Assembly (NCBI GenBank): GCA_949299565.1
Contig: OX437086.1
Coordinates: 880,099-944,098 of the forward strand
Length of the DNA: 64,000 nucleotides
Source of the DNA: an uncultured Bacillota bacterium
GTDB taxonomy: Bacteria > Bacillota_I > Bacilli_A > RFN20 > CAG-826
Direction of reading: 5' to 3'
In this document: positions 1 through 64,000 of the stretch, one piece after another
Position numbering within the stretch: the stretch's first letter is position 1
Layout: every line of letters starts with the position of its first letter
The notes under the pieces: model-generated
Told to the model about the DNA's origin: nothing
The model's database searches: none
Seen by the model: the letters and a program-made list of their open reading frames with translations, nothing else
Position numbers and translations under genes: made by a program

Positions 1-1386
1 TTCTTTCTTGTTCTTATCAAAAAGAAGAAAATCCGTCACTTCCATCTTTCCTTTCGTTAAAGTGCCGGTTTTATCAAAAATAATTGTTTTGATTTTATGC
101 GTGTTTTCTAAAATCGAAGCATCTTTCATCAATAAGCCGTTGGATGCTCCTTTTCCGCTCCCGACCATGATCGCCACCGGTGTTGCTAAGCCTAAAGCGC
201 AAGGACAAGCGACCACTAAAACAGAAACTCCGTAATTGAAGGCGTTTGCAAAATCCGGCGTCAAGGAGATGTGGACGATGAAACTTATAATTGCAATCAA
301 AAGAACAAGCGGCACGAAAACAAGACTAATGCGGTCAACGAGACGCGATACCGGAGCTTTCGACTGCGAGGCTTCCTTGACCAAACGAACGATTGTCCCG
401 ATTGAAGTATCTTCCCCGACTTTTTCCGCTTTTAATTTCGCATGGCCGTTTAAGACTAGAGTTCCCGAATAAACCATTTCTCCCTCTTTTTTAAAAACCG
501 GAAGCGATTCACCGGTAATGCTACTTTCTTCAAACGAAGCCTCGCCTTCAATAAGGTGCCCGTCCACCGCCACCTTATCGCCCTTCTTTAAAATGACGGT
601 GTCATTAACTTTAATGTCTTTCGCAGGAATTATTTCCTCTTTGTCGCCGATTAGAACTCTTGCGTTTTCCGGAGCAAGGGCCACTAATTTGCTGAGTTCT
701 TTGGTGGTTTTTCCTTTCGCGAGTTTCTCTAGATATTTCCCGAGGCTCACAAGCGTTAAAATCATCGCCGCGCTTTCAAAATGCAGGGCATGTTGATAGG
801 TATGAATTGTCGCTAAATCTCCTTGCCCCAAAGCATAAGAAATCATGAACAAGCAATATAGACCGTAAAGGTAAGAAGCTCCCGCGCCTAAAGCAATCAA
901 AGAATCCATGTTCGGATGAAATTTAAATAAAAGACGGAAACCGTTGATAAAGCGCTCACGATAGATTAAAAGGCTAGGGGTCGCCAAAAGCATTTGAACA
1001 AGCGTGAAACTAACTGCGTTCTCTTCGCCCTCAAGGAAGAACGGAAGCGGCATCCCGAACATCGGACCCATTGAAAAAATCATCAAAAGAATGAGGAAAA
1101 AGAAAGAAATCATCAATTTTTGAAAGTCACGATCTTGATAAAACTTTTTTTGTTTTTCTTTTTTCTCCTCTTTTATTCCTTTTAACATGGCCTCGTAACC
1201 GGCTTGATGAACCGCTTCTTCGATTTCAGCGGTCAGAGCCTCACTGCCATCATAATCCACTGCCATATCATTGGTTAAAAGATTGACGGAAACTTTCTTA
1301 ACGCCTTTTATTTTTTCAACTGCCTTTTGAACATGCGCTTGACATGCCGCGCAGCTCATCCCTTTAACATCGAATTCTTTTTTCAT
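1..1386 (-). CDS. copA: Copper/heavy-metal translocating P-type ATPase, partial (C-terminal part lies beyond window start)
   Basis: Minus-strand frame open to position 1; translation begins MKKEFDVKGMSCAACQAHV (HMA metal-binding GMSCxxC motif) and contains the CPC transmembrane metal motif and the DKTGTLT phosphorylation motif. Confidence 0.9.
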   Translation of the reverse strand, partial: MKKEFDVKGMSCAACQAHVQKAVEKIKGVKKVSVNLLTNDMAVDYDGSEALTAEIEEAVHQAGYEAMLKGIKEEKKEKQKKFYQDRDFQKLMISFFFLILLMIFSMGPMFGMPLPFFLEGEENAVSFTLVQMLLATPSLLIYRERFINGFRLLFKFHPNMDSLIALGAGASYLYGLYCLFMISYALGQGDLATIHTYQHALHFESAAMILTLVSLGKYLEKLAKGKTTKELSKLVALAPENARVLIGDKEEIIPAKDIKVNDTVILKKGDKVAVDGHLIEGEASFEESSITGESLPVFKKEGEMVYSGTLVLNGHAKLKAEKVGEDTSIGTIVRLVKEASQSKAPVSRLVDRISLVFVPLVLLIAIISFIVHISLTPDFANAFNYGVSVLVVACPCALGLATPVAIMVGSGKGASNGLLMKDASILENTHKIKTIIFDKTGTLTKGKMEVTDFLLFDKNKKE

Positions 1387-1667
1387 TTTTTATATTTCCT
1401 TATGAGTTCAATAACTTCCGGTATCATCTCGCTTTTTCCTTCTTTAAGCGAGTTAGTCACACAGTTATAAAGATGGTTTTCTAAAATCTTCATCGATAAA
1501 GATTCTAATGATTTTTCAGAGGCGGATAGTTCGCTTAAAAGATCGATGCAATAAGCATCTTCCTCGACCATTCTTTTGATTCCTTGGATTTGTCCAGCCA
1601 CTCTTGATAAGTGATTGAGAATCTGTTTCTTCGTCGCTTCATCGCGAATTGTTTTGCGTTTTTCCAT
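1383..1667 (-). CDS. csoR: CsoR/RcnR-family metal-sensing transcriptional repressor
   Basis: About 94 aa from MEKRKTIRDE; contains RVAGQIQGIKRMVEEDAYCIDLLSELSA typical of the CsoR family; stop overlaps the copA start. The track ORF extends to 1703 from an upstream start. Confidence 0.7.
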   Translation of the reverse strand: MEKRKTIRDEATKKQILNHLSRVAGQIQGIKRMVEEDAYCIDLLSELSASEKSLESLSMKILENHLYNCVTNSLKEGKSEMIPEVIELIRKYKK

Positions 1668-1712
1668 GCTTCTTATATATACCCACACAGGGTATTTTAG
1701 CAAGGATGATGC

Positions 1713-3005
1713 TCACTTCGTTTTCATCTCTATCATCAAGAAGCCATCATAAAGATCCGGCACTAAATGCAAGAATTCTGGAAACGTAACTAGATAGGCA
1801 AACGGAAGATAAAAAAGAAAAACAAGGAAGGAAGAAAGGAAATCAACTTTCAAATAAAGAAGCATTGAAAACAGAAGAATTCCACTCGTGAGAGGAATCT
1901 TGTTGAAGATGGCAAGAAACAATAAGGCACCCATCAAAACAAAAATTCGAATCTCGCGAGACGAAAAAAGAAAAACGTCTTGCAAAAGCGCAAGGAAGAG
2001 AAGGCTTAAAAGACCGCCGATCAATAAAGACGGCATGACTAAACCACCGCTGGTTTTGCTTTCGCTAGCCAATAAAGAAATGAGAATTCGCAAAAATAAA
2101 AGAAGAACGATTGATGATAAGACTAAATTATTTCCAAGATTTAAGAAAAGCGAAGAACCGCCTCCGAGAAAAGAGCGAAAGAAAAATGACAAAACGAAAA
2201 TCACAATGAACAATAAAGCAAGGCGAATAGCCACCCAAAAATGATTGTTGAAGCGATATAAAAGACGTCTGATCAAAAGAAAAAGAAATTCGATGATATA
2301 GGCTAGAGGCGCGATAATCAAAACAAGAAGCGGCCAAAGATAAGAGAAATTCCACGAAAACATTTCTAGCCCTTCGATCGCTAAAAGATGATGCGGATCA
2401 ATAAGAAAAGCGATGATAAAAGCCACTAAAGACGTAATGGGAGCGAGAATTATTTTTTGATAGAGCTTTGTTTGGCTTCGATGATGAAGTCCCATCTCTT
2501 CGAAAGCGTAACAAACGCCCGCTAAAGGCGAAAGGAAAGCGGCCCCAAAGCCGGCGCCCGCACCGATCGCGGTCGTTTCTTTTTCTCTTTCTTTATCTGA
2601 CGTTCGCCCATCGACAAAAGAAGAAATGCCGCCGCCTAAAAGGACCGATGGTCCCTCTGATCCTAAAGGAAAACCTAAAAAAGAACCGAGGAGGCTTATG
2701 AAGGCGAAGGGAATCATCAAAAGATGATTGCCTTTCTTTTTGCCGTGCGCTACTTCGATAGTTAACGGCACTCCCGATCCGCTCAAAGAAGGCATCAAAT
2801 AAATAAGACGATAAATGATGGCAAAGAAGAGAATGTTCAATAATACATTCAATAAATAGCTCCACCAGGCCCCGTTCGTCCAAAGCGTATTTCCAAAAGC
2901 GGCCAATGAGCGGAAGCTGTATTGAAAAACGCCGATAACAACGCCAATGAGAACGCCGCTAATTAAACTTCGCAATATTTTTTCATAAAAGGGGCGCACC
3001 ATCAC
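1713..3005 (-). CDS. ClC-family chloride channel / H+-Cl- antiporter
   Basis: 430 aa polytopic membrane protein carrying the three ClC selectivity motifs in order: GSGVP, GSEGP, GAGFGAAFLSPLAG. Confidence 0.8.
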   Translation of the reverse strand: MMVRPFYEKILRSLISGVLIGVVIGVFQYSFRSLAAFGNTLWTNGAWWSYLLNVLLNILFFAIIYRLIYLMPSLSGSGVPLTIEVAHGKKKGNHLLMIPFAFISLLGSFLGFPLGSEGPSVLLGGGISSFVDGRTSDKEREKETTAIGAGAGFGAAFLSPLAGVCYAFEEMGLHHRSQTKLYQKIILAPITSLVAFIIAFLIDPHHLLAIEGLEMFSWNFSYLWPLLVLIIAPLAYIIEFLFLLIRRLLYRFNNHFWVAIRLALLFIVIFVLSFFFRSFLGGGSSLFLNLGNNLVLSSIVLLLFLRILISLLASESKTSGGLVMPSLLIGGLLSLLFLALLQDVFLFSSREIRIFVLMGALLFLAIFNKIPLTSGILLFSMLLYLKVDFLSSFLVFLFYLPFAYLVTFPEFLHLVPDLYDGFLMIEMKTK

Positions 3006-3047
3006 GCCCCGTATTTTAATGCTTTTTAGAAAAGACGAAAGATTTTC

Positions 3048-3791
3048 TCATTCAGGAAGTTTTCGATAACTCTCTTCGTCAAGCGGTTCAAGCCATTCGT
3101 TGGAGGTTTTAAGACCCGGAACATCAAAGGCGATATGTGAGAACCAGGAATGCGGACGCGCGCCGTGCCAATGCTTGACATTCGCCGGTATCACAACAAT
3201 GTCGCCGGCCTTCAAGAGTTGGACTTCCTTTCCTTCTTCTTGATAATAACCTTCGCCTTCGACAACGATCAACACTTGTCCGCCTCCGCTTTCAGCGTGA
3301 TGGATGTGCCAGTTATTGCGGCAACCGGGCTCAAAAGTCACGTTCGCAGCCGCAATATCGCCGGCTTTAAATAAAGGCTTTAAATATGATTTACCAATAA
3401 AATATTGGGCATATGCGGTGTTTTCTCCGCCTAAACCAAAGAAACCACCATGGCCTTCTTCATCTTTAGCGTCCTTATAGACTTCCTTTGCCAAACGGAA
3501 AGAGGCCCAGGCATTTGGCCAACCAGCATAGAATGCCACGTGTGTAAGCAAGGCTGCCATTTCGTCTTTCGTGATTCCGTTTTTCCTTCCCATTTCAAGA
3601 TGGGAAATTAAAGAAGAATCTGTAATTCCTTTACTCACTAAGGAAGCAATCGTTAACATCGAACGAACTTTTAAAGGGAGGACGCCCGTCTGACTCCAAA
3701 CTTCACCGAATAAAACTTCATCGTTAAGTTCGGCGAATTGCGGCGCGAATTCACCGAGAACATCATGTCCCGCTGTCTGTTTAATTTTCAT
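3048..3791 (-). CDS. Carboxymuconolactone-decarboxylase-family (AhpD-like) domain fused to a cupin domain
   Basis: Start taken at MKIKQTAGHD (internal Met of track ORF 3048..3968); N-terminal AhpD/CMD-like segment (LTHVAFYAGWPNAWASF) and C-terminal cupin-like segment (GDIVVIPANVKHWHGA). Confidence 0.65.
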   Translation of the reverse strand: MKIKQTAGHDVLGEFAPQFAELNDEVLFGEVWSQTGVLPLKVRSMLTIASLVSKGITDSSLISHLEMGRKNGITKDEMAALLTHVAFYAGWPNAWASFRLAKEVYKDAKDEEGHGGFFGLGGENTAYAQYFIGKSYLKPLFKAGDIAAANVTFEPGCRNNWHIHHAESGGGQVLIVVEGEGYYQEEGKEVQLLKAGDIVVIPANVKHWHGARPHSWFSHIAFDVPGLKTSNEWLEPLDEESYRKLPE

Positions 3792-3843
3792 AAAAACTCC
3801 TCGAAGAACAATAAATAGAAAAGCACTTGAAGTTAACTTTAAG

Positions 3844-4617
3844 TCAAGCCGCTTTTGTATTTGTAATTTTCTCCTTTTCCTCATTGGAAGGCGAGAAGTC
3901 TTCATTCCAACGTTTGCTGAAGAATAGATAAATGAGGTAAATGTAAGGCATTCCCATGTTCGTCTCAATGAGCGAATTTATGAGGATTGTTAAAATGCTA
4001 TTTTCGTTGAGAGGTCTGATGCCGTTGATCAAAAGCGAGAATTCCCAGGCAAATTGAACAGAGATACCGATGAGGTTTAGCCAAAAGATCTTGACCATCT
4101 TCTTTTTCGTGAAAAGGTTATAAATGATGAGCCCTAAATAGCCGACCACTAAGAAAATCGCCATCACATAGTGATAAGAGCCGGTTGTCCTGGAAGTCAT
4201 AATCGGGTAAGCATCAGAAGCGCTCGCAAGCGTTGGGGCCACTAACCACCAGCCGACAATTAAAAGGAGCCAAAGTTTGAGATGCTTGTCTCTTCTTAAG
4301 CAGAGCCAAATAAAAGCGAAATTCGTGATGCCATATGACAAAGACATCCAGAGGAGCACTAAAGCCGTAATCGCTTCCCCGCTTTCGTGATTGAAGGTGA
4401 TGGTCCGCGTTCCTAGAGCGAGATGGAAAATCCCATAATCAACTAAAAAATAAAGAATTCCTCCAAACAAAGACCACACTACCGTCATATAGCGTTTCTT
4501 TAAGAGGAGAAGCGTCAAAAATATCAACAAAAAGATGGAGTCTAAAATCACATACAAAAGATTCAAATTTCGCGTAGGCGTGATATTTTCAAGACTCGCC
4601 AAAAGATTAATATCCAT
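3844..4617 (-). CDS. Hypothetical polytopic membrane protein
   Basis: 257 aa ORF with multiple hydrophobic helices, immediately upstream of the CMD-cupin gene on the same strand; no family recognised. Confidence 0.5.
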   Translation of the reverse strand: MDINLLASLENITPTRNLNLLYVILDSIFLLIFLTLLLLKKRYMTVVWSLFGGILYFLVDYGIFHLALGTRTITFNHESGEAITALVLLWMSLSYGITNFAFIWLCLRRDKHLKLWLLLIVGWWLVAPTLASASDAYPIMTSRTTGSYHYVMAIFLVVGYLGLIIYNLFTKKKMVKIFWLNLIGISVQFAWEFSLLINGIRPLNENSILTILINSLIETNMGMPYIYLIYLFFSKRWNEDFSPSNEEKEKITNTKAA

Positions 4618-4657
4618 AAATGTTCTATGGATATTTTATGTTAGAGAAAAGAGGCTA

Positions 4658-5278
4658 TCAACGAATAAAATTCGTGAAAGGACGCGGAGCTTCTAATTCC
4701 GGTAGAGGAGAATTCTTTTCTTGCGCAGCGATCGCTTTCATTAAATATGACATATTGAGGGCTAAAAGTTTCATCGTGTAAAGCCCTTCTTCGTCTTTTT
4801 GAGCTTCTTCACCATTCGCGCCGTGAATCTCATTCTAATAGCAAGAAGAAGCGATCGGCATCTCATTAATCGTGAAATATTTATTTAAAACGTCGAAGGT
4901 TGAAGAATTCCCGTTGCGGCGGCAAGAAACAACTGAAGCCCCGACTTTAAAACGTTTCGAAAAAGGCGTACTGAAAAAGAGACGATCTAAAAACGAAATA
5001 AGCGTCCCGTTTGGAGAAGCGTAATATACAGGAGAACCCAAAACAACACCCGAGACTTCTTTAAGTTTTGGAGCGACTTCATTGACGAGGTCGTTGAAGA
5101 TACACTTCCCGTTTTTCTTACAAGTACGGCAAGCGATACAGCCGCGAATATCCTTAGTTCCGACATCGACAATTTCGACTTCAATCCCCTGTTCTTCAAA
5201 AACTTCTTTCATCGTCTTGAAGGCTAAAGAAACCGCACCTTTAAGATCGGGCGAGCCATTGATCATCAATACTTTCAT
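4658..5278 (-). pseudogene. Flavodoxin-like FMN reductase / iron-sulfur-flavoprotein-type gene interrupted by an in-frame TAG
   Basis: Track ORF 4835..5278 (MKVLMINGSPDL...IASSCY) stops at TAG (complement of 4835-4837); the same frame continues NEIHGANGEEAQKDEEGLYTMKLLALNMSYLMKAIAAQ... to a TGA at 4658-4660, and this tail looks like the C-terminal helix of the family. The TAG sits where I expect a conserved Trp (TGG). Confidence 0.55.
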
Positions 5279-5644
5279 ATTTCATTTCCCCCTCATTTCT
5301 ATTCTTGATTGTTTAAGAAAAAATAAACTTTTCAACCATGAAGTTGGCTTTAAGCGCCTACTTTTTTTGAATCTCCATTTCTACTTTCTTTTTGAGATCG
5401 CTTTTGAAGAGTTTTTTAATGCGAATTTCGTGACGATAATTCATATTGAACAATTTAACAACTTATTTTTTTAATTTTAGAACAAGAATGTTTCCTTGAT
5501 CGAACACATAATACAGAAATTCTAATATCACCTCATTTTGGAAACTCCAGAAACTGGCGTTTTTTCTTGCTATTGCATTTTCCTTAAATATAGAGTGCCT
5601 TTGAAAGTTTCAAAGATTAGAATATCTCCATTAGAGGACTTAAG

Positions 5645-6610
5645 ATGGAAAGCGAAGAAAAAAGTCAACCTTCCCAAAAGGTTATCGATAATCCCGATTC
5701 TTTAAAGTATGAGAACAAGAAACAAGTAGCGAAGGGCGGAGTTCTTGGATTTTTTATCGGATTAGCTATCATTGTGCCCGGCATCAGCGGCTCCACTGTC
5801 GCAATCATTTTAAAACTTTATGAGAAGTTGCTTTATGCGCTTGGCAATCTTTTCAAACATTTCAAACGCTGCGCAATCTTCTTATTGCCGATTCTTTTAG
5901 GTTTATTGATCGGTTTGGTCCTCGGTTTTTTCGGCGTTCAATATCTTCTCAACCTTTTGCCTTTCGCGATTGTCGCCCTTTTTGCTGGACTGATGATCGG
6001 AGCTTATCCTTCAATCACCGATCAGTTGAAAGGAGGCAAATTTAAAAAGCGTTATATCCTTTATTTTTTCCTCGGGATCGCCGTGCCGCTTGCAATTTCT
6101 CTTATCTCTATCTATTTATTGAACGGCAATCAAAGCTTAGAAAATTTGAGCTTCTATCACTACATTTTGTTCATAGTTCTCGGATTTATCATTGCGATTA
6201 CGCAGCTGGTTCCGGGATTGAGCGCTTCGGCGATTTTGATGGCTTTCGGTTATTTTACCCCCCTTGTGGAATCGATAAGCATCTCTTATTGGCAAATTAA
6301 TCCGCTTATTTTTGTTGTCTATCTCATGTTGATTATCGGGTTCGTTCTCGGCTTGTTTACAGTTGCCAAATTCCTTTCATGGCTTTTAAAGCGTTTCCAT
6401 GAAGCCTCTTTTAGCGTCATTGCCGGACTTTCGCTTGGCTCAATCGTCACGATGTTTGTCAATCCTGAAATTATGGTCACTTATCAAAACTGGTCTATAA
6501 ATGGCGTCGATTATCTTGATCTATTTGTGGGGTTAACTCTTCTTTTGATCGGAATTGCTGCTGCTTATTTATTCGTACGTTTTGAACGAAAAAACACTAA
6601 AAAAGCTTAG
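5645..6610 (+). CDS. DUF368-family membrane protein (family recently linked to undecaprenyl-phosphate translocation)
   Basis: 321 aa polytopic protein with duplicated VPGISGSTVAI and VPGLSASAILMAFG motifs resembling the DUF368 signature. Confidence 0.7.
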   Translation: MESEEKSQPSQKVIDNPDSLKYENKKQVAKGGVLGFFIGLAIIVPGISGSTVAIILKLYEKLLYALGNLFKHFKRCAIFLLPILLGLLIGLVLGFFGVQYLLNLLPFAIVALFAGLMIGAYPSITDQLKGGKFKKRYILYFFLGIAVPLAISLISIYLLNGNQSLENLSFYHYILFIVLGFIIAITQLVPGLSASAILMAFGYFTPLVESISISYWQINPLIFVVYLMLIIGFVLGLFTVAKFLSWLLKRFHEASFSVIAGLSLGSIVTMFVNPEIMVTYQNWSINGVDYLDLFVGLTLLLIGIAAAYLFVRFERKNTKKA

Positions 6611-6725
6611 TATCATTTTTCTTACTTTTATCCACGAAAAAAGAATTTTATTCATTGAAAGTACTTTAAAAAAGTGTAGTTAGCAACTAGATTAAATAAA
6701 AATTTGTTTTCAATGTAAATCATTA

Positions 6726-6753
6726 TTGACATTAAAAAGAAACTTTCTAAATT
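6726..6753 (+). promoter_or_regulatory. Candidate sigma-70-like promoter for the lipoprotein gene at 6835
   Basis: TTGACA at 6726-6731, 16-nt spacer, TAAATT at 6748-6753, about 80 nt upstream of the start codon. Confidence 0.3.
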
Positions 6754-6834
6754 GATAGCACCGGAGCACCGGTTACACATATTTCGCCCCATGTAATTCG
6801 TTAGAAAATACAACGCGGCGAAGAAAGGAAAGTT

Positions 6835-9138
6835 ATGTCTAAGAAACTTCAATCAAAACTTTTTCTTGGAGCCGCGATTCTTTTAGGCACAAGTGTGACA
6901 CTTTTATCGTGTGGCGGTCCTGCTACTTCAGAGGGAGAAAATAGCTCTTCATCCAGTAGCAACGATACTTCTTCAACGCTTCCGATCGAAAGTCATAGCA
7001 TCAGCATCGGCGAGACGGGAGGCGCGGTTCTTGAACTTTCTGCTGAGACTGCTTCGAGCGGAACGCGAATAGAAATTACAGTCGTCTCGGTTCCTGATGA
7101 CAAGATTATCAGCGCAATTACGACTGATGTTCCGGGAGTTGACGTCATTTCCTCCGGAAACAACAGTTATTATTTCATCATGCCGAACAGTGACGTCACT
7201 ATAAGCGTCACTTTAAGCGATCAAATCGCTGATAGTTACCCATTGACTCTAGTCAATAACACGGATGGAGAAATTGTTGGGATCAGCGACAGTCAAAGCA
7301 ATCAAATTGACGAAGAAAATGGGGTTTATAATTTAACCCCGAACGCTTCTTATTATTTACGGATTATCAACTATACCGGAGCGATTACGGCAAATCTAAA
7401 CGGGGCACCGCTCACAATCGGCGAATATTACATTTCATTTGTAATGCCAGCCGCAGCTTCGACATTGACCATCGATCCGGCTGCTTCTTATTCTGTTTCC
7501 TTTATTTATGATGCAGAAGCTTTTAGTGAAGACCCAATCCTTATTGATTTTGCCTCTGATTACGGAACAATTCTCACGCCATCTAATATCGTGGAGGGAA
7601 CAGAGGTTTATATTGCTGCTTATCCAAATTCCGGTTATTTATTGACGGCGATTAATTTAGATGGCACGCCGATTCAAGAAGAAAACGGCAATTACGTCTT
7701 CACGATGCCGGGTCATGATGTCACGCTAGAATTCATCACTGAAAGCGAGGCTTCTAGTTCATACCTCCTCAACGTAAACGACGTTAACCAAGCCTTGAAT
7801 TTCGTAGTTTATGAAGTCAACGACGGCGTTTTCGAGGAAATTGAAAATTACACACCAACCCAGCGTTTCTTGGAAGGCAGCACTTTGGCAATTTCTTTCA
7901 GCGTCACCGCTCCTTACCGCAACATTTATACCCTTGGCGAAATTGTCATTGACGGCGTTTCAGCAACACCCGATTCAGAAGGACATTATTCTTTCGTTGT
8001 CGCTGATCACAATGTGGAAATCACGGCAAATACAACGCTCATTCAACATAATTTGGCTTTCGATGCGCAAGGAAGCGGCGCCAGTTGTCTCTTCTACAAT
8101 GAAGAAGATGAAATCATTACAACTGCCGGTTGGAATCAAATGGTTAAAGCCGTCTTCACTCATCCTGAGGGCTTAACCTTATTAGCTGTTTATCAAAACG
8201 GAACATTAGGAACTGGTACGCTTGAAGGCAACACTTATACCTTCACGATGGGACAAACAGATTTAACTTTAACAGCCGGCTGGTCAAGCTCCACTAATGT
8301 CTATAATCTCGGCTACAGCGTGACTCCGAGCGATTTAGCCGCACAAGTTTCTGTCACCTTCTTCGATTCTGATAACGGCTTTGGTGATGAAATAACTGAA
8401 GCTGTTGCTGGTCAAACAGTTTATGCACAAATATCGGTTGAAAGCGGCTACCGCGTTGCAAATGTTTCTTTTAACGGCAATACGCTTTCGCTCGTCGAAG
8501 GTTATTATCCGTTAACAGTTTTAGAAGAAGATGTAAAAGTCGAAATTACCGTTGAAGTTTCAAATACCTACAACCTTGTAATTGATCGAAGCAACGCTCC
8601 GTCTGGCACCATCATCGATGTTGTCGATGAAAACGGGACATACTTAGAACTCGTCTCAGGCCATTACGAATTGAGTGCCGGCGACATCGTCTATTTCGAT
8701 CCTTGGGCTCCTGATAGTACTGTTTCTGCGATGTATGCAAATGGCACCGCTCTAGAATTTGTTAGCGGCATTCCGACTCCCTCCGGCACCGGTTATCAGT
8801 TAGAGATGCCGAGTGAAAATGTCACAATCACAATTGAATGGGGAGAAGGAGAAATTCCGTCCGGAAGCAATGAAATCATTTATGTTCCTAGCGATTTAGA
8901 TCCTCAAACTGAAAATTTTGGTCTCAACATTTATAGCGGTTCAACTTGGCAAAGCGTAACTTCTGCTCAAGAAGGCGAAATGATTCTCATCAACGTTTAT
9001 GGTTATCCTGAAAACTACACAATCGAAAATCTCTATGTCAACGGCGTAGTCGTCGAATTTAGCTACGACTATGGAATGTATGTCTTTACGATGCCGGCGA
9101 CAACCGCTTATATCAGCATCAGCTGGCTCATAAGCTAA
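6835..9138 (+). CDS. Surface lipoprotein with repeated beta-rich modules (InlB-B-repeat-like)
   Basis: Signal peptide with lipobox LLSCGG, Ser-rich linker, then at least four repeats of a 60-80 aa module (G-x-E/T-V-x-I ... P-x-x-G-Y ... N-G ... Y-x-F-x-M-P ... D/N-V-T-I). Confidence 0.85.
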   Translation: MSKKLQSKLFLGAAILLGTSVTLLSCGGPATSEGENSSSSSSNDTSSTLPIESHSISIGETGGAVLELSAETASSGTRIEITVVSVPDDKIISAITTDVPGVDVISSGNNSYYFIMPNSDVTISVTLSDQIADSYPLTLVNNTDGEIVGISDSQSNQIDEENGVYNLTPNASYYLRIINYTGAITANLNGAPLTIGEYYISFVMPAAASTLTIDPAASYSVSFIYDAEAFSEDPILIDFASDYGTILTPSNIVEGTEVYIAAYPNSGYLLTAINLDGTPIQEENGNYVFTMPGHDVTLEFITESEASSSYLLNVNDVNQALNFVVYEVNDGVFEEIENYTPTQRFLEGSTLAISFSVTAPYRNIYTLGEIVIDGVSATPDSEGHYSFVVADHNVEITANTTLIQHNLAFDAQGSGASCLFYNEEDEIITTAGWNQMVKAVFTHPEGLTLLAVYQNGTLGTGTLEGNTYTFTMGQTDLTLTAGWSSSTNVYNLGYSVTPSDLAAQVSVTFFDSDNGFGDEITEAVAGQTVYAQISVESGYRVANVSFNGNTLSLVEGYYPLTVLEEDVKVEITVEVSNTYNLVIDRSNAPSGTIIDVVDENGTYLELVSGHYELSAGDIVYFDPWAPDSTVSAMYANGTALEFVSGIPTPSGTGYQLEMPSENVTITIEWGEGEIPSGSNEIIYVPSDLDPQTENFGLNIYSGSTWQSVTSAQEGEMILINVYGYPENYTIENLYVNGVVVEFSYDYGMYVFTMPATTAYISISWLIS

Positions 9139-9190
9139 AGGTAATTATTTATCTATTTTCTTGATTTCTAAAAAGTAGAAAGGATTTACT

Positions 9191-10657
9191 ATGCAAAGAA
9201 AAACCCCGCTTTTGTTCTTAACTACGCTTGGCGGACTATCGCTTTTGGCTTCTTGCGGAGGAGGTGCCTCTTCCTCGTCCATAAGCGAAGCACCATCGCT
9301 CAATCCGACGCTTCAAGCACTCCGCCAAGGCTTTAGAGTTGAGGGAACTATCGAGATAAATGAAAGTTATTATAGCGACCGCAATTATCAAGTGCCTGAT
9401 CTTGCTTTAAGCGACACAACCACTCGTTACCGCTATGAACTTAATTTCGAGGATAGTGCAAACTTCACTGGCGTTGATCGCCGCTACTACCAAGTCTTTG
9501 ATTTAGGGGACGGCGAGACACAAGAAGCTTATTATTATGGCGAGAACTCCTATAACAATAACGGCTATGCCTCTTTAATTTACCTTGATTACAATAACGA
9601 GTTAGTCAATGACTACGCCGTTGATTCAAACGGCGAATTGATTCCTTATGCTAACAACGGGCTGCTCAATCCGTTTAAACTCCTTCAAAGAGGCGACTTT
9701 CACGAAATTGAAGGGGGTTTTATGTTGGATAACGCTAAAACATCGGTTTTCCTTGATGGCTTCTTCTCGTTGTTAGATGGTTATCAAGATAACATCGTTT
9801 ATGAAACGAAAACTTTTGCCTTCGGTGATTCTACTTTGGAATCTGCAACTTTTATATCTTATAACATCGATGATGGTTATAGTTCCACCGTTCCAAGCGA
9901 TGATGATCCGCTTCATCAAACCTACATTCGCCGCAATTATCAAATAGACATGGAATTCTCCGAAGTCGGAAGCGCAACTTCTCACGATTTAATTGCTGTT
10001 GAACCGGAGAAAGAAGAAAACGCACCCTTAAAAGCGGCGCTAGAAAATATGGTCGCACAAGAGGAAGTGACCGTCCAAAGACGCATTACCCCTTATATAG
10101 ACGGGGAATACGTTGGAGAGGATAATTACCTTAACATTTATTACATGGGAGAGGAAGAAGGGATTTATTCGCAAAATTATGTTTTAGCCCCGGATGAAGA
10201 AGTTCCTACCGCTCCAAGCGCCTCCGATTTCATCTTGAAACCGGCAATCGCGGGCGGGCGTCTCCGTGTCTATCAATTAGATGATACAACCGGCAATTTC
10301 ATCCTCAATTCGTCAAATTTCACTTCTTTAGACAACGTCTATTACTATGCTGACCAGCAATATGATCTTTCTTATCTTGATGCAAACATCTTTAACATCA
10401 ATGAAGACGGATCTTATTCGCCGACCGTTGATAACCTCCCCTATATCACGCGCGACATCTTTATGTCATATCTGGACACTTTCACGCCTGTCGATAATGG
10501 ATATGTCAATTCAGTGCGAATTTATGTCAACGAAGAGGCGACTTGCATCGATCATATCGATATTCAATACGCCGATCATCTCGGCTATTCGGGGGAAATG
10601 GTCATTTCCTACAGTGATCTCGGAGATTCGCATCCAAGTTTCGCGATTAATTATTGA
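9191..10657 (+). CDS. Lipoprotein, acidic Tyr/Asn/Asp-rich, unknown function
   Basis: Signal peptide with lipobox LLASCGGG; RBS GAAAGGA upstream; paralogous to the next gene. Confidence 0.85.
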   Translation: MQRKTPLLFLTTLGGLSLLASCGGGASSSSISEAPSLNPTLQALRQGFRVEGTIEINESYYSDRNYQVPDLALSDTTTRYRYELNFEDSANFTGVDRRYYQVFDLGDGETQEAYYYGENSYNNNGYASLIYLDYNNELVNDYAVDSNGELIPYANNGLLNPFKLLQRGDFHEIEGGFMLDNAKTSVFLDGFFSLLDGYQDNIVYETKTFAFGDSTLESATFISYNIDDGYSSTVPSDDDPLHQTYIRRNYQIDMEFSEVGSATSHDLIAVEPEKEENAPLKAALENMVAQEEVTVQRRITPYIDGEYVGEDNYLNIYYMGEEEGIYSQNYVLAPDEEVPTAPSASDFILKPAIAGGRLRVYQLDDTTGNFILNSSNFTSLDNVYYYADQQYDLSYLDANIFNINEDGSYSPTVDNLPYITRDIFMSYLDTFTPVDNGYVNSVRIYVNEEATCIDHIDIQYADHLGYSGEMVISYSDLGDSHPSFAINY

Positions 10658-10667
10658 GGAGTCTTTT

Positions 10668-20207: not shown

Positions 20208-21614
20208 CTATTTGATTTCATCATGCTTTTGACGGGCGATGTTATATGGGTAACTGCCCGCTCGCGTTTTTCGCCAATCATGCCCTAATGGCAACGCTTC
20301 TTCTTTCTTTTCTAAGAACTTTTCATTCAAAGATTCCTCTTTGATTGGAAAATCATTTATCCGATACTCGATTTTAATTTTTCTGTTCTTCTTCTCTTTT
20401 TTAAACGCTTCTTTAGGGATTGCTCCGCTTTTAATAAGGGCAATCTTTGCTAAGACGGGGCCAGCCATTTCATATAAAACAGAAGAACACAGAATGATTG
20501 ATAAGAACGTATCGCCGATTGATGATGGCAACATCCGCTCCCCTAAAAAAGCTAAACCAATCGCGACGCCTGCTTGAGGCGCTAAAGCAAAACCTAAGTA
20601 AATCCTCGTCTTTTTCTCGCTTTTTGTGATTAAAGCGCCTAAATATGCTCCGCCATATTTACCAAGCAAGCGCACGATAAAATATATAACGCCAACAACG
20701 CCGATCGTCATAAAAGAAGAAAAATCCATGTTCATTCCGCTCATAACGAAGAAAAGGAGCATGATGGGCGGACTGAAGTGATCGACATAGTCAAATAACT
20801 TCTCATCCTTCGTAAAATTGGTGTAACTTGCCCCGAAAACCATGCAAGACAACAAGGGAGAAATGTCTAAAAGAATGCAGGCTCCGCTGATTAAAGAAAT
20901 AAGGGCGACAGCGATGATTAATCGCGAATTCGCTGAACGTCCTTTAATTAAAAGTTTTAAGAGAAAGCCAGCTAAGAAGCCTAAGGCCACAAAAGAAAGG
21001 TTATAGATGACTGGGAGAATGATTTCTAAGGCATTGACGTTGCCGCTTTCTAGTCCTTCGACGATAGAAGAAGCAAGAGTAAAAGCCAATAAGCAAACTA
21101 CGTCATCAAGCGCCACTACTTGTAAAAGCGTCTCAACAAATTCGCCTTTCGCCTTATATTGATTGATGGTCATCAATGTCGAAGCCGGCGCAGTGGCCGT
21201 GGCAATAGCCCCTAAAAGCAAGGCAAAATTCCATCCTAGATCTTGAAAGCACAGCCCGATGACAAGCGTCACTAAAACACCCGCCAGAAGCGCTTCTAGT
21301 AAAGTGATGACAATCACCCGTCCGCCCGTCGCCTTCAAAACCTCTTTCTTAAAAAACTTACCAACTCCAAAAGCAATAAAACCCAAAGCCAAATCGCTTA
21401 AAAACGACATTCCGGAGATAATCGTCGGAGAAATTAAATCCAAAACAAATGGTCCGATTAAGATTCCGCTGATGATATAACCCGTTACGTTCGGCAATTT
21501 AATAAGCTTCGTGACTCGCGAAATAAGAAAGCCCGCGAAAAACATAATCGCCAGAGCGATTAAAATCGTCGCTCCTCCAAATCCTTCGTAATATTTATAA
21601 AGATTAAACGGCAT
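20208..21614 (-). CDS. Monovalent cation:proton antiporter (CPA-type, Kef/NhaP-like)
   Basis: Start at MPFNLYKYY with RBS AGGAGA upstream; about 12 predicted TM helices with Gly-rich CPA-like segments. Confidence 0.8.
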   Translation of the reverse strand: MPFNLYKYYEGFGGATILIALAIMFFAGFLISRVTKLIKLPNVTGYIISGILIGPFVLDLISPTIISGMSFLSDLALGFIAFGVGKFFKKEVLKATGGRVIVITLLEALLAGVLVTLVIGLCFQDLGWNFALLLGAIATATAPASTLMTINQYKAKGEFVETLLQVVALDDVVCLLAFTLASSIVEGLESGNVNALEIILPVIYNLSFVALGFLAGFLLKLLIKGRSANSRLIIAVALISLISGACILLDISPLLSCMVFGASYTNFTKDEKLFDYVDHFSPPIMLLFFVMSGMNMDFSSFMTIGVVGVIYFIVRLLGKYGGAYLGALITKSEKKTRIYLGFALAPQAGVAIGLAFLGERMLPSSIGDTFLSIILCSSVLYEMAGPVLAKIALIKSGAIPKEAFKKEKKNRKIKIEYRINDFPIKEESLNEKFLEKKEEALPLGHDWRKTRAGSYPYNIARQKHDEIK

Positions 21615-21736
21615 TTTTCTCTCCTTTCCTTCTTTCTTTTTCTTATAAACTCCCATATCATAATGAAAGTAAAAATAAGTAAACTTAATTATTTAATATG
21701 AATATATAAGTTTTTCTTATAATAGGAGGCAGGATC

Positions 21737-22621
21737 ATGATTGATCAAAAACTCATCACCCTCTTGAAAGTCAACGAACTAGGAAGTTATACAGAGGCCG
21801 CGAAAGAATTAAATCTCACCCAGCCAGCCGTAAGTCTCCACTTAAAGAGCCTAGAAAAGGAAAGTGGTATTAAAATCTTCAACCGGACCTCAAACGGCAT
21901 CAAAGCCACAAAAGAAGGAGAAATTCTCATTAAATACGCGAAAAGGATCGCGTCTCTTTATAAGGAATTAGAGCTCAAATTAAAAGACAATGAAGAAAAC
22001 CAAAGAAGTTATTTGATCGGAATCACTCACACTTCCGAAAGCAATTTGATCATCGAAGTGCTCGCGACTTATGCTTATCTCCACCCGGAAGTCAAAATAA
22101 AAATAAAAACAGATGCCATAAAGAAACTTTATGAGAAACTCTCTTCTTATGAAATTGACTTAGCTTTTATCGACGGGAAACCGAATAAAAAATATTCTTC
22201 AATTCTTTTAGACACCGATACTTTAGTGGCCGTCCTCAATAAAAATAATCCCTTAGCCAAAAAAGGGTTGATCCAAGTTGAAGATTTGAAAAATGAAAAG
22301 ATGATTCTCCGCTCCTCCACTAGCGAAACGCGGAATCTCTTTCAAAGCGCTCTCAATAGCGATGGGCTTTCTCTCGAGGAATTTAATGTGATCATGGAGA
22401 TCGACAATATCGCGACAATCAAAGATCTCATCTCTGAAAATCCTTTTGTGTCCGTTCTCCCGAGAAGCGCTTGCTATGGACATGCTAAAGATTTAGCGAT
22501 CGTCCCGATTGAAAACCTCAACATGAGCCGCGAGGTGAATATCGTGTTCCCAAAGGATTTCTCTGATCGGAGATTCTTAAAAGAAATCACAAGCATCTAT
22601 CATCAAAAGATTGAGAGATAG
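21737..22621 (+). CDS. LysR-family transcriptional regulator
   Basis: N-terminal HTH (GSYTEAAKELNLTQPAVSLHLKSLE) plus substrate-binding domain; divergent from the antiporter gene; RBS AGGAGG; ends with TAG. Confidence 0.9.
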   Translation: MIDQKLITLLKVNELGSYTEAAKELNLTQPAVSLHLKSLEKESGIKIFNRTSNGIKATKEGEILIKYAKRIASLYKELELKLKDNEENQRSYLIGITHTSESNLIIEVLATYAYLHPEVKIKIKTDAIKKLYEKLSSYEIDLAFIDGKPNKKYSSILLDTDTLVAVLNKNNPLAKKGLIQVEDLKNEKMILRSSTSETRNLFQSALNSDGLSLEEFNVIMEIDNIATIKDLISENPFVSVLPRSACYGHAKDLAIVPIENLNMSREVNIVFPKDFSDRRFLKEITSIYHQKIER

Positions 22622-24307
22622 CTATTTAAGGGGTTTCTCGTACAAGGCAAACGTCGTGAGGTTTTTCTCTTTTAAATCTGTGGGATCATAATTTTTGCCG
22701 TTTTCTTGATAAATGTGGAGTCGATAATGCTTTGCCGCTTCTTCATTACAAATCGCGACTAAAATTGTTGAAGAATCAACATTCATCGATGAAACGATTT
22801 TCGCGGCTTCTGAGGTTGAATTGATTTCCTTTTTTAAGCGTTTCTCCAAGAAAATAGAACATTGTTTAAAAGCTTCGTTTTTCGATAAATAAAGCGTCTC
22901 CTTATCATAGATCATATTTCTATCAAGTTCGCGGTTGCTCGCTAAAACGTATCGAATCGGCTTAACGAGTTGCTCGACTTCCTTAAAAGATGAGAATTCG
23001 TTTTTCGGCTCTAAGTCTTCGTTATTGTTGCTGATTGGCACTAAAGCAAGATCTAGATAGCCGTTTTCCAAATATTTTCGTTCAGTCATGAAATCATCGA
23101 AATAGATTTTCTTGTAATCAGAATATTTAGAGGCAAGTTCTGTCCGAAAGGCCATATCTGTATTCGAATAAGGGTATCCGAAAATGCCAATTATTTTTTG
23201 TCCGGGTTTTCTGATCGAATAGAAGGAAGAAGAATAGTCTAGTAATTTTGCATCTTTCTCGCTGATCCGATAAAAACGGACGCGACCGCTCAATTTAGTG
23301 CCTCTTGAGAAGAACCAGCCATCCATCGTCGTAATCCCGTTTTTCCCGATCTGGCCAATGAATTGACAGTTCCCTTCAGCCCGATCACCGGAATTGTTTG
23401 AAACATTCGAGGAATAATGATAGAAGCCCTTCCCGACCATGTCATGCTCGTCAATCCCGAAAACAAAGGAATCCGCCGAGAAGAAAAGAATATCTTCTCC
23501 AACGAAATGACATTTCATCGAGAGCTGTTTCTTTTTATAAGAAATATCGACAATCCTAAGCCTTAAACCTTTCGGAACATAAGCAAGGCCGTCCTTCCGT
23601 TCTTCAAAAGAATAATAAATCCACTTCCCCGTAATCAACGAGTTGCGGTTATCTTCATCAAAGCCCGTCATCCCCAGCACGAGGTTTAAAACAACAACTA
23701 AGACCGTTCCTACCGCGGAATATATTTCTTCATTGGCCTCCGGCAAAAATTTAAAAAACGAGGAAAGGAATAAAAGAATCGTCAAAGTGATCGAAATTAA
23801 GGCAGAAACCAAACGCACGATGAAAGAGACCGTCACATGCGAACCGAAATAATTTTTGATGCGCATGATCAAAGAACGTCGATAATCATTCAATTTAAAT
23901 AGACGAAACTCGAGCATTTCAAAATCTTCATCATCCTCGTCGTATAAAAAGCTCAAGGCTTCCTCGTTATTCTCTTTCGAGAGAGCGTAATTTGAATAAC
24001 GCGAATTCACGAAACGGCTAAGCTTATCGATTTTTGCAACGAATAAGCCGATTTCGATGATTTGATCGATATTTAAACGGCTGATTAAAGAGAGGAAATC
24101 ATAATTTGGATGATTATCGATGGTTCGCGACGGAAGAAGCAAAAAATCAATCTCGCGTTTTTTTAAGCGCGCGACCATTTCTGATAAAGAAGCACATAAC
24201 ACAAGTTCAACTTCCTGCCCCTCAAAAAGTTTATGATTCATGAGGTTTGAAAGTAACACTTCTTTTTGAAGGGTTTCCGGTGTCTTTAAATATCCGACTT
24301 TCAGCAT
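22622..24307 (-). CDS. Membrane protein built from prephenate-dehydratase (PDT)-like domains, no ACT domain
   Basis: N-terminal about 100 aa resemble the PDT N-subdomain (VGYLKTPETL...ELVLCASLSEMVARLKKREIDFLLLP); two hydrophobic helices in the middle; C-terminal about 250 aa resemble a full PDT domain (IGIFGYPYSNTDMAF...LDLALVPISN...STSEAAKIVSS...NLTTFAL) with TTF where TRF is expected. Confidence 0.65.
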   Translation of the reverse strand: MLKVGYLKTPETLQKEVLLSNLMNHKLFEGQEVELVLCASLSEMVARLKKREIDFLLLPSRTIDNHPNYDFLSLISRLNIDQIIEIGLFVAKIDKLSRFVNSRYSNYALSKENNEEALSFLYDEDDEDFEMLEFRLFKLNDYRRSLIMRIKNYFGSHVTVSFIVRLVSALISITLTILLFLSSFFKFLPEANEEIYSAVGTVLVVVLNLVLGMTGFDEDNRNSLITGKWIYYSFEERKDGLAYVPKGLRLRIVDISYKKKQLSMKCHFVGEDILFFSADSFVFGIDEHDMVGKGFYHYSSNVSNNSGDRAEGNCQFIGQIGKNGITTMDGWFFSRGTKLSGRVRFYRISEKDAKLLDYSSSFYSIRKPGQKIIGIFGYPYSNTDMAFRTELASKYSDYKKIYFDDFMTERKYLENGYLDLALVPISNNNEDLEPKNEFSSFKEVEQLVKPIRYVLASNRELDRNMIYDKETLYLSKNEAFKQCSIFLEKRLKKEINSTSEAAKIVSSMNVDSSTILVAICNEEAAKHYRLHIYQENGKNYDPTDLKEKNLTTFALYEKPLK

Positions 24308-24339
24308 ATTGACATTATATACAAAGAAACTTCTTGTTT

Positions 24340-25008
24340 TTATCTTTTAAGGGTCAGGCGATAACTATTATCGATATAAGAATATATTTCTTCGTTCTTC
24401 ACCGTCCCGTTTAAGAGAACTGTAAACCAGTTCTTTTTATTCATGTGATAGGCTGGGAAATAATTATGATAGTCAAGTAAAGAAGATAAGCGTTCTGGTT
24501 CAATCCGTAAATCTAAAATCTCTAGGTTCTCTTCACCTAAAAGACCGATTTTCTTCTCTTTTACAGTTAATAACGCCGCGTACCACGTCTTTGTGTCCTT
24601 TCGCCTAAAAATTGCATTATTCGGGAACTTCTTCCAAAGATATTCCGGTTCATCGCCATATGTTCTTTTTATGTATTCAATTACGAGTTTTGTTTGTTCG
24701 CCTTTAAAGATTTCAGTCGCACAACAATTATTTATAAAGTTCTCGATTGCTGCGTTATAAGCTTCTCTGATTGAACCGATAAATTCTCCGATTGCTTTAG
24801 AGATTAAATGAAGAACATATTCTTCATTCGTGGCTTTTTCGCTTATCCTTACCCATAATTCATCTCCCTTTAAAACATAAAGTTCAAGAAGAAAACGGCC
24901 CCCTAATATCTCGCTTTTATAGGAATAGACGTTATCTAAATAACTAAAACCAAATGGTATAAGTCTCTCAGTGATTATCTTTTTGTTTATTAAGGGAATT
25001 TGCTTCAT
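24340..25008 (-). CDS. MmcQ/YjbR-family putative DNA-binding protein with N-terminal extension
   Basis: C-terminal half (WYAALLTV...LDLRIEP...PAYHMNKKNWFTV) matches my recollection of MmcQ/YjbR motifs. Confidence 0.6.
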   Translation of the reverse strand: MKQIPLINKKIITERLIPFGFSYLDNVYSYKSEILGGRFLLELYVLKGDELWVRISEKATNEEYVLHLISKAIGEFIGSIREAYNAAIENFINNCCATEIFKGEQTKLVIEYIKRTYGDEPEYLWKKFPNNAIFRRKDTKTWYAALLTVKEKKIGLLGEENLEILDLRIEPERLSSLLDYHNYFPAYHMNKKNWFTVLLNGTVKNEEIYSYIDNSYRLTLKR

Positions 25009-25452
25009 GTTTCTTTATCTTAAACATTAAGCCATAAGAGTTCCTTAATCATCAAAGAAAAAACATTTTGTGCGACTACTTTGTTATTATTCTGAGTTAT
25101 TACACAACAAGATTTAAAAAATGTCGAAAAGAAAAAAGAACTTTAATGCTATAAAAAATTTTTCCATTTTATTTCTCCTAACTCTTTCAATTTTTCAAAA
25201 GCGTTTGCATCTATTATTGTGTCTAACCACGGTCCGTTCCCTCCTTCGTCAAAAATGCCGTTGGTACGAAGGCTATCTAATTAAAGATGGCTGAGAGAAA
25301 TCTTCTATAAGCAATGATTTAGTTCTCAACAAGCATTATTAGTCGAATGCTTTTATTTATGCTTTTTCTTTTTTCATAAAAGTTAAACAACAACTCGATG
25401 TATTGAGCTTTTTAAAGATGACTAATTTTTTGATGAAACTTATTCGCGGTCG

Positions 25453-26247
25453 TCAAATATTGCTGATAATGTTAAATAATAAAACGAAAATCAAAACAAG
25501 AAACACTATGAGGCCAAATAAATAACCCATGGAATATGCTATATCGTTTTTCTTATTATTTTTATAACTCGTTTTTTTGCGTACTATTTTTTTATTTTTG
25601 GGAGATATACTGTTTTTTACAGTACCTTGCGTTTTATTGATATTTTTATGTTCAGACAAACGTTCCCAATGCCGCGCAGGGACGCATTTTTTTAAAGCAT
25701 TATACGCTTCTAGATGTTCATCAACTATTTTTCGACAAGCTATTTGATACCTATTAAAACTGGCCATTGGAATGGTTCCATCATAAAGAGAATCAATATC
25801 ATTAATGATCAAGTCGACGCCATTGTTATACATTCCTGTCTCATATTCTATCTTTAAATGTAAAATAAGATGCTCTAAAAGATTGCAGTAGGTTAAAACG
25901 TCAGGTTGGTGAAAGCTAATATATAACGATGAATAAGGTTTATTTGGACCAACATACAAATTCTCTTGCTTAGATAGTTGCGGGTATTTATTTTCAAGAT
26001 CATGATGAATTGAAAGTCCTTCTAACCCGCGCTTAATCGATTTGTTTTGTTTGAATGTATAATTTTTATCAACAATAAAATAAGAACCACTAACTTTCCC
26101 ATATTTGGTTTTAAGAGCTCTTAAGCATTGCTTATAGTTCAAATCACAATATAAATGCTGGAGAAATCTTTCATCTTTTTGAATTTTTTGATATTCAGCT
26201 TCCCCCAAACTTGAGTTTGCTGATTTAGATTCATTGGTTGATTCCAT
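25453..26247 (-). CDS. Hypothetical tail-anchored membrane protein (island gene)
   Basis: 264 aa; soluble N-terminal domain, Lys-rich linker and a single C-terminal TM helix; AT-rich codon usage like neighbouring island genes. Confidence 0.5.
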   Translation of the reverse strand: MESTNESKSANSSLGEAEYQKIQKDERFLQHLYCDLNYKQCLRALKTKYGKVSGSYFIVDKNYTFKQNKSIKRGLEGLSIHHDLENKYPQLSKQENLYVGPNKPYSSLYISFHQPDVLTYCNLLEHLILHLKIEYETGMYNNGVDLIINDIDSLYDGTIPMASFNRYQIACRKIVDEHLEAYNALKKCVPARHWERLSEHKNINKTQGTVKNSISPKNKKIVRKKTSYKNNKKNDIAYSMGYLFGLIVFLVLIFVLLFNIISNI

Positions 26248-26577
26248 ACTTAAATTATATGCTTAAGTTTTGCACAATAGCTTTTATTAAGAATTACTAT
26301 AAAACCAACTTTATAATATGCAACTAAAGATGCACTGCCATTAATTTCACCATAAAAATTATGACGAATATCAATTCAGAAAACGCAAAATGATTGATAT
26401 CGCTATTGCAGATGATGATAAAGTAGTCGTTCTTTTGTGTTTTTATATGTCTATGACTCAAAATATAGAAAAATTTTAGCTAAGAAAATAATAACAAAAA
26501 CTTTCATTGCCTTGTCACTGAAACTAATATCACCATATTTTTTAGGGAGTAGCACGCGTACAAATATGACGTAAATT

Positions 26578-28440
26578 TTACCTAATTTTTAGCATTTTCT
26601 TTATATGTTCATTCAAAGCTTTATCTTCGCAAAATATATAGCATCCTTTTTGCCCACGCGTTAATAGGGTGCGATAAGTGTTTTTGATGATAATATCGCA
26701 ATCTTTTTCGTGAAGCGGGTTATTCTTGTAGCCCTTTAGTGATTTGTCAGTTTTAGCTCTTGCATCTTTGTTTGTTAAAACATTACCGTGCCTATAGATT
26801 AGGTCTTTTCCAATAATCACACCAACGTGATCAAATTCAAGCCCCTGACACGTGTGAATGCAGCCTATTTGATCAAAAGAGTCCTTATCTATTGCCCAAG
26901 TCTTGGTGTTTGAAAAGTTCCACTGAGCTTTAAAATCGCTCCCTATTTGAATATCAAATTTTGTCAAATCATCACGACTTATCCAATCATAACAATAACC
27001 CGCAACAATTCTAGACTTATTGTTTATCTCGTTTTTCTTTCTCAGCTCTTCCCTCATTGCAGAAGGGCTATCGAAGACCTTTATATCATATTCCTTTCGG
27101 TCGAAACTAACATTCGCTGTAGGCCTAATTTCTAGCAAATTATCTAAAAAAGCTAAGTATGCGTCACTACCATTACATCTAAACTGAGATGTTAGCGTCA
27201 ACTCTTTTCCAAAATAGGCTTTTGAATCTAAAATTTTAGCCCATTTTTTAATTTCGTCTATTGAACCGATATCGCTGGAAGTAATTCTTTGATCCTCGTC
27301 AATAAAAAAGACGCTAACCTTCGCTGCGTTAATTATTTCTTTTATTTGGTTTTCGCCTTTGCCGTTAAAAATAGATTTTTTGTTCAAACGATGAGCTTCA
27401 TCGGCAATGATACAATCGAATTCGTTTTTAGTGGAGTCAACAAAAACACCACTGCCTTTAAATAAATTTTTAATATACGCTTTTTTAAAATCTCCACCTG
27501 CGAGTTTTTTATAATAAACTTCTCGTGGTGCACTATTCTTAGAAGTGTAGATAGCATTAAAACCATCGCGAATTAAACTCGACAGCATCTTGATTGCAAT
27601 CACAGATTTTCCAGTGCCAGGACCGCCTTGAACGATAATGGTATGTTTAGTGTCGGTTTTTAGACTCTCATTAATCGTTTTCAAAATAGTTTCATATGCT
27701 ACCTTTTGCTCATCCAATAGTTTAAAAGAATCATTTCCTTTAATTAACCTTTCGATTTCATCTTGTAAAGCAGTTGATGGTCTAATTTTTCCATTTTCAA
27801 TTTCGTATAAAATTTTTCCATCATCAGGATTAACAACATACTTCTTTATAAAATCAGCCAGTTTTTTTCGATCCCTTTGTAGAAAAAGCGGAGCCTCTTT
27901 TATTATAGTTCGATAGCGCTCATCTTCGATTTTATATCGATTTGATTCATTGAAATTATGAAGAAAGGCGCAAGGAATCATTCGAATATTCTTTTTTTGA
28001 ATAGATTCGTTAAAATTCTCGATAGTTTTCGCATAACTATATGCTTGATATGATGGGTGTGCCTCTTCTCTATATGCTCTTGCGACATAGGTTATTACTA
28101 TATCCTTCTTGTCGCTTAGTTCTATATCTTCCCATTGCTTAAGTTCTATGATGACTGCGTTGCTTTTGCCGTGATCGTCTCTACCTGTGATTATAAAATC
28201 AATTCTTTTCGATGTTAGAGGAATTTGAAGTTCTATTGCGACGTTTAAATTTCTATTTATTCCAAAAGATTCATCAAAAACTCCATCAATCTGCGGCAAC
28301 GAGTTCTCAAAGGCACGATGTTCCCTTGGATTATTATGCGTGAGTCCTTGCTTGCGAAACCCATCCTCGATTCGATCAGCAATGACGCCATTTATAATGT
28401 CTTCATGAAATTTGCTTACGATGCTAGAGTAGATTATCAT
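26578..28440 (-). CDS. PD-(D/E)xK nuclease-like N-terminal domain fused to a DUF2075/SF1-helicase-like P-loop ATPase
   Basis: N-terminal IDFIITG ... AVIIELKQW (D ... E-x-K); Walker A VQGGPGTGKSV; Walker B/DEAH-like CIIADEAHRL; motifs SQFRCNG and CQGLEFDHVGVIIG; start ATG overlaps the MazG-like stop (ATGA). Confidence 0.8.
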   Translation of the reverse strand: MIIYSSIVSKFHEDIINGVIADRIEDGFRKQGLTHNNPREHRAFENSLPQIDGVFDESFGINRNLNVAIELQIPLTSKRIDFIITGRDDHGKSNAVIIELKQWEDIELSDKKDIVITYVARAYREEAHPSYQAYSYAKTIENFNESIQKKNIRMIPCAFLHNFNESNRYKIEDERYRTIIKEAPLFLQRDRKKLADFIKKYVVNPDDGKILYEIENGKIRPSTALQDEIERLIKGNDSFKLLDEQKVAYETILKTINESLKTDTKHTIIVQGGPGTGKSVIAIKMLSSLIRDGFNAIYTSKNSAPREVYYKKLAGGDFKKAYIKNLFKGSGVFVDSTKNEFDCIIADEAHRLNKKSIFNGKGENQIKEIINAAKVSVFFIDEDQRITSSDIGSIDEIKKWAKILDSKAYFGKELTLTSQFRCNGSDAYLAFLDNLLEIRPTANVSFDRKEYDIKVFDSPSAMREELRKKNEINNKSRIVAGYCYDWISRDDLTKFDIQIGSDFKAQWNFSNTKTWAIDKDSFDQIGCIHTCQGLEFDHVGVIIGKDLIYRHGNVLTNKDARAKTDKSLKGYKNNPLHEKDCDIIIKNTYRTLLTRGQKGCYIFCEDKALNEHIKKMLKIR

Positions 28441-28763
28441 AACTTATCATATTTAAGAGATTTTGATTTGCATTTTTCAATAGGATATTTTCTTTTCGTT
28501 TTTTCAAGTTTATCTAAAACAATTTTATTGATATCAAGATTCAAGACTTGCGCCATTTGAATACAATAATTAATTACATCGGCAAGCTCGTCTTTTACAT
28601 CATTTGAGTTGAAGTTTTTCTCATCCCATTGAAAACACTCAAGAAGTTCGTTGGCTTCAATGGAAATAGATTTAGCTAAATTAGCGGGTGTATGAAATTT
28701 GTTCCAATCTCTCTCGTCAACGAATTTTTTAATTTCCGCTTGCAATAAATCTAGTTTATCCAT
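28437..28763 (-). CDS. MazG-like nucleoside-triphosphate pyrophosphohydrolase (small all-alpha type)
   Basis: 108 aa with the EExxE-type metal-binding segment (SIEANELLECFQWDE, DELADV); translationally coupled to the nuclease-helicase gene. Confidence 0.75.
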   Translation of the reverse strand: MDKLDLLQAEIKKFVDERDWNKFHTPANLAKSISIEANELLECFQWDEKNFNSNDVKDELADVINYCIQMAQVLNLDINKIVLDKLEKTKRKYPIEKCKSKSLKYDKL

Positions 28764-28858
28764 GATTTTATTTTATCATTGTTAAAGATTAAAAAACTAA
28801 AGAAATGTTCGGCACTGCTTTTCAGTATCGGAGTATCAAAATAACCACTTCAATATTG

Positions 28859-28879
28859 CTTAACTTTTTAAAAGTTAAG
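28859..28879 (-). promoter_or_regulatory. 21-bp near-perfect palindrome upstream of the MazG-like/nuclease-helicase operon (candidate operator)
   Basis: CTTAAC-TTTTTAAAA-GTTAAG, about 100 nt upstream of the MazG-like start; AT-rich, so not a convincing terminator. Confidence 0.3.
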
Positions 28880-29088
28880 AAGCTACATGGTACTAGAATC
28901 GCCTCACATTCTTGTCTGAATCATTTGCATAGCCGTAACATCTGCCGTCGAAATGCTCAAATTGTTCCAAATCATGAGTAACCTCAATACCCTCTAGCAA
29001 AGAAGGCAACAAACCAAAGCAAACAACCCTGTTGCAATAAGTTTGGCAGCTAACAACAAAAAACTCAGTCCTATAACTCAGTAATCGA

Positions 29089-29769
29089 TTATTCAACCAT
29101 AAGAGTTCCAATGAATTGACCAACATTTGACCCTAGTTCTTCTTTAAGATCATATAAATCTTCACAAAATTCTTGTTCATTCTTGATTGCAATTTTAATT
29201 TTGTCTTTATAAATTGCGAAGTCCAAATTGCGCTTATTGTGATGGAAAAAATTTTCAACCTGTAATTCTAAGTATCTTTTAGAATTCTCTTTACAATTTT
29301 CAAGCATCTTTTTCCTATCTAAATTGAAAATTTTATCGTCATGCATTAACAAAAATAATTCAAATGTCGGATTTGAAATACAAAGCTTGTATCCTTTTTC
29401 ACAACATAATTTTAAATAAGTATCATATTGCTCCGATTTAAAATTCTGAGGATCACGATCAAAAACGAATACTGCAATATCAACATCCTTATCATAATTA
29501 ATTTTGCCTTCTTTTACTGAGTCCTCAAAATTATTGATTTTACGTTTTAAATGACTTTGACCAACTTCGTCTTCCTCGTTTTCAATAATAGTAAGCTTTA
29601 TAAGTTTGTTTAGATGAAGACATTCGCTATTGTTTTTTAAGCCTTCAAAATATCTTATTTCAGTTACATCGCCCTCCGAAACAATAAAACAGAATTTATT
29701 AAACTCTCTATTATTTCTTTTTCTATCATAATTACTTTTGCTGCCAAGTTCTCTCATCAAACACCTCAT
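29089..29769 (-). CDS. RloB-like protein (AbiLii-like partner of the upstream ATPase)
   Basis: Motifs CFIVSEGDVTEIRYF and CISNPTFELFLLMH match my recollection of the RloB family; start overlaps the ATPase stop (TAATG). Confidence 0.7.
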   Translation of the reverse strand: MRCLMRELGSKSNYDRKRNNREFNKFCFIVSEGDVTEIRYFEGLKNNSECLHLNKLIKLTIIENEEDEVGQSHLKRKINNFEDSVKEGKINYDKDVDIAVFVFDRDPQNFKSEQYDTYLKLCCEKGYKLCISNPTFELFLLMHDDKIFNLDRKKMLENCKENSKRYLELQVENFFHHNKRNLDFAIYKDKIKIAIKNEQEFCEDLYDLKEELGSNVGQFIGTLMVE

Positions 29770-31112
29770 TAAGCGAAGTAATTATTAAAATTAGGAATTC
29801 CACCATATCGTCCATCTAGATAGGCCTTATCAACTTTTTTATCAAATCTTTCGCCAAATTCTTCAAGCGAATATACTGTGGTTGGTCCATTATTTTTTCT
29901 TTCACAAAACCAAATCTCATCCCTTCTCAAAAGATCCAAATCCAATAAACGAGTTTCATGTGTAGTTACAACTAATTGAGAATTTGATGTTTTAGAAAAG
30001 AAAGACTTAATAAATTCGAAAGAAAGATCTGGATGAAAACATCTATTAAGTTCATCAATAAAATAAACTTTCTCAGAATGATCATCCATTAAAACTTGAA
30101 TCAAATCAAATAACCTTTGAGTACCATCGCTCTCTTCATCAAATTCATATAACCCGTCGTCATTTCTGTGCTGAAAAGTTATTTTCTTTAGTTGATAAGA
30201 GTTATCTTTTTTGCCGAGAAAGTAAATATTGTTATTGAGCCTTATATTAACTTGCGGATTGGTCTTTTTATTCTTAGAAGCATTAAACTGTTCAAATTGA
30301 TTGAGTAAATCATTAAATATAACAGGAGGCAATTTATTTTGAAGTTCTTCAAGTGGACAATCGACCAATTTGCATTCTGATATACCAGTTCCAAACTTTG
30401 AAATTAAAGCATTTATCTCATTAATTTTCTGGTTAGAAATGAAAAATTTAGAGTTGTCTAAAGACATATTTGGGAAAATAACAACCAACGAATTAGAAAA
30501 CCAATTAAATATTTTTTTAAAAATCATTACACTATTATTTGCGTTTTCTTCATATAAAGTGTCCTTGTTGGTATTCATCAATGTTAAAAACAAAATATTG
30601 TCCTGATTTTTAATATCAGAGTAATAAATATTAAGCCTATTTAAAATATCTTCTTCAAAATAATTTTTGCTTAACTTTATTCCGCCATTTGTGACTCTTT
30701 TAAAAATCAAAATATCTTTCTCATCAGGACCAAGTTCATACAGCCATTCGGCCTTAATGCTATTTTTAGAGAGTAATATATCAAAACCATAGGTATATAT
30801 CTTATTATCAATTTCAAACTCAAAATCAAAAGTAGAAATTTTATCTTTATTCTCTTTTTTTCCTCTGTAATAACAACTCGACCAATTAATTCTAATGCCT
30901 TCTAAAACTACTCTTTTGAAAAAGGCAACAGCCTTAATTAAATTTGATTTCCCAGAAGCGTTTGCTCCGTATAATTCAGCAAATTTAAGTATTTTCAATT
31001 TGCCCTTATTAACACAATGATCAACTTTCTTTTTAGGAGCTCCAGCCACCATCGATATTGTTTGCTTTGAGTCAAATGATAAAAAATTCGATATGGTATA
31101 GCTAATTAGCAT
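29769..31112 (-). CDS. AAA/ABC-type ATPase (AbiLi-like, AAA_21-type)
   Basis: Walker A GANASGKSN near N-terminus; split-ATPase C-terminal motifs DEESDGTQR, Walker B VYFIDELNRCFHP, TTHE; RBS AGAGGAGG upstream. Confidence 0.8.
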   Translation of the reverse strand: MLISYTISNFLSFDSKQTISMVAGAPKKKVDHCVNKGKLKILKFAELYGANASGKSNLIKAVAFFKRVVLEGIRINWSSCYYRGKKENKDKISTFDFEFEIDNKIYTYGFDILLSKNSIKAEWLYELGPDEKDILIFKRVTNGGIKLSKNYFEEDILNRLNIYYSDIKNQDNILFLTLMNTNKDTLYEENANNSVMIFKKIFNWFSNSLVVIFPNMSLDNSKFFISNQKINEINALISKFGTGISECKLVDCPLEELQNKLPPVIFNDLLNQFEQFNASKNKKTNPQVNIRLNNNIYFLGKKDNSYQLKKITFQHRNDDGLYEFDEESDGTQRLFDLIQVLMDDHSEKVYFIDELNRCFHPDLSFEFIKSFFSKTSNSQLVVTTHETRLLDLDLLRRDEIWFCERKNNGPTTVYSLEEFGERFDKKVDKAYLDGRYGGIPNFNNYFA

Positions 31113-31134
31113 GGCTTACCTCCTCTTTGGTTAG

Positions 31135-31227
31135 ATTATAAGTGAAATTATCACTTGCAACAATCTTATTGAGTAATAAATTAACCTTATTTTGAAAATA
31201 TTTTATAAATTAAGGTGAAATTTTCAC
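31135..31227 (-). promoter_or_regulatory. Promoter of the AbiL-like operon with two palindromic operator-like sites
   Basis: Minus-strand reads GTGAAAATTTCAC (31215-31227, perfect 6-bp arms) ... TTGCAA-GTGATAATTTCAC (31142-31154)-T-TATAAT (31135-31140), then RBS and ATG at 31112; the second palindrome lies between the -35-like and -10 hexamers. Confidence 0.4.
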
Positions 31228-31302
31228 ATTGATTTAAAAGTATCGCCATGTTTTTTATTCTAAATAAGGTATTAAGACAATCAATTAAACCGCCACTGTA
31301 TT

Positions 31303-31328
31303 AAATAAAACAGCACCATTAAGTGCTG
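31303..31328 (-). terminator. Candidate Rho-independent terminator after gene 31426..32202
   Basis: Minus-strand hairpin CAGCAC-ttaatg-GTGCTG followed by TTTTATTT; stem is only 6 bp. Confidence 0.35.
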
Positions 31329-31425
31329 AAATTTGAGAATGTCTTTGTGTTATCGATTTAATACAAAACGATACCCCCTGTTAGAAAAATGACACCATTA
31401 TAAAGTGTTTATTTTGTTTGGCTTT

Positions 31426-32202
31426 TTACTTTCTCCTTCTCTTTCTTGTCGTTTTTTTCGATTTTTCTAAGCCTAATTTCCAAAGCCCCATATCCAAAAG
31501 TTTCATTTGTGGATATTCAATTGATGGGAGGTCTTTTAAAGTTAAAGTTTCCATCTTTTTTCTAATCTTTTTTTTATTTTTTGAATAGAAATCGACTAGC
31601 GCTTCGAATGAATTTTTACCGAATCTTTGAACTAATTCTTTTTCTCCGCATTCCTCTTTTCCAAATTTTAGTGCTCCTTTTAGCATCTCATCGTAAGCAG
31701 GAACGCATCCTAATGTTCCTAAGAGAATCTTCGTAACTAGAATGTCCGAAATAGCTTGATTAGTTGACTCGTCTTCGTTCCTAGCTTCTCTTCTAAAACG
31801 CTCATATTCTTTCTTAATTGAATTTATTAGTCCTTCATTACCTTCACTACCGAAGAGTAGATCTAAATTTGAAGAGTAGTTCTTATCACCTTTGTCCCAG
31901 CAATAGCCAATTAAAGGTTTATATTTATCATTGAGAATTAATTTGACGGTTTGAAGATGAACTTTGTAATCAAATTGCAACAGAAAAGATGATCCACGGT
32001 ACATTCCCCATGATGCAAGATAAAAAGCAAGGTGCAATGACAAATTCAAGTAATCATCTTCATTTAATTCGTTCAATTTATCGAATGCTTCATGAAATTT
32101 ACCATAACAATATTCCCAAGACAAATATCTAGAATTTGCATTGCTATCTATCTCTCTCTTAAACTTATTAAAAGATTTAATAAATTCATTAATAAATTTC
32201 AT
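31426..32202 (-). CDS. Hypothetical protein (island gene, basic C-terminal tail)
   Basis: 258 aa ORF with AT-rich codon usage; no family recognised; ends in a Lys/Arg-rich tail. Confidence 0.5.
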   Translation of the reverse strand: MKFINEFIKSFNKFKREIDSNANSRYLSWEYCYGKFHEAFDKLNELNEDDYLNLSLHLAFYLASWGMYRGSSFLLQFDYKVHLQTVKLILNDKYKPLIGYCWDKGDKNYSSNLDLLFGSEGNEGLINSIKKEYERFRREARNEDESTNQAISDILVTKILLGTLGCVPAYDEMLKGALKFGKEECGEKELVQRFGKNSFEALVDFYSKNKKKIRKKMETLTLKDLPSIEYPQMKLLDMGLWKLGLEKSKKTTRKRRRK

Positions 32203-32324
32203 ATCTATGCCTCCCTATATTTTTCAAAGAATTTATCTTCACCTGCTCTTCTAGCTTTAATAACATCTATTTTATATTTGAATCTGCCGAGCAAATGTGA
32301 TCTGTGTTGAAATATAATTTGAGC

Positions 32325-32650
32325 TACCTATAGTCTTCGCTCCCTATCGTAATGAACGCCTGTGATGTCTGATGTGTTGCTTTTTTGGAATTTCCAATAG
32401 TTCTTTTGTTTTTCTTATAGGCAAAGCTAACCACTGTCAGTCTACCGAATTTTTGACCAATCAAGTCCCTCACCATGAAACGACTTCAACCGCTAAATTT
32501 GACCTGGCCAGTATGGAGCATGTTGACATTGAATTCTACCTCTTTTTCACAAACGCAACGTCATTTATAAATCTTTGTGGAATGATGCTTCTTCCCAGTA
32601 TCTTCGATCACAGTCAGATAGACATAGCGTTTCCCAATTTCAATATTCAT
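32325..32650 (-). pseudogene. Decayed gene fragments sharing an N-terminal G-x-K/R-F/Y-G-R-L-T-V motif
   Basis: Minus-strand short ORFs MNIEIGKRYVYLTVIEDTGKK (stops after 29 aa, with a Cys-containing continuation in another frame) and MVRDLIGQKFGRLTVVSFAYKK (50 aa, 32325..32477); GC content differs from flanks. Confidence 0.3.
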
Positions 32651-32765
32651 TTGCTTTGTAACCAATCAATAAATTTATAAACAAAATTGAAACCAAAAAA
32701 ACGAAAATAAAAGGATGGTTGTCGCCCACCACCCCAATTCAATCAAAGGAGGTTCTCATAGAACC

Positions 32766-33755
32766 TTAATCTTGTCTACTTACCTCCTTATCCAGGTTTT
32801 TAGCTAGCTTTGTGAAGATATAGCTATATTTCACATAGGTCTTTCCACCAAAGTCTTTGTTGTTTGTCGTTCTAATGCCATAAGGATTGAAGTTAAAGTC
32901 CTGCTCTTCCAAATCATCCTTGGCATCAGTGTTTTCGACAACGAGTTCACTGATATAAAGATTATTGGTTGGATGACCAAAATAGGAATTGATATCCCTC
33001 AAATTGACGTTTTGATAGTACTCATCAGCGGTTTTGCTATATGCAACATTGAAATAGATATCAAATGCATAAAGATAACCCATCGGCACAAAGTAATGCG
33101 ACAGATAAGTGTTGATGAGTAGACACTTATCAAGCAAATCCTGAATCAGTGACTTCAATCCGACATCGTAGCTTCTAATGACAACAAGATGGCTTTGAGC
33201 ACTAGAAGGCATGAACATTGAATAACCACTCTCCTTGGAGAAGACATTAACGTTTTCCGTGTCGAAGACCTCTCTTATGAAGTCGAATATTGCACTGGTC
33301 TTGACGAGCCTTAAATCAATAAGAATCTCACCACAGAACTTCTGCTTCTTCGATGCCTTCACGAACTGATTGAAAAGCCTGACTCCATATGCAGAATCAA
33401 AAAGTGTAGGCTGATTCACTTTATCGCTACCATTGGTTTGGTTGACGATTTCATAGTGGTTTTCAACTTTCACGACCTTGAATGATTGGCCGTTTGCGTT
33501 AAAGCAGATCTTATCGGCTTTTTCATCGTTGGTCAGAATATGGCAACAAACCAAGTTGTAATCCGCTGTTTTTCCTCCTTTTGACTGAGGATAGATGTGG
33601 TCGAGGTTCCATCCGTATTCGCTGTTGCGATTATCGTAGGCGGACTTAGCCATCGTCCTTCCAGCGAAATCCACAGCCCTGGTCTGCTTCCCGTACCTTG
33701 ACGTCCACAAACGCATTGCAGTTTCTCTGTTAACAATCATTTTTTCATTTTTCAT
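32766..33755 (-). CDS. HNH-nuclease-domain protein with unassigned C-terminal domain
   Basis: N-terminal GWNLDHIYPQSKGGKTADYNLVCCHILTN fits the HNH signature (D-H-x-x-P, N-L, Cys pair); the C-terminal about 230 aa has no motif I recognise. Confidence 0.65.
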   Translation of the reverse strand: MKNEKMIVNRETAMRLWTSRYGKQTRAVDFAGRTMAKSAYDNRNSEYGWNLDHIYPQSKGGKTADYNLVCCHILTNDEKADKICFNANGQSFKVVKVENHYEIVNQTNGSDKVNQPTLFDSAYGVRLFNQFVKASKKQKFCGEILIDLRLVKTSAIFDFIREVFDTENVNVFSKESGYSMFMPSSAQSHLVVIRSYDVGLKSLIQDLLDKCLLINTYLSHYFVPMGYLYAFDIYFNVAYSKTADEYYQNVNLRDINSYFGHPTNNLYISELVVENTDAKDDLEEQDFNFNPYGIRTTNNKDFGGKTYVKYSYIFTKLAKNLDKEVSRQD

Positions 33756-34445
33756 AATTTAATCTTTCAACAAGAAAAAAACTATGAGGTTGACCTCCTT
33801 TCATAAGGAGACGAATGCAATGATTGACTATAGGGCGACCTACTGCTGATACCTCGAAGGGTAGTTCTCTTAACAGCTTTGACAGAAAACTTTATCAATC
33901 AGCTCTAACTAAAGAGCTGTTAGATTCGTTCCTTACGTACTAATTATAACCGATGGAAACTATTAAAAAACGAAAATCTTGTGAATGCAAAAAAATGATA
34001 ACATTAGTCAAATTATTGCAATCAGCGCATAAAGTGTGAACTCTTAAATCTTTTTGATAAAACTTTTAGTCTATTTTGACTTTCTCATTGTTAAACCACG
34101 ACTTCGGAGGAAAATGCTCAAAAGATAAAGTTTTTTTCTAAACAAATATGACAAGTCCCAAAATGATTATTCTTTATTGTTTTCATACTAATATTTTAGC
34201 GTCATAAACTATGCAACCTAATCGTTTCTCTACTAGGCGTATCACATTTTCCTAGGGTATCTTTTTCTAGTAGCCTTAGCGTTCATCTAGTAGAGTTCTA
34301 TTTTGCTAGTAGCCTTAAACCACCTTTCGATTCCTTGGAGGTTTCGAACTTTAACTAGGAAAACTACTTAAAAAAATGCCCGATTTCTCGGACAAATATC
34401 GTTAATTTTGACACCCTTACTTTGTATCAAAATTTAGTTATAAGA

Positions 34446-34519
34446 TGGCAGGGGCTGAAGGAATCGAACCCTCATCAAAGGTTTTGGAGACCTCTGTTCT
34501 ACCATTGAACCAAGCCCCT
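34446..34519 (-). tRNA. tRNA-Trp (anticodon CCA)
   Basis: 74-nt cloverleaf folded by hand: acceptor AGGGGCT/AGCCCCT, D-stem GTTC/GAAC, anticodon stem GAGGT/ACCTT with loop CTCCAAA, T-arm GAGGG-TTCGATT-CCTTC, discriminator G and encoded CCA. Confidence 0.9.
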
Positions 34520-34563
34520 ACAATTCGTGTATTGTATCCTTCTTTCGTTTCAAGAACAAGTAA

Positions 34564-35175
34564 TTACTCCTCGCTCAATAACTCCGGAAGTTCTCCTCCG
34601 TTATATGGCCCGTCAATAACCTCAACATTGGGATATTGAGAAGTGATTTCTTGATAGGCTTTTTTGGTGATCTTCCGTTTGACGCCCTTATTGCCATATT
34701 TGATGTATTGCTCAAACAACCATTTGATGAATTCACGTGTCCCTTTAGCCATATAATAACGATCGACGCGCGCTAAAAAGTAGTTATAACCATTCTCGGG
34801 TTTATAATGCTCAGGATCATAAGTTTTCGTGGCCGCTAAAACGTCACATACATATTCCACCGCATATTTATAAGGCATTTGTTTGATGAGAATCCGGCCT
34901 TGCAAATAATCCGTCCAATATTCCCAATGATGCGCATTTCTCTTAGTGTGATGCTGACAAATCAAGGAGAAATAATTGTTCCGAATTCTCTCTTCAAAGA
35001 CCGGAGAACGAAAACCCGCATAATATTTTGCTGAAAGATGAAATTCCCGCCACCCGTATTTTGTGAGATCGTGCTTCAAAGCGTGAAAGAAAATCCCGAA
35101 ATGAAAGGCGTTCCTAATCACTTGATGACGATGTTTGGTGATTGTTCTTAAATGTTTAAAAGGATGCGACTTCAT
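34564..35175 (-). CDS. Conserved hypothetical protein, His-rich
   Basis: 203 aa ORF with several His-containing segments (HALKHDLTKYGW, CQHHTKRNAHHWEYW); 4-nt overlap with the upstream Sir2 gene; family not recognised with certainty. Confidence 0.5.
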   Translation of the reverse strand: MKSHPFKHLRTITKHRHQVIRNAFHFGIFFHALKHDLTKYGWREFHLSAKYYAGFRSPVFEERIRNNYFSLICQHHTKRNAHHWEYWTDYLQGRILIKQMPYKYAVEYVCDVLAATKTYDPEHYKPENGYNYFLARVDRYYMAKGTREFIKWLFEQYIKYGNKGVKRKITKKAYQEITSQYPNVEVIDGPYNGGELPELLSEE

Positions 35176-35888
35176 AAAATTTTCTCCAATGTCAAACTGA
35201 TGTCATCATGAACGATATAATCAAAGAAATCATCGTAAGGCGTCGCTTCATAATTGATGAGAAGCTTAAAGGCTGAAGAAGCATAATAAATAAGAGACGC
35301 TGCTGGCTCGACTTTTAAAGATGTTCCGGCAACCAACAAAAAATCTGCTTCCTTTAAAACCTCAATCGCTTTCTTTAAAACATCAAACGGCAAATTCTCC
35401 TCATATAAAACGATGTTCGGATGAAGAATTGCCCCGCACTTGCAACGCGGAATCTCTTGCCCTTTTACATCTTTTAAGTCGTAGAGAGATCCACAACGTT
35501 CACAATATAAGTCCTTTAGATTGCCATGGAGTTCTAAAACATGCTTAGAACCCGCTTCTTTATGAAGATTATCAATGTTCTGGGTGATGATCCAAATTTC
35601 ATGACCGCTCTCTTCATATTTACTCAAAAGGCGATGGGCTTTATTAGGCTTAGCCTCCTCATGAACCATGAATTCATAATAGAAACGATAAAATTCGCGT
35701 GGATGAGACAAAAAATAAGAACGCGAGAGCATCTCCTCATAAGAAACCCCGAATTCGCTTTGAAGGTTATAAAGTCCTTCTGGCGAACGGAAATCCAAAA
35801 TCCCGCTGGCGGTCGAAACGCCGGCTCCTCCTAAGAAGACTAAATGCTTCGCTTTCTTTATCTTTTCTTTGATCAACGTTAAATCCAC
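35172..35888 (-). CDS. NAD-dependent protein deacylase, Sir2 family
   Basis: GAGVSTASGILDFRSPEGLY, TQNIDNLH, a Zn-ribbon pair (CERCG ... CKCG) and HGNL all match sirtuin catalytic-core motifs. Confidence 0.85.
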   Translation of the reverse strand: MDLTLIKEKIKKAKHLVFLGGAGVSTASGILDFRSPEGLYNLQSEFGVSYEEMLSRSYFLSHPREFYRFYYEFMVHEEAKPNKAHRLLSKYEESGHEIWIITQNIDNLHKEAGSKHVLELHGNLKDLYCERCGSLYDLKDVKGQEIPRCKCGAILHPNIVLYEENLPFDVLKKAIEVLKEADFLLVAGTSLKVEPAASLIYYASSAFKLLINYEATPYDDFFDYIVHDDISLTLEKIL

Positions 35889-35922
35889 GTCTTGTATTAT
35901 AGATCTTTTCTATTTTTTGCGT

Positions 35923-36279
35923 CTAATGACGCATGATTTCATCGTAATGGGCAATCTTATATTCAAGGCGTTCCAAAGCTTTCTCTAAATCTTCTTTCTT
36001 CTTCAATAATTTCTCTTGTTCGTGTCTTAGAAGTTCTTTTCTTTTATTGATGTTCTCTTCGTTAGTAGCCGGCAATGACAAATATTCCTTTAAGGCTTCA
36101 ACTGAAACGCCGGCTGCCCGCATGCATTTTACAAAGACAATCGCGTTTTCTTCTTCCTCGCTATAATCGCGGACACCCGAGTCGTTACGATGAGCTCGCG
36201 GGAGAAGACCGACCCGTTCATACCAACGAAGCGTCGACTCCGGTATTTGATATTTCTTTGCCACTTCAGAAATCGTCAT
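35923..36279 (-). CDS. MerR-family transcriptional regulator
   Basis: N-terminal HTH MTISEVAKKYQIPESTLRWYERVGLL followed by a coiled-coil segment. Confidence 0.85.
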   Translation of the reverse strand: MTISEVAKKYQIPESTLRWYERVGLLPRAHRNDSGVRDYSEEEENAIVFVKCMRAAGVSVEALKEYLSLPATNEENINKRKELLRHEQEKLLKKKEDLEKALERLEYKIAHYDEIMRH

Positions 36280-36349
36280 AAAAAGAACCTCGCACTTTTT
36301 GCATTGTAATGATTGAAGTCAAGTTTAAGTCAAGGCGAAATTCAAAAAT

Positions 36350-37156
36350 TTAACGCTTATCGATTTTGAGGTCAAAAGGCTTCACGCGGACAAGAGAAAA
36401 AGGTGGCACGCTACTTGTGATATAAGCATTTGAACCGATGATGGAATCATGACCAATAATCGTCGTGCCGCCGAGAATCGTCGCTCCCGCATAAATCGTT
36501 ACATTGTCTTCAATCGTCGGGTGACGTTTCTGTCCCTCTAACTTCCGTCCGTCTTTTAAGGACAAAGCTCCAAGAGTCACGCCTTGATAGAGCTTAACGT
36601 GCTCGCCGATTTTTGTTGTCTCACCAATGACGATGCCAGTCCCGTGATCGATAAAAAAGCCAGAAGCAATCTCTGCCCCCGGGTGAATATCAATACCCGT
36701 TCTTGAATGAGCGTATTCGCTGATAACGCGAGCAATGAACGGATATCCGCCCTTTAATAAAAGATGGGCGAGACGATGGGCGCTGATTGCGATAAAACCC
36801 GGATAAGATAAAACAATTTCAAGATGAGAACGCGCGGCAGGGTCGCCATCATATATCGCTTCAATATCCGAAACCAAGAGCTTCTTTAAGTTTGGAAGCG
36901 CTGATAATAATTCATCATAAATCAAAGGTTTTTGGCAATTGCAAACATTCGCGAAATGCTTAAAGCGTTCCTCGCTTGAAGCTAAAAGAAAAGCAACGCG
37001 TTTCTCATCGAATTCTGTGTGATACGCCTCAAAAAAGAGAAGTTCACGGATCTCTTCATAAAAATCTTTGACGCCGTCGCGAGAAATTTCTTTCGAGCAA
37101 TCCTTTGTTCGCGGAGTATATAAGCTCTTGATGAACGCTACTTTGTCTTCAATCAT
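36350..37156 (-). CDS. cysE: Serine O-acetyltransferase
   Basis: Start at MIEDKVAF (internal Met of the track ORF), overlapping the cysK stop by 8 nt; hexapeptide-repeat region (IDIHPGAEIASGFFIDHGTGIVIGETTKIG...). Confidence 0.85.
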   Translation of the reverse strand: MIEDKVAFIKSLYTPRTKDCSKEISRDGVKDFYEEIRELLFFEAYHTEFDEKRVAFLLASSEERFKHFANVCNCQKPLIYDELLSALPNLKKLLVSDIEAIYDGDPAARSHLEIVLSYPGFIAISAHRLAHLLLKGGYPFIARVISEYAHSRTGIDIHPGAEIASGFFIDHGTGIVIGETTKIGEHVKLYQGVTLGALSLKDGRKLEGQKRHPTIEDNVTIYAGATILGGTTIIGHDSIIGSNAYITSSVPPFSLVRVKPFDLKIDKR

Positions 37157-38063
37157 AAAGCCCCTCCGTTGAAAGATAACGCTCACCGTTATCCGGAAAG
37201 ATAGCGACGACATTGCCTGTTTGAAGAGGTAAGTGTAGAGAAGCATATAAAGAAGCACCGCTACTGATGCCGGCAAAGACGCCTTCAGTTTTAGCCAAAA
37301 GGCGCGTCATCTCATAAGCATCTTCGTTCCTGACTTTTATAATGTTCTTCAAATCATTTTTATCGACAATTGAAGGCACAAAATTCGCCCCTAATCCTTG
37401 TAATAAATGTGGTCCGCTACGTCCTTCGCTTAATAAGGGCGAACTAGCCGGCTCCACCGCAAAGAAAAGCGTCTCAGGCGAATGAACTTTAAAATAATGA
37501 TAAAGCCCTTCGTAAGTGCCGCCCGTTCCAATGCCGACAACAAGCGCCGCTACTTCGCCATTTAAATCTTTAAGAATTTCTGGTCCGCTTGTCATCTTAT
37601 GAGCGTGAGGATTTTCTAGATTCTCGAATTGACGAAGCATGACGGCTTTTCCGCTTCTAACTTCCTTTTCAGCTCTTTTGAGGGCACCGTCCATCCCTTC
37701 TTCAGCCGGCGTTAAATAAACTTCCGCGCCCCAAGCCTTCATCATCTTAATCCGTTCTTTGGAGGCGCTGCTCGGCATATATAAATGGCATTTAATTCCA
37801 AAAGAAGAGGCAATCATCGCTAAGGAAATTCCCATGTTGCCGCTTGTTGCTTCCACTAAAGTCATCCCGGGGCATAAGGTTTTATCATCTAGAGCCTTCT
37901 TGACCATATATAGAGCCGCGCGATCTTTTATAGAGCCGCTCGGATTAAAACGCTCTAATTTGCCATATAGTTTATATGGCAAGGAAAAGCGTTCCTCAAT
38001 CTTTCTTAGATGAAGAAGAGGCGTACCGCCAATCGTCTCTAAAATGCTTTCAAAAAGAGCCAT
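37149..38063 (-). CDS. cysK: Cysteine synthase (O-acetylserine sulfhydrylase)
   Basis: PLP-lysine motif SGSIKDRAALYM and Gly-rich loop GIGTGGT; directly upstream of cysE. Confidence 0.9.
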   Translation of the reverse strand: MALFESILETIGGTPLLHLRKIEERFSLPYKLYGKLERFNPSGSIKDRAALYMVKKALDDKTLCPGMTLVEATSGNMGISLAMIASSFGIKCHLYMPSSASKERIKMMKAWGAEVYLTPAEEGMDGALKRAEKEVRSGKAVMLRQFENLENPHAHKMTSGPEILKDLNGEVAALVVGIGTGGTYEGLYHYFKVHSPETLFFAVEPASSPLLSEGRSGPHLLQGLGANFVPSIVDKNDLKNIIKVRNEDAYEMTRLLAKTEGVFAGISSGASLYASLHLPLQTGNVVAIFPDNGERYLSTEGLYD

Positions 38064-38077
38064 AAACGCTGCAAAAC

Positions 38078-39856
38078 CTACTTAATATTCAAAATATTCG
38101 CCAAACGAGCAACCAGTTCATCCATTCTCTCAATCACTGCATCGAAAGAATGAGGGTCGGTGAAATCAACGCCAGCGGCTTTAACTTCATTTAACGGGAA
38201 GTCACTGCCGCCGCTCTTGAGTAAACTGATATATTTCTCAAAAGCCCCTTCTTCATGCTCGCGGACTCTCTTATAAAGCAGTTGACTCGCTGTAAATGAG
38301 GTCGCGTATTGATAAACATAGAAAGGCGTATAGAAAAGGTGAGGAATATAAGCCCAAACCAACGGCTTATAAACTTCTTCCTGAATATCAATTCCATAAT
38401 AATCGTCATAAAGTTTTCTCATTGTTTCTGAGGCAACTTCATAACTTATCGGTTCTCCGCGTTCAACCTTCTCACTCATTAATAATTCATATTCAGCAAA
38501 AAGCGTTTGGCGGAAGAAAGTTGAAGCAATTTCATCGATCTCTTTCTGCAAAAGAAGGATCTCTTCGTTTTTTGAAAGAGAGGAAGAATTGAGCAAATAA
38601 TCTAAAAGATTGTGTTCATTGAAAGTTGAAGCGATCTCCGCCACGAATATCGTGTAGTTCTGCTTCATGAGCGGCTGATTCTCCATCGTATAAAGCGTAT
38701 GGATTGAATGGCCGGCTTCATGTGCTAATGTGAAAACGTCATCGAGATTTCCAACGAAGTTCAAAAGAATATATGGATGAACGTTTTCGCCTCCGGAAGA
38801 ATAGGCTCCGCTCCTCTTGCCTTCTTGCGGGTAAACATCGACATAACCTTCTTTCGTGACTTCATGGGCTTTCTTTTGGAAATCCTCCGGCAAATGCTTA
38901 ATCGAGGCGAAGAAAAGTTCTTTCGCTTCTTCATAACTATATTTTTTATCGCTTGTAGCAAGCGGCAAAAAACGATCATAGCTACGATGTTTCTCTAACC
39001 CTAAAGCCTTTCTCCGAATCTCGTAATATTTTTTAAGGAATTTGCTTCCGCGATGAGCGGCGTCAATCAAATTATGATAAACAGAAGACGGGATGTTGTT
39101 GCCATAAAGATGCGTATCGAGAATTGAAGCATAACCGCGGCTCTTTTTTAAGGCTAGTTGTGACTGCAAACCAAGATTATAAATCTCAGCAAAAGTCACC
39201 TTATGCGCATCGAAATATTTATATAGACCTTCAAAAATGGCTTTGCGGTCATCCGGATCCTTGCTATCGGCAATTAATTTGCTCCAATTAGCGACATTGA
39301 CGTTGATTGTTTCTCCGTTTTTAAGCGTAACTTCGCTTCCTCTATAATCCCCGACCGCTAAAGTGCTATATAAATTAGCGGCTTCACCGCTTAAAGCCTG
39401 ATAGTTGGAAAGAAGCGCTTCTTTTTCTGGCGATAAAATATGGTCGCGGTCACGGAACAATTTAATGAAATAATAATCGAAATCCTTAAATTCCGGATTC
39501 TCATTTAAAAAACGCGAAATATGCTCCTCCCCGAGCGATAAAAGCTCTGGTTCTTCCCATGAAAGCTTTTCGTTTAATTCATGGAAGAATAACTCAACTT
39601 TGCTTTCGTCTTCAGCGTTTTTCACGTCCTTTCGATTTAAATCCGCTCGCTGAGAGGCAAACATCGAAAGTTTTGAAAGACGCGCATTTAATTCCCGACT
39701 CAATTCTAAATATCTCTTGAGCTTTTCATCTTCCTTTAATTGTCCTTGAAGCGGCAAAAACTCTGGCAGCAATTCATTTTTAAGTTTATCTAATTCCTGA
39801 AGAAACGCTTCTTCATCAACATATAGTTTCGTTAAATCCCAAGAATAATTGCTCAT
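38078..39856 (-). CDS. pepF: Oligoendopeptidase F (M3 family)
   Basis: 592 aa with zinc-binding TLAHEAGHSIH (HExxH); 14 nt upstream of cysK on the same strand. Confidence 0.9.
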   Translation of the reverse strand: MSNYSWDLTKLYVDEEAFLQELDKLKNELLPEFLPLQGQLKEDEKLKRYLELSRELNARLSKLSMFASQRADLNRKDVKNAEDESKVELFFHELNEKLSWEEPELLSLGEEHISRFLNENPEFKDFDYYFIKLFRDRDHILSPEKEALLSNYQALSGEAANLYSTLAVGDYRGSEVTLKNGETINVNVANWSKLIADSKDPDDRKAIFEGLYKYFDAHKVTFAEIYNLGLQSQLALKKSRGYASILDTHLYGNNIPSSVYHNLIDAAHRGSKFLKKYYEIRRKALGLEKHRSYDRFLPLATSDKKYSYEEAKELFFASIKHLPEDFQKKAHEVTKEGYVDVYPQEGKRSGAYSSGGENVHPYILLNFVGNLDDVFTLAHEAGHSIHTLYTMENQPLMKQNYTIFVAEIASTFNEHNLLDYLLNSSSLSKNEEILLLQKEIDEIASTFFRQTLFAEYELLMSEKVERGEPISYEVASETMRKLYDDYYGIDIQEEVYKPLVWAYIPHLFYTPFYVYQYATSFTASQLLYKRVREHEEGAFEKYISLLKSGGSDFPLNEVKAAGVDFTDPHSFDAVIERMDELVARLANILNIK

Positions 39857-40084
39857 AAAAGACTCCTTCTATCTTCATTAGTATAGCGAAACATTAAAAA
39901 GTTTGTAGTAACTTACTCAGGAGGCGTTATACTCCTGCATAAAATTCAAAACACGAAAGAAAAGTTAGTTAATAACTATTCTTTCCGTCTCCTCGCCTTG
40001 ACTTAACCTCAAAAATTGGCTAGAGTGGCTAGGCTTGTTTGGCTTTGGAAGATCTCGCGCTTCGCTAACAAGGAGGAAACTCTG

Positions 40085-41446
40085 ATGGAACGGAACGTCT
40101 TTTTTGAAAGTGCGAACATTCGCCGTCTTTTCTTTAAAATCGCCATCACCGGTTCAATCGGGATGTTGGCGTCAGCTATTTATCAAGTGATTGACGGAAT
40201 GTTCGTCAATCTTTTTCTCGGATCGACAGCTTTTTCAGCGGTCAACTTCGTTTTTCCTTTGGTTGTCGTCAGCTACGCAATCGCTGATTTAATCGGCGTC
40301 GGTTCCTCTGTTATCATCGCCATCCGTCTCGGCGAAAAAAGGCAAAAAGAAGCCAATAGCATTTTCTCCACCGCTCTCATCTTTATTTTGGGAGTTGATA
40401 TTGTCTTAGCCCTTGTTTTTCTTTTCGCCTCTGAGCCGCTTCTTGTGATGATGGGGGCTGAAGGCGAACTGTTAGAAATGTCAAAACAATACCTCCAAGT
40501 CTACCTTATATCATTGCCGCTTACGGGCTTTACTTTTGCTCTCGATAACTATTTAAGAATTGCTGGCTTGATCAAAACAAGCATGACGATCAACCTTTTG
40601 ATGTCAATCGGCGTCATCTCGGTTGAATATCTTTTCTTAGGCGTTTTGAAAATGCCAGTTTATGGGGCCGCTTTAGCGGCGTGTCTCTGCTTTTCCGTCG
40701 CTGCCATCGTCTCCTTTATTCCTTTTTTCTTTAAGAAAACAAACCTTCATTTTGGGCGACCGAGTTTTCATCTTTCTTACCAATTAGCGGTTCTTAGAAA
40801 CGGCCTCCCAACTTTTCTCAGCAATATTGCCGGGAGGGTGACGGCCATCATCTTCAACATTATTTTGTTAGAACAAGGAGGAGAAGACGCTGTAAGTGCC
40901 TATGGCGTTCTTATGTACATCGATGGCTTCATCCAGCCAATTCTCTATGGGATGTGTGACTCTTTACAGCCGTGCATCGGTTATAACTATGGCGCGAAAA
41001 AATATGATCGCGTGAAGAAAATCGAGAAACTGTGCTTCATGTCGAGCGCCCTCATTTGTTTGCTGGCATTCATCATCCTTATTTCAATGCCGCAATACAT
41101 CTCTTCTATCTTTACAAGTAATGGCAGCGGATCTTTAAAAGAGATGGCGACTTATGCAACCTTTATCTTCAGTTTCATGTATCTCAGCCGTTGGATTTCC
41201 TATAACAGTCAATCCTTCTTTTCAGCGATTGAAAAACCTCTTCCTTCGATTCTGATTTCGCTTTCCGTCTCCTTGATTTTTCCGTTATTATTGGTTCCAA
41301 TTCTCTTATCAATCAAATTGACGGGTATGTGGCTTAATCCTGTTTTATCCGCGTTGTGCGCCGCATTAGTAGCGAGCTTTTTCCTCTATTTCTACATCAA
41401 AAAACGCGGAGTTTTAAAAGGCGAGAACTTGATTGAAGAAAACTAA
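40085..41446 (+). CDS. MATE-family efflux transporter
   Basis: Start at MERNVFF preceded by RBS AAGGAGG (track ORF starts at 40016); about 12 TM helices in two repeated halves. Confidence 0.85.
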   Translation: MERNVFFESANIRRLFFKIAITGSIGMLASAIYQVIDGMFVNLFLGSTAFSAVNFVFPLVVVSYAIADLIGVGSSVIIAIRLGEKRQKEANSIFSTALIFILGVDIVLALVFLFASEPLLVMMGAEGELLEMSKQYLQVYLISLPLTGFTFALDNYLRIAGLIKTSMTINLLMSIGVISVEYLFLGVLKMPVYGAALAACLCFSVAAIVSFIPFFFKKTNLHFGRPSFHLSYQLAVLRNGLPTFLSNIAGRVTAIIFNIILLEQGGEDAVSAYGVLMYIDGFIQPILYGMCDSLQPCIGYNYGAKKYDRVKKIEKLCFMSSALICLLAFIILISMPQYISSIFTSNGSGSLKEMATYATFIFSFMYLSRWISYNSQSFFSAIEKPLPSILISLSVSLIFPLLLVPILLSIKLTGMWLNPVLSALCAALVASFFLYFYIKKRGVLKGENLIEEN

Positions 41447-42030
41447 TATTTCTTAAACTGCTCGTCAATAAAGTGTTTATCATATTTATCCCAATATTTC
41501 TTATAGACGAAGTTATCGTCACAGCTTATGTTTAACTGATGCATTTTAAAAGTAACGAGAATATGTTTAGGTTTCCACATTTCATCATAAGAATATTGAT
41601 ATTTAAAACCTATTCTCTGCATGGTAGACCCGCTTCTTTGATTTCTCACATCATGAGTCGCGGTCAAATATGGAAGATGTTCCATTTTTGCTAATTCAAG
41701 CATCATCGCCCCGGCTTCGCTTGTAATCCCTTGATGCCAATATTTCTTCTCTAAGGCATAACCTAAATCATAACTATCGTCATCTTCAATCTTAATGTAG
41801 CCGACTGGACGATTATCTTCTTTTAAACAAATTGCAAAACAATACTTTTTGTTCTTTAAGCGTTGCTCATAAAAATGACTCGCTTCTTGCTTATTTTTTA
41901 AAGGGAACCACGGCAAAAATTCATTCACTTCTAAATCGGAAAATATCGTATAGATTGCTTCGAGATCTTCTTTCTCAAACCTTCGAAGAATTAGGCGTTT
42001 TGTCTCTAATTTATTTGGAAATGTCATCAA
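41443..42030 (-). CDS. GNAT-family N-acetyltransferase
   Basis: 195 aa; GNAT core motif region GYALEKKYWHQGITSEAGAMMLELA. Confidence 0.8.
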   Translation of the reverse strand: MMTFPNKLETKRLILRRFEKEDLEAIYTIFSDLEVNEFLPWFPLKNKQEASHFYEQRLKNKKYCFAICLKEDNRPVGYIKIEDDDSYDLGYALEKKYWHQGITSEAGAMMLELAKMEHLPYLTATHDVRNQRSGSTMQRIGFKYQYSYDEMWKPKHILVTFKMHQLNISCDDNFVYKKYWDKYDKHFIDEQFKKY

Positions 42031-42039
42031 TTAAGATTA

Positions 42040-42471
42040 TTAAAGTTCTCTCTTTTTATAAAGAATGATTTCCGGTTTATCGCCATTACAGCCGTATTCG
42101 CATATCAATATGTGATTGACGCTACAGGCGACGCCATAACATCTTTCGTTATTCTTTCTTTCAACTTGATTCCCTAAATAAACGTCGTTGTCGTTTAACA
42201 ATTTAATTTTCTTCCCGTTTTCTAGTTGATATTCAAGGTTTATATATGAACCCGAAAGAAGATTTAGATCATTTAGAAACAATCCATCTATGTTCAAGTC
42301 ATTAATTTCTCTGATCAATTGTTCTTTCAGTTGAAGAAAGCCTTCTGTCCCTTTTTCTTTAATTGTGTCCGCAGCTATGCATTTACCTCTATTGCATCTT
42401 TTTAAGCAACCGCCGCATTGATCAAATTTTTCACATTCTTGGCAGTCGAATTGTTTACACAGCGATTCCAT
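42040..42471 (-). CDS. Cys-rich small protein (possibly DUF3795-like)
   Basis: N-terminal cluster CKQFDCQECEKFDQCGGCLKRC plus C-terminal Cys residues; AT-rich accessory block. Confidence 0.45.
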   Translation of the reverse strand: MESLCKQFDCQECEKFDQCGGCLKRCNRGKCIAADTIKEKGTEGFLQLKEQLIREINDLNIDGLFLNDLNLLSGSYINLEYQLENGKKIKLLNDNDVYLGNQVERKNNERCYGVACSVNHILICEYGCNGDKPEIILYKKREL

Positions 42472-42479
42472 CTTTTTCC

Positions 42480-43097
42480 TTAAATTTCTTTCCAGTCGAT
42501 GCCTGACATATATTGACTATTAACTGGTTTATAAAATGAACCCTCAATTATTTTGAAATGGCATTCTTGAAAAACGAATTTGGTGAAAAATGTATAGATG
42601 CAATTTTCGCGATGCTTACGTGTTCCTACCGTCATTAAAGAATAGAAAAGGACGCCCGCTTCGACTTTGCAATCATCTAAATAATATCGATCTTCCTTTG
42701 TTGAAAAATCTAGCGCCTGTCTTGGATATCCTTTAATTAGTTCAATTTCTTGTCCACGGAGATATGGCGAATTATATTCAAGGAAATGCGCGCTTTTGAT
42801 CCTATTTTGTGCTTCTAATTTCTTCTTATATTCTTCCTCGGCTTTCCTTAATTCCTCCGCAATTCGCGCGTCTTTTTCTTCGATTACCTTTGGATCAATG
42901 ACTACAATCTCATCATTTAAAAAACTAATGGTAGGTAAATCTACTTCATCGTTTTCATAAGCATAATACCTGAACGCGTGAACGATATTTTGATTATAAT
43001 CAACGCTTTTTATCTTCAAAATTCTCAGTTCAGGATCGTCTTCATCGTCATTCTTTAAACTGAAGAATTTAATTCCTTCAAGATCTTTAAGCACCAT
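42480..43097 (-). CDS. Hypothetical protein
   Basis: 205 aa ORF, AT-rich; no family recognised. Confidence 0.45.
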   Translation of the reverse strand: MVLKDLEGIKFFSLKNDDEDDPELRILKIKSVDYNQNIVHAFRYYAYENDEVDLPTISFLNDEIVVIDPKVIEEKDARIAEELRKAEEEYKKKLEAQNRIKSAHFLEYNSPYLRGQEIELIKGYPRQALDFSTKEDRYYLDDCKVEAGVLFYSLMTVGTRKHRENCIYTFFTKFVFQECHFKIIEGSFYKPVNSQYMSGIDWKEI

Positions 43098-43205
43098 AGA
43101 ATGTCAAAATTATATCATCAACTTCCATGATTCGCCTAAATCAAGAAAATAGATGTCATGGAAAAAGATGATTCTAATCATCATAAATAATCCTCCTTGA
43201 TTAAA

Positions 43206-43664
43206 TTATCTTCTTATTAGTTTTATAGCGATGCCTACAATATTTTCACCAAGAAAATACACGTAAGCGTTATCTAAAAATCTCAAGCATTTGTTACCGT
43301 CAAGTTCGCCGATTCCTAGAATTTCTTTTTCCTGATCATAAAATATTCTCTGATTCTTTAAAGGCATAAAGCAGCCTTCATCATTTAGTTCGTTACCTAC
43401 TTCAGTTAATTTTAATTCCCCTTCATAAATAGACGGGGGATTGAAACGAAAACTGGGAGTTCGTTTTTCTGATTCATGCGGAAAATAGCCTTCTATCGAT
43501 ACGACTGTTTTTGTCCTTTTATCTACGTTCAACAAAAAAGTTGAACTGTCATTGAGAGAAATTTGAAAGTTTTCTAGAGAGTTCAAAGGACCAAAGGACC
43601 CATCTTCAAACCAATAGACAGGACAACAATCTTGATGGTCTTGAATTTTATAACTTAATTTCAT
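43206..43664 (-). CDS. Hypothetical protein
   Basis: 152 aa ORF, AT-rich; no family recognised. Confidence 0.45.
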   Translation of the reverse strand: MKLSYKIQDHQDCCPVYWFEDGSFGPLNSLENFQISLNDSSTFLLNVDKRTKTVVSIEGYFPHESEKRTPSFRFNPPSIYEGELKLTEVGNELNDEGCFMPLKNQRIFYDQEKEILGIGELDGNKCLRFLDNAYVYFLGENIVGIAIKLIRR

Positions 43665-44101
43665 TTTAGGCCCTTAATTCTCTTTTTACTTCTTCATTAT
43701 TCGGGAAAAAGTAAACAAAGCTTTCAATTACTACCAGCGTATTTTCAATCACATAGTGTTTCCTAATGCATTTCTTATTTAAGATTGAAGATGCGTTTTT
43801 CACTAAGTTTTTGATTAAAACATTTCCATCATTAAATTCATACTCATAAGTGACAACGCTTTTTCCTTTGCCTTTTGCCGATTTCTTGAATATAATTCGC
43901 CATAACTCCTTTATTCTTTAAGAATAATTTAGCCATTATTCTTCTAATTTTATTGACGCTTATACTGAACGTTTGCTTCATTTGTCATCTCTTTCTAATT
44001 TAGACAGGAATAGACTTTAGGAGTCTTTATATTTATTTTAAGATTGGTTGAATCATGAATGCTTATTTATAAACCAGCTGAACTTTTTGAAAACCATATC
44101 C

Positions 44102-44618
44102 TCAGTTTTTAAGAATTTCTTCGATAAATTTATGTTTAGAAGACGTATAGGACTTCCTATCATTTCTATACTTTTCAGCAAGATAAATTTTTAAATTTTC
44201 ATACCTTCTTGCAGTTTCTTCATTTGATCTAAGATAATCACGAAATAATAGATAATCACCCCACTCTTTCGAATTAAAAACCACAACATGAACATAACTT
44301 TTTGCTATATCTAGGTTTATTTTATCTCTAACCGTGTAGAGCAATTGTTCCCTTTGGTAACTACCACGAAAAACAAAACCCATTTCATTGAGTGTATCGT
44401 TATATGGAAGTATTGAATTAAGAGTTTTGACGCCTAAAGCAATATCAATAATAGGTTTAGCTTTTATACTAGGAATTGCTATACTCCCTACGTGTTCGAT
44501 TCCTAAGGCATCATCACCTAAAATTCCCTTAAGACAGAAATGAGCTTTTTGGCATACTCTTCCCATTCAACTTGATGATTTTTTAAAAAACTTCTCCGTG
44601 TTTCAAACCGATGCTCAT
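44102..44618 (-). pseudogene. GrpB-family gene with apparent frameshifts in its 5' region
   Basis: Track ORF 44102..44566 carries the GrpB core (GIEHVGSIAIPSIKAKPIIDI); the expected N-terminal segment (EWEEYAKKLISVLRE) is in another frame just upstream, and a plausible start with RBS AAGAGG (ATG at 44616-44618, MSIGLKHGEVF) is in a third frame; frame breaks fall in A/T homopolymer runs. Confidence 0.45.
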
Positions 44619-44865
44619 TACCTCTTGCCTCTTTAACATTTTATTTTATAAAACTCTAAAAATCACGGCAAAATGCACCTTTTTGTAGAGAAGTGATTTA
44701 ATTTAATTTTAGAGATTTCAAAATATTCAAAATATTTGACCTGCATTTTTTGTGCATATTCATTGTTTGGTGTCCTAAAGATAAAAAATTGCATTTCCGA
44801 GTCTTTTGCCATCCTTCAATATAAAAAACCTATAATGTCGAAACATTATAGGTGTTCTTCTAATT

Positions 44866-44942
44866 GGTGACCCGTACGGGATTCGAACCCATGAATGCAT
44901 GCGTGAAAGGCATGTGAGTTAAGCCACTTCTCCAACGGGCCG
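44866..44942 (-). tRNA. tRNA-Glu (anticodon TTC)
   Basis: 77-nt sequence: acceptor GGCCCGT/ACGGGTC, anticodon stem CATGC/GCATG with loop CTTTCAC, T-loop GGTTCGAATCC, encoded CCA. Confidence 0.8.
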
Positions 44943-44943
44943 T

Positions 44944-45017
44944 GGCGCTTGCTATAGGACTCGAACCTACAACCGATCGGTTAACAGCCGATTGCTCTGC
45001 CATTGAGCTAAGCAAGC
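44944..45017 (-). tRNA. tRNA-Asn (anticodon GTT)
   Basis: 74-nt sequence: acceptor GCTTGCT/AGCAAGC, D-stem GCTC/GAGC, anticodon stem ATCGG/CCGAT with loop CTGTTAA, T-loop GGTTCGAGTCC, encoded CCA; 1 nt from tRNA-Glu. Confidence 0.85.
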
Positions 45018-45089
45018 ATTGCACCTCAAGGTGCACGGAAGATTTTAGGCGAAGTTATGATTAGTTGCAAGATTAAGCGATGTTTTTGC

Positions 45090-45326
45090 TTATTTTTCTT
45101 CAAGTTTTCCTTGAATTGACTTCAATAAGTCTCCGAAAGTTTTAAAAGATGAAAGCTCTTCAGTGGTAAATTGAACTTTGTATCTTTCTTCTAAATCCAA
45201 ACACATTTCCACAACATCTAAACTATCAAGGCCTAAGTCCTTAAGCATTGTTGAATTGTTAATGTCTTCGCGTTTTGTACGCTCAATAAAGAGCGTTCTA
45301 ATTTCTTCAATCGTTTTGTTTTCCAT
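45090..45326 (-). CDS. Acyl carrier protein
   Basis: About 78 aa from MENKTIEEI; phosphopantetheine attachment motif DLGLDSLDVVEM. Confidence 0.8.
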   Translation of the reverse strand: MENKTIEEIRTLFIERTKREDINNSTMLKDLGLDSLDVVEMCLDLEERYKVQFTTEELSSFKTFGDLLKSIQGKLEEK

Positions 45327-45413
45327 AGTTTTTATTACCTCGTGCATATTATATGAAGAAATAAGAAAAAGGACTAGAATCTCTAATAAACGAGAAACTC
45401 TAGTCCTTTCTCC

Positions 45414-45614
45414 TCAATGCAAGATGGGAGCGTCCCAACTATAATTCATTGAAGTAACGTTTTGTTCGCTGACGCTAACCGTTGGCGGATTAACGATTTC
45501 AGAAGCAACGTTCTGCGCGGCTGATTGAAAAGCGCCATAAATAATGCCCGCCACTGCTCCAAAAATCGCTAGAACAAGAATCATTCCCAAGAATTGTCCT
45601 TTAATTTCTGACAT
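45414..45614 (-). CDS. Small pilin-like protein (candidate divergent Flp-type pilin)
   Basis: 66 aa: short polar leader MSEIKG followed by a hydrophobic helix (QFLGMILVLAIFGAVAGIIYGAF); last gene of the secretion-ATPase operon; lacks a canonical G-x-x-x-x-E-Y processing motif. Confidence 0.4.
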   Translation of the reverse strand: MSEIKGQFLGMILVLAIFGAVAGIIYGAFQSAAQNVASEIVNPPTVSVSEQNVTSMNYSWDAPILH

Positions 45615-45636
45615 TCATTCACCTCCTTTCTTCAAT

Positions 45637-45975
45637 CTAAACAACATATCCGATGATGGTCGCACGTTTGATGGTGATCGTTAATGATTTTCCAAGGGCT
45701 ATCGGTTCATAAATACGGAGAAGCGCGAATTCATAGACTTCGCCGACCATCACATCGTTATCGCTAAGGGCAACTAAGCGGGCTTTTGCCGTCTCCGCTG
45801 CATATCGTTTAATTTCGTTTGTAATTCCGCCACTGATCGATATGCGTTTTCCGATAGTCACAGCTAAAGAATCTAACGATGCATGAAGCGACTGGATGGC
45901 TAAAAAGTCACCACCGAAAGCAAAGATTTGAATAACGAAGAATAAAGATAAAAGGAATCCTAATTTAGAAGCCAT
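45637..45975 (-). CDS. Small secreted/membrane protein of the pilus-like operon (TadE-like position)
   Basis: 112 aa with N-terminal hydrophobic segment; overlaps the adjacent gene; no confident family. Confidence 0.45.
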   Translation of the reverse strand: MASKLGFLLSLFFVIQIFAFGGDFLAIQSLHASLDSLAVTIGKRISISGGITNEIKRYAAETAKARLVALSDNDVMVGEVYEFALLRIYEPIALGKSLTITIKRATIIGYVV

Positions 45976-46630
45976 TGAGGAACCCTCCTAATATTTCCAC
46001 AATCCCGATAACGACCATAATTAGGGCTAAACCGCTTGCCAAAAGCGGCAAAAACGAGAAAGAAGAGAAAGATTCTTTTGTTTCTAGAAGTTTTTCCTCG
46101 CCCTTCATCTCTTCGAGCGCACTGAAAGAATTTAAGAAATGCGATAAAGCGTTCCCGCTCCCACCTTCTTCCTCTAAACGATAAATGCTCAGAAGCAGTT
46201 GTTTTACTTCCGGAGAAGCGAATCGGTTTCCTAATTCTAGATAAGGAGTCAAACTCTTATCCTCATTAAAAGAGGCGAGGAAAGGCGTTATTTCTTCTTT
46301 TATATTTTCATCAGCTAGATAGAATGCGCGCTTTAGCGATTCATAAACAGTTAATCCTGTTTGAACATAAATTGAAAAATAAGAGAAAAATTGAACAGCG
46401 GCGTAGATCTTCTTGTTTTTAACTTTTTCCTCTATTTGCCGACTTCGATTATAAAGGAAGAAGAAAGTCATCATCAAAATTAAAGTTATTGAGAAAGCAA
46501 GGAAGAGATTTCTTGTAAAAAGATAGAAAGCAAGCGCACAAATTAAGGTGAAAAAGAAGTAAAAGAAAAGAAGGAGACTCCCTTTTTTGTTCTTTCTATT
46601 CGTTTTTGGGCGCTTTAAGAAGTTTTTCAT
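45965..46630 (-). CDS. TadC-like (T2SS-F family) inner-membrane protein
   Basis: Start at MKNFLKRPK with RBS AAAGGAGAA; N-terminal TM helices, cytoplasmic helical domain, C-terminal TM helices; adjacent to the secretion ATPase. Confidence 0.55.
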   Translation of the reverse strand: MKNFLKRPKTNRKNKKGSLLLFFYFFFTLICALAFYLFTRNLFLAFSITLILMMTFFFLYNRSRQIEEKVKNKKIYAAVQFFSYFSIYVQTGLTVYESLKRAFYLADENIKEEITPFLASFNEDKSLTPYLELGNRFASPEVKQLLLSIYRLEEEGGSGNALSHFLNSFSALEEMKGEEKLLETKESFSSFSFLPLLASGLALIMVVIGIVEILGGFLNGF

Positions 46631-47330
46631 TCGTCGGTTCTCCTTTCTTCTCTCCAAGAGGATAAGCGTGTCGCATATAAAGATAGAAACTCAATAATGC
46701 GAAGAGGAAATAAAGGCTTCCGATGATCGTGTAAAGAAGAGAGTTACTGACTAAATCATCGAAATTACTGAGCCCAAATCGCACGAACAAAAGAATGACG
46801 ACGCTGAGACCCCATAAAGAAAGAAACTGATAATTGTTTTTCTTTCTTATTTCCTTTTCTTTTTTCCTCGTTGTTTCATGATGCGCGATTGTCTCTAATA
46901 ACGGCGAAGAAAGTTCTATAACATTCCCGCCTTGTTCTTTATAAAGAGTCAGAAGCGAAAGGAACATCTCATAATCATCACTTTGAAAATAAAGATTAAG
47001 GCGTCTCAAGCGTTCATCGATCTCGTCATTGGAAATGCTCTTTAAATAATCAAGAAACTCACCTTCAGCCCCTAATGAAGCGCTTTGATAAGCTTCTTCA
47101 ATCGAAGACGTTGCTGCTAAAGAACTGAAGAAGTTCTGGATAAAGTGCCCGGCTTCAAGCTCCTTCCTCTCGTTATTGAGGGCTCTTTTTAAGAAAGGCT
47201 TCATTATCAAAAATAAAACAAGCAGGAAAGCAATGACGATAATAATGCTCACCAATAAATCGCTGAGAATGAGGTAGGCTAAAAAGCCAATTAGAAGTGA
47301 TAGGACAACAATAATAAAGTTCTGTTTCAT
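46596..47330 (-). CDS. TadB-like (T2SS-F family) inner-membrane protein
   Basis: 244 aa with the same TM/helical/TM organisation; 4-nt overlap with the ATPase gene. Confidence 0.55.
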   Translation of the reverse strand: MKQNFIIVVLSLLIGFLAYLILSDLLVSIIIVIAFLLVLFLIMKPFLKRALNNERKELEAGHFIQNFFSSLAATSSIEEAYQSASLGAEGEFLDYLKSISNDEIDERLRRLNLYFQSDDYEMFLSLLTLYKEQGGNVIELSSPLLETIAHHETTRKKEKEIRKKNNYQFLSLWGLSVVILLFVRFGLSNFDDLVSNSLLYTIIGSLYFLFALLSFYLYMRHAYPLGEKKGEPTNEKLLKAPKNE

Positions 47331-48274
47331 TCATCTCTCCTTATAAGTGTTTCGTACTCTCCTTTTTCATTTAACCTTGCAATCGATTCCAAATAACGAT
47401 GTTCGCCATTTTGAGTACTTTCTCTTTTTAAATAGACGAAATAGGGAAAATGTGCCCGAATATCTTTCATAAGCGAATCTTCATCAACGTTTGGATGATA
47501 AAGTTTAGTTAAAAATAAAAGTCGCAAAGGAATTAACTCACTCTTTAAAGCATGGATGGATGTGATGAGCGGATGTCCGGAAGTCGCACTGACTAAAACT
47601 TCATAGGTTTCAGCTGCCCGGCACTCGCCAAAAACTAAATAATCGGGGTTCGCCCTCAAGGCGTTCGCAATCAAAACACTGACATCATTGAACGGCTTTC
47701 TTCCAGCGACCCAAATATTAAGGTCAAGTTCTTCATTTTCGATAAGAGATAATTCATCGCTGTGGTCGATGATTATCACACGCTTCAGATCTTTCATTTT
47801 TCCTAGAAGCCACTTCTCTAATTCTGTTTTGCCAGAGCCGGAAACGCCCCCGATAATAATCGACTGATTGTGCTCGATCAGTTCTAAAAGCAATTCCTTC
47901 GCGCCCGGGCAAAAGAAATCCTTATCCTTATCAAGGATTGAATCGCATGAAGCGATTCTTAAAGAAAATAAATAAGTTTTCTCTCCCTTGTTTCTCCCGA
48001 TTGAATGATGAAGCGCGTTAAGACGATATCGCCCGAAAGAAACGTCGATGACAGGAGATTGAAAAGAAAGAGAGACGCCTAAACTATTCGCAAGACGATA
48101 TAAAAATAATTCAACTTCTTTTCGTGAAACCTCAAGATCTAAAACTTGCCGTTGAACACCCTGTTTTAAAAGATAAAATCGTTTTCCATCATAAGAAATA
48201 TCCGTGACTCTTTCTTCTAAAAAAGGGGCAAGGAATGATTTCTCTAAAATATTAAGCGCTTCCAGAGTTTCCAT
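47327..48274 (-). CDS. Secretion ATPase of the CpaF/TadA/VirB11 family
   Basis: Walker A IIGGVSGSGKTE, Walker B region RVIIIDHSDE, and YLVFGECRAAETYEVLVSATSGHPLITSIHA resembling the His-box region of CpaF-type ATPases; RBS AAAGGAGAT. Confidence 0.8.
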   Translation of the reverse strand: METLEALNILEKSFLAPFLEERVTDISYDGKRFYLLKQGVQRQVLDLEVSRKEVELFLYRLANSLGVSLSFQSPVIDVSFGRYRLNALHHSIGRNKGEKTYLFSLRIASCDSILDKDKDFFCPGAKELLLELIEHNQSIIIGGVSGSGKTELEKWLLGKMKDLKRVIIIDHSDELSLIENEELDLNIWVAGRKPFNDVSVLIANALRANPDYLVFGECRAAETYEVLVSATSGHPLITSIHALKSELIPLRLLFLTKLYHPNVDEDSLMKDIRAHFPYFVYLKRESTQNGEHRYLESIARLNEKGEYETLIRRDE

Positions 48275-48665
48275 AGTTATCTCCTTTTTGAATTGAAAAT
48301 GAACGAGACGCTAGATAGTCAACAAGATGATATTGAGCTGAAAAATTCAGGCGTAATGATGACGGATAAAGTTCTCCTTCAAAAAGAAAGGAGTCTTTGA
48401 CACTGATTGTATAGTTGTATTCGATTCCAGGGCGCGAAGAGAAATTCCTTAGAAAATAAGAATCTAATAGTTCTTCCAAGTCAGTAAGAAGAAAGTAAGG
48501 CTGCGCTCCTTCTCCTTTTAAGCTAAAAGCATCAACCGCTAATTGAATGTCTTGGTAATCAAGTTTTAGCCAGGTCTTATCAATGAAGTTATAAGTTAAC
48601 GAATGATCAAAAAGGAAGGCGCTCAGGAGAAAGAAAAGCGAAGAAAAAAGAAAATTTAACATCAA
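48252..48665 (-). CDS. Hypothetical protein with N-terminal signal/anchor (pilus-operon gene)
   Basis: 137 aa; hydrophobic N-terminus; overlaps flanking genes. Confidence 0.45.
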   Translation of the reverse strand: MMLNFLFSSLFFLLSAFLFDHSLTYNFIDKTWLKLDYQDIQLAVDAFSLKGEGAQPYFLLTDLEELLDSYFLRNFSSRPGIEYNYTISVKDSFLFEGELYPSSLRLNFSAQYHLVDYLASRSFSIQKGDNYGNSGSA

Positions 48666-49723
48666 TAATCCTCAATGACGCACCACGTCGAGTTATCGCA
48701 CTCACCAAAATAATTCGTATCATGAATGATGCTGAAGCGATATAAAAGCGAGTCCTCAGCGATTTCGCCAACGCCTTCGATTTCCAAAGCGAAATTATAT
48801 GTTCGCGTTTCTCCAACCTTTAACGCCGCTAAAGGAATCTCTTCGAGAAACGAGCAATTTTCCGGGTGGTTGGCCCCATCATAGATTCTTTTCGTGTCTA
48901 AAGATATCGCTAACGGGTCCTTTAAAAGGAACGAGGTTGTTTGATCATCGTTTCTGACGCCTTTAAGCGAAAATTCAATAGCGGTTCCGTAACGATCAAT
49001 AAATGGCGATAAAAACGAGAAAAGATCGTGATTATCGTACAATTTCAAAGTCGCATTTTTAAAACTTAAAGGTTTAAGAGATCCATCATAATCGCGAGTT
49101 TGAAAACGAAGCTCAGAAAGAGAAAAGATTCCGTTCTCCGGATTATAAAAATTTTCACGACATCCCGCAGTCAAAAACGAATAAGGCAAAATGTGCGGAC
49201 GTCCGTTTTTAAAGATCGTTCCGCTTCCGCGTTCGCTTTGAATCTCAAGATTATCATTTATTAAATATTCTTGTCCTTCAGGCTTATATCCGAAGGCAAA
49301 ACTTGTGACCCAAGACCAAGTTCGCTCTAGCCCCTCCCATTCAGAGAACACTAAATTTATCGTGTTACGACCTGCATATAAATTTTCGTGCGGAATCAAA
49401 AAAGAATATGTGCGTTCAACATCGCCTTTGACGCTAATTCCGCCGAGCGCTACTCGCGAAAGAGAATAACCGTCTTCCCCATATGTTGCCGTCGTAAGCG
49501 GGTTTTTAAGATGTGCCTCCAATGAGAGGTTCATATTGTGGCTCGGAATAAATCCGAAACGTAAATTGTAGTCAATGTCAATTGAACGCAAAGGACGAAT
49601 TACTCCATCAGCAAAACCTCCTAAACGAGACGGTGGCTGAATCTCGTTTTGCAGGCGATATGAAGATAAAAAAGGCACAAGAAAAAGAAGGGAACAAAGC
49701 CCTTTAATTTTTAAGGACTTCAT
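48662..49723 (-). CDS. Secreted protein of the pilus-like operon
   Basis: 353 aa with N-terminal signal peptide (MKSLKIKGLCSLLFLVPFLSS); no family recognised. Confidence 0.5.
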   Translation of the reverse strand: MKSLKIKGLCSLLFLVPFLSSYRLQNEIQPPSRLGGFADGVIRPLRSIDIDYNLRFGFIPSHNMNLSLEAHLKNPLTTATYGEDGYSLSRVALGGISVKGDVERTYSFLIPHENLYAGRNTINLVFSEWEGLERTWSWVTSFAFGYKPEGQEYLINDNLEIQSERGSGTIFKNGRPHILPYSFLTAGCRENFYNPENGIFSLSELRFQTRDYDGSLKPLSFKNATLKLYDNHDLFSFLSPFIDRYGTAIEFSLKGVRNDDQTTSFLLKDPLAISLDTKRIYDGANHPENCSFLEEIPLAALKVGETRTYNFALEIEGVGEIAEDSLLYRFSIIHDTNYFGECDNSTWCVIEDY

Positions 49724-49725
49724 TT

Positions 49726-50088
49726 TTAACTCAAAAAGCCTTCCAGCGTCTTAGCAAATAAACGATTCCGAAAACGTCGATAATTTTTCGGATCCATGAA
49801 TTCCAACCACCACCAATTGTAATGACGGCCCCGTTCTAAACATTCGCAAAGAAATACACGCCTCCCAAAATCTGGAAGCGATTCGTAATAATCTAAAATT
49901 TGCAAAACAAATTGAACGCTTAAAGAATCATCCTTGTGTCGCATCAAAAAGTCTCTGTCGAGATCGTATACATGTTCATCGGGACTATAACCAATCTCGA
50001 CAAGGGCTTGACGATACATCGCACCTAAAAGACCCATTACAGCGTTCCTGTCATTGAGTTTTAGATCAATAGCAATAACGTCACTCAT
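49726..50088 (-). CDS. Hypothetical small protein, first gene of the pilus-like operon
   Basis: 120 aa; basic/aromatic C-terminal region (RHYNWWWLEF...RRFRNRLF); family not recognised. Confidence 0.45.
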   Translation of the reverse strand: MSDVIAIDLKLNDRNAVMGLLGAMYRQALVEIGYSPDEHVYDLDRDFLMRHKDDSLSVQFVLQILDYYESLPDFGRRVFLCECLERGRHYNWWWLEFMDPKNYRRFRNRLFAKTLEGFLS

Positions 50089-50167
50089 CTTTCATTTTCT
50101 CCTTTCACCACTTATATAGGACAAAGCCAGAAAAAAGTCCCGCATTATTTTTATTTTTCTCAATGTC

Positions 50168-50770
50168 TTGCAAGATATAAGAGTAAAACTTACAATCGGT
50201 TTAATGATTTTATTATCCGGACCTTCCGCCAGCGGCAAAACCGAAGTTGCAAAAATGTTAAAGTTGCTTTTCGGAATCCAAAAAGCAGTCACGCACACGA
50301 CACGCTCACCACGCAAAGGCGAAAAGAATGCGATCGATTACTTTTTTGTCAGCAAAGAAAGGTTTCTCGAACTTAAAAAGCAAGACTTCTTCGTCGAAAC
50401 AACTTTTTATAACCAAAATTATTATGGATGCGGCAAAGATCAAATTTCTCCCGCTAAAGTTGTGGTCGTTGATCCTAACGGCTTGAAAAGTTTTTTGGCA
50501 TTAAACAATCGCGGTGTCGTCTCTTTCTTTTTAAAAGCAAAAGAAGAAACGCGGATTAAAAGAATGAGAAATCGCGGCGACAGCGAAGAAGCGATTGCTT
50601 CTAGAATTTCTAATGATCGCATCGAATTTGCAAGCAATAAAATTCCGCCCACGAATTTTCAAATCACGACTGATGATTTACCGCTTGAAGGCGTTGCTCA
50701 AGAGGTATATAAGCTCTATTTAGCGGCTCTTCAAAAGCAAGGAATTTCCTTATCCACCGCTTCTAAATAA
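50168..50770 (+). CDS. gmk: Guanylate kinase
   Basis: P-loop LSGPSASGKTE and GMP-binding region THTTRSPRKGEKNAIDYFFV; start uncertain (alternative ATG at 50204, MILLSGPS). Confidence 0.85.
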   Translation: MQDIRVKLTIGLMILLSGPSASGKTEVAKMLKLLFGIQKAVTHTTRSPRKGEKNAIDYFFVSKERFLELKKQDFFVETTFYNQNYYGCGKDQISPAKVVVVDPNGLKSFLALNNRGVVSFFLKAKEETRIKRMRNRGDSEEAIASRISNDRIEFASNKIPPTNFQITTDDLPLEGVAQEVYKLYLAALQKQGISLSTASK

Positions 50771-51543
50771 GCATCTAATTCTCTCTTTTTCGGATATTTC
50801 AGAGGCTTTCTGCATGGTTTTCCTCGCATTTCAAGAAATCCATCCAAAGCGTAATATCCAGGTTCGGAAAGCGCGGCCATATAATATAAATCGCCAATTT
50901 GCTCTTTGATAGGTGTAAATTTTGTCACCAAGTTGTTAAAAAGACGATAAATCGTCGGTGCTTCCGATGAATAGATATTCGTTTTAATAACACCAGGATG
51001 CAATAACGAAAGATTATAGCCTTGCTTTAGGAATTCAAAATAAAGGAGATAAATCATTTCCTTGCTCACCTTATATTCGAGGCGTGGACGCAGAGGATTA
51101 TGAAATAAGAAAGATGAAAAATCTAAGTGAGGCGGCTTCTCACGAGCCATTGAAGTTACAAGAACCTCGCGAAGATTCGGATATAATTCATGAAAGGCCA
51201 CCGCTAATTGCCTTACACCCCAATAATTGATTCTAATGGTTTCGCTGCAGACAGAATTTCCTACCTTCTCCTTTGGAAATTGGACACCGGCATTAAAAAT
51301 CGCAACATCCAATTGAAGATCTTTAAAATATGAAATAAGTTTTTCGTTACTGCTCTTCTCGCCTTGATTATGCTCGATGAAATGCACACGCTCGCAATAT
51401 TGCGACGGGATAGTTTCAAGAACTTCTTGCCCTTTCTTAGTATTTCTTCCACTGATATAAACTTCATGACCTTTTTCAAGAAAGGAAATAGCCGCGGCTA
51501 AGCCTAATCCCGATGTCCCGCCAGTTATCAATATTTTTTTCAT
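50731..51543 (-). CDS. Short-chain dehydrogenase/reductase (SDR) family oxidoreductase
   Basis: N-terminal Rossmann motif ILITGGTSGLGLAAA. Confidence 0.75.
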   Translation of the reverse strand: MKKILITGGTSGLGLAAAISFLEKGHEVYISGRNTKKGQEVLETIPSQYCERVHFIEHNQGEKSSNEKLISYFKDLQLDVAIFNAGVQFPKEKVGNSVCSETIRINYWGVRQLAVAFHELYPNLREVLVTSMAREKPPHLDFSSFLFHNPLRPRLEYKVSKEMIYLLYFEFLKQGYNLSLLHPGVIKTNIYSSEAPTIYRLFNNLVTKFTPIKEQIGDLYYMAALSEPGYYALDGFLEMRGKPCRKPLKYPKKRELDAYLEAVDKEIPCF

Positions 51544-51560
51544 GTCTTGATTCTAACAAA

Positions 51561-51590
51561 AAAGCCCAACCATGCGGTCAGGCTTTTATG
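51561..51590 (-). terminator. Candidate Rho-independent terminator after gene 51603..54065
   Basis: Minus-strand hairpin AAAAGCC-(14 nt)-GGCTTTT followed by a T-run; stem is A/T-rich and weak. Confidence 0.3.
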
Positions 51591-51602
51591 ATCAATAGTT
51601 AC

Positions 51603-54065
51603 TTATTCCTCGTCTTCCACATCGTCCTCATCTTTGCCGGAGGCATTTTGAGGTTTGTAGTCAACAAGTTCAGAAGCGTAGTCTTTATTAATAACCTTCC
51701 CCTGTTCGAGATCATCACGCTCACAAGCATCAGCGATCAATTGTTTTGCGCGCTTCATCGAAAGAGGAGATTTAACTTTAAAGACAACAGGAATCTCGCG
51801 ATAGATATTCTTGTCACCAGCATCCTTTACAGGAATGGGCGAGTTCTCATAATCTTTCGGATCAAGGGCCAAATAAAGTTTTAAGCCTTTTCCCGCCACT
51901 GTAATCTTCACATAAGTTTTAGTGTGAAGGCGGAAGGTATCACCGGAATTTGAAAGGCGACTCTTAAGCCCATAGGAGAGGCATTCGGCTTTGAGCTCAT
52001 TGTAGTTATCTTTCAGTTCTTGCTCAGAGGACAATAAACGTGTCGGGAACGGAATTCGAATAATTTTAGGTTTTTCGACTGGTTCCTTCACCTCTGTTTT
52101 AACTTCTTTTTCGACCACCACGGGAGCTGGAGCCGGAGGTACATTAACGATAATCTGCGGCATCACCGCCGGGGCTGGCGCAGGAGCCGCTTCCGGCTTG
52201 ACCTCAGGTTCAACGGGGGCTGGAGCAACTTCAGGCTCTTCTTTAACTTCCGGAACCGGCGTCATGGCCTTTAATTCTTCGATTTTGCGGGATAATTCAT
52301 CAGCGATGATTGCCCGAATATCCTCAGGTTTCACCATTGCGTTTTTAAGAGCTTCAATGCTTTCGGTTTGTGCATCGTCAATTCTCCGCTGCGCTTCCTT
52401 TTCAGCTAAACGAGCCTCTTCTTCAGCACGTTCTTTTTCTTCTTGCTCTTTGATGGCTAAGGCTTTTCTATCGGCTTCGGCACGAATACGGGCATCCTCA
52501 GCCTCTTGCTTCCGCAAAGCCGCCTCTTTTTCTGCTTCTATGCGAGCATTAGCTAGAGCCTCCTCGCGAGCTTTGCTCTCTTCACGGAAACGCGCAAACT
52601 CTTCAGCCATGATTGAACGAATGTCATCAACAGTTAAAGACGGCGTTTTTTCTTCAGTCTCAGGAGCTTTTTCGGTTTTTTCTTCAAGAGGAGCAGGCGC
52701 TACAGCCTCCTCTTTAGTGCTTTCAACAACCGGCTCATCTTTTGGAGCAGGAGTTTCTTTGCTCATAGCCAATTCTTCGCGAATGATTGAACGAAGATCT
52801 TCAGAAGTTAAGGATTCCTCCTCTTCATAATCCTCATCATCGTCGACAAATTCTGGGTATGAACGAGCATAGTAACTATCAAGTTCCTCGCGAATCAACT
52901 TGCGGGCTTCATCATCCGTCAAAGGTTTGTCGTTATCTGGATGATCGTGATCATCAAGCGCTTCCTGGATGATGGAGCGAAGTTCACGAGCCGTCAATGG
53001 GCGGTTGCTCTCATCGATCGGCGTTGGAGCCGGAACCGGTTGCGGAGCAGGCGCAACAACGGGCTTTTCTTCAATCTTTTCCTCTTTTTTAAGTTCATCA
53101 TAGTGATGATAATGATGTACTTCGTTAGGAGCGACTTCGTTTGTGGAAGCAGTTTTGTTTTCAGGCATTGCCCCTGCGTAATAAATGTTTTGTACAATGT
53201 AAGGATTGGTTGTAGCCGTTGGCTCCGGCGTCACCTTCTTTTCTTCTTCGGGTTTAGTCGGCGCATTATTGGCGTTATTAATCACAATCGGAGCAGTTGC
53301 GGCTTTATTATCGGGAGTGACTGGCGTGCCTTTATTCGTCAATTCTTCATATTGCGCCGCTTTTAGAGCATCGAGATCTTCATCCGTCACTTCTTGCGGA
53401 GTGTAGGCTAATTCTTTGCTGAGGGCTTCATCATGGGCGATGGCCTTCTTTGTCGTGCCTGGATTGACACGGCAATCGTGAATGCCAGTGCATAAAGCAA
53501 CAAAAGCTAAAATCAAGCCAACAAGCGTCAAAAGCATTCCTAAAATATGAATGAGATGGAAGGCTAATAAATCAGTTGTAAATGAGGCGCCGATGTTTAA
53601 GAAATAATCAATGACGTAGTTGCTTTCAAAAAGCGACAAAACGGCCAATAAACCAATTGCCATCGAAACAAAGGAAACAATCCATGTCCAAATAACAGAT
53701 GGGCGCTTACGAGCGATGAAGACAATTAAGGTGATGATCCACAAAACGACAATCACAACAGCAAGAACGCCAATCACCAATCCAGCATAGAGATTGAAAA
53801 CAGCGACACTGCTAACACCCATTACACCGCTAGCAAAATCTAAGCCAAAGAAGCCTTGGAAATACGAACTTAATAAATCAGGAAGATGGCCTAAGTAGCT
53901 ATTAAAGATATCGAATGTCAATTGGAAACTACCGCCAGGAAGGGTTTGGAATGAGAACAGCAAGCATAAAATACCGGCTGCGACGAAAAGAAAACCGAAA
54001 AGCGTCAACAACGAATGACGTTTCAGAACTTTCCGTTTTTTCTGAGGAAATTCAACATTTGCCAT
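51603..54065 (-). CDS. Large membrane protein with charged coiled-coil/low-complexity region and five periodic LR(S/A)II-x-EEL repeats
   Basis: 820 aa: N-terminal multi-TM domain, Pro/Ala/Glu/Lys-rich linkers, five copies of (D/E)(L/I)R(S/A)II(x)EEL, ERK-rich helical segment, globular C-terminal domain. Confidence 0.75.
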   Translation of the reverse strand: MANVEFPQKKRKVLKRHSLLTLFGFLFVAAGILCLLFSFQTLPGGSFQLTFDIFNSYLGHLPDLLSSYFQGFFGLDFASGVMGVSSVAVFNLYAGLVIGVLAVVIVVLWIITLIVFIARKRPSVIWTWIVSFVSMAIGLLAVLSLFESNYVIDYFLNIGASFTTDLLAFHLIHILGMLLTLVGLILAFVALCTGIHDCRVNPGTTKKAIAHDEALSKELAYTPQEVTDEDLDALKAAQYEELTNKGTPVTPDNKAATAPIVINNANNAPTKPEEEKKVTPEPTATTNPYIVQNIYYAGAMPENKTASTNEVAPNEVHHYHHYDELKKEEKIEEKPVVAPAPQPVPAPTPIDESNRPLTARELRSIIQEALDDHDHPDNDKPLTDDEARKLIREELDSYYARSYPEFVDDDEDYEEEESLTSEDLRSIIREELAMSKETPAPKDEPVVESTKEEAVAPAPLEEKTEKAPETEEKTPSLTVDDIRSIMAEEFARFREESKAREEALANARIEAEKEAALRKQEAEDARIRAEADRKALAIKEQEEKERAEEEARLAEKEAQRRIDDAQTESIEALKNAMVKPEDIRAIIADELSRKIEELKAMTPVPEVKEEPEVAPAPVEPEVKPEAAPAPAPAVMPQIIVNVPPAPAPVVVEKEVKTEVKEPVEKPKIIRIPFPTRLLSSEQELKDNYNELKAECLSYGLKSRLSNSGDTFRLHTKTYVKITVAGKGLKLYLALDPKDYENSPIPVKDAGDKNIYREIPVVFKVKSPLSMKRAKQLIADACERDDLEQGKVINKDYASELVDYKPQNASGKDEDDVEDEE

Positions 54066-54134
54066 AGGTTTTACCTCTCTTTTAATTAGATTTTAGGTCT
54101 TTTGCCATGATTTTGAAAGCGATTTCATCTAATT

Positions 54135-54201
54135 TTGCGGCATTTTTGCAAGGATACCAAAAATTAAAATTCCAATTTCAAAACGAAATTGCGGCATTTT
54201 T
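54135..54201 (-). promoter_or_regulatory. Two direct copies of TTGCGGCATTTTT upstream of gene 51603..54065
   Basis: Identical 13-mers at 54135-54147 and 54189-54201, 54 bp apart, in the intergenic region. Confidence 0.3.
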
Positions 54202-54264
54202 ATTAGAAAAGTTTCGATAAATACTAGTTTTATCTTAAAAAACTAACCCGCTCAGCATTTAAAA

Positions 54265-55128
54265 TTATTTCTTGCGCTGCAGAGTAAAAACGTGAAGAAC
54301 ACGATAATGATAATTAAATTTGGCAGGTCCACTTTTCCATTTCTCACCATCGAGGCACCAATGAAGATCATTCGGTAAACTCAAAGAGAAATTCTTGAAA
54401 TTTAACGGCATAACTTTCTTTGGAAAAAAGAAATGCCAAAGCCCGTTTAAAAAGGAAGGCGAAGGAAGAAATAATGACAAATTCGCATCAAACGGAGTGT
54501 GCCCACCATTGACCTTAAACCCACCGGCATAGGCACCATTAAGGACCATCGCGAAAGGAACTTGGCCTTGAATTTTCTTATTTAAGCACTCTAATGAGTA
54601 ATTATACGCTTTCCGGTTAATCGCGCTCTTAAAAGCGGAAAAATAATATGAAAACCTCTTCCAAAAATGCTTGCCTTTCGCCAGATATGATAAATCCGAA
54701 TAAGTCCCGATCGCGCAAAAATAAGCAAAGTAGCGGCGTTCTCCCCCTACTTCAATGCTTCCCAGGTTATAAGATCTAGGCTCGCCGTTTAAAACTGTAT
54801 TTAATGTCTGACGATGGCTCTTTCCTAATCCCCAGGCGCGCGCAACATCGCCAAGCGTTCCGCCTTTTAAATAACCAATTGTCGGACGAACGCGAAGAGT
54901 CAATATAAGGTTTAAAAAAGAAGAGAAAGCCCCGTCTCCGCCTTCAAAGATGATAGTCGCGAATTCTCCATCGTGCAGATATAGATAAGAGGCAAGGCTT
55001 GCATAATTCGGGCTGCGAAAAATCGTCAATGACGGGAAACGGCCCTGCAATTCTTTGGCAGTGCGTTGAATATGTTTTTCCGTAGGCGGGTTTGCACCTC
55101 CTAACGAAACAGCATATAAAACAGCCAT
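54265..55128 (-). CDS. GGDG-motif lipid-kinase-like protein (DAGK_cat / YegS-like superfamily)
   Basis: 287 aa with IIFEGGDGAFSSF resembling the kinase GGDG loop; immediately downstream of pyrG. Confidence 0.5.
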   Translation of the reverse strand: MAVLYAVSLGGANPPTEKHIQRTAKELQGRFPSLTIFRSPNYASLASYLYLHDGEFATIIFEGGDGAFSSFLNLILTLRVRPTIGYLKGGTLGDVARAWGLGKSHRQTLNTVLNGEPRSYNLGSIEVGGERRYFAYFCAIGTYSDLSYLAKGKHFWKRFSYYFSAFKSAINRKAYNYSLECLNKKIQGQVPFAMVLNGAYAGGFKVNGGHTPFDANLSLFLPSPSFLNGLWHFFFPKKVMPLNFKNFSLSLPNDLHWCLDGEKWKSGPAKFNYHYRVLHVFTLQRKK

Positions 55129-55136
55129 AAGGAAAA

Positions 55137-56747
55137 CTACCTCGCCGTTCCTTTATCAAGCGCGGCTTTTACAAAACCATGAAATAATGGATTTGGTTTA
55201 AGAGGACGCGAAGTAAATTCGGGGTGGAACTGTGAAGCCAAGAAAAACGGATGATCTTTTAATTCAATAATTTCAACCAAGTTTGAATCGGGATTTAAAC
55301 CGCTGAAAACCATTCCGGCTTTAGCAAAAGCTTCGCGGTACTCGTTATTAAATTCATAACGATGACGATGACGTTCTTGAATCAATTCTTTTTGATAAAG
55401 AGAGGACGCTAAACTGCCTTCCAAAAGACGGCAATCATAATTTCCGAGTCGCATCGTTCCGCCCATTTGAATTCCCGAATACTGATCGCGCAACAAATCG
55501 ATGACTGGGCACGGCGTGTGCGGATCGAATTCAGTGGTGTTCGCCTCTTCTAATTTCATAACGTGTTCTGCATATTCGATGATTGCAAGTTGCATGCCAA
55601 AACAAATTCCAAGAAAGGGAATCTTCTCTTCGCGCGCGTAACGGATGGCTTCTTTTTTTCCTTCGCTTCCGCGTTCACCGAAACCGCCCGGCACCAAGAT
55701 TCCTTGAACATCCTTTAAAACTTCAGTGACGTTGTCGTGAGTAATGTCAACGCTTCTGATCCAAGAGATTTCAACTTCAGCCCCTTCTTTATAGCCGGCA
55801 TGCTTAAGCGCTGAAGAAACCGACAAATAAGCATCGTGAAGCTCAACATATTTACCAATGAGAGCAATTTTCACCTTTTTATTTGCAGTTTTAATACTCT
55901 TGACCCACCTTTCCCATTCATGTAAGTCAATAGAATCAGCTTCTAAATGCAAATGACGCAATACATAATCATCAAGCCCCTGCTCATGGAGCAAGAACGG
56001 CAATTCATAAACATTCTTCTGATCTAAAGCCTCAAAAACTCCTGAAGGCGGAACATTGCAGAAAAGAGAAATCTTTTCTTTTTCCTTGCTAGCCAAGGCA
56101 ACTTCACTTCTTAAAACGATAGCGTCAGGCTGAATTCCTAAACCCAAAAGTTCCTTGACTGAATGCTGCGTCGGTTTCGTCTTTGACTCCCCGGCGCTTC
56201 TCAAATAAGGGACAAGAGTGTTATGGATAAACATCACGTTTTCATAGCCGAGCTCTGACCGCGTCTGACGGACAGCTTCTAAGAACGGTTGACTCTCAAT
56301 ATCTCCGACTGTCCCACCGATTTCCGCGATTAAGACATCAGCGCCAGAAACTTTCATTGCCTCGAGGAGCCGCCCTTTAATTTCATTTGTAACGTGTGGA
56401 ATCACTTGCACGCATGCGCCGAGATAATCCCCGCGCCGTTCCTTATCCATTACGGCCCGATATATTTTTCCAGAAGTGACAGAACTCTCCTTGCTGAGCG
56501 TCAAATCAACCCATCGTTCATAATGTCCCAAGTCTAAATCAGTCTCAGCCCCGTCTGCCGTCACATAAACTTCGCCGTGTTGATAAGGCGACATCGTGCC
56601 GGGATCAACATTTAAATACGGGTCGAACTTTTGCATGAAGACTTTAAGTCCGCGGCTCTTGAGTAAAAGGCCTAACGAAGAGGCAAAAATTCCTTTTCCT
56701 AAACTCGAAACAACGCCGCCCGTTACAAAGACAAATTTAGAAGCCAT
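55137..56747 (-). CDS. pyrG: CTP synthase
   Basis: 536 aa; N-terminal synthetase domain ([19 protein letters not shown]) and C-terminal glutamine amidotransferase domain (GICFGMQL, catalytic Cys). Confidence 0.95.
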
Positions 56748-56901
56748 CTCCGTCCCTCACATTTCGCCGTTATGATAGACTATCTAAGAGACAACTTAAA
56801 GGAAAAATACCCGCAAAAGCCCCTTAAATTTCATTCTAGAAATCTCATATCTTCAAAAATAAGTATTTAAAACAAAGAGGAGGACAGTAAAATTACCTTG
56901 T

Positions 56902-57942
56902 ATGAATAAACTAAAAATTAACATGCACGTCGCTGGACTCAACGTCAAAGGACAAGGCGTAGGTTCTGCCTATCTTGAACAAGAAAAGTTAGTGTCTTCG
57001 TTGCCGAGTTTAGATGTCTCCGTTAACAAAACGCATCCTGCTAAATTTACAATCAACCATTTCCATACTGTTAATCCTTCCTTCTATTTCAAATTTTCAA
57101 AGAAAAGCATCAACGTTGTCTCTGTTCATTTCATTCCCGAATATGACGACGGCTCCTTAAAAATGCCGAAATGGATGTTTAAGATTTATCGTAAATATGT
57201 TTTGTCTTTCTACCACAAAGCTGATGAAGTGATGGTCGTAAATCCCTATTTCATCAAAGAATTGGAGAAAATTCAGATTCCAAGAGAACGCGTCACTTAT
57301 ATTCCAAATTTTGTGAGCGATACAAAGTTTCACCCTCTTGAAAATATCGAGGAACTTCGTTCCCGCTATAACTTGGACCCTAAACGCTTTACCGTCTTAG
57401 GCGTCGGACAAACGCAAACAAGAAAAGGCATTTTAGATTTCGGGCAAATTGCAAAAGAAAACCCCGATATTCAATTCCTTTGGGCCGGCGGCTTCTCCTT
57501 CGGTCATTTGACGTCAGGCTACCAAGAAATTAAAGATTTGATGGAACACGCTCCGGAAAACCTGAAATTTCTCGGAATCGTCGATCGCGAAAAGATGAAC
57601 GAAATCTACAATTTAGCGGACGTTCTCTTTCTCCCCTCCTATCAAGAATTATTCCCGATGACGCTTTTGGAGGCTGTTAATGTTGGACTGCCGTTTCTTG
57701 TCCGCGATTTGGATTTATATAAGGACATCTTCCTCTCGCCATATCTAGTTGGAAGTAACAACGAAGAGTTCATTAAAATACTTAATCATTTACGTGACGA
57801 TCGGGATTTTTACGAAAAAGCCAAGAAATTTTCGTTAGAAATCAAGAATTATTATAGCCGCGAACATGTCGCTAAATTGTGGGATGAATATTATCATCGT
57901 CTCGCGCAAAAATATGCTGCCAAAATAAAAAAGCAGGAATAA
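56902..57942 (+). CDS. Family 4 glycosyltransferase (GT4; possibly a glycolipid synthase)
   Basis: 346 aa; C-terminal GT-B fold segment (LPSYQELFPMTLLEAVNVGLPFLVRD) resembling GT4 E-x7-E region. Confidence 0.7.
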   Translation: MNKLKINMHVAGLNVKGQGVGSAYLEQEKLVSSLPSLDVSVNKTHPAKFTINHFHTVNPSFYFKFSKKSINVVSVHFIPEYDDGSLKMPKWMFKIYRKYVLSFYHKADEVMVVNPYFIKELEKIQIPRERVTYIPNFVSDTKFHPLENIEELRSRYNLDPKRFTVLGVGQTQTRKGILDFGQIAKENPDIQFLWAGGFSFGHLTSGYQEIKDLMEHAPENLKFLGIVDREKMNEIYNLADVLFLPSYQELFPMTLLEAVNVGLPFLVRDLDLYKDIFLSPYLVGSNNEEFIKILNHLRDDRDFYEKAKKFSLEIKNYYSREHVAKLWDEYYHRLAQKYAAKIKKQE

Positions 57943-57958
57943 CCCTGCTTTTCTTTTT
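57929..57958. terminator. Rho-independent terminator, probably bidirectional
   Basis: Stem AAGCAGG / CCTGCTT with loop AATAAC, then TTCTTTTT; A-run on the other side; between convergent genes. Confidence 0.55.
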
Positions 57959-57972
57959 GGTGCTAGAAATTG

Positions 57973-59133
57973 CTAATTGCCTAAAGCCGCTTCATCAAGA
58001 GCGATTTGCTCCATAATGCCGGGAATCACTGTCGTCCCGATATTGTCGATTGTGAAACGAGCCACATAATCAGGCTGAAATTCATCAGTCATGTAAATAC
58101 CGGGGAAAATGAATTCACCGTAAAAATGTTCATCATCAAATTGCATTTTGCCGGTGACAGCCAAATGATATCCAGAATTAAAGAGGCTGCTCCCATAGCC
58201 CGGATCAGCAGCGATAAAAATCGCAATCGGCAACGAATAATCGGGGGCGTAGACATCTGGACCAAAATTCGTAATCTCATTTTCGTCTGCCCCGGCGTTA
58301 TATTCCAGATAAGCGCCATCCTCGCTCAAGGTTAGATGAGAATCTTCGACTTTAAATTCATCGCGAACGAAATAACTTAAATCACTGGTGTAAATTTCTT
58401 TATAATCGCTGATGCCGAGGAACCCTGAATAATAATCCATCGCTCCTTTAACCACTTCACCGTTGCTATTGACGTCATAATCATAGACATAGCCGTCTGG
58501 GGAATTATAGCTTCCGCCTTCATAGAGATTTCCATTCGAATCTTCTCCATAGCGGTAGTAATAAGCTTCGTCGGTAAATTTAGCGATATTTCCGTTGACT
58601 GCAAAATCATCATAAAGCGATAAGGAATATTCATCGCTATTCGTGACTTGTGCAATCTCGTTGCGCGTCAAAGCCTCTCCATCCTCACTTAAAAAATCAC
58701 CGGTCCAAGTAATCGTATAGTTATAATCGCTGCCCAACGAATAAAGCATTGAAGTGAGATCGCGTGCCTCTAAAACGTTGACGCTGAATAACTTGTTGAC
58801 TTGATATTGAGGATTACGGACGCTTGTCGCCGTCACAAAGAAGGATCCGCTTTTTTCCTTTGCAGACAAAACACCGTTTTCATCGATTGTCGCTAAAGTT
58901 TCATCGCTGACGCTCCAACTGACTTCTTCATCATTCTCTAATGACAAAGTTAAACTTTGTCGCGCATGCAATGTTGTCGTCGATGCCAAAATTTCACCAA
59001 GTTCGACATAGGCAGTCGTTGGCAGAGAAGAAACATCACTACTCGTCGATGAACTAGAAAGCGGCTCTCCGCAGCTAACTAATAGCAACGTTGAAAGAAA
59101 TAACGAAGAAAAAACATAGAAAGATTTTTTCAT
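57973..59133 (-). CDS. Surface lipoprotein with N-terminal Big_2-like domain
   Basis: Lipobox LLLVSCGE, Ser-rich linker, Ig-like segment, acidic Tyr/Asp-rich C-terminal region. Confidence 0.8.
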   Translation of the reverse strand: MKKSFYVFSSLFLSTLLLVSCGEPLSSSSTSSDVSSLPTTAYVELGEILASTTTLHARQSLTLSLENDEEVSWSVSDETLATIDENGVLSAKEKSGSFFVTATSVRNPQYQVNKLFSVNVLEARDLTSMLYSLGSDYNYTITWTGDFLSEDGEALTRNEIAQVTNSDEYSLSLYDDFAVNGNIAKFTDEAYYYRYGEDSNGNLYEGGSYNSPDGYVYDYDVNSNGEVVKGAMDYYSGFLGISDYKEIYTSDLSYFVRDEFKVEDSHLTLSEDGAYLEYNAGADENEITNFGPDVYAPDYSLPIAIFIAADPGYGSSLFNSGYHLAVTGKMQFDDEHFYGEFIFPGIYMTDEFQPDYVARFTIDNIGTTVIPGIMEQIALDEAALGN

Positions 59134-59138
59134 TTTGC

Positions 59139-62015
59139 TCAGGCTCCTTTCGTTAAATTGATTGTTGAATCGTCGAAGGTCGTGCTTAAGGATGAGAAAG
59201 CTTCATTTTCATCCATGTTGATTGTCATTGTTTCAGAAAGCATCGAAAGATCGGAAGCGTTAGAAGAAGTAACGTCAGTCAAAATAATGCTAAGACCATT
59301 GATTGTCGCTTTCGCCTCGTATAGATAGGTCGTTTCAGTCACTTCACCTGTATGCCAATCTTCTTCCGAGAATTTGATTTCAACGCTTAAATCCATAACC
59401 CCTTCATTTAGAGCTCCAAAGCTAAATTTATAACTATAATCGCCCCAAAAATCGCTCGTTTCATAGTTGAAGGTATTTCCAGCGATTTCATTGCTGAAAT
59501 CAGGAACAGGTTTAATTTCAATCTCTTTCTCCACTGATTTTGTCGGATCGGCAACCGAAGTCGCGACAATCGTCACAGTCCCCGCTTCATTGCCGCTTAC
59601 CAGATAAAAATCAGTTGAGATGCCCCAGCGATCCGGCCGTTCTTCAATTCGGGCTCCGTGAGTTTCACTGCCTTCTTTGAAAACATAGGTTATTTCATCG
59701 GTGGCGATACCGGTGCTCGGTTCTACCGTCGCTTCAATTATCGTCTCTTGACCAATGTAAATCGAATCGGGAGTTCTAGAGGTAAAACTGATGCTCTCAA
59801 TCGCTTTATTCGAAACATTGATGGCAATTGTCACCGGTTCTGCTTTTGCCGTTTCGATTGTCAAGTTGACTTCACCAGCCATTTCAGCATCGAAATAATA
59901 GCCCGTTCCGCCATAAGTCGCTTTTTCCGGAAGCGAAATAATCCCTTCCTTGTCGAGACTGAAACTTGGAATATCAATGTCGATAAGCGCGCTGTCAGGC
60001 AAATAATTGGTGAGATCTAAATAATAACGGTCGCCGTTAAGCAATTGATAAACATCGTTTTCGGGCGCAATCAATTCTTGAGAAGCATCGCGAATCTCAA
60101 CATCAAAGGAAGAGAAGAAATAATCATCTAAATTGAAGAAATTGTCATGATCTTCTCCGCGTTCGCCGCTCAAAAGTTGAGCGCTCACTCGTTCTATAGA
60201 ATATGGAGTTGAACTGCTCGGCTCTTCATCGATGGAAGAAACTTCATATTGAGTATGCGAATAGGAAGCGGAACGGAGTTGTCCCTCGACATCGAAAACA
60301 ACATTTAGCCGATATTCGTGGAGATAAATGTCATGAAGGAAATCTTCCTCGTAATAACGAGAATATAAATCGTAGGCGTTATCGCCAACGACAATCGTCG
60401 CGTGGCTCAACAATTCTTCATCTTCAAAGGTCGCGTTATAACCATCGAATAACGTTGTGTATAGATAATCAGCAACACCATTATAAGTTTCATCCAATTC
60501 AAGCGCTCCGAAGGTATTAATCTCCTTCAAATACTCTTCACGATTACCATCAGTCACGTCGCTGACTGGATTGATAATGCTGCTGGCGCCGAAAGAGTCT
60601 TTCTTCAACGTGTAATATTTATTGTCGACAATGCCGCGATAATAGTATTCAGTCGTATTGGTCGGCGTCGTCACTTCAGTCACTGAGTGCTCATCAGCGT
60701 ATGCTTCAAAATGATACGTCGTTTCAGCGATTGCCACGTCAGATGTAGCTTTCGTTTCGCTCACGAATTCGACCTCATTGACATTTTCGCCTTCAACTTC
60801 TCGAGCCAATGCCAAGCTGCTTTTAATTCCGGCCACGTTGTAGTCGGTTTGCGTGACTGGCAAAAGGCTGATTGAAGCACGAATGCTGGAATTATCGCGG
60901 AGGGTCGCGGTCACAGAACAACTGCTGCTTGAAGGCTCTAAAACCGTCAAGAGACCATCCTCTGTGATCTCTAAATAACTTGAATCGAAGCTCCCAACAC
61001 TCCAAACGATATCCGCATAACTGCCTTCCGGACTTAAAGTAGCCTCCATCTGATAGGAATTTCCGACGACGACTAAATAACGATCGTAAATCGTGTAATC
61101 CTCATCTAAAGTCGCGCCTTCTGGAACGTTGATTGTTAAGCCAGTGGCAAAAACGACGATTTCAACATTAAGAGAATTGAGACCCTCGACGACTTGGAAA
61201 GTATAAACACCTTCTTCAGTTGACGTTAAGGCGCTTCCGTTAAGCGTGACCTCACGAACAATGTAACCGCTATTGGCAGTAACGTTAACAGTCACCGTCT
61301 CCCCAACCGGATAATAGTCGTCAACTTTGTCGACAGAAACGTTTCCATTTTCATAATTGCCACTCAAACGCACTAAACCATATCCCGGCCTTGCAGGAGC
61401 GAAACTCGAAGAGAGGAAATTTTTGCCTTCAACTACTTCAAAACTATAAAGATTGTCAGTGGGTGTTAGAACTTCGTCATTCAGTTTTATTTCATCGACA
61501 ATGTATGTTTCATTGATTGGACTAACTTCTAAAACAACTCGAGTGCCAACTTCGAGGCGACTATTGCTCGCGTCTAAAACCGTGCCGTCCTCCAATTTCG
61601 GCGTAATCGTGCCGAATTCATCGCTTTCAATCACCCTAACCGTTCCGTAACGAATTTCTGGTTCTAAGGCACGATAAGTAACATTGACAAGATTTTGTCC
61701 TTCTTTGACTGAGAAAGTATTGCTAGCCAACAACTCGCCATTTAAGAAATAAGATTCAACCGCGTATCCGTTCTCAGGCACAACTAAAATTTCTACTTCT
61801 GTTCCCAACGGCAAATCACCAGTTTTAGAAAGCGTTACCTCGCCATGAGCAAAAGCGGTTTCAGCGATGGAAACGCTATATAGTTCTTCGTGCGAAATAG
61901 AACTGCTTTGATCGCCACTTGAAGTATTGCTCGCAAGAGGTTCGCTGCAACCGACAAGCGCAAACGACGAAAGAGCAAGAAATGAAACAAGAAGTTTCTT
62001 CAAATTCTTTTTCAT
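59139..62015 (-). CDS. Large surface lipoprotein with InlB-B-repeat-like modules
   Basis: Start at MKKNLKK (ATG at 62013-62015, RBS AAGGTGGAG; the track ORF begins at an upstream GTG); lipobox FALVGCSE; repeats like those in the 6835 protein. Confidence 0.8.
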   Translation of the reverse strand: MKKNLKKLLVSFLALSSFALVGCSEPLASNTSSGDQSSSISHEELYSVSIAETAFAHGEVTLSKTGDLPLGTEVEILVVPENGYAVESYFLNGELLASNTFSVKEGQNLVNVTYRALEPEIRYGTVRVIESDEFGTITPKLEDGTVLDASNSRLEVGTRVVLEVSPINETYIVDEIKLNDEVLTPTDNLYSFEVVEGKNFLSSSFAPARPGYGLVRLSGNYENGNVSVDKVDDYYPVGETVTVNVTANSGYIVREVTLNGSALTSTEEGVYTFQVVEGLNSLNVEIVVFATGLTINVPEGATLDEDYTIYDRYLVVVGNSYQMEATLSPEGSYADIVWSVGSFDSSYLEITEDGLLTVLEPSSSSCSVTATLRDNSSIRASISLLPVTQTDYNVAGIKSSLALAREVEGENVNEVEFVSETKATSDVAIAETTYHFEAYADEHSVTEVTTPTNTTEYYYRGIVDNKYYTLKKDSFGASSIINPVSDVTDGNREEYLKEINTFGALELDETYNGVADYLYTTLFDGYNATFEDEELLSHATIVVGDNAYDLYSRYYEEDFLHDIYLHEYRLNVVFDVEGQLRSASYSHTQYEVSSIDEEPSSSTPYSIERVSAQLLSGERGEDHDNFFNLDDYFFSSFDVEIRDASQELIAPENDVYQLLNGDRYYLDLTNYLPDSALIDIDIPSFSLDKEGIISLPEKATYGGTGYYFDAEMAGEVNLTIETAKAEPVTIAINVSNKAIESISFTSRTPDSIYIGQETIIEATVEPSTGIATDEITYVFKEGSETHGARIEERPDRWGISTDFYLVSGNEAGTVTIVATSVADPTKSVEKEIEIKPVPDFSNEIAGNTFNYETSDFWGDYSYKFSFGALNEGVMDLSVEIKFSEEDWHTGEVTETTYLYEAKATINGLSIILTDVTSSNASDLSMLSETMTINMDENEAFSSLSTTFDDSTINLTKGA

Positions 62016-62409
62016 AATGAACTCCACCTTGAATTAAAAGCCATAAATGCCACCCGTATATGATGCTATTACTATTAAAAGATTACAAACAAAATCACGG
62101 CAATAAAGCGCTGATAACAAAGAAAAAAGGCAAGATTGTGCTAATCTTGCCCTAAATCTTTAAAGGTGATCGTTCAGTTATCGCTCACTCCTTCAAAATT
62201 CATTTTAGAACTCAGGACTTCTAAGGAACTTTCAGCATTTGAAGAAAATATTCCCTTACTAGCCATAAGCAACCTCATTAAATTATTTGAAGTAAATCGA
62301 CTGACGGAACGTTGAAATGATGAAAAACCATCTAAGCAATCGCTTCTCCATCATTAACGATTGAAACAATATCGATTGTTCCTAGAAGCTTGTATTTTAA
62401 ACCCTAATT

Positions 62410-63270
62410 TTATTGTTTCTTTCTTCTTTCGATGATGAGTTGACCAAACCACTCGACGATGTTCGGATCGCGGTGATCGAAAAACATTGATGTTTTCGTA
62501 TCAAGCGAAGCGATTGTCTCCATGTCTTGCTCCGTCAAAGAGAAGTCATAGATCCGATTGTTTTCTTGAATTCTCTCTTCGTGAACAGACTTAGCAAGCG
62601 AAACAATTTCTCTTTGATAAAGCCAACGCAAAATAATTTGCGCGACACTTCGATGATGCTCTTCTGCAATCTTCATGAGTGTCTCATTATGGAACATGTT
62701 ATTGCGTCCTTCGGCAAAAGGCGCCCAAGCTTCCAAAATAACACCATATTTATCAGCCCACTTTTTCGCTTCGATTTGTTGATTGAAAACGTTGATCTCA
62801 ATTTGATTGACCATCGGCTTAATTTCAGCAAATTGGCAGATATCCACTAGACGATCAGGATAGAAATTTGAAACGCCGATCGCCCGAACTTTCTTCTCTT
62901 TATAAAGTCTTTCCAAATCGCGATAAGCCCCATAATAATCGGCAACTGGCTGATGCAAAAGAATTAAATCAAGATAGGAAGTACGTAATTTCCTTAAAGA
63001 TTCAAGTACTGACTCGTATGTTTTGCCCTCTCCATAATGGTCAATCCAAACCTTTGTAGTTAAGAAAATCTCTTCACGTTTAATGTGAGATTCTTCAAGT
63101 GCCTCTCCGACCTCCTCTTCGTTAAAATAGGATTGAGCTGTGTCAATATGACGATATCCCGCCTTAAGGGCCGTCAAGACACTGGCCTTGCAGTCTTCGC
63201 GTTTAACTTGATAAACGCCAAAACCGTTAGCCGGAACTTCCACTCCGTTATAAAGTTTTAAAGTTTCCAT
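62410..63270 (-). CDS. Aldo/keto reductase
   Basis: 286 aa; N-terminal LKLYNGVEVPANGFGVYQV and LKAGYRHIDTAQSY are typical AKR motifs. Confidence 0.9.
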   Translation of the reverse strand: METLKLYNGVEVPANGFGVYQVKREDCKASVLTALKAGYRHIDTAQSYFNEEEVGEALEESHIKREEIFLTTKVWIDHYGEGKTYESVLESLRKLRTSYLDLILLHQPVADYYGAYRDLERLYKEKKVRAIGVSNFYPDRLVDICQFAEIKPMVNQIEINVFNQQIEAKKWADKYGVILEAWAPFAEGRNNMFHNETLMKIAEEHHRSVAQIILRWLYQREIVSLAKSVHEERIQENNRIYDFSLTEQDMETIASLDTKTSMFFDHRDPNIVEWFGQLIIERRKKQ

Positions 63271-63293
63271 ATTTTCTCCTTTTCTTTATCTAT

Positions 63294-64000
63294 TTACATG
63301 GCGCCCGAGGCTCCATCAATAGCGTAAATTGAACCGCTCACATAACTTGCGGCATCGCTTGCCAAAAAGAGTGCGACATTCGCGACTTCTTCAGCTTTCC
63401 CCATCCTTCCAAGAGGAATCTCGTCAACAATCTTTTGCTTATGTTTTAACGCGTCTTCGGCGCTTAAATCCGTGGCATTCCAAATGTTTGTTTCAATCGC
63501 ACCTGGAGCAATCGCATTGACGCGAATACCGCTAGACGCCAAATCGAGAGCCCATCCTTTTGTGAAGTTTTCAATCGCCGCCTTAGCTGCAACATACATC
63601 GAAAGATTTTTAGCCGGGTGAGTAGCCCCAACGCTTGAAAGATTGATGATGTTTCCGCGTGTTTTAAGAAGCAACGGCAGGCTTTTAATTGTCAACGCGA
63701 CCACTGAACGCACATCCAAAGAGAAGGCTTTGTCGTAATCTTCAATGCTGGCTTCAAGAATTGATTGAACCGGACACCAACCGGCATTGTTCACCAAAAT
63801 ATCGAGCCGACCATTAAAATTGTCATGCAAAAATTGAACAATGCGATCTGGGGCATCTTCATCCAACAAATCTATTTGAAAAGGCGTGATTTTCTCATGC
63901 AAGGCCGCAACTTCCTCAAGCCGTTTTTGATTGCGACCCACGATTACTACGCTAGCCCCGCTCTTAGCAAAAGACAAAGCAATCGCGCGTCCAATTCCGG
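63294..64000 (-). CDS. SDR-family oxidoreductase, partial (N-terminus beyond window end)
   Basis: Frame open to position 64000 (upstream residues ...GIGRAIALSFAKSG); SDR core NNAG and catalytic region SSVGATHPAKNLSMYVAAKAA. Confidence 0.85.
   Translation of the reverse strand, partial: GIGRAIALSFAKSGASVVIVGRNQKRLEEVAALHEKITPFQIDLLDEDAPDRIVQFLHDNFNGRLDILVNNAGWCPVQSILEASIEDYDKAFSLDVRSVVALTIKSLPLLLKTRGNIINLSSVGATHPAKNLSMYVAAKAAIENFTKGWALDLASSGIRVNAIAPGAIETNIWNATDLSAEDALKHKQKIVDEIPLGRMGKAEEVANVALFLASDAASYVSGSIYAIDGASGAM

What the first reader, a model, noticed from the sequence alone, without database searches (positions are those of the whole stretch)
4658..5278. Amber codon where a conserved Trp is expected in a flavodoxin-like FMN reductase gene
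The ORF stops at TAG after ...IASSCY, but the same frame continues for 58 more codons with sequence that looks like the family's C-terminal helix (NEIHGANGEEAQKDEEGLYTMKLLALNMSYLMK). From memory the family has Y-W-N at this position, so TAG probably derives from TGG by one G-to-A change. TAG ends other genes here (LysR, GrpB-GNAT), so this is a nonsense mutation, a sequencing error, or a truncated variant, not recoding.
Basis: partly seen in the sequence, partly recalled or inferred. Interest (0 to 1): 0.5.

Follow-up and report, generated by a model that had tools for sequence, protein, structure and literature searches.

The report
One-base nonsense mutation in flavoprotein gene
A single G-to-A change turns an invariant tryptophan codon into a stop in a small redox flavoprotein gene of an uncultured gut or rumen bacterium, which is an ordinary, very recent gene-inactivating mutation or, less likely, a base-calling error.

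Summary
On the minus strand, a 147-codon ORF (5278..4835) ends at TAG, and the same frame runs 58 more codons to TGA at 4660..4658.

- **Family:** the joined 206-residue product is a full-length FMN_red (PF03358) flavoprotein. It carries a CX2CX2CX5C motif of the iron-sulfur-flavoprotein (Isf) type.
- **Conservation:** position 148 is Trp in all 120 closest database homologues and in all 91 fetched loci. None of the 120 is shorter than 204 aa.
- **Single change:** two metagenome contigs of essentially the same strain carry TGG. One of them (7,518 nt) differs from the window at this base only (window 4836).
- **Allele counts:** intact alleles sit on 39 contigs and the truncated allele on 2.
- **No recoding:** TAG ends 12 other ORFs in the window, TGA also acts as a stop, and the window holds no suppressor tRNA.
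- **Effect:** the stop removes strand beta5 and the long C-terminal helix of the flavodoxin-like fold, so the product is almost certainly inactive.

Whether the change is a real mutation (favoured) or a consensus error needs the reads. Interest is low.

The parts
4835..5278 (-). 5' fragment of the flavoprotein gene: 147 sense codons plus the premature TAG
   Evidence: ORF list and translation. Pfam FMN_red PF03358 matches residues 1-145 at E 1.7e-22, 80 bits against a cut-off of 24.
4835..4837 (-). Premature amber codon TAG at codon 148. The changed base is window 4836 (A on the coding strand, T on the + strand). All relatives have TGG (Trp).
   Evidence: Codon-by-codon comparison with L001-L010. 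W is invariant in 120/120 homologues and 91/91 loci.
4658..4834 (-). 3' remnant: 58 in-frame codons plus the ancestral TGA stop (4660..4658). It encodes strand beta5 and the C-terminal helix.
   Evidence: Translation. The protein sequence is identical to residues 149-206 of the intact alleles P0122 and P0124. Secondary structure of the intact form: E150-152, H156-160, H163-189.
5102..5140 (-). Codons 47-59, C-IA-C-RT-C-KKNGK-C: a compact four-cysteine motif (CX2CX2CX5C) of the iron-sulfur-flavoprotein type
   Evidence: Read directly from the sequence. C47, C50, C53 and C59 are invariant in alignment A1. The motif definition CX2CX2CX5-7C is taken from PMC3164229.
5288..5294 (-). Shine-Dalgarno-like GAGGGGG, 9 nt upstream of the ATG
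   Evidence: Read directly from the sequence.
3844..4617 (-). Next gene downstream on the same strand: a 257-aa membrane protein with no Pfam match, starting 40 nt after the ancestral stop. It may be co-transcribed and so exposed to polarity from the premature stop.
   Evidence: ORF list. The same gene order is seen in all related loci. No Pfam hit. Polarity is inference only.

Best explanation
The sequenced genome carries a very recent loss-of-function allele of a 206-residue FMN-dependent, probably [4Fe-4S]-containing flavoprotein (FMN_red family, Isf-like). One G-to-A transition changed the invariant Trp148 codon TGG to the amber stop TAG. Translation ends after residue 147. The product lacks strand beta5 and the long C-terminal helix alpha5 of the flavodoxin-like fold, together with the invariant W148, N149, H152 and G153. 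It is therefore expected to misfold or be inactive (inferred). The remaining 58 codons are still intact only because no time has passed for further decay. Shown here: the single-base difference, the invariance of Trp, the full length of all homologues, and normal use of TAG as a stop. Inferred: that the base is real rather than miscalled, that the truncated protein is non-functional, and that the intact protein acts as a redox or oxidative-stress flavoprotein.
For: - Codon 148 is TGG in all ten related contigs and TAG in the window.
- L010 (7,518 nt, ENA ERZ16268088) equals window 275-7792 except for base 4836. L009 (7,963 nt) has 4 mismatches, one of which is 4836. There are no gaps.
- A third near-identical contig, L092, has 3 mismatches and no gaps over 5,941 nt. 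Real strain-level SNPs therefore occur at about 1-5 per 10 kb, and the window consensus shows no indel errors over about 21 kb.
- The 147-aa product and the 38-aa tail ORF are recorded on 2 contigs, with sources NCBI/ENA and Logan. This suggests that a second assembly also calls TAG.
- W148 is invariant in 120/120 homologues and 91/91 loci. The lengths of the 120 closest are 204-220 aa.
- Stop usage among the 51 long ORFs of the window is TAA 24, TGA 14 and TAG 13, counting this premature stop.
Against: No reads are available, so a miscalled base cannot be excluded. The second contig carrying the truncated product could not be retrieved, and it may derive from the same reads. The changed base is the only difference from L010 in 7.5 kb, and it falls on an invariant codon. 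A random base error would produce that pattern as readily as a fresh mutation. The intact allele is far more common (39 contigs against 2).
Confidence: 0.7

Rival explanations
1. The TAG is a sequencing, consensus or polishing error. The organism really has TGG and an intact gene.
For: The changed base is the sole difference from a 7.5-kb contig of the same strain. It hits a codon that is invariant in every relative. Every other recorded allele of the cluster is intact.
Against: The window shows no gaps and only 8 mismatches in about 21 kb against three independent short-read metagenome contigs, so the consensus is accurate. Real SNPs between these strains (about 1-5 per 10 kb) should be far more frequent than residual substitution errors in such an assembly. 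That last rate comes from general knowledge and was not measured here. The truncated product is listed from two contigs and from Logan as well as NCBI/ENA. This points to an independent assembly with the same base.
Confidence: 0.22
2. The gene still yields a functional protein. This could happen through low-level readthrough or suppression of UAG giving the full-length protein, or because the 147-residue fragment (alone, or with the 38-residue tail ORF 4774..4658) keeps some activity.
For: The tail is still fully open and identical in protein sequence to intact alleles. The N-terminal fragment keeps the FMN_red Pfam match (residues 1-145) and the Cys motif. Gene callers did call the 38-aa tail ORF, P0123.
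Against: The intact tail is explained by the youth of the mutation, since there are no other changes in 7.5 kb. No homologue among the 120 closest proteins or the 91 loci is truncated or split. TAG is an ordinary stop for 12 other ORFs, and the window has no CUA-anticodon tRNA. The fragment lacks an entire beta-alpha unit of the fold and four invariant residues. The 38-aa ORF starts inside helix alpha5 (residue 169).
Confidence: 0.05
3. Programmed recoding: TAG is read as an amino acid here, either through pyrrolysine or a reassigned amber codon.
For: Only the bare fact of an in-frame TAG followed by homologous sequence.
Against: Relatives encode ordinary Trp with TGG at this site, in 91/91 loci, including contigs 99.95-99.99% identical to the window. 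TAG terminates 12 other ORFs in the window. For the VCA0040-like gene (321 aa) and the LysR gene (294 aa), the relatives' genes have the same lengths. The window contains no pyl genes and no suppressor tRNA.
Confidence: 0.01

Closest known systems
Iron-sulfur flavoprotein (Isf) family; prototype Methanosarcina thermophila Isf (Latimer 1996, Zhao 2001 and Andrade 2005, as cited in PMC3164229)
   Same: It is a small (about 200 aa) flavodoxin-like FMN protein of anaerobes. It has the compact N-terminal cysteine motif CX2CX2CX5-7C that ligates a [4Fe-4S] cluster. Here the motif is C47-X2-C50-X2-C53-X5-C59, invariant across alignment A1.
   Different: Direct sequence or structural homology to the archaeal prototype was not tested, because no chain named Isf surfaced in the PDB searches. 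The cofactors are inferred. The copy in this window is truncated by a nonsense codon.
Flavone reductase FLR / 'Cd1' (PDB 7d38)
   Different: The chain is 310 aa in the sequence search (288 residues in the structure library), with 14-18% identity in the structural alignments. Its Cys spacing is longer and it has extra C-terminal parts. Nothing here indicates the same substrate.
WrbA / SsuE / PnpB / ArsH-type NAD(P)H:FMN or quinone oxidoreductases (Pfam FMN_red PF03358, Flavodoxin_2)
   Different: Identity is only 12-20%. These enzymes lack the four-Cys motif. The NCBIfam SsuE models score far below their cut-offs (30.8 against 164 bits).
Ordinary nonsense-mutation pseudogenes or strain-level loss-of-function polymorphisms in bacterial genomes
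   Same: A single transition creates a stop in an otherwise intact, conserved gene, while intact alleles exist in sister strains.
   Different: Nothing distinguishes this case from the usual one.

Membership tests
Pfam FMN_red (PF03358), flavodoxin-like FMN oxidoreductases | Match to the family HMM above the gathering score | tested here: met
   80 bits against a cut-off of 24, E 1.7e-22, residues 1-145.
Pfam FMN_red (PF03358), flavodoxin-like FMN oxidoreductases | Complete five-stranded alpha/beta flavodoxin-like fold | tested here: not met
Pfam FMN_red (PF03358), flavodoxin-like FMN oxidoreductases | FMN binding and NAD(P)H- or ferredoxin-dependent reductase activity | not testable with these tools
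   Needs biochemistry.
Iron-sulfur flavoprotein (Isf) family | Compact cysteine motif CX2CX2CX5-7C in the N-terminal half | tested here: met
   C47, C50, C53 and C59 are all invariant in A1. The motif is as quoted in PMC3164229.
Iron-sulfur flavoprotein (Isf) family | Detectable homology to the characterised archaeal Isf proteins | not tested
The papers PMC1112032 and PMC100102 are not held. No chain named Isf appeared.
Iron-sulfur flavoprotein (Isf) family | Bound [4Fe-4S] cluster and FMN | not testable with these tools
   Needs spectroscopy or a solved structure.
SsuE NADPH-dependent FMN reductase (TIGR03567 / NF007859 equivalogs) | Score at or above the equivalog cut-off | tested here: not met
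   30.8 against 164 bits and 22.2 against 225 bits.
Programmed amber recoding (pyrrolysine, reassigned or suppressed UAG) | The in-frame TAG is conserved in relatives at the same site | tested here: not met
   TGG (Trp) in 10/10 close contigs and W in 91/91 loci.
Programmed amber recoding (pyrrolysine, reassigned or suppressed UAG) | TAG is not used as a normal terminator; a tRNA-CUA or pyl genes are present | tested here: not met
   TAG ends 12 other ORFs. The window holds only tRNA-Trp(CCA), tRNA-Glu and tRNA-Asn. The Pfam scans found no pyl genes. Only the 64-kb window could be examined, not the whole genome.

The most novel reading that the evidence does not exclude
The amber allele is maintained and partly suppressed. 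In that case a low level of full-length flavoprotein would be made by UAG readthrough, or the allele would be a reversible on/off polymorphism of an oxidative-stress flavoprotein in a gut or rumen Bacilli population.
Probability: 0.03. Interest if true: 0.4.

Novelty: already known. Interest (0 to 1): 0.08.

Why it matters
It matters little beyond annotation. The locus should be flagged as a pseudogene or a possible base error, not as two small genes of 147 and 38 aa, which is how gene callers recorded it. If the mutation is real, this strain has lost one Isf-type redox flavoprotein that its sister strains keep. That is a minor strain-level difference, possibly relevant to oxygen or peroxide tolerance. 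The case is also a clean example in which near-identical metagenome contigs pin a pseudogenising change to one base.

Tried and rejected
- **Exact-pattern scans.** Scans around the stop, with N at the variable base, found nothing in genome contigs or in JGI metagenome contigs. Allele frequencies therefore come only from the protein-cluster records.
- **Retrieving the source contigs.** I tried to retrieve the contigs that carry the truncated allele, to see whether an independent assembly has TAG. The look-ups returned 'not on record'. A look-up through the neighbouring gene showed only an intact-allele contig.
- **Solved structures.** phmmer against the PDB gave no hit, and a profile search gave only weak N-terminal matches.
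- **AlphaFold database.** The afdb50 fold library was unavailable.
- **Isf papers.** The primary Isf papers were not held, so Isf membership rests on the motif alone.
- **Paralogue.** No compensating copy of the gene exists in the window (tblastn).
- **Other nonsense-split genes.** The same-frame scan found none in the window.
- **Code 4 (UGA = Trp).** I considered this because the organism is a small-genome Bacilli lineage. It is rejected because TGA ends 14 long ORFs.
- **Promoters and terminators.** The scan around the gene gave counts at chance level, so it says nothing reliable about operon structure or polarity.

Full report
**1. What is in the sequence**

On the minus strand, an ATG at 5278..5276 is preceded by GAGGGGG (5294..5288). 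It opens a reading frame of 147 codons that ends ...MPIASSCY-TAG (4837..4835). The same frame then stays open for 58 more codons (NEIHGANGEEAQKDEEGLYTMKLLALNMSYLMKAIAAQEKNSPLPELEAPRPFTNFIR) up to TGA at 4660..4658. The coordinates and description in the finding are exact.

**2. What the gene is**

- With X at the stop, the 206-residue product matches Pfam FMN_red (PF03358) at 80 bits against a cut-off of 24, over residues 1-145. Flavodoxin_2 scores 26.9 bits, just under its 27-bit cut-off.
- The NCBIfam SsuE equivalogs score far below their cut-offs.
- A search of the 5.8-billion-protein collection returned thousands of homologues at about 60-65% identity over 95-100% of the query. The 120 best are 204-220 aa long, so none ends near residue 147.
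- Their sources are overwhelmingly rumen and gut Clostridia, Spirochaetes and Erysipelotrichaceae MAGs and isolates.
- Residues 47-59 read C-IA-C-RT-C-KKNGK-C, and all four cysteines are invariant in a 24-sequence alignment (A1). This is the compact CX2CX2CX5-7C motif described for iron-sulfur flavoproteins (Isf), where it is thought to ligate a [4Fe-4S] cluster next to FMN (PMC3164229).
- An AlphaFold model of the intact allele (pLDDT 88.7, pTM 0.87) is a five-unit flavodoxin-like fold.
- By sequence profile, the nearest solved chain is flavone reductase 7d38 (E 3.7e-07, N-terminal half only).

I therefore describe the gene as an Isf-type member of the FMN_red family. The Isf label rests on the motif, not on a tested alignment with the archaeal prototypes.

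**3. The stop is a single-base change of an invariant Trp codon**

- In the 120 closest homologues, Y147, W148 and N149 are each present in 120 of 120 sequences. H152 (109/120) and G153 (120/120) follow.
- In all 91 fetched loci, tblastn places W opposite position 148. These loci are eleven stretches from ten contigs of the same species plus 80 species-representative genomes.
- The 90%-identity cluster that contains the window's 147-aa product has five members:
  - the 147-aa fragment (2 contigs, the longest 1,061,998 bp; sources NCBI, ENA and Logan);
  - the 38-aa tail ORF, from the same contigs;
  - three intact 206-aa alleles: P0001 (1 contig), P0122 (36 contigs) and P0124 (2 contigs).
- P0124 is identical to the window's conceptual product, with W at position 148.
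- At the DNA level, all ten related contigs have TGG at codon 148.
- L009 and L010 differ from the 621-nt window gene at that base only.
- Across the flanks, L010 (7,518 nt) matches window 275-7792 with exactly one mismatch, at window 4836.
- L009 (7,963 nt) has four mismatches, at 7419, 7407, 6762 and 4836.

The event is thus a G-to-A transition on the coding strand (C to T on the + strand). It is younger than essentially every other substitution in the neighbourhood. This also explains why the 58-codon tail is undamaged. The four synonymous and zero non-synonymous differences from L001 in the tail predate the stop and say nothing about current selection.

**4. It is not recoding**

- Among 51 long ORFs of the window, the stops are TAA 24, TGA 14 and TAG 13, counting this one.
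- TAG closes the VCA0040-like gene (321 aa) and the LysR gene (294 aa). The relatives' genes have the same lengths. TAG also closes the 320-aa GrpB-GNAT gene.
- The window's tRNAs are Trp(CCA), Glu and Asn, and Rfam finds nothing else.
- TGA is a stop, so this is not a code-4 lineage.
- Relatives encode the residue with ordinary TGG.

**5. Consequence for the protein (inferred)**

The stop falls just before strand beta5 (residues 150-152), a short helix (156-160) and the long C-terminal helix alpha5 (163-189). The product would lose the last beta-alpha unit of the fold. It would also lose every invariant residue of A1 from W148 onward, including N149, H152, G153, D162, E164 and G165. No natural homologue lacks this part. 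I infer loss of function.

The window has no paralogue. The next gene on the strand, a 257-aa membrane protein at 4617..3844, starts 40 nt after the ancestral stop. The same gene order (flavoprotein, membrane protein, CMD-cupin fusion, CLC channel, CsoR, copper ATPase) is kept in all relatives. A polar effect on the downstream gene is possible but untested. The promoter and terminator scan is at chance level.

**6. Real mutation or base error?**

This cannot be settled without reads. I favour a real mutation at about 0.7, for three reasons.

- (a) Against three independent short-read metagenome contigs (L009, L010, L092), the window shows no gaps and 8 mismatches in about 21.4 kb. The consensus is therefore accurate. 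True strain SNPs occur at about 1-5 per 10 kb, which should far exceed the residual substitution-error rate of such an assembly. The error rate is general knowledge, not measured here.
- (b) The truncated product is recorded from two contigs and from Logan as well as NCBI/ENA. This suggests a second assembly with the same base. I could not retrieve that contig to check.
- (c) Very young polymorphisms commonly include deleterious changes.

One point favours an error. The change is the only difference from L010, and it falls on an invariant codon.

**7. Organism and context**

The CTP synthase at 55137..56747 has its nearest named relatives, at about 70% identity, in 'Bacilli bacterium' MAGs and 'Candidatus Enteromonas'. 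The flavoprotein's homologues are mostly from ruminant gut MAGs. The source is probably an uncultured, small-genome Bacilli lineage from a rumen or gut habitat, but this is inferred, not shown. In such anaerobes, Isf-type proteins are linked to oxidative stress defence; the Isf literature cited in PMC3164229 includes work on the interaction of Isf with oxygen and hydrogen peroxide. The neighbouring CMD (AhpD-like)-cupin gene weakly fits that role.

**8. Verdict**

This is an ordinary single-base nonsense change, or a miscall, in a conserved flavoprotein gene. It has no novelty in mechanism. Interest is about 0.08. Its value is mainly as a correction to the annotation.

Noticed in passing
window 24000-34519: A low-GC island (GC 0.31-0.33, against about 0.40-0.43 elsewhere) lies next to tRNA-Trp (34446-34519). 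It carries an AbiLi/AbiLii pair (29769-31112 and 29089-29769; PADLOC E 3.9e-78 and 2.9e-15). It also carries a Schlafen-group-3 / AbiO / Nhi-like helicase (26578-28440) overlapping a MazG-like gene (28437-28763). This looks like an anti-phage defence island, possibly mobile.
   Followed up: partly
window 6597-13909, compared with L001 8619-8643: About 7.3 kb with four surface-protein genes is absent from the related strain contig L001. The genes are a 767-aa protein with an InlB-type B repeat, a 488-aa protein, a protein of about 502 aa, and a 583-aa protein with BspA-type LRR_5 repeats. In L001 the GrpB-GNAT gene directly abuts the VCA0040-like gene. This is a strain-variable surface-protein cassette.
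   Followed up: partly
L001 418-1823 and 7677-8618 (window 20208-21656 and 13906-14868): In the related Logan contig L001, the Na+/H+ exchanger (92 + 369 aa) and the GrpB-GNAT fusion (80 + 52 + 73 aa) are called in pieces. The window has them intact (482 aa and 320 aa). Whether L001 has real disruptions or assembly errors was not checked.
   Followed up: no
window 4658-4774 (-): Public gene calls list the 38-aa tail ORF (MKLLALNMSYLMK..., P0123) as a separate protein on the same contigs as the 147-aa fragment. This is an annotation artefact of the split gene.
   Followed up: yes
window 1383-5278 (-): A conserved same-strand gene string follows the flavoprotein gene, with 40-52 nt gaps where measured (the three junctions from the flavoprotein to the CLC gene, in L002). 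It runs flavoprotein, 257-aa membrane protein with no Pfam match, CMD(AhpD-like)-cupin fusion, CLC channel, CsoR-type repressor, and then a copper P-type ATPase just beyond the window start. It may be a stress or metal-homeostasis neighbourhood.
   Followed up: partly
window 55137-56747 (-): For the CTP synthase, the nearest hit outside its own 90% cluster is only 76% identical and unnamed. The nearest hits that carry an organism name, at about 70%, are 'Bacilli bacterium' and 'Candidatus Enteromonas' MAGs. The source therefore appears to be a poorly sampled, uncultured Bacilli lineage. The species was not found in the GTDB-representative scan with an exact pattern.
   Followed up: partly

What the first reader, a model, noticed from the sequence alone, without database searches (positions are those of the whole stretch)
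22622..24307. Membrane protein assembled from prephenate-dehydratase-like domains without an ACT domain
A PDT N-subdomain-like segment, then two hydrophobic helices and an uncharacterised middle region, then a complete PDT-like domain that ends TTF where canonical PheA has TRF. PDT domains have a periplasmic-binding-protein fold, so this may be a sensor or transport-associated protein and not a biosynthetic enzyme. I have not seen this architecture described. It lies convergent to a LysR regulator gene.
Basis: partly seen in the sequence, partly recalled or inferred. Interest (0 to 1): 0.5.

Follow-up and report, generated by a model that had tools for sequence, protein, structure and literature searches.

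The report
Cap15-like membrane effector flanked by PDT domains
The gene is real and encodes a rare, undescribed protein whose core looks like a bacterial anti-phage membrane-disrupting module (two membrane helices plus a small beta-barrel, as in Cap15), fused on both sides to ligand-binding domains borrowed from a phenylalanine-synthesis enzyme.

Summary
ORF 22622-24307 (-) encodes a 561-aa protein. Its C-terminal domain is a PDT domain (Pfam E=7e-15) ending NLTTF, and it has no ACT domain. It has two hydrophobic helices and an N-terminal segment homologous to the first PDT subdomain (hhalign P=8e-7).

A wider family exists with the layout complete PDT-2TM-barrel, about 410 aa. The window protein is a derived form: its N-terminal PDT is truncated and a second PDT has been added.

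Both soluble parts are predicted to be cytoplasmic. No neighbouring gene is conserved between lineages. The gene borders a strain-variable defence island, and one relative overlaps a TIR gene, but many relatives sit among housekeeping genes.

Best reading (about 0.45): a stand-alone, ligand-gated, Cap15-like membrane effector, probably for defence, that uses PDT-like domains as sensors. Sequence-level membership of the Cap15 family is not shown. A new variant of a known kind.

The parts
22622..24307 (-). Whole ORF, 561 aa: PDTa-like half domain, 2TM hairpin, beta-barrel, then a PDT-like domain
24023..24307 (-). aa 1-95: N-terminal segment homologous to the first (a) subdomain of PDT
   Evidence: hhalign against a canonical PDT profile gives Prob 91.7%, P=7.7e-7. 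Against the protein's own C-terminal PDT, P=1.6e-3 in register. AF2 shows a beta-alpha-beta fold.
23927..24022 (-). aa 96-127: acidic, poorly conserved linker predicted to be disordered. It stands where PDT subdomain b would be.
   Evidence: pLDDT <50 for aa 96-127. No invariant columns.
23873..23926 (-). aa 128-145: return strand ...LEFRLFKLN. It is the counterpart of the N-x-T-E/R-F strand that closes a PDT domain, but the catalytic Thr is replaced by Leu/Ile/Val.
   Evidence: Strand at aa 129-139 in the model. The motif is shared with the 410-aa family ending NxTEFRxYK.
23666..23845 (-). aa 155-214: two-pass transmembrane hairpin with a short acidic outer loop (KFLPEANEE). Predicted N-in/C-in.
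   Evidence: Hydropathy and charge counts across the family. Long helices at aa 158-186 and 193-214 in the models.
23261..23641 (-). aa 223-349: eight-stranded beta-barrel, the most conserved part (G227, W229, Y231, R251, Y296, G312, G330, G341, R347). Cap15-like.
23198..23260 (-). aa 350-370: short helix and a flexible linker
   Evidence: helix at aa 350-358; aa 361-366 low pLDDT
22637..23197 (-). aa 371-557: complete PDT-like (type-2 PBP fold) domain without ACT
   Evidence: Pfam PF00800 E=6.8e-15. PDB profile hits 2qmx and 4lub. Foldseek on 6vh5 E=6e-11.
22649..22663 (-). aa 549-553: NLTTF, the counterpart of N-x-T-R-F. Thr and Phe are kept, Arg is lost.
24340..25008 (-). Upstream co-directional gene (32-bp gap) encoding a YjbR-domain protein. 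It is conserved only in the sister strain and is not a family-wide partner.
21737..22621 (+). Convergent LysR-family regulator gene whose stop codon abuts the ORF's stop. Lineage-specific neighbour.
25009..34519 (.). Context: a low-GC, strain-variable defence island bounded by tRNA-Trp. It is not part of the protein but bears on its interpretation.

Best explanation
The gene encodes a cytoplasm-facing, membrane-inserted sensor-effector.

Shown:
- Its core is a two-pass TM hairpin followed directly by an eight-stranded beta-barrel. This has the layout and fold of the S-2TMbeta/Cap15 effectors.
- A complete PDT-like (type-2 PBP, 'Venus flytrap') domain follows the barrel.
- A truncated PDT copy precedes the TM hairpin. 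It lacks subdomain b and the catalytic Thr.

From the literature: S-2TMbeta/Cap15 effectors disrupt the inner membrane when their oligomeric state is switched by a ligand bound to the barrel.

Inferred mechanism:
- The complete PDT-like domain has lost the Arg of TRF and the Glu of IENS but keeps the cleft residues Asn, Gln, Thr and Phe. It binds a small anionic or aromatic metabolite or signal.
- The barrel has conserved Trp, Tyr and Arg residues and may bind a second ligand.
- Ligand-dependent opening or closing, together with the dimerising tendency of PDT domains, controls clustering of the TM hairpins. That clustering permeabilises the membrane.
- No synthase partner is conserved, so the protein would act alone.
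- The likeliest role is a single-gene abortive-infection or stress-suicide device in uncultured gut Bacilli.
For: - Same order as Cap15/OptE: TM hairpin, then barrel. The family is described in PMC12657218.
- Weak sequence signal in register. Pfam Cap15_CD_rec hits 2 of 34 relatives (best E=0.04, profile positions 58-122 of 122), and SLATT 2TM models also appear. hhalign against an OptE profile gives P=0.013 over the last four strands. The shared motif is G[WY][FY]xxRxTxxGR[VI]RFx[RQ]I.
- The barrel is the most conserved region: 0.76 mean column identity and 39 invariant columns.
- Cytoplasmic topology.
- The module recurs as PDT-2TM-barrel in about 20 further clusters.
- Accessory-gene behaviour. 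It occurs in 10 of 185,579 species genomes. Copies are broken in L024 and L077. No neighbour is conserved between lineages.
- Defence context in several lineages. The window and L001 flank a tRNA-Trp island whose defence cargo differs between strains. R-M genes lie next to P0009. A DEAD/MZB giant helicase lies next to P0160. A TIR_2 gene overlaps P0161 by 4 bp.
Against: - The window protein has no Pfam Cap15_CD_rec or PADLOC effector hit.
- hhalign against OptE is not significant.
- In 12 further loci the neighbours are mostly housekeeping genes (rpsB, tsf, frr, uppS, dxr, smpB, RNase R, clpP), with few defence hits.
- The gene's GC content (0.39) is host-like, unlike the adjacent island at 0.28-0.35.
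- It is not found on phage or plasmid records or on viral contigs.
- No nucleotide synthase is adjacent, and none is among the 25 of 42 Pfam families listed for the window.
- No ligand or activity has been tested.
Confidence: 0.45

Rival explanations
1. A membrane-anchored but genuine prephenate or arogenate dehydratase. In this reading the 2TM-barrel module replaces the ACT domain as the regulatory or localising element, so the protein is a biosynthetic enzyme of unusual architecture.
For: - PDT Pfam hits are above threshold and very strong in the 410-aa relatives, E about 1e-40.
- Most columns that are at least 80% conserved in canonical PDTs are kept. These include the Asn of ENS, the Gln-Cys, the S-T-S, and the Thr and Phe of TRF.
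- Many loci lie among housekeeping genes.
- The gene's GC content is host-like.
Against: - The TRF triad is described as critical for catalysis (PMC13217925). The Arg is basic in 39 of 49 canonical sequences but is Thr, Glu or Val here, and Glu in 18 of 20 members of the 410-aa family. The Glu of IENS is also lost.
- The score is 35 bits against the 219-bit NCBIfam equivalog cut-off.
- The N-terminal copy lacks subdomain b and the catalytic Thr.
- The barrel, not the PDT, is the most conserved part.
- The family occurs in 10 of 185,579 species, and some copies are pseudogenes. That is too sporadic for a core enzyme.
Confidence: 0.15
2. A non-lethal metabolite-gated channel or sensor for aromatic-acid homeostasis or stress, roughly the first reader's 'sensor or transport-associated' idea. 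The PDT cleft would sense a cytoplasmic metabolite and the TM hairpin would form a regulated conductance or anchor.
For: - PBP-fold domains are classic ligand sensors. Foldseek also hits LysR/OxyR effector domains and SBPs.
- Topology and domain order are compatible.
- Housekeeping neighbourhoods.
- A Na+/H+ exchanger and a LysR gene lie nearby in the window.
Against: - No conserved transporter, kinase, GGDEF or HTH partner or fused output domain.
- The window's LysR and exchanger neighbours are lineage-specific.
- A two-helix hairpin is a weak basis for a selective channel.
- The known proteins with this 2TM-barrel layout are cell-killing effectors.
- The sporadic distribution and pseudogenes fit a costly accessory gene.
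Confidence: 0.2
3. A receptor-effector of a multi-gene signalling defence system (Thoeris- or CBASS-like). Its signal synthase would be encoded elsewhere in the genome, with the barrel binding a nucleotide-derived signal as in Cap15.
For: - Cap15-like barrel.
- One 410-aa relative is translationally coupled to a TIR_2 gene in two independent assemblies.
- TM-containing Thoeris effectors are diverse (10.64898/2025.12.03.692087).
Against: - The TIR partner is found only in L011/L012 among roughly 30 loci.
- No cyclase, TIR, CD-NTase or mCpol gene is adjacent in the window or in other loci.
- The Thoeris survey paper does not mention a PDT or PBP effector.
Confidence: 0.15
4. An annotation or assembly artefact: two or three genes fused by a sequencing error, or a decaying pseudogene.
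For: Unusual architecture. Two relatives (L024, L077) are fragmented.
Against: - The same uninterrupted architecture appears in about 20 clusters from independent assemblies.
- An identical protein appears in a second sample.
- Conservation runs end to end.
Confidence: 0.02

Closest known systems
Cap15 (CBASS effector; S-2TMbeta family, Pfam PF18153 Cap15_CD_rec; PDB 7n34)
   Different: - No significant sequence match: the best relative scores 14.7 bits against a 31.2 cut-off.
- No CD-NTase operon.
- Cap15 is about 200 aa with nothing else attached. This protein carries PDT-like domains on both sides.
OptE of the Panoptes system (mCpol + S-2TMbeta; PMC12657218)
   Same: Same 2TM-barrel layout. 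It shares a C-terminal strand motif: GYYYTDRKTVGRIRFRQI against GWFFSRGTKLSGRVRFYRI. It shows that such effectors can be held off by a ligand and fire when the ligand is lost.
   Different: hhalign gives only P=0.013-0.065. OptE depends on an adjacent mCpol synthase (one search shows such an operon), and none is present here.
Prephenate dehydratase / PheA (PF00800; e.g. 2qmx, 6vh5)
   Same: The C-terminal domain is a bona fide homologue with the two-subdomain PBP-like fold. It keeps the conserved Asn, Gln-Cys, S-T-S, and the Thr and Phe.
   Different: - No ACT domain.
- The Arg of TRF and the Glu of IENS are lost.
- Well below equivalog scores.
- Fused to a membrane module.
- A second, truncated copy is present.
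GqqA (PDT homologue with quorum-quenching acylase activity; 7am0)
   Same: It is among the top Foldseek hits. It is a precedent for a PDT-fold protein recruited to a role beyond phenylalanine synthesis (PMC8192741).
   Different: GqqA is soluble and retains an ACT-like C-terminus. It has no TM or barrel.
2TM-sensor effectors of signalling defence systems (Cap14 2TM-SAVED, 2TM-CARF, type II Thoeris 2TM-Macro, SLATT)
   Same: The logic is the same: a cytoplasmic ligand-binding domain coupled to a two-helix membrane-perturbing element.
   Different: The sensor here is a PDT/PBP-fold domain plus a barrel, which is not reported for these systems in the literature searched. There is usually no synthase partner.

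Membership tests
Prephenate dehydratase (PheA-type enzyme, PF00800 / NCBIfam PRK11898) | PDT catalytic domain detectable above the Pfam gathering score | tested here: met
   55.8 bits against 25.2, aa 373-539
Prephenate dehydratase (PheA-type enzyme, PF00800 / NCBIfam PRK11898) | Score at equivalog level (NCBIfam PRK11898 cut-off 219 bits) | tested here: not met
   35.4 bits
Prephenate dehydratase (PheA-type enzyme, PF00800 / NCBIfam PRK11898) | Intact T-R-F catalytic triad | tested here: not met
   The motif is T551-T552-F553. Across the 561-aa family the Arg position is T/K/E/V, whereas it is R or K in 39 of 49 canonical sequences. The importance of TRF is stated in PMC13217925.
Prephenate dehydratase (PheA-type enzyme, PF00800 / NCBIfam PRK11898) | C-terminal ACT regulatory domain (GALV/ESRP motifs) | tested here: not met
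   No ACT hit at E<=10. The protein ends 8 residues after the TTF strand.
Prephenate dehydratase (PheA-type enzyme, PF00800 / NCBIfam PRK11898) | Dehydratase activity on prephenate, and a shikimate pathway in the genome | not testable with these tools
   Only 64 kb of the genome is available and there are no enzyme assays. No shikimate-pathway family appears among the 25 of 42 Pfam families listed for the window.
S-2TMbeta / Cap15 effector family (PF18153) | Two-pass TM element directly fused N-terminal to the barrel | tested here: met
   Hydropathy and AF2 helices at aa 158-186 and 193-214; the barrel starts at aa 227.
S-2TMbeta / Cap15 effector family (PF18153) | Minimal eight-stranded beta-barrel with the Cap15 fold | tested here: met
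S-2TMbeta / Cap15 effector family (PF18153) | Sequence match to PF18153 at the gathering score (31.2 bits) | tested here: not met
   No hit for the window protein. Two of 34 relatives hit at E about 0.04 (14.7 bits), in register. The positive control OptE scores 70.5 bits.
S-2TMbeta / Cap15 effector family (PF18153) | Profile-profile homology to a bona fide member (OptE) | tested here: inconclusive
   hhalign P=0.065 against a single sequence and P=0.013 against a 3-sequence profile. The alignment is in register over the last four strands.
S-2TMbeta / Cap15 effector family (PF18153) | Operon linkage to a nucleotide synthase (CD-NTase or mCpol) | tested here: not met
   No such neighbour in the window or in about 30 related loci.
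S-2TMbeta / Cap15 effector family (PF18153) | Nucleotide binding by the barrel and ligand-controlled membrane disruption | not testable with these tools
   Needs biochemistry. Conserved W229, Y231, R251, Y296 and R347 are compatible with it.
Thoeris-type system effector | Adjacent signalling TIR (ThsB-like) gene | tested here: not met
   Absent from the window. Present only for the 410-aa relative in L011/L012.
Extracytoplasmic type-2 periplasmic-binding-protein sensor | Binding domain exported (signal peptide or lipobox, or placed in an outer loop) | tested here: not met
   No N-terminal signal sequence. The flanks are K/R-rich, the inter-helix loop is 3-15 residues and acidic, and both PDT parts are on the N-in/C-in side.

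The most novel reading that the evidence does not exclude
The PDT-2TM-barrel proteins, including this doubled-PDT form, are a previously unrecognised class of single-polypeptide immune or suicide devices. A domain recruited from aromatic-amino-acid biosynthesis would act as the sensor. It might read a host metabolite whose level changes on phage takeover, a phage-made small molecule or, in the TIR-linked members, a TIR product. It would directly gate a Cap15-like membrane-disrupting module without any dedicated nucleotide synthase.
Probability: 0.3. Interest if true: 0.8.

Novelty: new variant of a known kind. Interest (0 to 1): 0.6.

Why it matters
Cap15/S-2TMbeta effectors are so far known only as receivers of signals made by a partner cyclase (CBASS, Panoptes). 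A stand-alone version wired to a PBP-fold domain taken from a metabolic enzyme would show a new way to trigger this membrane-killing module. It would also show a new fate for the PDT fold.

The system is directly testable. It has two soluble ligand-binding domains and one toxic output. The natural series runs from a 190-aa PDT alone, to the 410-aa PDT-2TM-barrel, to the 560-615-aa forms with a second PDT. That series can reveal how sensor domains are grafted onto effectors.

If the protein instead proves to be an active membrane-bound dehydratase, it would be a new regulatory solution replacing the ACT domain.

Tried and rejected
- Pfam on the isolated N-terminal 157 aa gave no hit. Homology was shown only by profile-profile comparison.
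- A PDB sequence search with the 2TM-barrel profile gave nothing at E<=10.
- Foldseek on the barrel sub-model gave only weak generic barrel hits and no Cap15. The full-model Foldseek run was dominated by PDT/PBP hits.
- The afdb50 fold library was unavailable.
With A4 it keyed on a PDT motif and returned mostly ordinary PDTs.
- The search for homologous proteins with the 2TM-barrel alignment A6 returned nothing at all, not even family members. This was probably a retrieval failure.
- Viral contigs, phage records and plasmid records gave no relative.
- A conserved operon partner was sought by all-against-all clustering of neighbours in 25 and then 64 more loci. None was found beyond close synteny.
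- TIR linkage is limited to L011/L012.
- A tRNA or other cause for the contig breaks about 650 bp upstream in L002 and L015-L018 was looked for. No tRNA was found.
- The promoter and terminator scan was uninformative, with fewer hits than in shuffles.
- Cluster look-up gave no organism names for the 561-aa family.
Full report
**Observation**

The window holds an uninterrupted 561-codon ORF on the minus strand at 22622-24307.
- Pfam finds one family, PDT (PF00800), E=6.8e-15, aa 373-539, and no ACT domain even at E<=10.
- NCBIfam's PheA equivalogs score only 35 and 19 bits against cut-offs of 219 and 577.
- A profile of the family hits the solved dehydratases 2qmx, 4lub and 6vh5. Foldseek on the full AF2 model returns PDT structures first (6vh5, E=6e-11), then LysR/OxyR effector domains and solute-binding proteins.
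- The convergent LysR gene at 21737-22621 is real and its stop codon abuts the ORF's stop.

**The N-terminal segment**

On its own, aa 1-157 hits nothing in Pfam. The evidence for PDT ancestry is as follows.
- The family profile of aa 1-145 aligns to a profile of 49 canonical PDT domains over aa 2-95, with hhalign probability 91.7% and P=7.7e-7.
- It aligns to the protein's own C-terminal PDT in register at P=1.6e-3.
- HMMs of either half cross-hit the other half in several relatives.
- AF2 (mean pLDDT 76) gives aa 1-94 a beta-alpha-beta subdomain, then a disordered acidic stretch (aa 96-127, pLDDT<50), then a strand at aa 129-139.
- That strand, LEFRLFK, matches the ...N-x-T-E-F-R-x-Y-K strand that closes the complete PDT domain of the 410-aa relatives. 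It lies the same short distance before the first TM helix.

The N-terminal module is therefore a PDT whose subdomain b has been replaced by a linker and whose catalytic Thr is Leu, Ile or Val. It cannot form a cleft or catalyse.

**The family**

- A 5.8-billion-protein search finds only 11 clusters, all full length, at 31-60% identity.
- An exhaustive profile search of 1.84 billion representatives adds about 10 more clusters of the same 560-590-aa type.
- It also finds three 556-615-aa proteins with a fuller N-terminal PDT-like part.
- It also finds about 20 clusters of 405-430-aa proteins that are a complete PDT (Pfam E about 1e-40) followed by the same 2TM and beta-rich module, with no C-terminal PDT.
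- NCBI calls one of these simply 'prephenate dehydratase domain-containing protein'.
- The defining unit is thus PDT-2TM-barrel. The window protein is a derived form with a decayed first PDT and an added second one.
- Within the 561-aa family the middle domain is by far the most conserved: 0.76 mean column identity and 39 of 75 invariant columns, against 0.55-0.57 for both PDT parts.

**The middle region**

- A sub-model of aa 140-368, built on a 34-sequence alignment spanning both families, reaches pLDDT 86.6 and pTM 0.78. It shows two long helices, eight antiparallel strands and a short helix.
[quoted passage not shown] They disrupt the inner membrane when ligand binding changes their oligomeric state (PMC12657218).
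- The order TM-TM-barrel is the same here.

Sequence support is weak but consistent.
- Pfam Cap15_CD_rec hits 2 of 34 relatives (best E=0.04). The hit covers profile positions 58-122 of 122, ending exactly at the barrel's end. The OptE positive control scores 2e-19.
- SLATT 2TM models also surface weakly.
- hhalign of the family against OptE gives P=0.065, improving to P=0.013 with a three-sequence OptE profile, in register over the last four strands.
- Against this, Foldseek did not retrieve Cap15 and gave no hit better than E=4.6e-3. The window protein itself has no Cap15 or PADLOC effector hit.

I therefore call the module Cap15-like in fold and layout. I do not claim proven family membership.

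**Topology**

- There is no signal peptide.
- The 15 residues before TM1 and after TM2 are K/R-rich across the family.
- The inter-helix loop is 3-15 residues and acidic or neutral.
- Both PDT parts and the barrel are therefore on the cytoplasmic side, which argues against external, PBP-style sensing.

**State of the PDT cleft**

- Of the columns that are at least 80% conserved in canonical PDTs, most are retained. These include the Asn of ENS, S-H, Q-C, S-T-S, and N-x-T-x-F.
- The Arg of TRF is basic in 39 of 49 canonical sequences. It is T, K, E or V in the 561-aa family and Glu in 18 of 20 of the 410-aa family.
- The Glu of IENS is present in 39 of 49 canonical sequences. It becomes K or S, or K/Q/R.
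- TRF is described as critical for catalysis (PMC13217925).
- The cleft looks preserved as a binding site but chemically altered. Catalysis is uncertain.

**Genomic context**

- All-against-all clustering of neighbours in 25 loci, plus the seven PDT-2TM-barrel loci recovered by the metagenome scan, finds no partner conserved between lineages.
- In the window the gene follows a YjbR-domain gene by 32 bp and borders a 9.4-kb low-GC island (0.28-0.35 against 0.395 for the window) that ends at tRNA-Trp.
- That island carries a Schlafen/DUF2075-type helicase (PADLOC PDC-S41, AbiO and Nhi hits), an RloB plus AAA_21 pair and an HNH-like gene.
- A second sample has the identical protein and the same flanks, but a different island: DndB, a D12 methylase and T5orf172.
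- Other relatives lie next to R-M genes or a 1,566-aa DEAD/MZB helicase. In two assemblies a TIR_2 gene overlaps the relative by 4 bp.
- In 12 further loci the neighbours are mainly housekeeping genes with few defence hits.
- The gene's own GC content is host-like.
- No relative is found on viral contigs, phage records or plasmid records.
- The family is in 10 of 185,579 species genomes, all uncultured gut Bacilli MAGs.
- Two copies are broken into fragments.

**Interpretation**

Shown:
- The architecture and the PDT homologies.
- The Cap15-like fold and layout.
- The cytoplasmic topology.
- The lack of a conserved partner.

Inferred:
- The protein is a stand-alone ligand-gated membrane effector.
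- The PDT-like cleft, and perhaps the Trp/Tyr/Arg-rich barrel, binds a small molecule.
- PDT-type dimerisation or closure controls clustering of the TM hairpins.

I put this at about 0.45. A defensive role is the likeliest setting but rests on mixed context evidence. The rivals are:
- a membrane-bound active dehydratase (0.15);
- a non-lethal metabolite sensor or channel (0.2);
- a receptor of a distally encoded signalling system (0.15);
- an artefact (0.02).

**Novelty**

No paper in the searchable library combines prephenate dehydratase with 2TM or CBASS. A systematic survey of TIR-linked effectors does not mention PDT or PBP domains. I rate this a new variant of a known kind: an S-2TMbeta-like effector with a new sensor and no synthase.

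Noticed in passing
window 25009-34519: A strain-variable, low-GC (0.28-0.35) defence island lies between the YjbR gene and tRNA-Trp (34446-34519). It carries a Schlafen/DUF2075-type helicase at 26578-28440 (PADLOC PDC-S41, AbiO and Nhi hits), RloB at 29089-29769 with AAA_21 at 29769-31112, an HNH-like ORF at 32766-33755, and unknown ORFs of 264 and 258 aa. In the sister sample L001 the same slot holds DndB, a D12 methylase, a type I S-subunit fragment and T5orf172.
   Followed up: partly
L011 9221-9874 and L012 9221-9874: A 217-aa TIR_2 protein with a Cys-rich C-terminal tail overlaps the stop of a 407-aa PDT-2TM-barrel gene by 4 bp. A Metallophos gene follows. This could be a new Thoeris-like pair. 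It was not seen in any other locus.
   Followed up: partly
L031-L046 (e.g. L031 9980-10558): Stand-alone, ACT-less PDT-domain proteins of 181-192 aa end right after ...NATEFRLFK. They are the closest PDT relatives (up to 49% identity) of the PDT in the 410-aa family and have no conserved neighbours.
   Followed up: partly
L024 9923-11668; L077 9989-11210: One 561-type copy and one 410-type copy are split into three or four short ORFs. These are apparent pseudogenes, which suggests the gene is dispensable or costly.
   Followed up: no
L002, L003, L004, L015-L018 (gene starts 100-700 bp from a contig end): In seven assemblies of related species the contig ends just upstream of the gene. This hints at a repeat or hypervariable region there. 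No tRNA was found in the stubs.
   Followed up: partly
window 24308-24345: A TGnTATAAT-like element (TTTGTATATAATG) sits about 7 nt upstream of the ATG and there is no Shine-Dalgarno sequence. This could mean a leaderless or very short-leader transcript, or co-transcription with the YjbR gene 32 bp upstream.
   Followed up: no
window 16704-19679: A 991-aa predicted lipoprotein has a long Ser/Asp/Glu-rich linker and no Pfam match. It lies next to a Big-like surface protein (14871-16526).
   Followed up: no
L047, L049, L051, L063, L064: Proteins of 438-448 aa carry a PDT domain at the C-terminus (aa about 252-435) after an unidentified N-terminal region of about 250 aa. This is another non-canonical PDT architecture in metagenomes.
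   Followed up: no
L090 1133-2115 (Sulfitobacter plasmid NZ_CP072616.1): A Panoptes-like mCpol plus OptE-like pair lies next to a DncV-like CD-NTase gene on a conjugative plasmid. It was retrieved only as a comparison sequence.
   Followed up: no
P0050 (899 aa): A protein has eight evenly spaced 40-residue repeats that weakly match barrel positions 106-145 of the family profile. The match is probably spurious.
   Followed up: no

What the first reader, a model, noticed from the sequence alone, without database searches (positions are those of the whole stretch)
25009..34445. AT-rich island next to tRNA-Trp carrying several defence-like modules
Sampled 60-nt stretches in this block are about 25-33% GC against about 45% in one sampled stretch of the flanking lipoprotein block. 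It ends within about 130 bp of the 3' end of tRNA-Trp, a typical insertion hotspot. Its genes are a tail-anchored hypothetical, a MazG-like plus nuclease-helicase pair, an AbiL-like ATPase/RloB pair, an orphan hypothetical, gene fragments and an HNH protein. There are long non-coding gaps (about 330, 310, 560 and 690 bp) and no integrase, which suggests an old, partly decayed island. This is the best place in the window to look for an undescribed system.
Basis: partly seen in the sequence, partly recalled or inferred. Interest (0 to 1): 0.75.

Follow-up and report, generated by a model that had tools for sequence, protein, structure and literature searches.

The report
Defence hotspot with RNA-gated HNH nuclease
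The AT-rich block beside tRNA-Trp is a defence-gene hotspot whose contents differ between strains, and one of its cassettes is undescribed: an HNH nuclease gene always preceded by a conserved structured RNA, on an mRNA whose two ends base-pair around the coding region.

Summary
Window 25159-34445 has 32.6% GC against 40.6% for the rest. It starts at the 3' end of tRNA-Trp and has no integrase. Contigs from the same species keep both flanks at 99-100% identity but carry other defence cargo, so this is a live hotspot, not a decaying island.

Two modules are known kinds: AbiL (AbiLi/AbiLii) and a Nhi-like nuclease-DUF2075 helicase, here with an optional MazG-like partner. A 258-aa "orphan" belongs to a large unannotated family with a weak DNA-glycosylase-like fold.

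The new item is a roughly 1.3-kb cassette at 32702-33948 (minus strand). It comprises a promoter, a 125-140-nt structured RNA (Rfam Staphylococcus-1, function unknown), an HNH protein with a palm-like C-terminal domain, and a terminator. All 75 homologous loci with enough upstream sequence carry the RNA.

The leader pairs with the 3' UTR over about 22 bp. An RNA hairpin is complementary to the terminator loop. Both pairings show compensatory changes.

My best reading is a toxic nuclease whose mRNA is locked by fold-back, as in hok or aapA1, and carried by defence islands and mobile elements. An RNA-protein complex is not excluded. No experiment backs any function.

The parts
25159..34445 (.). 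Strain-variable defence hotspot between the yjbR promoter region and the 3' end of tRNA-Trp
   Evidence: L001 matches the window at 44921->34445 and 25158->23052 (99%) but has 7.8 kb of different cargo in between. GC is 0.326 against 0.406.
34446..34519 (-). tRNA-Trp (CCA), the conserved right border
   Evidence: ARAGORN; Rfam tRNA 67.8 bits.
33943..33948 (-). Conserved -10 box (TATAAT) of the RNA-HNH cassette; the transcription start would be near 33937
   Evidence: TGnTATAAT, and in many loci TTGACA 17 nt upstream, aligns 7-10 nt before the RNA 5' end in 61 leaders. The window sequence was read.
33801..33939 (-). Structured 5' RNA domain (Rfam RF03112 Staphylococcus-1-like)
   Evidence: Rfam 81.5 bits, E 2.5e-16, full length 1-127, gathering score 87.7. 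Own model R1 gives 102.9 bits. 17 of 32 predicted pairs show compensatory changes.
33770..33805 (-). Leader strand containing AGGAGG, which pairs with the 3' UTR
   Evidence: RNAduplex for the window copy gives -22.9 kcal/mol. Cognate versus non-cognate test.
32766..33755 (-). 329-aa HNH nuclease with a palm/ferredoxin-like C-terminal domain
32741..32768 (-). 3' UTR strand (CCUCCU and flanks, starting at the stop codon), complementary to the leader
32712..32735 (-). Terminator hairpin followed by a T-run (to about 32702). Its loop GGGCGACA is complementary to hairpin P4 (GGUCGCC) of the 5' RNA.
   Evidence: Terminator scan. Covarying classes of P4 and loop sequence.
32324..32665 (-). Two tandem degraded gene fragments (IGxxFGxLTV...CxCxCG type) with in-frame stops
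31426..32202 (-). 258-aa all-helical protein of a large unannotated family, with its own terminator at 31328-31311
29769..31112 (-). AbiLi (AAA_21 ATPase)
   Evidence: PADLOC AbiLi 3.9e-78; Pfam AAA_21 2.8e-26.
29089..29769 (-). AbiLii (RloB)
   Evidence: Pfam RloB 2.9e-25; PADLOC AbiLii 2.9e-15.
28437..28763 (-). MazG-like pyrophosphohydrolase, overlapping the DUF2075 start by 4 nt
   Evidence: PF12643 8e-16. The same arrangement occurs in L173 (78% identity) but not in L174-L178.
26578..28440 (-). Nhi-like nuclease plus SLFN-g3/DUF2075 helicase
   Evidence: PF09848 2.3e-102; PADLOC PDC-S41, AbiO and Nhi partial hits. In L003 the first ~200 aa are replaced by an HNH_2 head, with the breakpoint near window 27827.
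25453..26247 (-). 264-aa SAV1803-related protein with a C-terminal membrane anchor
   Evidence: NF053682 6.7e-22. It sits next to the DUF2075 gene in the window, L003 and L004 only.
24340..25008 (-). YjbR-family gene, the conserved left flank (not part of the island)
   Evidence: PF04237 6.1e-15. Present in all strain variants.

Best explanation
Window 25159-34445 is a recombination hotspot for defence genes between tRNA-Trp and yjbR. It holds at least four independent units.

(1) MazG-like protein plus a Nhi-like PD-(D/E)xK-DUF2075 nuclease-helicase, next to an SAV1803-like membrane protein.
(2) AbiL (AbiLi/AbiLii).
(3) A stand-alone 258-aa protein with a weak glycosylase-like fold.
(4) An undescribed self-contained cassette of about 1.3 kb: sigma-70-type promoter, structured 5' RNA (Staphylococcus-1 motif), leader, HNH nuclease with a palm-like C-terminal domain, 3' UTR and terminator.

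Proposed mechanism for unit 4. The HNH protein is a toxic DNA nuclease and its own mRNA keeps it silent. The full-length transcript closes into a panhandle: the AGGAGG-containing leader pairs over about 22 bp with the sequence that starts at the stop codon. Hairpin P4 of the 5' RNA domain also pairs with the loop of the terminator hairpin. In most homologues a local hairpin additionally buries the start codon.

Translation would then need the fold-back to be undone. That could happen through 3' trimming or RNase cleavage, or through whatever the conserved 5' domain senses. Candidate triggers are phage infection or loss of the carrying element. This is the logic of type I toxin mRNAs such as hok and aapA1.

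Shown here: the obligate RNA-protein linkage, the cassette borders, the covarying helices, the intact HNH catalytic residues and the genomic context. Inferred: toxicity, translational gating, the trigger and any defence or addiction role.
For: Hotspot: conserved flanks with alternative defence cargo in same-species contigs; low GC; AbiL and Nhi-like HMM hits.

RNA-protein linkage: all 75 metagenome loci with about 200 nt or more of upstream sequence carry the RNA 40-90 nt before the gene. A covariance-model search of 1.18 Mb found exactly one hit per HNH locus, always upstream and on the same strand. That includes Mycoplasmopsis cynos, at 36% protein identity. It found none in about 45 unrelated loci.

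RNA structure: 17 of 32 predicted pairs show compensatory changes and 38 positions are invariant. A conserved TTGACA/TGnTATAAT promoter sits just before the RNA.

Cassette borders: related copies in unrelated contexts share homology from 6-60 nt before the RNA to 61-77 nt after the stop codon.

Leader-3' UTR helix: cognate duplexes average -24.8 kcal/mol against -18.3 for non-cognate pairs. In 5000 permutations the mean was -18.4, sd 0.5, best -20.2. There are 81 G-U pairs against 11 A-C mismatches, which favours pairing at the RNA level on the sense strand.

P4-terminator loop: six covarying sequence classes, 35 of 42 cassettes with an exact complement (a seventh class, n=1, has no exact complement; 43 scored), plus G-U wobble variants.

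Start-codon hairpin with compensatory variants.

HNH motif residues D52, H53, N67 and N76 are invariant.

Neighbours of the cassette are enriched for large serine recombinases, type I/II restriction-modification, Fic, AIPR and AAA_21.

Type I toxin mRNAs with 5'-3' long-distance interactions are documented (PMC5416894, PMC6733600, PMC9841398; found, only their abstracts as listed there were seen; the mechanistic details I give for them come from my own knowledge).
Against: No experiment exists and toxicity is assumed. Type I toxins are small membrane peptides controlled by an antisense RNA; here the protein has 329 aa and I did not find or rigorously test for an antisense gene.

A 125-nt domain with 38 invariant positions is far more elaborate than fold-back inhibition needs. 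That points to an extra function such as ligand or protein binding.

The conserved AGGAGG lies about 30 nt from the first ATG, too far for an ordinary Shine-Dalgarno site, so the translational logic is unclear.

Local leader folding is only modestly better than shuffled sequence (mean z -1.2). The window copy lacks an obvious start-codon hairpin and has a terminator-like hairpin in the leader instead.

Relatedness of the sequences inflates covariation statistics. The helices could in principle be DNA-level inverted repeats. The defence context is guilt by association.
Confidence: 0.45

Rival explanations
1. RNA-protein complex. The 5' RNA, possibly released from the mRNA by RNase III cleavage of the 22-bp leader/3' UTR helix and still held to the terminator fragment through the P4-loop contact, binds the palm/RRM-like C-terminal domain of the HNH protein. 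It would then act as antitoxin, activator, scaffold or guide. This would be analogous to type III toxin-antitoxin systems or to the RNA partners of Cas9/IscB.
For: Strict one-to-one linkage to a single protein family down to 36% identity. The RNA core is invariant while the proteins diverge to 45% identity. The C-terminal domain has a ferredoxin/palm fold, common among RNA-binding modules. The HNH domain is of the Cas9/HNH_4 type. Rfam files the motif as an sRNA gene. A long perfect helix is a plausible RNase III site.
Against: No variable guide-like segment was seen; variation is confined to paired stems and a peripheral hairpin. There is no RuvC, PLMP or other IscB/Cas9 domain. The RNA is at the 5' end of the same transcript, with no separate terminator in most loci. 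Binding was not tested. The AF2 model of the HNH part is poor.
Confidence: 0.25
2. Riboswitch or sensor leader. The 5' domain is an aptamer for a small molecule, nucleotide signal or tRNA. The AGGAGG / CAUCUUUCC / start-codon segments form its expression platform, switching HNH translation on when the ligand appears.
For: Location in the 5' UTR at a fixed distance from the gene. A multi-stem junction with invariant internal loops. Mutually exclusive pairings around the start codon.
Against: Riboswitch classes normally control several gene families linked to one metabolite, whereas this RNA controls one nuclease family only. The covarying contacts with the 3' UTR and terminator loop are not a riboswitch feature. 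No ligand can be proposed.
Confidence: 0.12
3. Selfish mobile cassette. The HNH protein is a homing-type endonuclease that spreads its own 1.3-kb unit, and the inverted complementary segments act in mobility at the DNA or RNA level.
For: Discrete cassette borders in many unrelated contexts. Two copies in M. cynos. Degraded HNH-associated gene fragments lie next to it in the window. Free-standing HNH homing endonucleases are well known (my own knowledge).
Against: Its own promoter and terminator and the absence of any intron model hit argue against an intron. No target-site duplication or terminal repeats were seen at the borders. The excess of G-U over A-C favours RNA pairing, not DNA repeats. 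It is rare in viral contigs: 6 loci.
Confidence: 0.1
4. The block is an ordinary, decaying genomic island with nothing new, and the long non-coding gaps are debris.
For: Gene fragments at 32324-32665; no integrase; low GC.
Against: All main ORFs are intact. Shared segments between strains are 100% identical, with cargo swapping. The gaps around the HNH gene hold RNA elements conserved across distant taxa.
Confidence: 0.05

Closest known systems
Type I toxin mRNAs with fold-back inhibition (hok/Sok fbi-tac; Helicobacter aapA1/IsoA1 5'-3' long-distance interaction)
   Same: A long-range pairing of the 5' leader (AGGAGG) with the 3' end of the same mRNA, plus a local hairpin over the start codon. 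This is the design that keeps those toxin mRNAs inert until processed (PMC5416894, PMC6733600, PMC9841398).
   Different: The product is a 329-aa HNH nuclease, not a membrane peptide under 60 aa. No antisense antitoxin RNA was identified. There is an additional 125-nt highly conserved structured domain and a covarying contact with the terminator loop.
Rfam RF03112 Staphylococcus-1 RNA (Weinberg et al. 2017, PMC5737381)
   Same: The window RNA aligns over the full model (1-127), E 2.5e-16, with the same stems.
   Different: At 81.5 bits it scores below the curated gathering score of 87.7. Rfam lists the motif as an sRNA of unknown function. The HNH linkage, leader, 3' UTR helix and terminator-loop contact were not in any text I could read; the paper's supplement was not available.
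Type III toxin-antitoxin systems (ToxIN) and AbiF with an upstream regulatory RNA (PMC12373285)
   Same: A non-coding RNA directly upstream of a toxic or defence protein gene in one transcription unit, found on mobile elements.
   Different: No tandem-repeat RNA; the protein is an HNH nuclease rather than an endoribonuclease of the ToxN/AbiF type; the 5'-3' panhandle is not a feature of those systems.
IscB/Cas9 with omega-RNA (HEARO) or tracrRNA
   Same: A Cas9-type (HNH_4) nuclease domain obligatorily linked to a structured RNA.
   Different: No RuvC or PLMP domain, no HEARO match in Rfam, no guide-like variable segment, no IS200/605 context.
AbiL (AbiLi/AbiLii) and Nhi / Nhi-like DUF2075 nuclease-helicases
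   Same: Window genes 29089-31112 and 26578-28440 match these by HMM and by domain order.
   Different: The DUF2075 gene has a translationally coupled MazG-like partner, which is facultative among relatives, and a neighbouring SAV1803-like membrane protein. A strain variant swaps the PD-(D/E)xK head for HNH_2.
Defence islands and variable hotspots at tRNA genes
   Same: Conserved flanks, strain-specific defence cargo, deviating GC.
   Different: No integrase or att repeats. Exchange seems to go through flank homology and even through breakpoints inside genes.

Membership tests
Strain-variable defence island / hotspot | Conserved flanks with different cargo in genomes of the same species | tested here: met
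   L001, L003 and L004 compared with the window.
Strain-variable defence island / hotspot | Cargo dominated by known defence genes | tested here: met
   AbiL and Nhi-like in the window. AbiEi, DpdB-like, methyltransferase/restriction fragment, PDC-S57, DrmD/DrmMI in the variants.
Classical integrase-borne genomic island | Integrase plus direct repeat of the tRNA 3' end at the far border | tested here: not met
   No recombinase domain; no such repeat.
AbiL | Adjacent AbiLi ATPase and AbiLii (RloB) genes | tested here: met
   PADLOC 3.9e-78 and 2.9e-15; the genes abut at 29769.
AbiL | Confers abortive infection or phage resistance | not testable with these tools
   Needs phage assays.
Nhi / Nhi-like | N-terminal nuclease fused to a DUF2075 (SLFN-g3) helicase | tested here: met
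   PF09848 2.3e-102. A D...ELK PD-(D/E)xK-like motif at aa 81-102 was read from the sequence. The PADLOC Nhi model gives only 5.9e-13, partial.
Rfam RF03112 Staphylococcus-1 RNA | Score at or above the curated gathering score (87.7 bits) | tested here: not met
   81.5 bits, but full-length with E 2.5e-16. I treat it as a divergent homologue.
Type I toxin-antitoxin (hok, aapA1 type) | 5'-3' long-distance pairing of the toxin mRNA that masks the ribosome-binding region | tested here: met
   Computational only: cognate-specific helix of about 22 bp that includes AGGAGG.
Type I toxin-antitoxin (hok, aapA1 type) | Small hydrophobic toxin peptide | tested here: not met
   329-aa soluble HNH protein.
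Type I toxin-antitoxin (hok, aapA1 type) | Cis-encoded antisense RNA antitoxin | not tested
   I only inspected the consensus by eye for antisense promoters; nothing convincing, no formal test.
Type III toxin-antitoxin (ToxIN type) | Tandem-repeat antitoxin RNA processed by an endoribonuclease toxin | tested here: not met
   A single-copy multi-stem RNA; the protein is an HNH nuclease.
IscB/IsrB/Cas9 RNA-guided nucleases | RuvC (and PLMP) domains plus omega/tracr RNA with a guide segment | tested here: not met
   Only an HNH hit in Pfam/NCBIfam; no HEARO hit; no variable guide-like region.
Group I/II intron with an HNH ORF | Intron ribozyme core interrupting a host gene | tested here: not met
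   No intron family hit even at E<=1; the cassette has its own promoter and terminator.
Riboswitch | 5' UTR aptamer with an expression platform | tested here: inconclusive
   The position and the alternative pairings fit; a ligand cannot be tested here.
Class III nucleotidyl cyclase / GGDEF palm domain (C-terminal domain of the HNH protein) | Palm fold with a catalytic metal-binding Asp pair | tested here: inconclusive
HhH-GPD DNA glycosylase (258-aa protein) | Helix-hairpin-helix plus catalytic Asp, and glycosylase activity | tested here: inconclusive

The most novel reading that the evidence does not exclude
The Staphylococcus-1 RNA and the HNH/palm protein form a new kind of ribonucleoprotein immune or addiction module. 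The mRNA's paired 5' and 3' ends are cut out to make a two-piece RNA, joined by the P4-terminator-loop contact, that binds the protein's palm-like domain. This RNA controls or directs its Cas9-type HNH nuclease. The module would be a compact RNA-dependent nuclease system unrelated to CRISPR, OMEGA or retrons and spread on a 1.3-kb cassette across Clostridia, Bacilli and Mollicutes.
Probability: 0.2. Interest if true: 0.9.

Novelty: new variant of a known kind. Interest (0 to 1): 0.7.

Why it matters
It gives an orphan Rfam motif a fixed genetic partner and a testable role, and it defines a widespread unannotated HNH protein family (more than 1000 members found). It also shows that fold-back control of toxin mRNAs, so far a hallmark of tiny type I peptide toxins, may extend to a full-size nuclease carried by defence islands and integrative elements. 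If the RNA turns out to be a cofactor rather than only a lock, this would be a new small RNA-dependent nuclease. Separately, the locus is a clean example of a defence hotspot without an integrase, where even the nuclease head of a Nhi-like gene is swapped between strains.

Tried and rejected
- The genome-contig scan with YjbR was meant to name the organism and give synteny. The best hit was only 52% identical, so it gave neither. The source species is an uncultured gut Firmicutes-like bacterium not represented there. Same-species metagenome contigs did the job instead.
- Literature searches for 'Staphylococcus-1 RNA', RF03112, HNH plus ncRNA defence, and DUF2075 plus MazG found nothing relevant. 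The supplement of Weinberg 2017 is not held.
- The VIPR preprint describes a RAMP-protein/tandem-repeat system and is unrelated.
- BLAST of the Rfam consensus against the plasmid and phage collections gave no match. tblastn of the HNH protein found only Mycoplasma chromosomes and partial HNH hits.
- The afdb50 fold library was unavailable. Foldseek against the PDB was not significant. Sequence profiles against the PDB found nothing for the HNH family or the 258-aa family.
- I tested MazG-like plus DUF2075 as an obligate two-gene system and rejected it. MazG is present beside one relative (L173) and absent beside two relatives examined in five loci (L174-L178). The 264-aa SAV1803-like protein is linked only within this species.
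- I considered the 258-aa protein as a partner of the HNH cassette. It is adjacent in only 2 of 80 loci, L119 and L099. It is therefore probably separate cargo.
- A small ORF in the RNA core (ATGAGGATTGCCCTTTGA) is not conserved in the window copy.
- I did not run the count of structure pairs on the long-range helices, because indels make the alignment unreliable. I used cognate versus non-cognate duplex energies instead.
Full report
**1. Observation**

Sliding-window composition shows a trough of 27.5-35% GC from about 24500 to 32500; most of the window has 39-44%. The segment later defined as variable, 25159-34445, has 32.6% GC against 40.6% for the rest.

tRNA-Trp lies at 34446-34519 on the minus strand, so the block abuts its 3' end. 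All substantial ORFs are on the minus strand.
- a 264-aa protein with an SAV1803-related domain and a C-terminal hydrophobic helix
- a 620-aa SLFN-g3/DUF2075 helicase (2.3e-102) with a PD-(D/E)xK-like N-terminus
- a MazG-like protein overlapping its start
- AbiLii/RloB and AbiLi (PADLOC 3.9e-78)
- a 258-aa protein with no hit
- a 329-aa protein with a weak HNH_4 / Cas9d-type HNH match at residues 50-84

No recombinase was found, and no repeat of the tRNA end marks the far border. The non-coding gaps are as stated.

**2. The block is a live hotspot**

Exact-protein look-ups with the flanking genes returned metagenome contigs of the same species.
- L001 matches the window at 99.4% from 44921 down to 34445, exactly the tRNA 3' end. 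It matches again from 25158 to 23052. Between these it carries 7.8 kb of other genes: AbiEi, a DpdB/DndB-like protein, a type II methyltransferase with a restriction-enzyme fragment, and PDC-S57.
- L003 is 100% identical to the window from 27827 leftwards. To the right it carries a DrmD/DpdE-like SNF2 helicase and a DrmMI/type IIG methyltransferase. The breakpoint is inside the DUF2075 gene, so that strain's protein has an HNH_2 head instead of the PD-(D/E)xK head.
- The alternative cargo of L001 is not AT-rich (38.3% GC).

This is therefore a hotspot exchanged through flank and intragenic homology, without an integrase. It is not an old decaying island. A scan of species-representative genomes gave at best 52% identity to YjbR, so the organism is an unrepresented uncultured gut bacterium.

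**3. Known modules**

AbiL is complete. The DUF2075 protein has the Nhi-like architecture (Millman et al. preprint, read).

The MazG-like gene is translationally coupled to it here and in one 65%-identical relative, where the ORF had not been called (L173). It is absent beside two 56-57% relatives examined in five loci (L174-L178). It is therefore a facultative partner. The SAV1803-like membrane protein is linked only within this species.

**4. The 258-aa 'orphan'**

It belongs to a family with 1845 cluster representatives at E<=1e-3. The family has no Pfam model; some members are fused to DUF7662 or DUF7669. The AlphaFold model is very confident (pLDDT 95.9) and all-helical.

**5. The RNA-HNH cassette: linkage**

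A permissive Rfam scan found a full-length match to RF03112, 'Staphylococcus-1 RNA', at 33808-33932 on the minus strand. It scores 81.5 bits against a gathering score of 87.7, with E 2.5e-16, and ends 52 nt before the HNH start codon.

The HNH protein has more than 1000 homologues of 300-330 aa, none of them named. D52, H53, N67 and N76 are invariant, as is a C-terminal LLDKCxLLNTY helix.

A metagenome scan returned 80 loci.
- All 75 with enough upstream sequence contain the RNA at a fixed distance.
- A covariance model built from 57 distinct copies found exactly one hit per HNH locus in 1.18 Mb, always upstream and on the same strand. That includes Mycoplasmopsis cynos at 36% protein identity. 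It found none in about 45 unrelated loci.
- RNAalifold gives 32 pairs, 17 with compensatory changes, around an invariant core.

**6. Anatomy of the transcription unit**

A canonical TTGACA-17-TGnTATAAT promoter ends 7-10 nt before the RNA in nearly all loci. In the window the -10 box is at 33948-33943. The RNA is therefore the 5' end of the HNH mRNA.

Related cassettes in unrelated surroundings share homology only from 6-60 nt before the RNA to 61-77 nt after the stop codon. The unit is thus a discrete cassette of about 1.3 kb.

After the RNA come three conserved elements:
- AGGAGG, about 30 nt before the first ATG, too far to be an ordinary Shine-Dalgarno site
- a (G)CAUCUUUCC arm
- the start codon followed by GGAAAGA

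In most leaders the minimum-energy fold buries the start codon in a hairpin. Compensatory variants occur, for example ATCATTTTC/GAAAATGAT and GGCTCTTTCC/GGGAAAGAGC. The folding energy is only modestly better than shuffles, with mean z of -1.2.

**7. Long-range pairing**

The sequence beginning at the stop codon is the reverse complement of the leader around AGGAGG. In the window, 32768-32741 pairs with 33805-33770 at -22.9 kcal/mol.

Over 60 distinct cassettes:
- cognate leader/3' UTR duplexes average -24.8 kcal/mol and about 22 bp, against -18.3 for non-cognate pairs
- 5000 random reassignments gave a mean of -18.4, sd 0.52, best -20.2
- the helices contain 81 G-U pairs but only 11 A-C single mismatches, which argues for selection on the sense-strand RNA rather than on DNA inverted repeats

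Further out, the terminator hairpin (window 32735-32712) has a conserved loop, GGGCGACA, complementary to hairpin P4 of the 5' RNA (GGUCGCC). Seven P4 sequence classes occur. In six of them (42 cassettes), 35 cassettes have the exact complement in the terminator region: GTCGCC 20/22, GTCACC 6/9, GCCACC 5/6, GCCGCC 2/2, GTTGCC 1/2, GTCGCT 1/1. Wobble variants add to these; the seventh class (GTCGTC, n=1) has no exact complement.

The whole mRNA is therefore predicted to close on itself, with the ORF as a loop of about 1 kb.

**8. The protein**

**9. Context**

No protein neighbour is conserved. Among 105 non-redundant neighbours from 49 loci there are large serine recombinases (7), HsdM (5-6), C5 methylases (3), Fic (3), Eco57I, ResIII, AAA_21, a HaeIII restriction enzyme, AIPR, a SLFN-g3 helicase and a Cas9 RuvC domain.

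Only six loci came from viral contigs, and none from the plasmid or phage collections at the DNA level. PADLOC has no model for the protein.

**10. Interpretation**

I favour a toxin-type nuclease whose mRNA is locked by fold-back. This is the principle known from hok and aapA1 (PMC9841398, PMC5416894, PMC6733600). The cassette would serve as a defence or addiction unit.

The elaborate invariant 5' domain is more than this model needs. That keeps an RNA-protein complex (antitoxin, activator or guide, perhaps after RNase III cleavage of the 22-bp helix) and a ligand-sensing leader as serious rivals. A selfish homing cassette is less likely.

Nothing here is experimental. I could not read the supplement of the paper that defined the motif, so I cannot exclude that the gene association was noted there.

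**11. Verdict**

The island as such is an ordinary, though clean, defence hotspot. Its HNH cassette is a well-supported, apparently undescribed RNA-protein unit with unusual mRNA architecture.

Noticed in passing
window 41500-44900, next to tRNA-Glu/tRNA-Asn at 44865-45017: A second AT-rich stretch (30-34% GC) with small ORFs beside two tRNA genes. Unlike the tRNA-Trp block, its genes (GrpB, three unknowns, an acetyltransferase) are the same in the other strain contigs L001 and L002.
   Followed up: partly
window about 27827, inside the DUF2075 gene 26578-28440: A recombination breakpoint inside the gene. Strain contig L003 is 100% identical to the window from 27827 leftwards (through the C-terminal ~415 codons of the gene and beyond). 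Its first ~200 residues form an HNH_2 nuclease head instead of the PD-(D/E)xK head, so the nuclease domain is swapped between strains.
   Followed up: partly
window 22622-24307 (-): A 561-aa protein with an odd architecture: an unknown N-terminal part, hydrophobic segments near residues 160-215, and a C-terminal prephenate-dehydratase-like (PDT) domain scoring well below the enzyme cut-offs.
   Followed up: no
window 33949-34445: About 500 bp between the HNH cassette promoter and tRNA-Trp remain unexplained. The stretch holds a 17-nt direct repeat 39 nt apart (34262-34278 and 34301-34317), the likely tRNA terminator (34394-34377) and a further promoter-like site (34040-34012). It has no match outside the window among the loci fetched; contig L002 reaches only its last 12 bp (34434-34445) before ending.
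   Followed up: partly
window 32324-32665 (-): Two tandem degraded copies of a gene starting IGxxFGxLTV...CxCxCG(K)...SCGC-like, with in-frame stops. This N-terminus is typical of phage HNH/zinc-ribbon proteins (from memory), and it sits just downstream of the HNH cassette.
   Followed up: partly
L173 3678-4001: A MazG-like ORF (78% identical to the window's) directly upstream of a DUF2075 gene was not called as a gene in the public record. Surveys based on gene calls would therefore undercount the MazG-DUF2075 pairing.
   Followed up: yes
L118 / L119 1693-4601: Two tandem large serine recombinases lie immediately upstream of the RNA-HNH cassette, and 17 of 81 loci have recombinase-like ORFs nearby. 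The cassette may often sit at the end of integrative elements.
   Followed up: partly
L166 (NZ_LR214986.1, Mycoplasmopsis cynos): A 987-kb record filed as 'plasmid 13' in the plasmid collection is evidently a chromosome. It holds two places matching the HNH protein.
   Followed up: no
window 28893-29126 (-): A 77-aa ORF in the gap between the MazG-like gene and AbiLii, overlapping the AbiLii 3' end, is called as a gene in contig L004. It has no homologue in any fetched locus and is probably spurious.
   Followed up: partly

What the first reader, a model, noticed from the sequence alone, without database searches (positions are those of the whole stretch)
26578..28763. MazG-like gene translationally coupled to a PD-(D/E)xK nuclease plus DUF2075-like helicase fusion
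The 108-aa MazG-like ORF ends in ATGA, overlapping the start of a 620-aa protein. That protein has an N-terminal restriction-endonuclease-like motif (IDFIITG ... IIELKQW) and a C-terminal SF1-like ATPase (GPGTGKS, IIADEAHRL, QGLEFDHVGV). Nuclease-helicase single proteins resemble known anti-phage effectors such as the Nhi type, but I cannot confirm that assignment without a search, and I do not know of a described system that pairs one with a MazG-like pyrophosphohydrolase. A 21-bp palindrome lies about 100 nt upstream.
Basis: partly seen in the sequence, partly recalled or inferred. Interest (0 to 1): 0.75.

Follow-up and report, generated by a model that had tools for sequence, protein, structure and literature searches.

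The report
Nuclease-helicase defence gene with pyrophosphatase partner
A likely anti-phage DNA-cutting and unwinding enzyme sits in a swappable defence island. It is paired with a small nucleotide-cleaning enzyme, and the same pairing recurs across bacteria and archaea but was not found described in the literature searched.

Summary
A 108-aa MazG-like gene (28437..28763) overlaps by ATGA a 620-aa gene (26578..28440). The large protein has an N-terminal PD-(D/E)xK nuclease (E69, D80, E98-x-K100, Q131xxxY135 invariant; restriction-endonuclease fold) and a DUF2075/SLFN-type SF1B helicase. It is a distant, collinear relative of the experimentally verified 'Nhi-like' defence protein.

The small protein belongs to the DCTPP1 (dCTP pyrophosphatase 1) family. 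Its metal-binding residues are intact, as are most of its pyrimidine-pocket residues.

The pairing is not chance. 45 of 70 testable genomes from many bacterial and archaeal phyla keep the two genes adjacent, in either order. 38 of 59 loci found with MazG as the query have a DUF2075 neighbour, including GIY-YIG fusions.

The pair lies in a 9.3-kb low-GC island at the 3' end of tRNA-Trp, next to AbiL. Another strain carries different defence-type cargo in the same slot.

No paper in the searched library describes the pairing.

Best reading: an Nhi-like nuclease-helicase effector plus an accessory dNTP-pool sanitiser, probably acting on modified pyrimidine dNTPs. The effector assignment is well supported; the partner's role is inferred.

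The 21-bp palindrome is real but is neither improbable nor conserved.

The parts
28437..28763 (-). MazG-like, DCTPP1-type all-alpha NTP pyrophosphohydrolase, 108 aa. Metal-binding residues are E36/E39/E42 and E59/D62.
   Evidence: Pfam PF12643 E 8e-16. PDB 4qgp E 1.6e-16 and DCTPP1/RS21-C6 E 1.8e-12. A profile of partner proteins scores 2e-29 and 5e-27 against the same structures, end to end. Catalytic residues are conserved in the partner alignment.
28437..28440 (-). ATGA stop/start overlap (translational coupling).
   Evidence: Read directly from the sequence. The same -4 overlap occurs in 9 of the 45 paired genome loci.
26578..28440 (-). Nuclease-helicase gene, 620 aa (Nhi-like architecture).
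   Evidence: ORF. More than 8000 full-length homologues. AF2 model with pLDDT 85.7.
27961..28440 (-). N-terminal helices plus the PD-(D/E)xK nuclease core (aa 1-160), with E69, D80, E98-x-K100 and Q131xxxY135.
27661..27960 (-). Helical linker region (aa 161-260), conserved, no recognisable domain.
   Evidence: Secondary structure and pLDDT. No Pfam hit in this stretch.
26623..27660 (-). DUF2075 / SLFN-group-3 SF1B helicase (aa 261-606). Motifs: Walker A GPGTGKS, Walker B DEAHR, QFRC, QGLEFD, TRGQKG.
   Evidence: PF09848 E 2e-102. Foldseek top hits are SLFN11, RecD, Dna2, RecD2, Dda and Upf1.
28859..28879 (.). Perfect 10+1+10 palindrome upstream of the pair; probably without significance.
   Evidence: real, unique in the window, but expected by chance at an appreciable rate and not conserved in other loci.
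25159..34444 (.). Strain-variable low-GC island that carries the pair. This is context, not part of the module.
   Evidence: GC is 0.29-0.33 here against 0.40-0.44 in the flanks. BLAST boundaries against L178 and L087. L178 holds alternative cargo in the same slot.
34446..34519 (-). tRNA-Trp; its 3' end abuts the island (insertion hotspot).
   Evidence: ARAGORN, Rfam, island boundary at 34445.
29089..31112 (-). Neighbouring AbiL system: AbiLi at 29769..31112 and AbiLii/RloB at 29089..29769. Context only.
   Evidence: PADLOC AbiLi E 4e-78 and AbiLii E 3e-15; Pfam AAA_21 and RloB.

Best explanation
This is a two-gene anti-phage / anti-mobile-element module carried in a swappable defence island.

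The effector is the 620-aa protein. A Walker A/B SF1B helicase of the DUF2075/Schlafen-group-3 type loads on DNA and translocates or unwinds it. An N-terminal RecB-like PD-(D/E)xK nuclease (E..D..ExK..QxxxY) nicks or degrades that DNA. This is what was shown biochemically for Nhi, and it is implied for the verified 'Nhi-like' protein, whose phage escapers lose a DNA methylase.

The co-translated 108-aa partner is an active DCTPP1-type dNTP pyrophosphohydrolase. I infer that it acts in trans on the nucleotide pool and hydrolyses non-canonical dNTPs, most likely C5-modified pyrimidines. Two roles are possible. (a) It may stop modified nucleotides released from degraded phage DNA from being re-incorporated into host DNA, where they would mark the host as a target. 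(b) It may starve phages that replicate with modified dNTPs. I cannot yet choose between these.

Shown here: the domain identities, intact catalytic residues, the conserved pairing and the island context. Inferred: defence activity, DNA-modification dependence and the partner's substrate.
For: Architecture and catalytic residues.

Relation to a verified defence gene: hhalign probability 97.8%, E 7e-13, collinear over residues 4-353 with B. cereus Nhi-like. Nhi itself has the same PD-(D/E)xK + DUF2075 layout, with demonstrated nuclease and helicase activities. Nhi-like is escaped by loss of a phage DNA methylase.

Partner identity: DCTPP1 family, E 5e-27 end to end. The DCTPP1 pocket and metal residues F41, W47, F50, H51, W73, Y102, Y129, E63, E66, E95 and D98 map to F14, W20, F23, H24, W46, Y66, Y93, E36, E39, E59 and D62, which are conserved among partner proteins. 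DCTPP1 prefers dCTP and 5-modified dCTPs and prevents their misincorporation (PMC7162842 and PMC13291643).

Linkage: 45 of 70 genome loci keep the genes adjacent on the same strand, 34 with MazG upstream and 11 downstream, across Bacillota, Pseudomonadota, Bacteroidota, Chloroflexota, Thermotogae, CPR and archaea. 38 of 59 loci found with MazG as the query have a DUF2075 neighbour, including GIY-YIG-DUF2075 fusions. A different all-alpha NTP-PPase (PRA-PH-like) accompanies a third DUF2075 subfamily in B. thuringiensis pKK1. MutT-like NUDIX genes neighbour 5 loci. A McrB_N methyl-DNA reader sits in the same operon in a Priestia plasmid.

Defence context: AbiL is adjacent. The 9.3-kb low-GC island at tRNA-Trp is replaced by DndB-like/D12 methyltransferase cargo in another strain. 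Neighbours in other genomes include Fic/SoFic, AbiEi, KAP, RM components and integrases.
Against: No experiment exists for this family or for the pair.

About 36% of family members lack the partner, including close relatives in plain metabolic neighbourhoods (L002-L006). The partner is therefore dispensable, and not every copy sits in a defence island.

The PADLOC models for Nhi, AbiO and PDC-S41 match only the helicase part, and weakly.

The protein has no recognisable modified-base reader domain. The link to methylation rests on a relative with only 23% identity.

His38, one of the two proposed cytosine selectivity filters of DCTPP1, is not conserved (I11 in the window protein).

The same MazG-like subfamily also occurs next to Y-family polymerases, LexA-like genes and unrelated genes.

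Co-evolution of the two proteins is only weak (r 0.27). No helicase residue tracks presence of the partner.
Confidence: 0.55

Rival explanations
1. The MazG-like enzyme is itself a second effector. It depletes a canonical dNTP (dCTP) during infection, analogous to the defensive dCTP deaminase and dGTPase, and the nuclease-helicase acts in parallel.
For: It belongs to the DCTPP1 family, which has high affinity for dCTP. Its catalytic residues are conserved. Defence by dNTP depletion has precedent (mentioned). Tight translational coupling would give co-expression.
Against: A 108-aa core has no regulatory or sensor domain, so constitutive dCTP hydrolysis would harm the host unless it is gated by something unseen. 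The same subfamily also occurs in non-defence contexts. PADLOC has no match for it.
Confidence: 0.2
2. The pair is a DNA-damage / repair module, not an immune system. A Dna2/RecD-like nuclease-helicase processes damaged or stalled replication intermediates, and the pyrophosphatase cleans damaged dNTPs.
For: The fold resembles Dna2, RecD and SLFN11. About 13 family members carry a C-terminal LexA/UmuD-type S24 autoprotease that retains its cleavage site and Ser/Lys dyad. The MazG-like subfamily also lies next to Y-family polymerases and LexA-like genes. MutT neighbours occur. Some solo copies sit among metabolic genes.
Against: The distribution is patchy and horizontally mobile. In the window the pair sits in a low-GC island at a tRNA, and another strain with an identical flanking protein carries other defence-type cargo there. 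It occurs on plasmids among RM systems. Its neighbours include AbiL, Fic/SoFic, AbiEi and McrB_N. Its closest characterised relatives are defence proteins.
Confidence: 0.12
3. The small protein gates the nuclease-helicase in the manner of an antitoxin. It would do so either by binding it directly or by destroying a nucleotide that activates it.
For: A small gene overlaps a large, potentially toxic nuclease gene. One Nhi homologue was reported to be toxic on induction.
Against: 36% of family members lack the partner. The partner keeps its full catalytic machinery. Gene order flips. No position in the nuclease-helicase covaries with presence of the partner. Pairing extends to GIY-YIG fusions and to a different NTP-PPase family, which argues against a specific protein-protein interface.
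Confidence: 0.08
4. The adjacency is accidental: a housekeeping pyrophosphatase gene happens to lie next to a mobile helicase gene.
For: The MazG-like subfamily also occurs in unrelated contexts.
Against: Adjacency is about 64% in both directions of the survey, across phyla and domains, on the same strand, usually within 30 nt and often overlapping.
Confidence: 0.02

Closest known systems
Nhi-like (Millman et al. 2022; B. cereus FSL H8-0482, single-gene defence system)
   Same: Same order of parts: N-terminal PD-(D/E)xK with E..D..ExK..QxxxY, helical linker, DUF2075 helicase. Alignment is collinear over residues 4-353 (hhalign 97.8%). Similar length (611 vs 620 aa). Associated with defence islands.
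   Different: Only about 23% identity, so it is a different sequence family. Nhi-like was cloned and works as a single gene, whereas here a pyrophosphatase partner is translationally coupled. Dependence on methylation is untested here.
Nhi (SERP2475, S. epidermidis; Bari et al. 2022)
   Same: PD-(D/E)xK nuclease plus DUF2075 SF1 helicase in one polypeptide of about 600 aa. Nuclease, nickase and bidirectional helicase activities were demonstrated, and both are needed for immunity.
   Different: The PADLOC Nhi model matches only the helicase part (E 6e-13, residues 238-563). Nhi senses phage replication intermediates or SSB variants. No partner gene is described.
DCTPP1 / RS21-C6 (mammalian dCTP pyrophosphatase 1) and A. 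fulgidus pyrophosphatase 4qgp
   Same: End-to-end homology of the partner family (E 5e-27 and 2e-29). Conserved features are the ExxE...ExxD metal site, the Trp sandwich, Phe41/Phe50/His51/Tyr102/Tyr129 equivalents and the C-terminal KYP...KY tail.
   Different: His38 is not conserved. The bacterial protein is the bare 108-aa core. Its substrate is untested. Linkage to a nuclease-helicase has no counterpart in mammals.
Dna2, RecD/RecD2, Dda and the SLFN11 helicase domain (SF1B)
   Same: These are the best structural matches for the helicase. Dna2 shares the order nuclease first, SF1B helicase second.
   Different: No sequence-level relation in a PDB search. There is no Fe-S cluster cysteine set around the nuclease. 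The size and genomic context differ.
Defensive dNTP-depletion enzymes (dCTP deaminase, dGTPase)
   Same: A small-molecule, nucleotide-pool arm of immunity; this is a functional analogy only.
   Different: Unrelated folds. Those are stand-alone systems, and depletion of canonical dNTPs is demonstrated for them, not here.
Type IV (modification-dependent) restriction, e.g. McrBC and DUF3427-DUF3883 enzymes
   Same: DUF2075 genes lie next to such enzymes. A McrB_N reader gene and a DUF3883/NOV_C gene lie in operons with relatives. Nhi-like is escaped by loss of a phage methylase.
   Different: No reader domain is detectable in the window protein. Dependence on modification was not tested.

Membership tests
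DUF2075 / SLFN-group-3 helicase (PF09848) | Match to the family model above the curated threshold, over the full domain | tested here: met
   343 bits against a cut-off of 24; profile positions 1-354 of 354 matched at residues 265-606.
DUF2075 / SLFN-group-3 helicase (PF09848) | Intact P-loop NTPase motifs (Walker A GxxGxGK[ST], Walker B DExx, arginine finger) | tested here: met
   G271-S278, D346-E347 and R594 are invariant in 51 sequences.
PD-(D/E)xK nuclease superfamily (RecB-like branch) | Catalytic D...(D/E)xK plus an upstream acidic residue and a downstream QxxxY | tested here: met
   E69, D80, E98, K100, Q131 and Y135 are invariant.
PD-(D/E)xK nuclease superfamily (RecB-like branch) | Restriction-endonuclease-like alpha/beta fold | tested here: met
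Nhi (SERP2475) family | Full-length sequence homology to the Nhi model | tested here: not met
   The PADLOC Nhi model matches residues 238-563 only, E 6e-13; there is no match to the N-terminal part.
Nhi (SERP2475) family | Single gene sufficient for phage protection; nuclease and helicase both required | not testable with these tools
   Needs cloning and plaque assays.
Nhi-like (Millman 2022) | Homology across the N-terminal nuclease, linker and helicase | tested here: met
   hhalign probability 97.8%, E 7e-13, over 300 aligned columns at about 23% identity. The relation is distant: same superfamily, not the same subfamily. Only the first 399 residues of Nhi-like were available.
Nhi-like (Millman 2022) | Sensitivity of phages depends on a phage DNA methylase | not testable with these tools
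   Reported for the B. cereus protein only.
MazG-like / DCTPP1 family (PF12643) | Family model above threshold, and homology to solved members | tested here: met
   58.5 bits against a cut-off of 27. 4qgp and DCTPP1 are hit by the sequence and by the partner profile.
MazG-like / DCTPP1 family (PF12643) | ExxE...ExxD metal-binding motif | tested here: met
   E36, E39 and E42, and E59 and D62, are conserved in 28 of 29 partner proteins.
MazG-like / DCTPP1 family (PF12643) | Cytosine-selective pocket: Trp47/Trp73 sandwich plus His38 and His51 | tested here: inconclusive
   The equivalents of W47, W73 and H51 are conserved, as are those of F41, F50, Y102 and Y129. The His38 equivalent is I11 and is variable.
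MazG-like / DCTPP1 family (PF12643) | dNTP pyrophosphohydrolase activity and substrate preference | not testable with these tools
   Needs an enzyme assay.
Type IV modification-dependent restriction | A domain that reads modified bases (SRA, EVE/PUA, McrB_N, DUF3427 and similar) | tested here: not met
   No such Pfam domain is found in either protein. Readers occur only as separate neighbour genes in a few relatives.
Defence-island resident (operational criterion) | Lies in a strain-variable locus together with known defence genes | tested here: met
   AbiL is adjacent. L178 carries alternative cargo in the same slot. Boundaries were mapped. There is a GC dip.
Toxin-antitoxin pair | Obligate pairing of the small neutraliser with the toxin | tested here: not met
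   25 of 70 testable family members lack the partner.

The most novel reading that the evidence does not exclude
The pyrophosphatase is the self-protection element of a modification-sensing nuclease-helicase. It would hydrolyse modified dNTPs, such as 5-methyl- or 5-hydroxymethyl-dCTP recycled from degraded phage DNA or made by the phage. That keeps the host chromosome free of the marks the nuclease attacks. Self/non-self discrimination would then be maintained by sanitising the nucleotide pool rather than by a methyltransferase or a guide. This principle has not been described for bacterial immunity, and it parallels what DCTPP1 does for the mammalian epigenome.
Probability: 0.2. Interest if true: 0.85.

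Novelty: new variant of a known kind. Interest (0 to 1): 0.64.

Why it matters
Nuclease-helicase fusions of the Nhi / Nhi-like kind are treated as single-gene defence systems. Here a large, very widespread branch of them keeps a DCTPP1-type dNTP pyrophosphohydrolase as a neighbour in about two thirds of genomes: more than 8000 clusters at 90% identity, in bacteria, archaea and CPR. The partnership also extends to GIY-YIG-DUF2075 fusions and to a different NTP-PPase family.

This points to an unrecognised link between DNA-degrading immunity and control of the nucleotide pool. It also gives a concrete, testable hypothesis for how such enzymes avoid, or exploit, modified nucleotides.

Finally, it gives the bacterial DCTPP1-like proteins a candidate biological role, and it identifies cultured strains and plasmids in which the pair can be tested.

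Tried and rejected
1. The palindrome as an operator or terminator: real, but at chance level, and not conserved in 125 related loci. The consensus scans gave no terminator, and promoter-like sites were no more frequent than in shuffles.

2. Sequence search of the large protein against the PDB: no hit, so structure prediction was needed.

3. A pattern search with the 29-sequence MazG alignment failed because it was too diverse. I repeated it with 10 sequences.

4. IMG/VR viral contigs: none of the 107 pattern matches encodes a relative. Only 4 INPHARED records carry one, among them a 22-kb 'Microcystis phage' that has the pair. The pair is therefore not a typical phage gene.

5. Co-evolution of the two proteins: mirror-tree r is only 0.27 (Mantel p 0.001), which is compatible with shared phylogeny.

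6. Residues in the nuclease-helicase that track presence of the partner: none exceeds the permutation null, so there is no support for a dedicated interface.

7. A direct repeat of the tRNA-Trp 3' end at the far edge of the island: no repeat of 11 nt or longer found.

8. The 264-aa SAV1803-related gene downstream (25453..26247) as a third component: it is absent from the closest paired relative, L001.

9. Literature searches for the pairing (DUF2075+MazG, Nhi-like+MazG, Schlafen+MazG+phage, all DUF2075 papers, COG3410): nothing. The NAR 2026 domain-centric screen mentions neither domain.
Full report
OBSERVATION. The finding is accurate apart from the strand. On the minus strand, a 108-aa ORF (28437..28763) ends in TGA inside the ATG of a 620-aa ORF (26578..28440), so the two share ATGA at 28437..28440. 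All quoted motifs are present. Both are real genes. The large protein matches Pfam PF09848 (SLFN-g3_helicase, formerly DUF2075) with E 2e-102 across the whole model. The small one matches PF12643 (MazG-like) with E 8e-16. The 21-bp palindrome lies at 28859..28879, 96 nt upstream. About 0.7 palindromes of this quality are expected per window, and 11% of shuffles of the island alone yield one. No comparable element recurs upstream of MazG in 125 related loci. I give it no weight.

THE LARGE PROTEIN. More than 8000 clusters at 90% identity match it full-length, all about 620 aa. Alignments of 19 and 51 members at 55-74% identity show two invariant sets of residues. The N-terminal set is E69, D80, E98-L-K100-Q101, H127-P128 and Q131-x-x-x-Y135. 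This is the E...D...ExK...QxxxY signature of RecB/Cas4-type PD-(D/E)xK nucleases; the signature is taken from established knowledge of that family. The second set is a complete SF1 motif series: Walker A G271-S278, Walker B D346-E347, QFRC, QGLEFD and R594-G-Q-K.

RELATION TO KNOWN DEFENCE PROTEINS. Nhi (SERP2475) of S. epidermidis is a 606-aa PD-(D/E)xK + DUF2075 protein with demonstrated exonuclease, nickase and helicase activities, and both are required for immunity. Millman et al. verified a B. cereus protein with the same organisation and named it Nhi-like. The first 399 residues of that protein, taken from their supplement, align collinearly with residues 4-353 of the window protein. This stretch covers the nuclease motifs, the linker and Walker A/B (hhalign probability 97.8%, E 7e-13, about 23% identity). 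The PADLOC models for Nhi, AbiO and PDC-S41 hit only the helicase part, and weakly. The window protein is therefore a new, very large subfamily of the Nhi-like kind, not a member of either described sequence family. Phages escape Nhi-like by losing a DNA methylase, which suggests that it acts on methylated DNA.

THE SMALL PROTEIN. Its closest solved relatives are the A. fulgidus pyrophosphatase 4qgp and mammalian dCTP pyrophosphatase 1 (DCTPP1/RS21-C6). A profile of partner proteins aligns end to end with DCTPP1 residues 38-144 (E 5e-27). The metal-binding ExxE...ExxD residues (E36, E39, E42, E59, D62) are conserved in 28 of 29 partners.

The published DCTPP1 pocket is described in PMC13291643. 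Its residues map as follows: Trp47/Trp73 sandwich to W20/W46, Phe41 to F14, Phe50 to F23, His51 to H24, Tyr102 to Y66 (aromatic, not strictly conserved) and Tyr129 to Y93. His38, one proposed cytosine filter, is not conserved (I11). [quoted passage not shown] The partner is therefore almost certainly an active dNTP pyrophosphohydrolase with a pyrimidine-type pocket. Its actual substrate is unknown.

IS THE PAIRING REAL? I ran a scan of one genome per GTDB species, using the helicase alignment as the query. It returned 80 loci from Bacillota, Pseudomonadota, Bacteroidota, Spirochaetota, Chloroflexota, Planctomycetota, Thermotogae, Omnitrophota, Saccharibacteria/Parcubacteria and methanogenic and other archaea. 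Of the 70 loci with enough flanking sequence, 45 (64%) have a MazG-like gene adjacent on the same strand: 34 upstream and 11 downstream. Most gaps are below 30 nt, and nine loci have the same -4 overlap. On a neighbour-joining tree the partner is present from the deepest to the shallowest branches, with scattered absences. That pattern fits an old association with repeated loss (the tree has no support values).

The reciprocal scan of metagenome contigs used MazG as the query. Of 59 testable loci, 38 (64%) have a DUF2075 gene next door. These neighbours include the window's family, but also GIY-YIG-DUF2075 fusions (L138, L124, L160, L091).

Annotated records tell the same story:
- Halalkalicoccus jeotgali plasmid 1: 'nucleotide pyrophosphohydrolase' followed by a DUF2075 gene.
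- A Priestia aryabhattai plasmid: MutT, then a McrB_N (DUF3578) gene overlapping the pyrophosphohydrolase, then DUF2075, beside a type I RM system.
- B. thuringiensis pKK1: DEAD helicase, then a PRA-PH-type all-alpha NTP-PPase, then HNH, then a third DUF2075 subfamily with the same E..D..ExK..QxxxY signature.
- A Streptomyces plasmid: a DUF3883/NOV_C gene followed by DUF2075.
MutT-like NUDIX genes neighbour 5 of about 75 loci.

The link is thus between all-alpha NTP pyrophosphohydrolases and nuclease-DUF2075 helicases in general. It is not a peculiarity of this strain.

The remaining MazG-like loci sit next to HsdM, Y-family polymerases, LexA-like genes or unrelated genes, so the enzyme is not exclusive to this partnership. 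Co-evolution is weak (r 0.27, Mantel p 0.001). No helicase position tracks presence of the partner. Both results fit action in trans better than an obligate complex.

CONTEXT. The pair lies in a stretch of GC 0.29-0.33 within a genome of 0.40-0.44. Directly upstream is an AbiL system (PADLOC AbiLi E 4e-78, AbiLii E 3e-15). BLAST against contigs from related strains defines a variable segment at 25159..34444, ending exactly at the 3' end of tRNA-Trp (34446..34519). A strain with an identical flanking PDT protein carries different cargo in the same slot: a DndB-like gene, a D12 methyltransferase, DUF7226, T5orf172 and other genes (L178). Sister strains with the pair lack the innermost 3.1 kb (31342..34444). 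This is an insertion hotspot for defence cargo.

In other genomes the nearest neighbours of the pair include Fic (8 of 143 proteins; SoFic and PDC-S04 models), AbiEi, KAP NTPases, RhuM, integrases, McrB_N and RM components. Solo family members are more often among ordinary metabolic genes. The nearest named relative of the MazG-like protein comes from a 'Candidatus Enteromonas/Alloenteromonas' gut MAG. The host of this window is therefore probably an uncultured gut member of the Bacillota.

MECHANISM. Shown: domain identities, intact active sites, conserved linkage and mobile defence-island context. Inferred: the 620-aa protein is an Nhi-like effector that unwinds and degrades invading DNA. 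The DCTPP1-type partner, co-translated with it, hydrolyses non-canonical (probably C5-modified pyrimidine) dNTPs.

Two versions of the partner's role fit the data. In (a), it prevents modified nucleotides liberated from degraded phage DNA, or made by the phage, from entering host DNA and turning it into a target. In (b), it starves phages that build their genomes from modified dNTPs.

The rivals are that the partner depletes dCTP as a second effector, that the pair is a DNA-damage/repair module, or that the partner gates the nuclease. The repair idea is supported by the S24 fusions and the SOS-type neighbours. It is weakened by the mobility and the defence context. The gating idea is weakened by the 36% of family members that lack a partner.

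NOVELTY. The effector is a new member of a known kind. In the searched library I found no description of its conserved partnership with an NTP pyrophosphohydrolase. That library lacks most subscription journals. PADLOC v2 has no model for the partner. I therefore rate it a new variant of a known kind, of moderate to high interest, with a clear experimental route.

Noticed in passing
window 33808..33932 (-), upstream of ORF 32766..33755 (-): A full-length match to Rfam RF03112 'Staphylococcus-1 RNA' (81.5 bits, just under the gathering score of 87.7; E 1e-16). It lies directly upstream of a 329-aa protein whose only recognisable feature is an N-terminal HNH motif (Pfam HNH_4; a weak NCBIfam hit to the Cas9d HNH region). 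The RNA and this gene, together with a 258-aa protein of unknown function (31426..32202), form a 3.1-kb insertion (31342..34444) at the 3' end of tRNA-Trp. Sister strains lack the insertion.
   Followed up: partly
L015, L023, L029, L040, L042, L046, L048, L049, L053, L063, L074, L084, L085 (C-terminal ~180 aa of the DUF2075 gene): About 13 family members, mostly Pseudomonadota plus one CPR genome, are about 800 aa long because a LexA/UmuD-type Peptidase_S24 domain is fused to the C-terminus. The fused domain keeps an AAG cleavage-site motif, the GxSM serine and the TVK lysine. This suggests autoproteolytic, perhaps RecA*-triggered, control of the nuclease-helicase.
   Followed up: partly
L138:5312-7051, L124:5318-7030, L160:824-2530, L091:5340-7115: GIY-YIG-DUF2075 fusions of about 570-590 aa also have the MazG-like gene as an immediate neighbour. 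In L091, L093, L094 and L107 the MazG gene is flanked by two different DUF2075 genes.
   Followed up: partly
L174 (B. thuringiensis plasmid pKK1, NZ_AP014865.1 262381-271057): An operon of DEAD/DEAH helicase, a PRA-PH-type NTP pyrophosphohydrolase (107 aa), an HNH endonuclease (350 aa) and a PD-(D/E)xK-DUF2075 protein (637 aa). This is a different NTP-PPase family in the same kind of partnership.
   Followed up: partly
L178:1638-9129 (same chromosomal slot as window 25159..34444): Alternative island cargo in a strain with an identical PDT protein: an HTH/MqsA-like gene, a 760-aa DndB-domain protein, a D12 adenine methyltransferase, DUF7226, a Methylase_S fragment, T5orf172 and a weak BRCT protein.
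   Followed up: no
window 29089..31112 (-): A complete AbiL system (AbiLi, an AAA_21 ATPase of 447 aa, and AbiLii/RloB of 226 aa). The stop of one gene and the start of the other share base 29769. Sister strains carry length variants (427 and 213 aa).
   Followed up: no
window 25453..26247 (-): A 264-aa protein with an NCBIfam SAV1803-related domain and a C-terminal hydrophobic segment, 330 nt downstream of the nuclease-helicase. It is present in all sister strains that have the pair, but not next to the closest paired relative (L001).
   Followed up: partly
neighbours of the pair in L015, L020, L029, L040, L057, L063 (and solo L006): Fic/DOC-domain genes (HxFx[DE]GN[GK]R motif; SoFic and PDC-S04 models) are the most frequent neighbour of the pair: 8 of 143 flanking proteins.
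   Followed up: partly
L095:5001-6368: A 455-aa ORF whose N-terminal about 108 residues are the MazG-like domain, followed by about 350 residues with no Pfam match. It is either a possible fusion or a read-through artefact.
   Followed up: no
window 22622..24307 (-): A 561-aa protein in which only the C-terminal about 170 residues match prephenate dehydratase (PDT). The N-terminal about 370 residues, including a hydrophobic stretch, have no match.
   Followed up: no
window 37960..37982: The only other perfect palindrome in the window with 10-nt arms (TTGCCATATAGTTTATATGGCAA).
   Followed up: no

What the first reader, a model, noticed from the sequence alone, without database searches (positions are those of the whole stretch)
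29089..31227. AbiL-like ATPase/RloB pair with palindromic operators over its own promoter
The ATPase (Walker A GANASGKSN, signature-like DEESDGTQR, Walker B and TTHE) is followed by an RloB-like protein (SEGDVTEIRYF, SNPTFELFLLMH) with a TAATG stop/start overlap. Upstream, two copies of GTGA(A/T)AATTTCAC sit 73 bp apart, one between the -35-like hexamer and a perfect TATAAT, the arrangement expected for a repressor operator. No HTH regulator gene is obvious beside it, so the regulator may be encoded elsewhere or be one of the two proteins.
Basis: partly seen in the sequence, partly recalled or inferred. Interest (0 to 1): 0.6.

Follow-up and report, generated by a model that had tools for sequence, protein, structure and literature searches.

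The report
Self-regulated AbiL phage-defence operon
This is an ordinary member of the known AbiL phage-defence family (an ATPase plus a nuclease), but the two short palindromes over its promoter turn out to be a signature kept by AbiL operons across many bacterial phyla, which suggests that the system switches itself off by binding its own promoter.

Summary
On the minus strand lie an AbiLi-type ABC ATPase gene (29769-31112) and an AbiLii/RloB Toprim nuclease gene (29089-29769). Both match the Pfam AAA_21 and RloB models and the PADLOC AbiLi and AbiLii models.

Two 13-bp palindromes sit upstream, 73 bp apart: GTGAAATTATCAC at 31142-31154 and GTGAAATTTTCAC at 31215-31227. The proximal one fills the promoter spacer, in the layout TTGTTG-N3-operator-N1-TATAAT.

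The new result is that this motif, GTGA-W5-TCAC with clade variants GAGA..TCTC and ACGA..TCGT, recurs at AbiL promoters in Firmicutes, Bacteroidota, Cyanobacteria, Chloroflexota, Fusobacteria and others. It is about 270-fold enriched there. A second copy often lies 71-73 bp away.

I also scanned metagenomes for the paired palindromes alone. Of 120 hits, 97 lay directly in front of an AbiLi gene. The rest were contig-edge promoters or unrelated repeats.

No third gene is conserved beside the pair, and neither protein has a recognisable DNA-binding domain. The best reading is negative autoregulation by the AbiL proteins themselves. A weak covariation points to the conserved C-terminal tail of AbiLi. 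Binding is untested.

The system itself is known. I could not find the operator signature in the literature I could search.

The parts
29769..31112 (-). abiLi: a 447-aa Rad50/SMC-like ABC ATPase of the AAA_21 family
29089..29769 (-). abiLii: an RloB-family Toprim/OLD-like nuclease, 226 aa as an ORF. The conserved start is probably the ATG at 29757, giving 222 aa.
31142..31154 (.). O1, the proximal operator palindrome (gene strand GTGATAATTTCAC). It occupies the promoter spacer.
   Evidence: It is a perfect GTGAAATTTTCAC in six relatives of 81-82% identity. The same layout, TTGACA-N3-site-N1-TATAAT, is seen in unrelated Firmicutes-type loci.
31215..31227 (.). O2, the distal operator palindrome (GTGAAAATTTCAC, perfect), 73 bp upstream of O1
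   Evidence: The spacing is kept in relatives. A 72-73 bp spacing recurs in L071, L025, L051, L216 and L244. In the metagenome scan the gaps between AbiL-adjacent sites were 58 nt (15 loci), 59 (36), 60 (44) and 61 (2).
31135..31140 (-). -10 hexamer TATAAT
   Evidence: Read from the sequence. Invariant in all seven aligned promoters.
31158..31163 (-). -35 hexamer TTGTTG, at a 17-nt spacer. Relatives have TTGATA here.
31119..31125 (-). Shine-Dalgarno sequence GAGGAGG, 6 nt before the abiLi ATG
   Evidence: Read from the sequence. The shared core AGGAGG (31119-31124) is conserved in relatives.
31301..31328 (-). Terminator-like hairpin CAGCAC-N6-GTGCTG followed by a T-run. It insulates the AbiL promoter from the upstream gene.
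   Evidence: Terminator scan. Conserved in relatives, where in L005-L008 it directly follows a tRNA-Met gene.
29772..29855 (-). Codons for the AbiLi C-terminal tail (residues 420-447, ERFDKKVDKAYLDGRYGGIPNF). It is highly conserved but modelled as disordered, and is a candidate DNA-reading or partner-binding element.
   Evidence: Invariant columns R422, F423, D424, D428, K429, A430, Y431, G434, Y436 and P440. pLDDT below 50. Residue 423 covaries with operator base 2.

Best explanation
This is a two-gene AbiL abortive-infection operon. AbiLi is a Rad50/SMC-like ABC ATPase and is presumed to be the sensor and scaffold. AbiLii is an RloB-type Toprim nuclease and is presumed to be the toxic effector.

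The operon is transcribed from its own sigma-70 promoter, TTGTTG-17 nt-TATAAT, behind an upstream terminator. Two 2-fold symmetric 13-bp sites (consensus GTGA-W5-TCAC) act as operators. O1 fills the -35/-10 spacer, so a bound protein would exclude RNA polymerase. O2 lies 73 bp upstream, about seven helical turns away on the same face of the DNA. It probably strengthens occupancy by cooperative binding or looping.

The operators travel with the gene pair across phyla, and no other gene does. The binding factor is therefore most likely a product of the operon itself: an AbiLi dimer or oligomer, or the AbiLi-AbiLii complex. That would be negative autoregulation, which holds a potentially toxic nuclease at a low set-point.

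Shown here: gene identities, site sequences and geometry, cross-phylum conservation, specificity for AbiL, and absence of a conserved third gene.

Inferred: that a protein binds the sites, that the effect is repression, and which protein binds.
For: - Family identity.
- Footprint: O1, O2 and the 73-bp spacing are kept in relatives of 81-82% identity, while the DNA between the sites has diverged.
- Enrichment: perfect GTGA-W5-TCAC occurs 31 times in 12.3 kb of AbiLi upstream regions, against 6 times in 652 kb of the rest of the same loci. That is about 270-fold. The commonest position is -42/-41 from the ATG.
- Hosts: the loci span Firmicutes, Bacteroidota, Cyanobacteria, Chloroflexota, Spirochaetes, Ignavibacteria, Fusobacteria and Proteobacteria.
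- Overlap with the core promoter in two promoter dialects. In Firmicutes-type loci the layout is TTGACA-N3-site-N1-TATAAT. In Bacteroidota-type loci the site abuts the TAnnTTTG box.
- DNA-only scan: 97 of 120 metagenome hits to the paired motif have an AbiLi N-terminus within 250 nt. The other 23 are contig-edge promoters or tandem repeats. Gaps peak at 59-60 nt.
- Second sites lie at about 50, 58-63 or 71-73 bp, close to whole numbers of helical turns.
- No neighbouring gene family occurs in more than 4 of 82 loci, and the intergenic region holds no plausible small ORF.
- Operator variants follow protein clades. AbiLi tail residue 423 tracks base 2 of the half-site: F goes with T in 26 of 27 loci and Y with A in 8 of 9. 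One search adds the Y-tail cyanobacterial plasmid L250, whose best site is GAGA-type.
- NetFlax experiments show that AAA ATPases neutralise TOPRIM_OLD toxins, as in a toxin-antitoxin pair (PMC10440598). This fits an autoregulated toxin-antitoxin-like operon.
Against: - Neither protein has an HTH, RHH or other recognisable DNA-binding domain.
- No binding or expression data exist for any AbiL promoter.
- The covariation with the AbiLi tail is not corrected for phylogeny and rests on about four independent clades. Other tail residues (N, K, P, L, H) pair with either operator type. A large Bacteroidota clade has HKT in place of RFD and still has GTGA operators.
- About a third of the sampled loci show only degenerate sites or none.
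- More distant AAA_21 and RloB pairs (30% identity or less; plasmids of Acinetobacter, Klebsiella and E. faecium) lack the motif.
Confidence: 0.62

Rival explanations
1. The palindromes are operators for a regulator encoded elsewhere in the host genome, such as a CRP/FNR- or Rex-like global regulator. In that case AbiL is wired into host physiology and does not regulate itself.
For: GTGA..TCAC resembles the half-sites of CRP (TGTGA-N6-TCACA) and Rex (TGTGAA-N4-TTCACA); these consensus sequences are from general knowledge. Neither AbiL protein has a canonical DNA-binding domain.
Against: The spacer is N5, not N6, in essentially every site. The motif follows a horizontally mobile cassette through at least seven phyla, whose global regulators differ. 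The genome-independent scan for the paired motif found almost only AbiL loci and no clear promoter of another gene. The 64-kb window has only one other near-match, inside an ORF. Operator variants follow AbiLi clades, not host taxa.
Confidence: 0.1
2. The sites are bound by the AbiL complex, but their main role is not repression. They could be a docking or recognition sequence for the ATPase-nuclease. This would parallel the sequence-specific nicking by the OLD-family enzyme GajA. They could also be a positive-control or sequestration site that parks the complex on DNA until infection.
Against: The site sits consistently in the -35/-10 spacer or beside the Bacteroidota -7 box, which is the classic geometry for occlusion of RNA polymerase. 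The sites are enriched only at the operon's own promoter, not elsewhere in the loci.
Confidence: 0.15
3. The palindromes are chance products of AT-rich intergenic DNA, or simply part of a promoter inherited along with the genes.
For: The region is only 29-32% G+C, and short A/T-rich inverted repeats are common there.
Against: 0.23 matches are expected per window and 0 of 100 shuffles reach the observed 3. Enrichment is about 270-fold across loci whose proteins share only 28-60% identity. The 71-73 bp spacing is conserved. The DNA-only scan gives 97 of 120 hits next to AbiLi.
Confidence: 0.02

Closest known systems
AbiL (AbiLi/AbiLii) of Lactococcus lactis plasmid pND861 (Deng et al. 1999; reviewed in PMC13064643)
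   Same: Two co-transcribed genes, an AAA_21/Rad50-like ATPase followed by an RloB/Toprim-like protein. The PADLOC AbiLi and AbiLii models both match.
   Different: The window proteins come from an uncultured low-GC bacterium. The nearest named genomes are uncultured Bacilli at 60% identity and Candidatus Onthovivens at 52%. The prototype sequence was not in the searchable collections, so I could not check direct identity or whether it carries the operators. The papers I could search describe no operator for AbiL.
PARIS (AriA ABC ATPase + AriB Toprim nuclease; PMC11464382)
   Different: The effector is RloB (PF13707), not DUF4435. The AbiLi model scores far better than AriA (3.9e-78). In the literature PARIS is described as activated by phage proteins and as cleaving tRNA. 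Nothing comparable is known for AbiL.
RloA/RloB genes inside Campylobacter type I restriction-modification loci (Miller et al. 2005, cited in PMC13064643)
   Same: An ATPase plus an RloB pair of the same Pfam families.
   Different: The pair here is not embedded in a type I R-M locus. It sits in a low-GC island with a MazG-like plus SLFN-type helicase pair.
Autoregulated type II/IV toxin-antitoxin and Abi operons (for example AbiE, whose AbiEi antitoxin represses its own promoter; PMC3985639)
   Same: Palindromic operators overlap the operon's own promoter. A neutralising first gene is followed by a toxic second gene. AAA plus TOPRIM_OLD pairs behave as toxin-antitoxin pairs in PMC10440598.
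   Different: Those antitoxins carry HTH, wHTH, RHH or AbrB DNA-binding domains. No such domain is detectable in AbiLi or AbiLii.
GajA of Gabija and other OLD-family nucleases
   Same: ABC ATPase plus Toprim chemistry. The AbiLii model matches OLD and GajA Toprim domains. GajA is reported to recognise a specific DNA sequence (general knowledge).
   Different: In GajA and OLD the two domains form one polypeptide, whereas here they are split. No role in regulating its own promoter is known for GajA.

Membership tests
AbiL (AbiLi/AbiLii) abortive-infection system | First gene encodes an AAA_21/ABC-type ATPase with Walker A, signature, Walker B and H-loop motifs | tested here: met
AbiL (AbiLi/AbiLii) abortive-infection system | Second gene, directly downstream and in the same orientation, encodes an RloB-family (Toprim-like) protein | tested here: met
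   Pfam RloB at 2.9e-25 over profile positions 2-194 of 195. PADLOC AbiLii at 2.9e-15. OLD/Toprim-like fold. The pairing is kept in 77 of the first 88 fetched loci plus the window.
AbiL (AbiLi/AbiLii) abortive-infection system | Confers phage resistance by abortive infection, and both genes are needed | not testable with these tools
   This needs phage challenge of a strain carrying the operon.
AbiL (AbiLi/AbiLii) abortive-infection system | Direct sequence relationship to the L. lactis pND861 prototype | not tested
   tblastn of PLSDB found no Lactococcus record. The relationship is inferred only through the PADLOC models.
PARIS (AriA/AriB) | Effector is a DUF4435-type Toprim protein (AriB) | tested here: not met
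   The second protein matches only RloB in Pfam and only AbiLii in PADLOC.
OLD-family nucleases, classes 1-2 (P2 Old, GajA) | ATPase and Toprim domains are fused in one polypeptide | tested here: not met
   There are two separate ORFs, with a stop codon at 29769-29771.
Classical autoregulated type II toxin-antitoxin operon | Palindromic operator(s) overlap the operon's own promoter | tested here: met
   O1 lies in the -35/-10 spacer and O2 lies 73 bp upstream. Both are conserved across the family.
Classical autoregulated type II toxin-antitoxin operon | The antitoxin carries a recognisable DNA-binding domain (HTH, RHH, AbrB or Phd-like) | tested here: not met
CRP/FNR or Rex operator | Inverted GTGA/TCAC half-sites separated by 6 bp (TGTGA-N6-TCACA; TGTGAA-N4-TTCACA) | tested here: not met
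   The separation is 5 bp in the window and in nearly all related sites.

The most novel reading that the evidence does not exclude
AbiLi is a Rad50/SMC-like ABC ATPase with no classical DNA-binding domain. On this reading it is itself a sequence-specific repressor. An ATPase dimer or oligomer, alone or with the RloB nuclease, reads the 2-fold symmetric GTGA-W5-TCAC operators. Reading would be partly through the invariant but disordered C-terminal tail (R-F/Y-D...YLxGRYGG-P). Two operators about seven helical turns apart would be bridged by one multimeric complex. Infection sensing that remodels the complex would then also release the promoter, linking activation to re-synthesis. This would be a new mode of sequence-specific DNA recognition for defence-associated ABC ATPases and a family-wide regulatory code.
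Probability: 0.3. Interest if true: 0.75.

Novelty: new member of a known kind. Interest (0 to 1): 0.58.

Why it matters
AbiL is a widespread defence system that has not been characterised mechanistically. Reviews from 2024-2026 only group it with PARIS.

A cis-element conserved across phyla and nearly specific to AbiL gives three things:
- A concrete, testable regulatory mechanism for the family.
- A hint that ABC-ATPase/Toprim defence complexes can recognise a defined DNA sequence without a classical DNA-binding domain. This bears on how they avoid self-toxicity and perhaps on what they sense.
- A practical marker, paired GTGA-W5-TCAC sites 71-73 bp apart, for finding AbiL promoters.

Versions on plasmids of culturable hosts (Bacillus mycoides p77, Fusobacterium varium pFV113-g1-1) could be used for experiments.

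Tried and rejected
- Small regulator ORF or known RNA in the upstream region. I found only 20-24 aa ORFs that are not conserved, and no credible Rfam hit.
- A conserved third gene. Clustering of 786 neighbouring ORFs gave no family present in more than 4 of 82 loci.
- Natural partner swaps that would show which protein binds. Loci that seemed to lack RloB were mostly frameshifted, interrupted by an IS element or cut by a contig end. One Treponema plasmid pairs an AbiLi-like ATPase with a Nudix-like enzyme, but its upstream sites are non-palindromic and far from the start, so it is uninformative.
- Solved structures by sequence. Only marginal matches to PtuA and SMC were found.
- Literature search for the motif strings and for autoregulation of AbiL or OLD systems. 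Nothing relevant turned up.
- The L. lactis prototype in PLSDB. It is absent.
- Scan of viral contigs for the paired motif. There were 0 hits. A protein-based scan found 35 AbiLi-like loci there. The nine with an R-x-D tail motif and sites that could be scored served as an independent test set.
- CodY, Rex and CRP readings of the motif. I rejected these on half-site spacing and sequence.
- Covariation between RloB columns and operator type. This was weaker than for AbiLi: the best RloB column scored 0.77 at residue 223, against 0.88 for AbiLi residue 423.
Full report
**1. What is in the window**

The finding lies on the minus strand. The elements, from upstream to downstream, are:
- A terminator-like hairpin CAGCAC-N6-GTGCTG with a T-run (31328..31301). 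It closes the upstream 258-aa gene.
- A perfect 13-bp palindrome O2, GTGAAAATTTCAC (31227..31215).
- 60 nt of A/T-rich DNA.
- The promoter TTGTTG (31163..31158), then CAA, then O1 GTGATAATTTCAC (31154..31142), then T, then TATAAT (31140..31135).
- The Shine-Dalgarno sequence GAGGAGG (31125..31119) and the ATG at 31112.

The second ORF (29089..29769, 226 aa) shares one base with the stop codon of the first.

Two small corrections apply. The hexamer at 17 nt is TTGTTG, and it reads TTGATA in close relatives. All 47 aligned RloB homologues begin at the window's Met5. That ATG, at 29757, follows a GAGGTG Shine-Dalgarno sequence, so the TAATG overlap is probably not the start that is used.

**2. 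Is it more than chance?**

With one mismatch allowed, GTGAAAWTTTCAC has 3 matches in the window against 0.23 expected. None of 100 dinucleotide-preserving shuffles reaches 3. Two of the three matches are the promoter pair. The third (8813-8825) is inside a long ORF.

**3. What the genes are**

AbiLi:
- Pfam AAA_21 at 2.8e-26 and PADLOC AbiLi at 3.9e-78.
- The AlphaFold2 model has mean pLDDT 82.5.

AbiLii:
- Pfam RloB at 2.9e-25 and PADLOC AbiLii at 2.9e-15.
- The model has mean pLDDT 86.7.

Neither protein has an HTH, RHH or similar domain. No solved structure is related by sequence beyond marginal PtuA and SMC hits. The pair is therefore a regular member of the AbiL family. Recent literature places that family beside PARIS as an 'ABC ATPase + TOPRIM' system of unknown mechanism (PMC13064643, PMC11464382).

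**4. Context**

The operon sits in a low-GC stretch, 0.29-0.33 G+C against about 0.41 elsewhere, from roughly 24 to 34.4 kb. The stretch ends at a tRNA-Trp gene. A MazG-like gene and an SLFN-group-3/DUF2075 helicase gene follow the operon. The same pair follows AbiL in several close relatives. This looks like a defence island. The host is an uncultured low-GC bacterium. The nearest genome representatives are an uncultured Bacilli MAG (60% AbiLi identity) and Candidatus Onthovivens (52%).

**5. The palindromes are conserved cis-elements**

- *Close relatives.* In six loci whose AbiLi is 81-82% identical, O1 is a perfect palindrome abutting TATAAT. O2 is retained with a degenerate left half. No gaps fall between the two sites, so the 73-bp spacing is kept. 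The sequence between the sites is largely different.
- *Distant relatives.* I fetched 80 genome loci with AbiLi at 27-60% identity, from at least seven phyla. The last 45 nt before the ATG repeatedly show the same 13-mer.
- *Enrichment.* Perfect GTGA-W5-TCAC occurs 31 times in 12.3 kb of upstream-150 regions, against 6 times in the remaining 652 kb of the same loci. That is about 270-fold. The commonest position is -42/-41.
- *Clade variants.* Some clades use GAGA..TCTC, ACGA..TCGT or hybrid half-sites. About 60% of loci have a clear site and many others a degenerate one.
- *Overlap with the core promoter.* In Firmicutes-type loci the layout is TTGACA-N3-site-N1-TATAAT, exactly as in the window. 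In Bacteroidota-type loci the site abuts the TAnnTTTG -7 box, on either side of it, and can end a few bases before the ATG.
- *Spacing of a second copy.* Second copies cluster at 71-73 bp (window, L071, L025, L051, L216, L221, L244, L248). Less often they lie at 58-63 bp or about 50 bp. These distances are near whole numbers of helical turns.

**6. An unbiased specificity test**

I scanned the metagenome collection for the DNA pattern alone, GTGAW5TCAC-N58-61-GTGAW5TCAC.
- In 97 of them an AbiLi N-terminus starts within 250 nt of the pair.
- The other 23 are either typical promoters cut off by a contig end, or tandem and eukaryote-like repeats.
- For the AbiL-adjacent hits the gap is 58 nt in 15 loci, 59 in 36, 60 in 44 and 61 in 2.

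The paired motif is therefore close to diagnostic for AbiL. The same scan of viral contigs found nothing, although 35 AbiLi-like loci exist there.

**7. Who binds?**

Only two genes are constant:
- RloB follows AbiLi in 77 of the first 88 fetched loci plus the window. The exceptions are mostly broken genes.
- No neighbouring family occurs in more than 4 of 82 loci.
- No small ORF or known RNA lies in the intergenic region.

A host regulator is unlikely for three reasons. The cassette crosses phyla. The half-site spacing is N5, not the N6 of CRP or Rex sites. The motif is not seen at other promoters.

The most economical reading is that the operon's own product binds the sites. I could not decide which protein. 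An ATP-engaged ABC head dimer is 2-fold symmetric, and in Rad50 and SMC it binds duplex DNA (established knowledge). That would suit a palindrome.

One pointer is the AbiLi C-terminal tail (residues 420-447). It is among the most conserved segments, yet it is modelled with pLDDT below 50. This combination is typical of a segment that orders on a partner.
- The residue after R422 tracks base 2 of the half-site. It is F with GTGA in 26 of 27 unique loci, and Y with GAGA in 8 of 9. Fisher's exact test gives 2.6e-6, without correction for phylogeny.
- The Y state arose in about four separate clades. One is L047, whose sister loci are F with GTGA. Another is the cyanobacterial plasmid L250.
- The signal is only suggestive. 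Other residues (N, K, P, L, H) pair with either operator. A large Bacteroidota clade has HKT at these positions and still has GTGA operators.

**8. Mechanism proposed**

I propose negative autoregulation. O1 occupancy blocks RNA polymerase. O2, on the same DNA face seven turns away, adds cooperativity or looping through a multimeric AbiL complex. AAA ATPases neutralise TOPRIM_OLD toxins in a toxin-antitoxin-like manner (PMC10440598). Tight self-limitation of expression is therefore plausible. Release of the operator when the complex is remodelled by infection is speculation.

**9. Comparison and novelty**

The gene pair is a new member of a known family. Operators over a system's own promoter are a familiar idea for toxin-antitoxin and Abi systems. 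Three things appear to be undescribed in the literature I could search:
- The family-wide, cross-phylum operator.
- Its fixed spacing.
- The implication that a complex without a classical DNA-binding domain reads it.

That literature library is incomplete. In particular it lacks the 1999 AbiL paper. Priority cannot be excluded.

**10. Verdict**

- The system is known, and the regulatory signature is the interesting part.
- Confidence is about 0.95 for AbiL identity and about 0.9 that the sites are selected, AbiL-specific cis-elements.
- Confidence is about 0.6 for self-repression and about 0.3-0.4 that AbiLi supplies the specificity.

Noticed in passing
window 24000-34520: A low-GC stretch (0.29-0.33 G+C against about 0.41) ends at a tRNA-Trp gene (34446-34519, minus strand). 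It holds AbiL, a MazG-like plus SLFN-type helicase pair, an HNH-like 329-aa protein and several proteins with no family match. It looks like an integrated defence island.
   Followed up: partly
window 26578-28763 (minus strand): A MazG-like gene (108 aa) overlaps by 4 nt with an SLFN-group-3/DUF2075 helicase gene (620 aa; weak PADLOC hits to PDC-S41, AbiO and Nhi). The same pair follows AbiL in L004, L005, L007 and L008. It may be a separate two-gene defence module that travels with AbiL.
   Followed up: partly
window 31301-31420 (minus strand); L005/L007 5304-5790: In L005 and L007 the AbiL cassette starts right after a tRNA array (Ala, Met, Met, Ser, Met) and its terminator hairpin. The window and L001-L004 keep the hairpin plus about 90 nt that align loosely with the 3' part of that tRNA-Met. 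This may be a relic of integration at a tRNA gene.
   Followed up: partly
window 29755-29769: The TAATG overlap start of the RloB gene is probably not used. All homologues start at the next ATG (29757), which is preceded by GAGGTG. For the ATPase, a public gene call of the identical protein (P0001) starts 20 codons too late, giving 427 aa.
   Followed up: yes
window 8813-8825: A third near-match to the palindrome (GTGAAAATGTCAC) lies inside the ORF 6835-9138. It is probably chance.
   Followed up: no
L251 (Treponema saccharophilum plasmid pTS1, NZ_AP025289 251800-254988): An AbiLi-like ATPase (31.5% identity) is followed by a Nudix-like (deoxy)NTP pyrophosphohydrolase in place of RloB. This is a possible effector swap in the family.
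   Followed up: partly
L010, L012, L018, L024, L025, L031, L034-L036, L047, L051, L055: In several clades the RloB partner is about 290-320 aa rather than about 220 aa, so it carries an extra region that I did not examine. The operators are still present in most of these loci.
   Followed up: no
L059, L060, L067 (Muribaculaceae, Duncaniella): This clade lacks the GA-N5-TC operator. It has a different long inverted repeat (TTGTCGTAT...ATACGACAA) spanning the -7 box and the start codon. Its AbiLi tail has a short deletion where others have R-x-D.
   Followed up: no
L244 (Bacillus mycoides p77) and L248 (Fusobacterium varium pFV113-g1-1): Plasmids of culturable hosts carry the same architecture. 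L244 has two perfect GTGAAAAAATCAC sites 72 bp apart. L248 has TTGCAA-AAA-GTGAAAAAATCAC-T-TATAAT plus a distal site 71 bp away. Both would be useful for experiments.
   Followed up: yes
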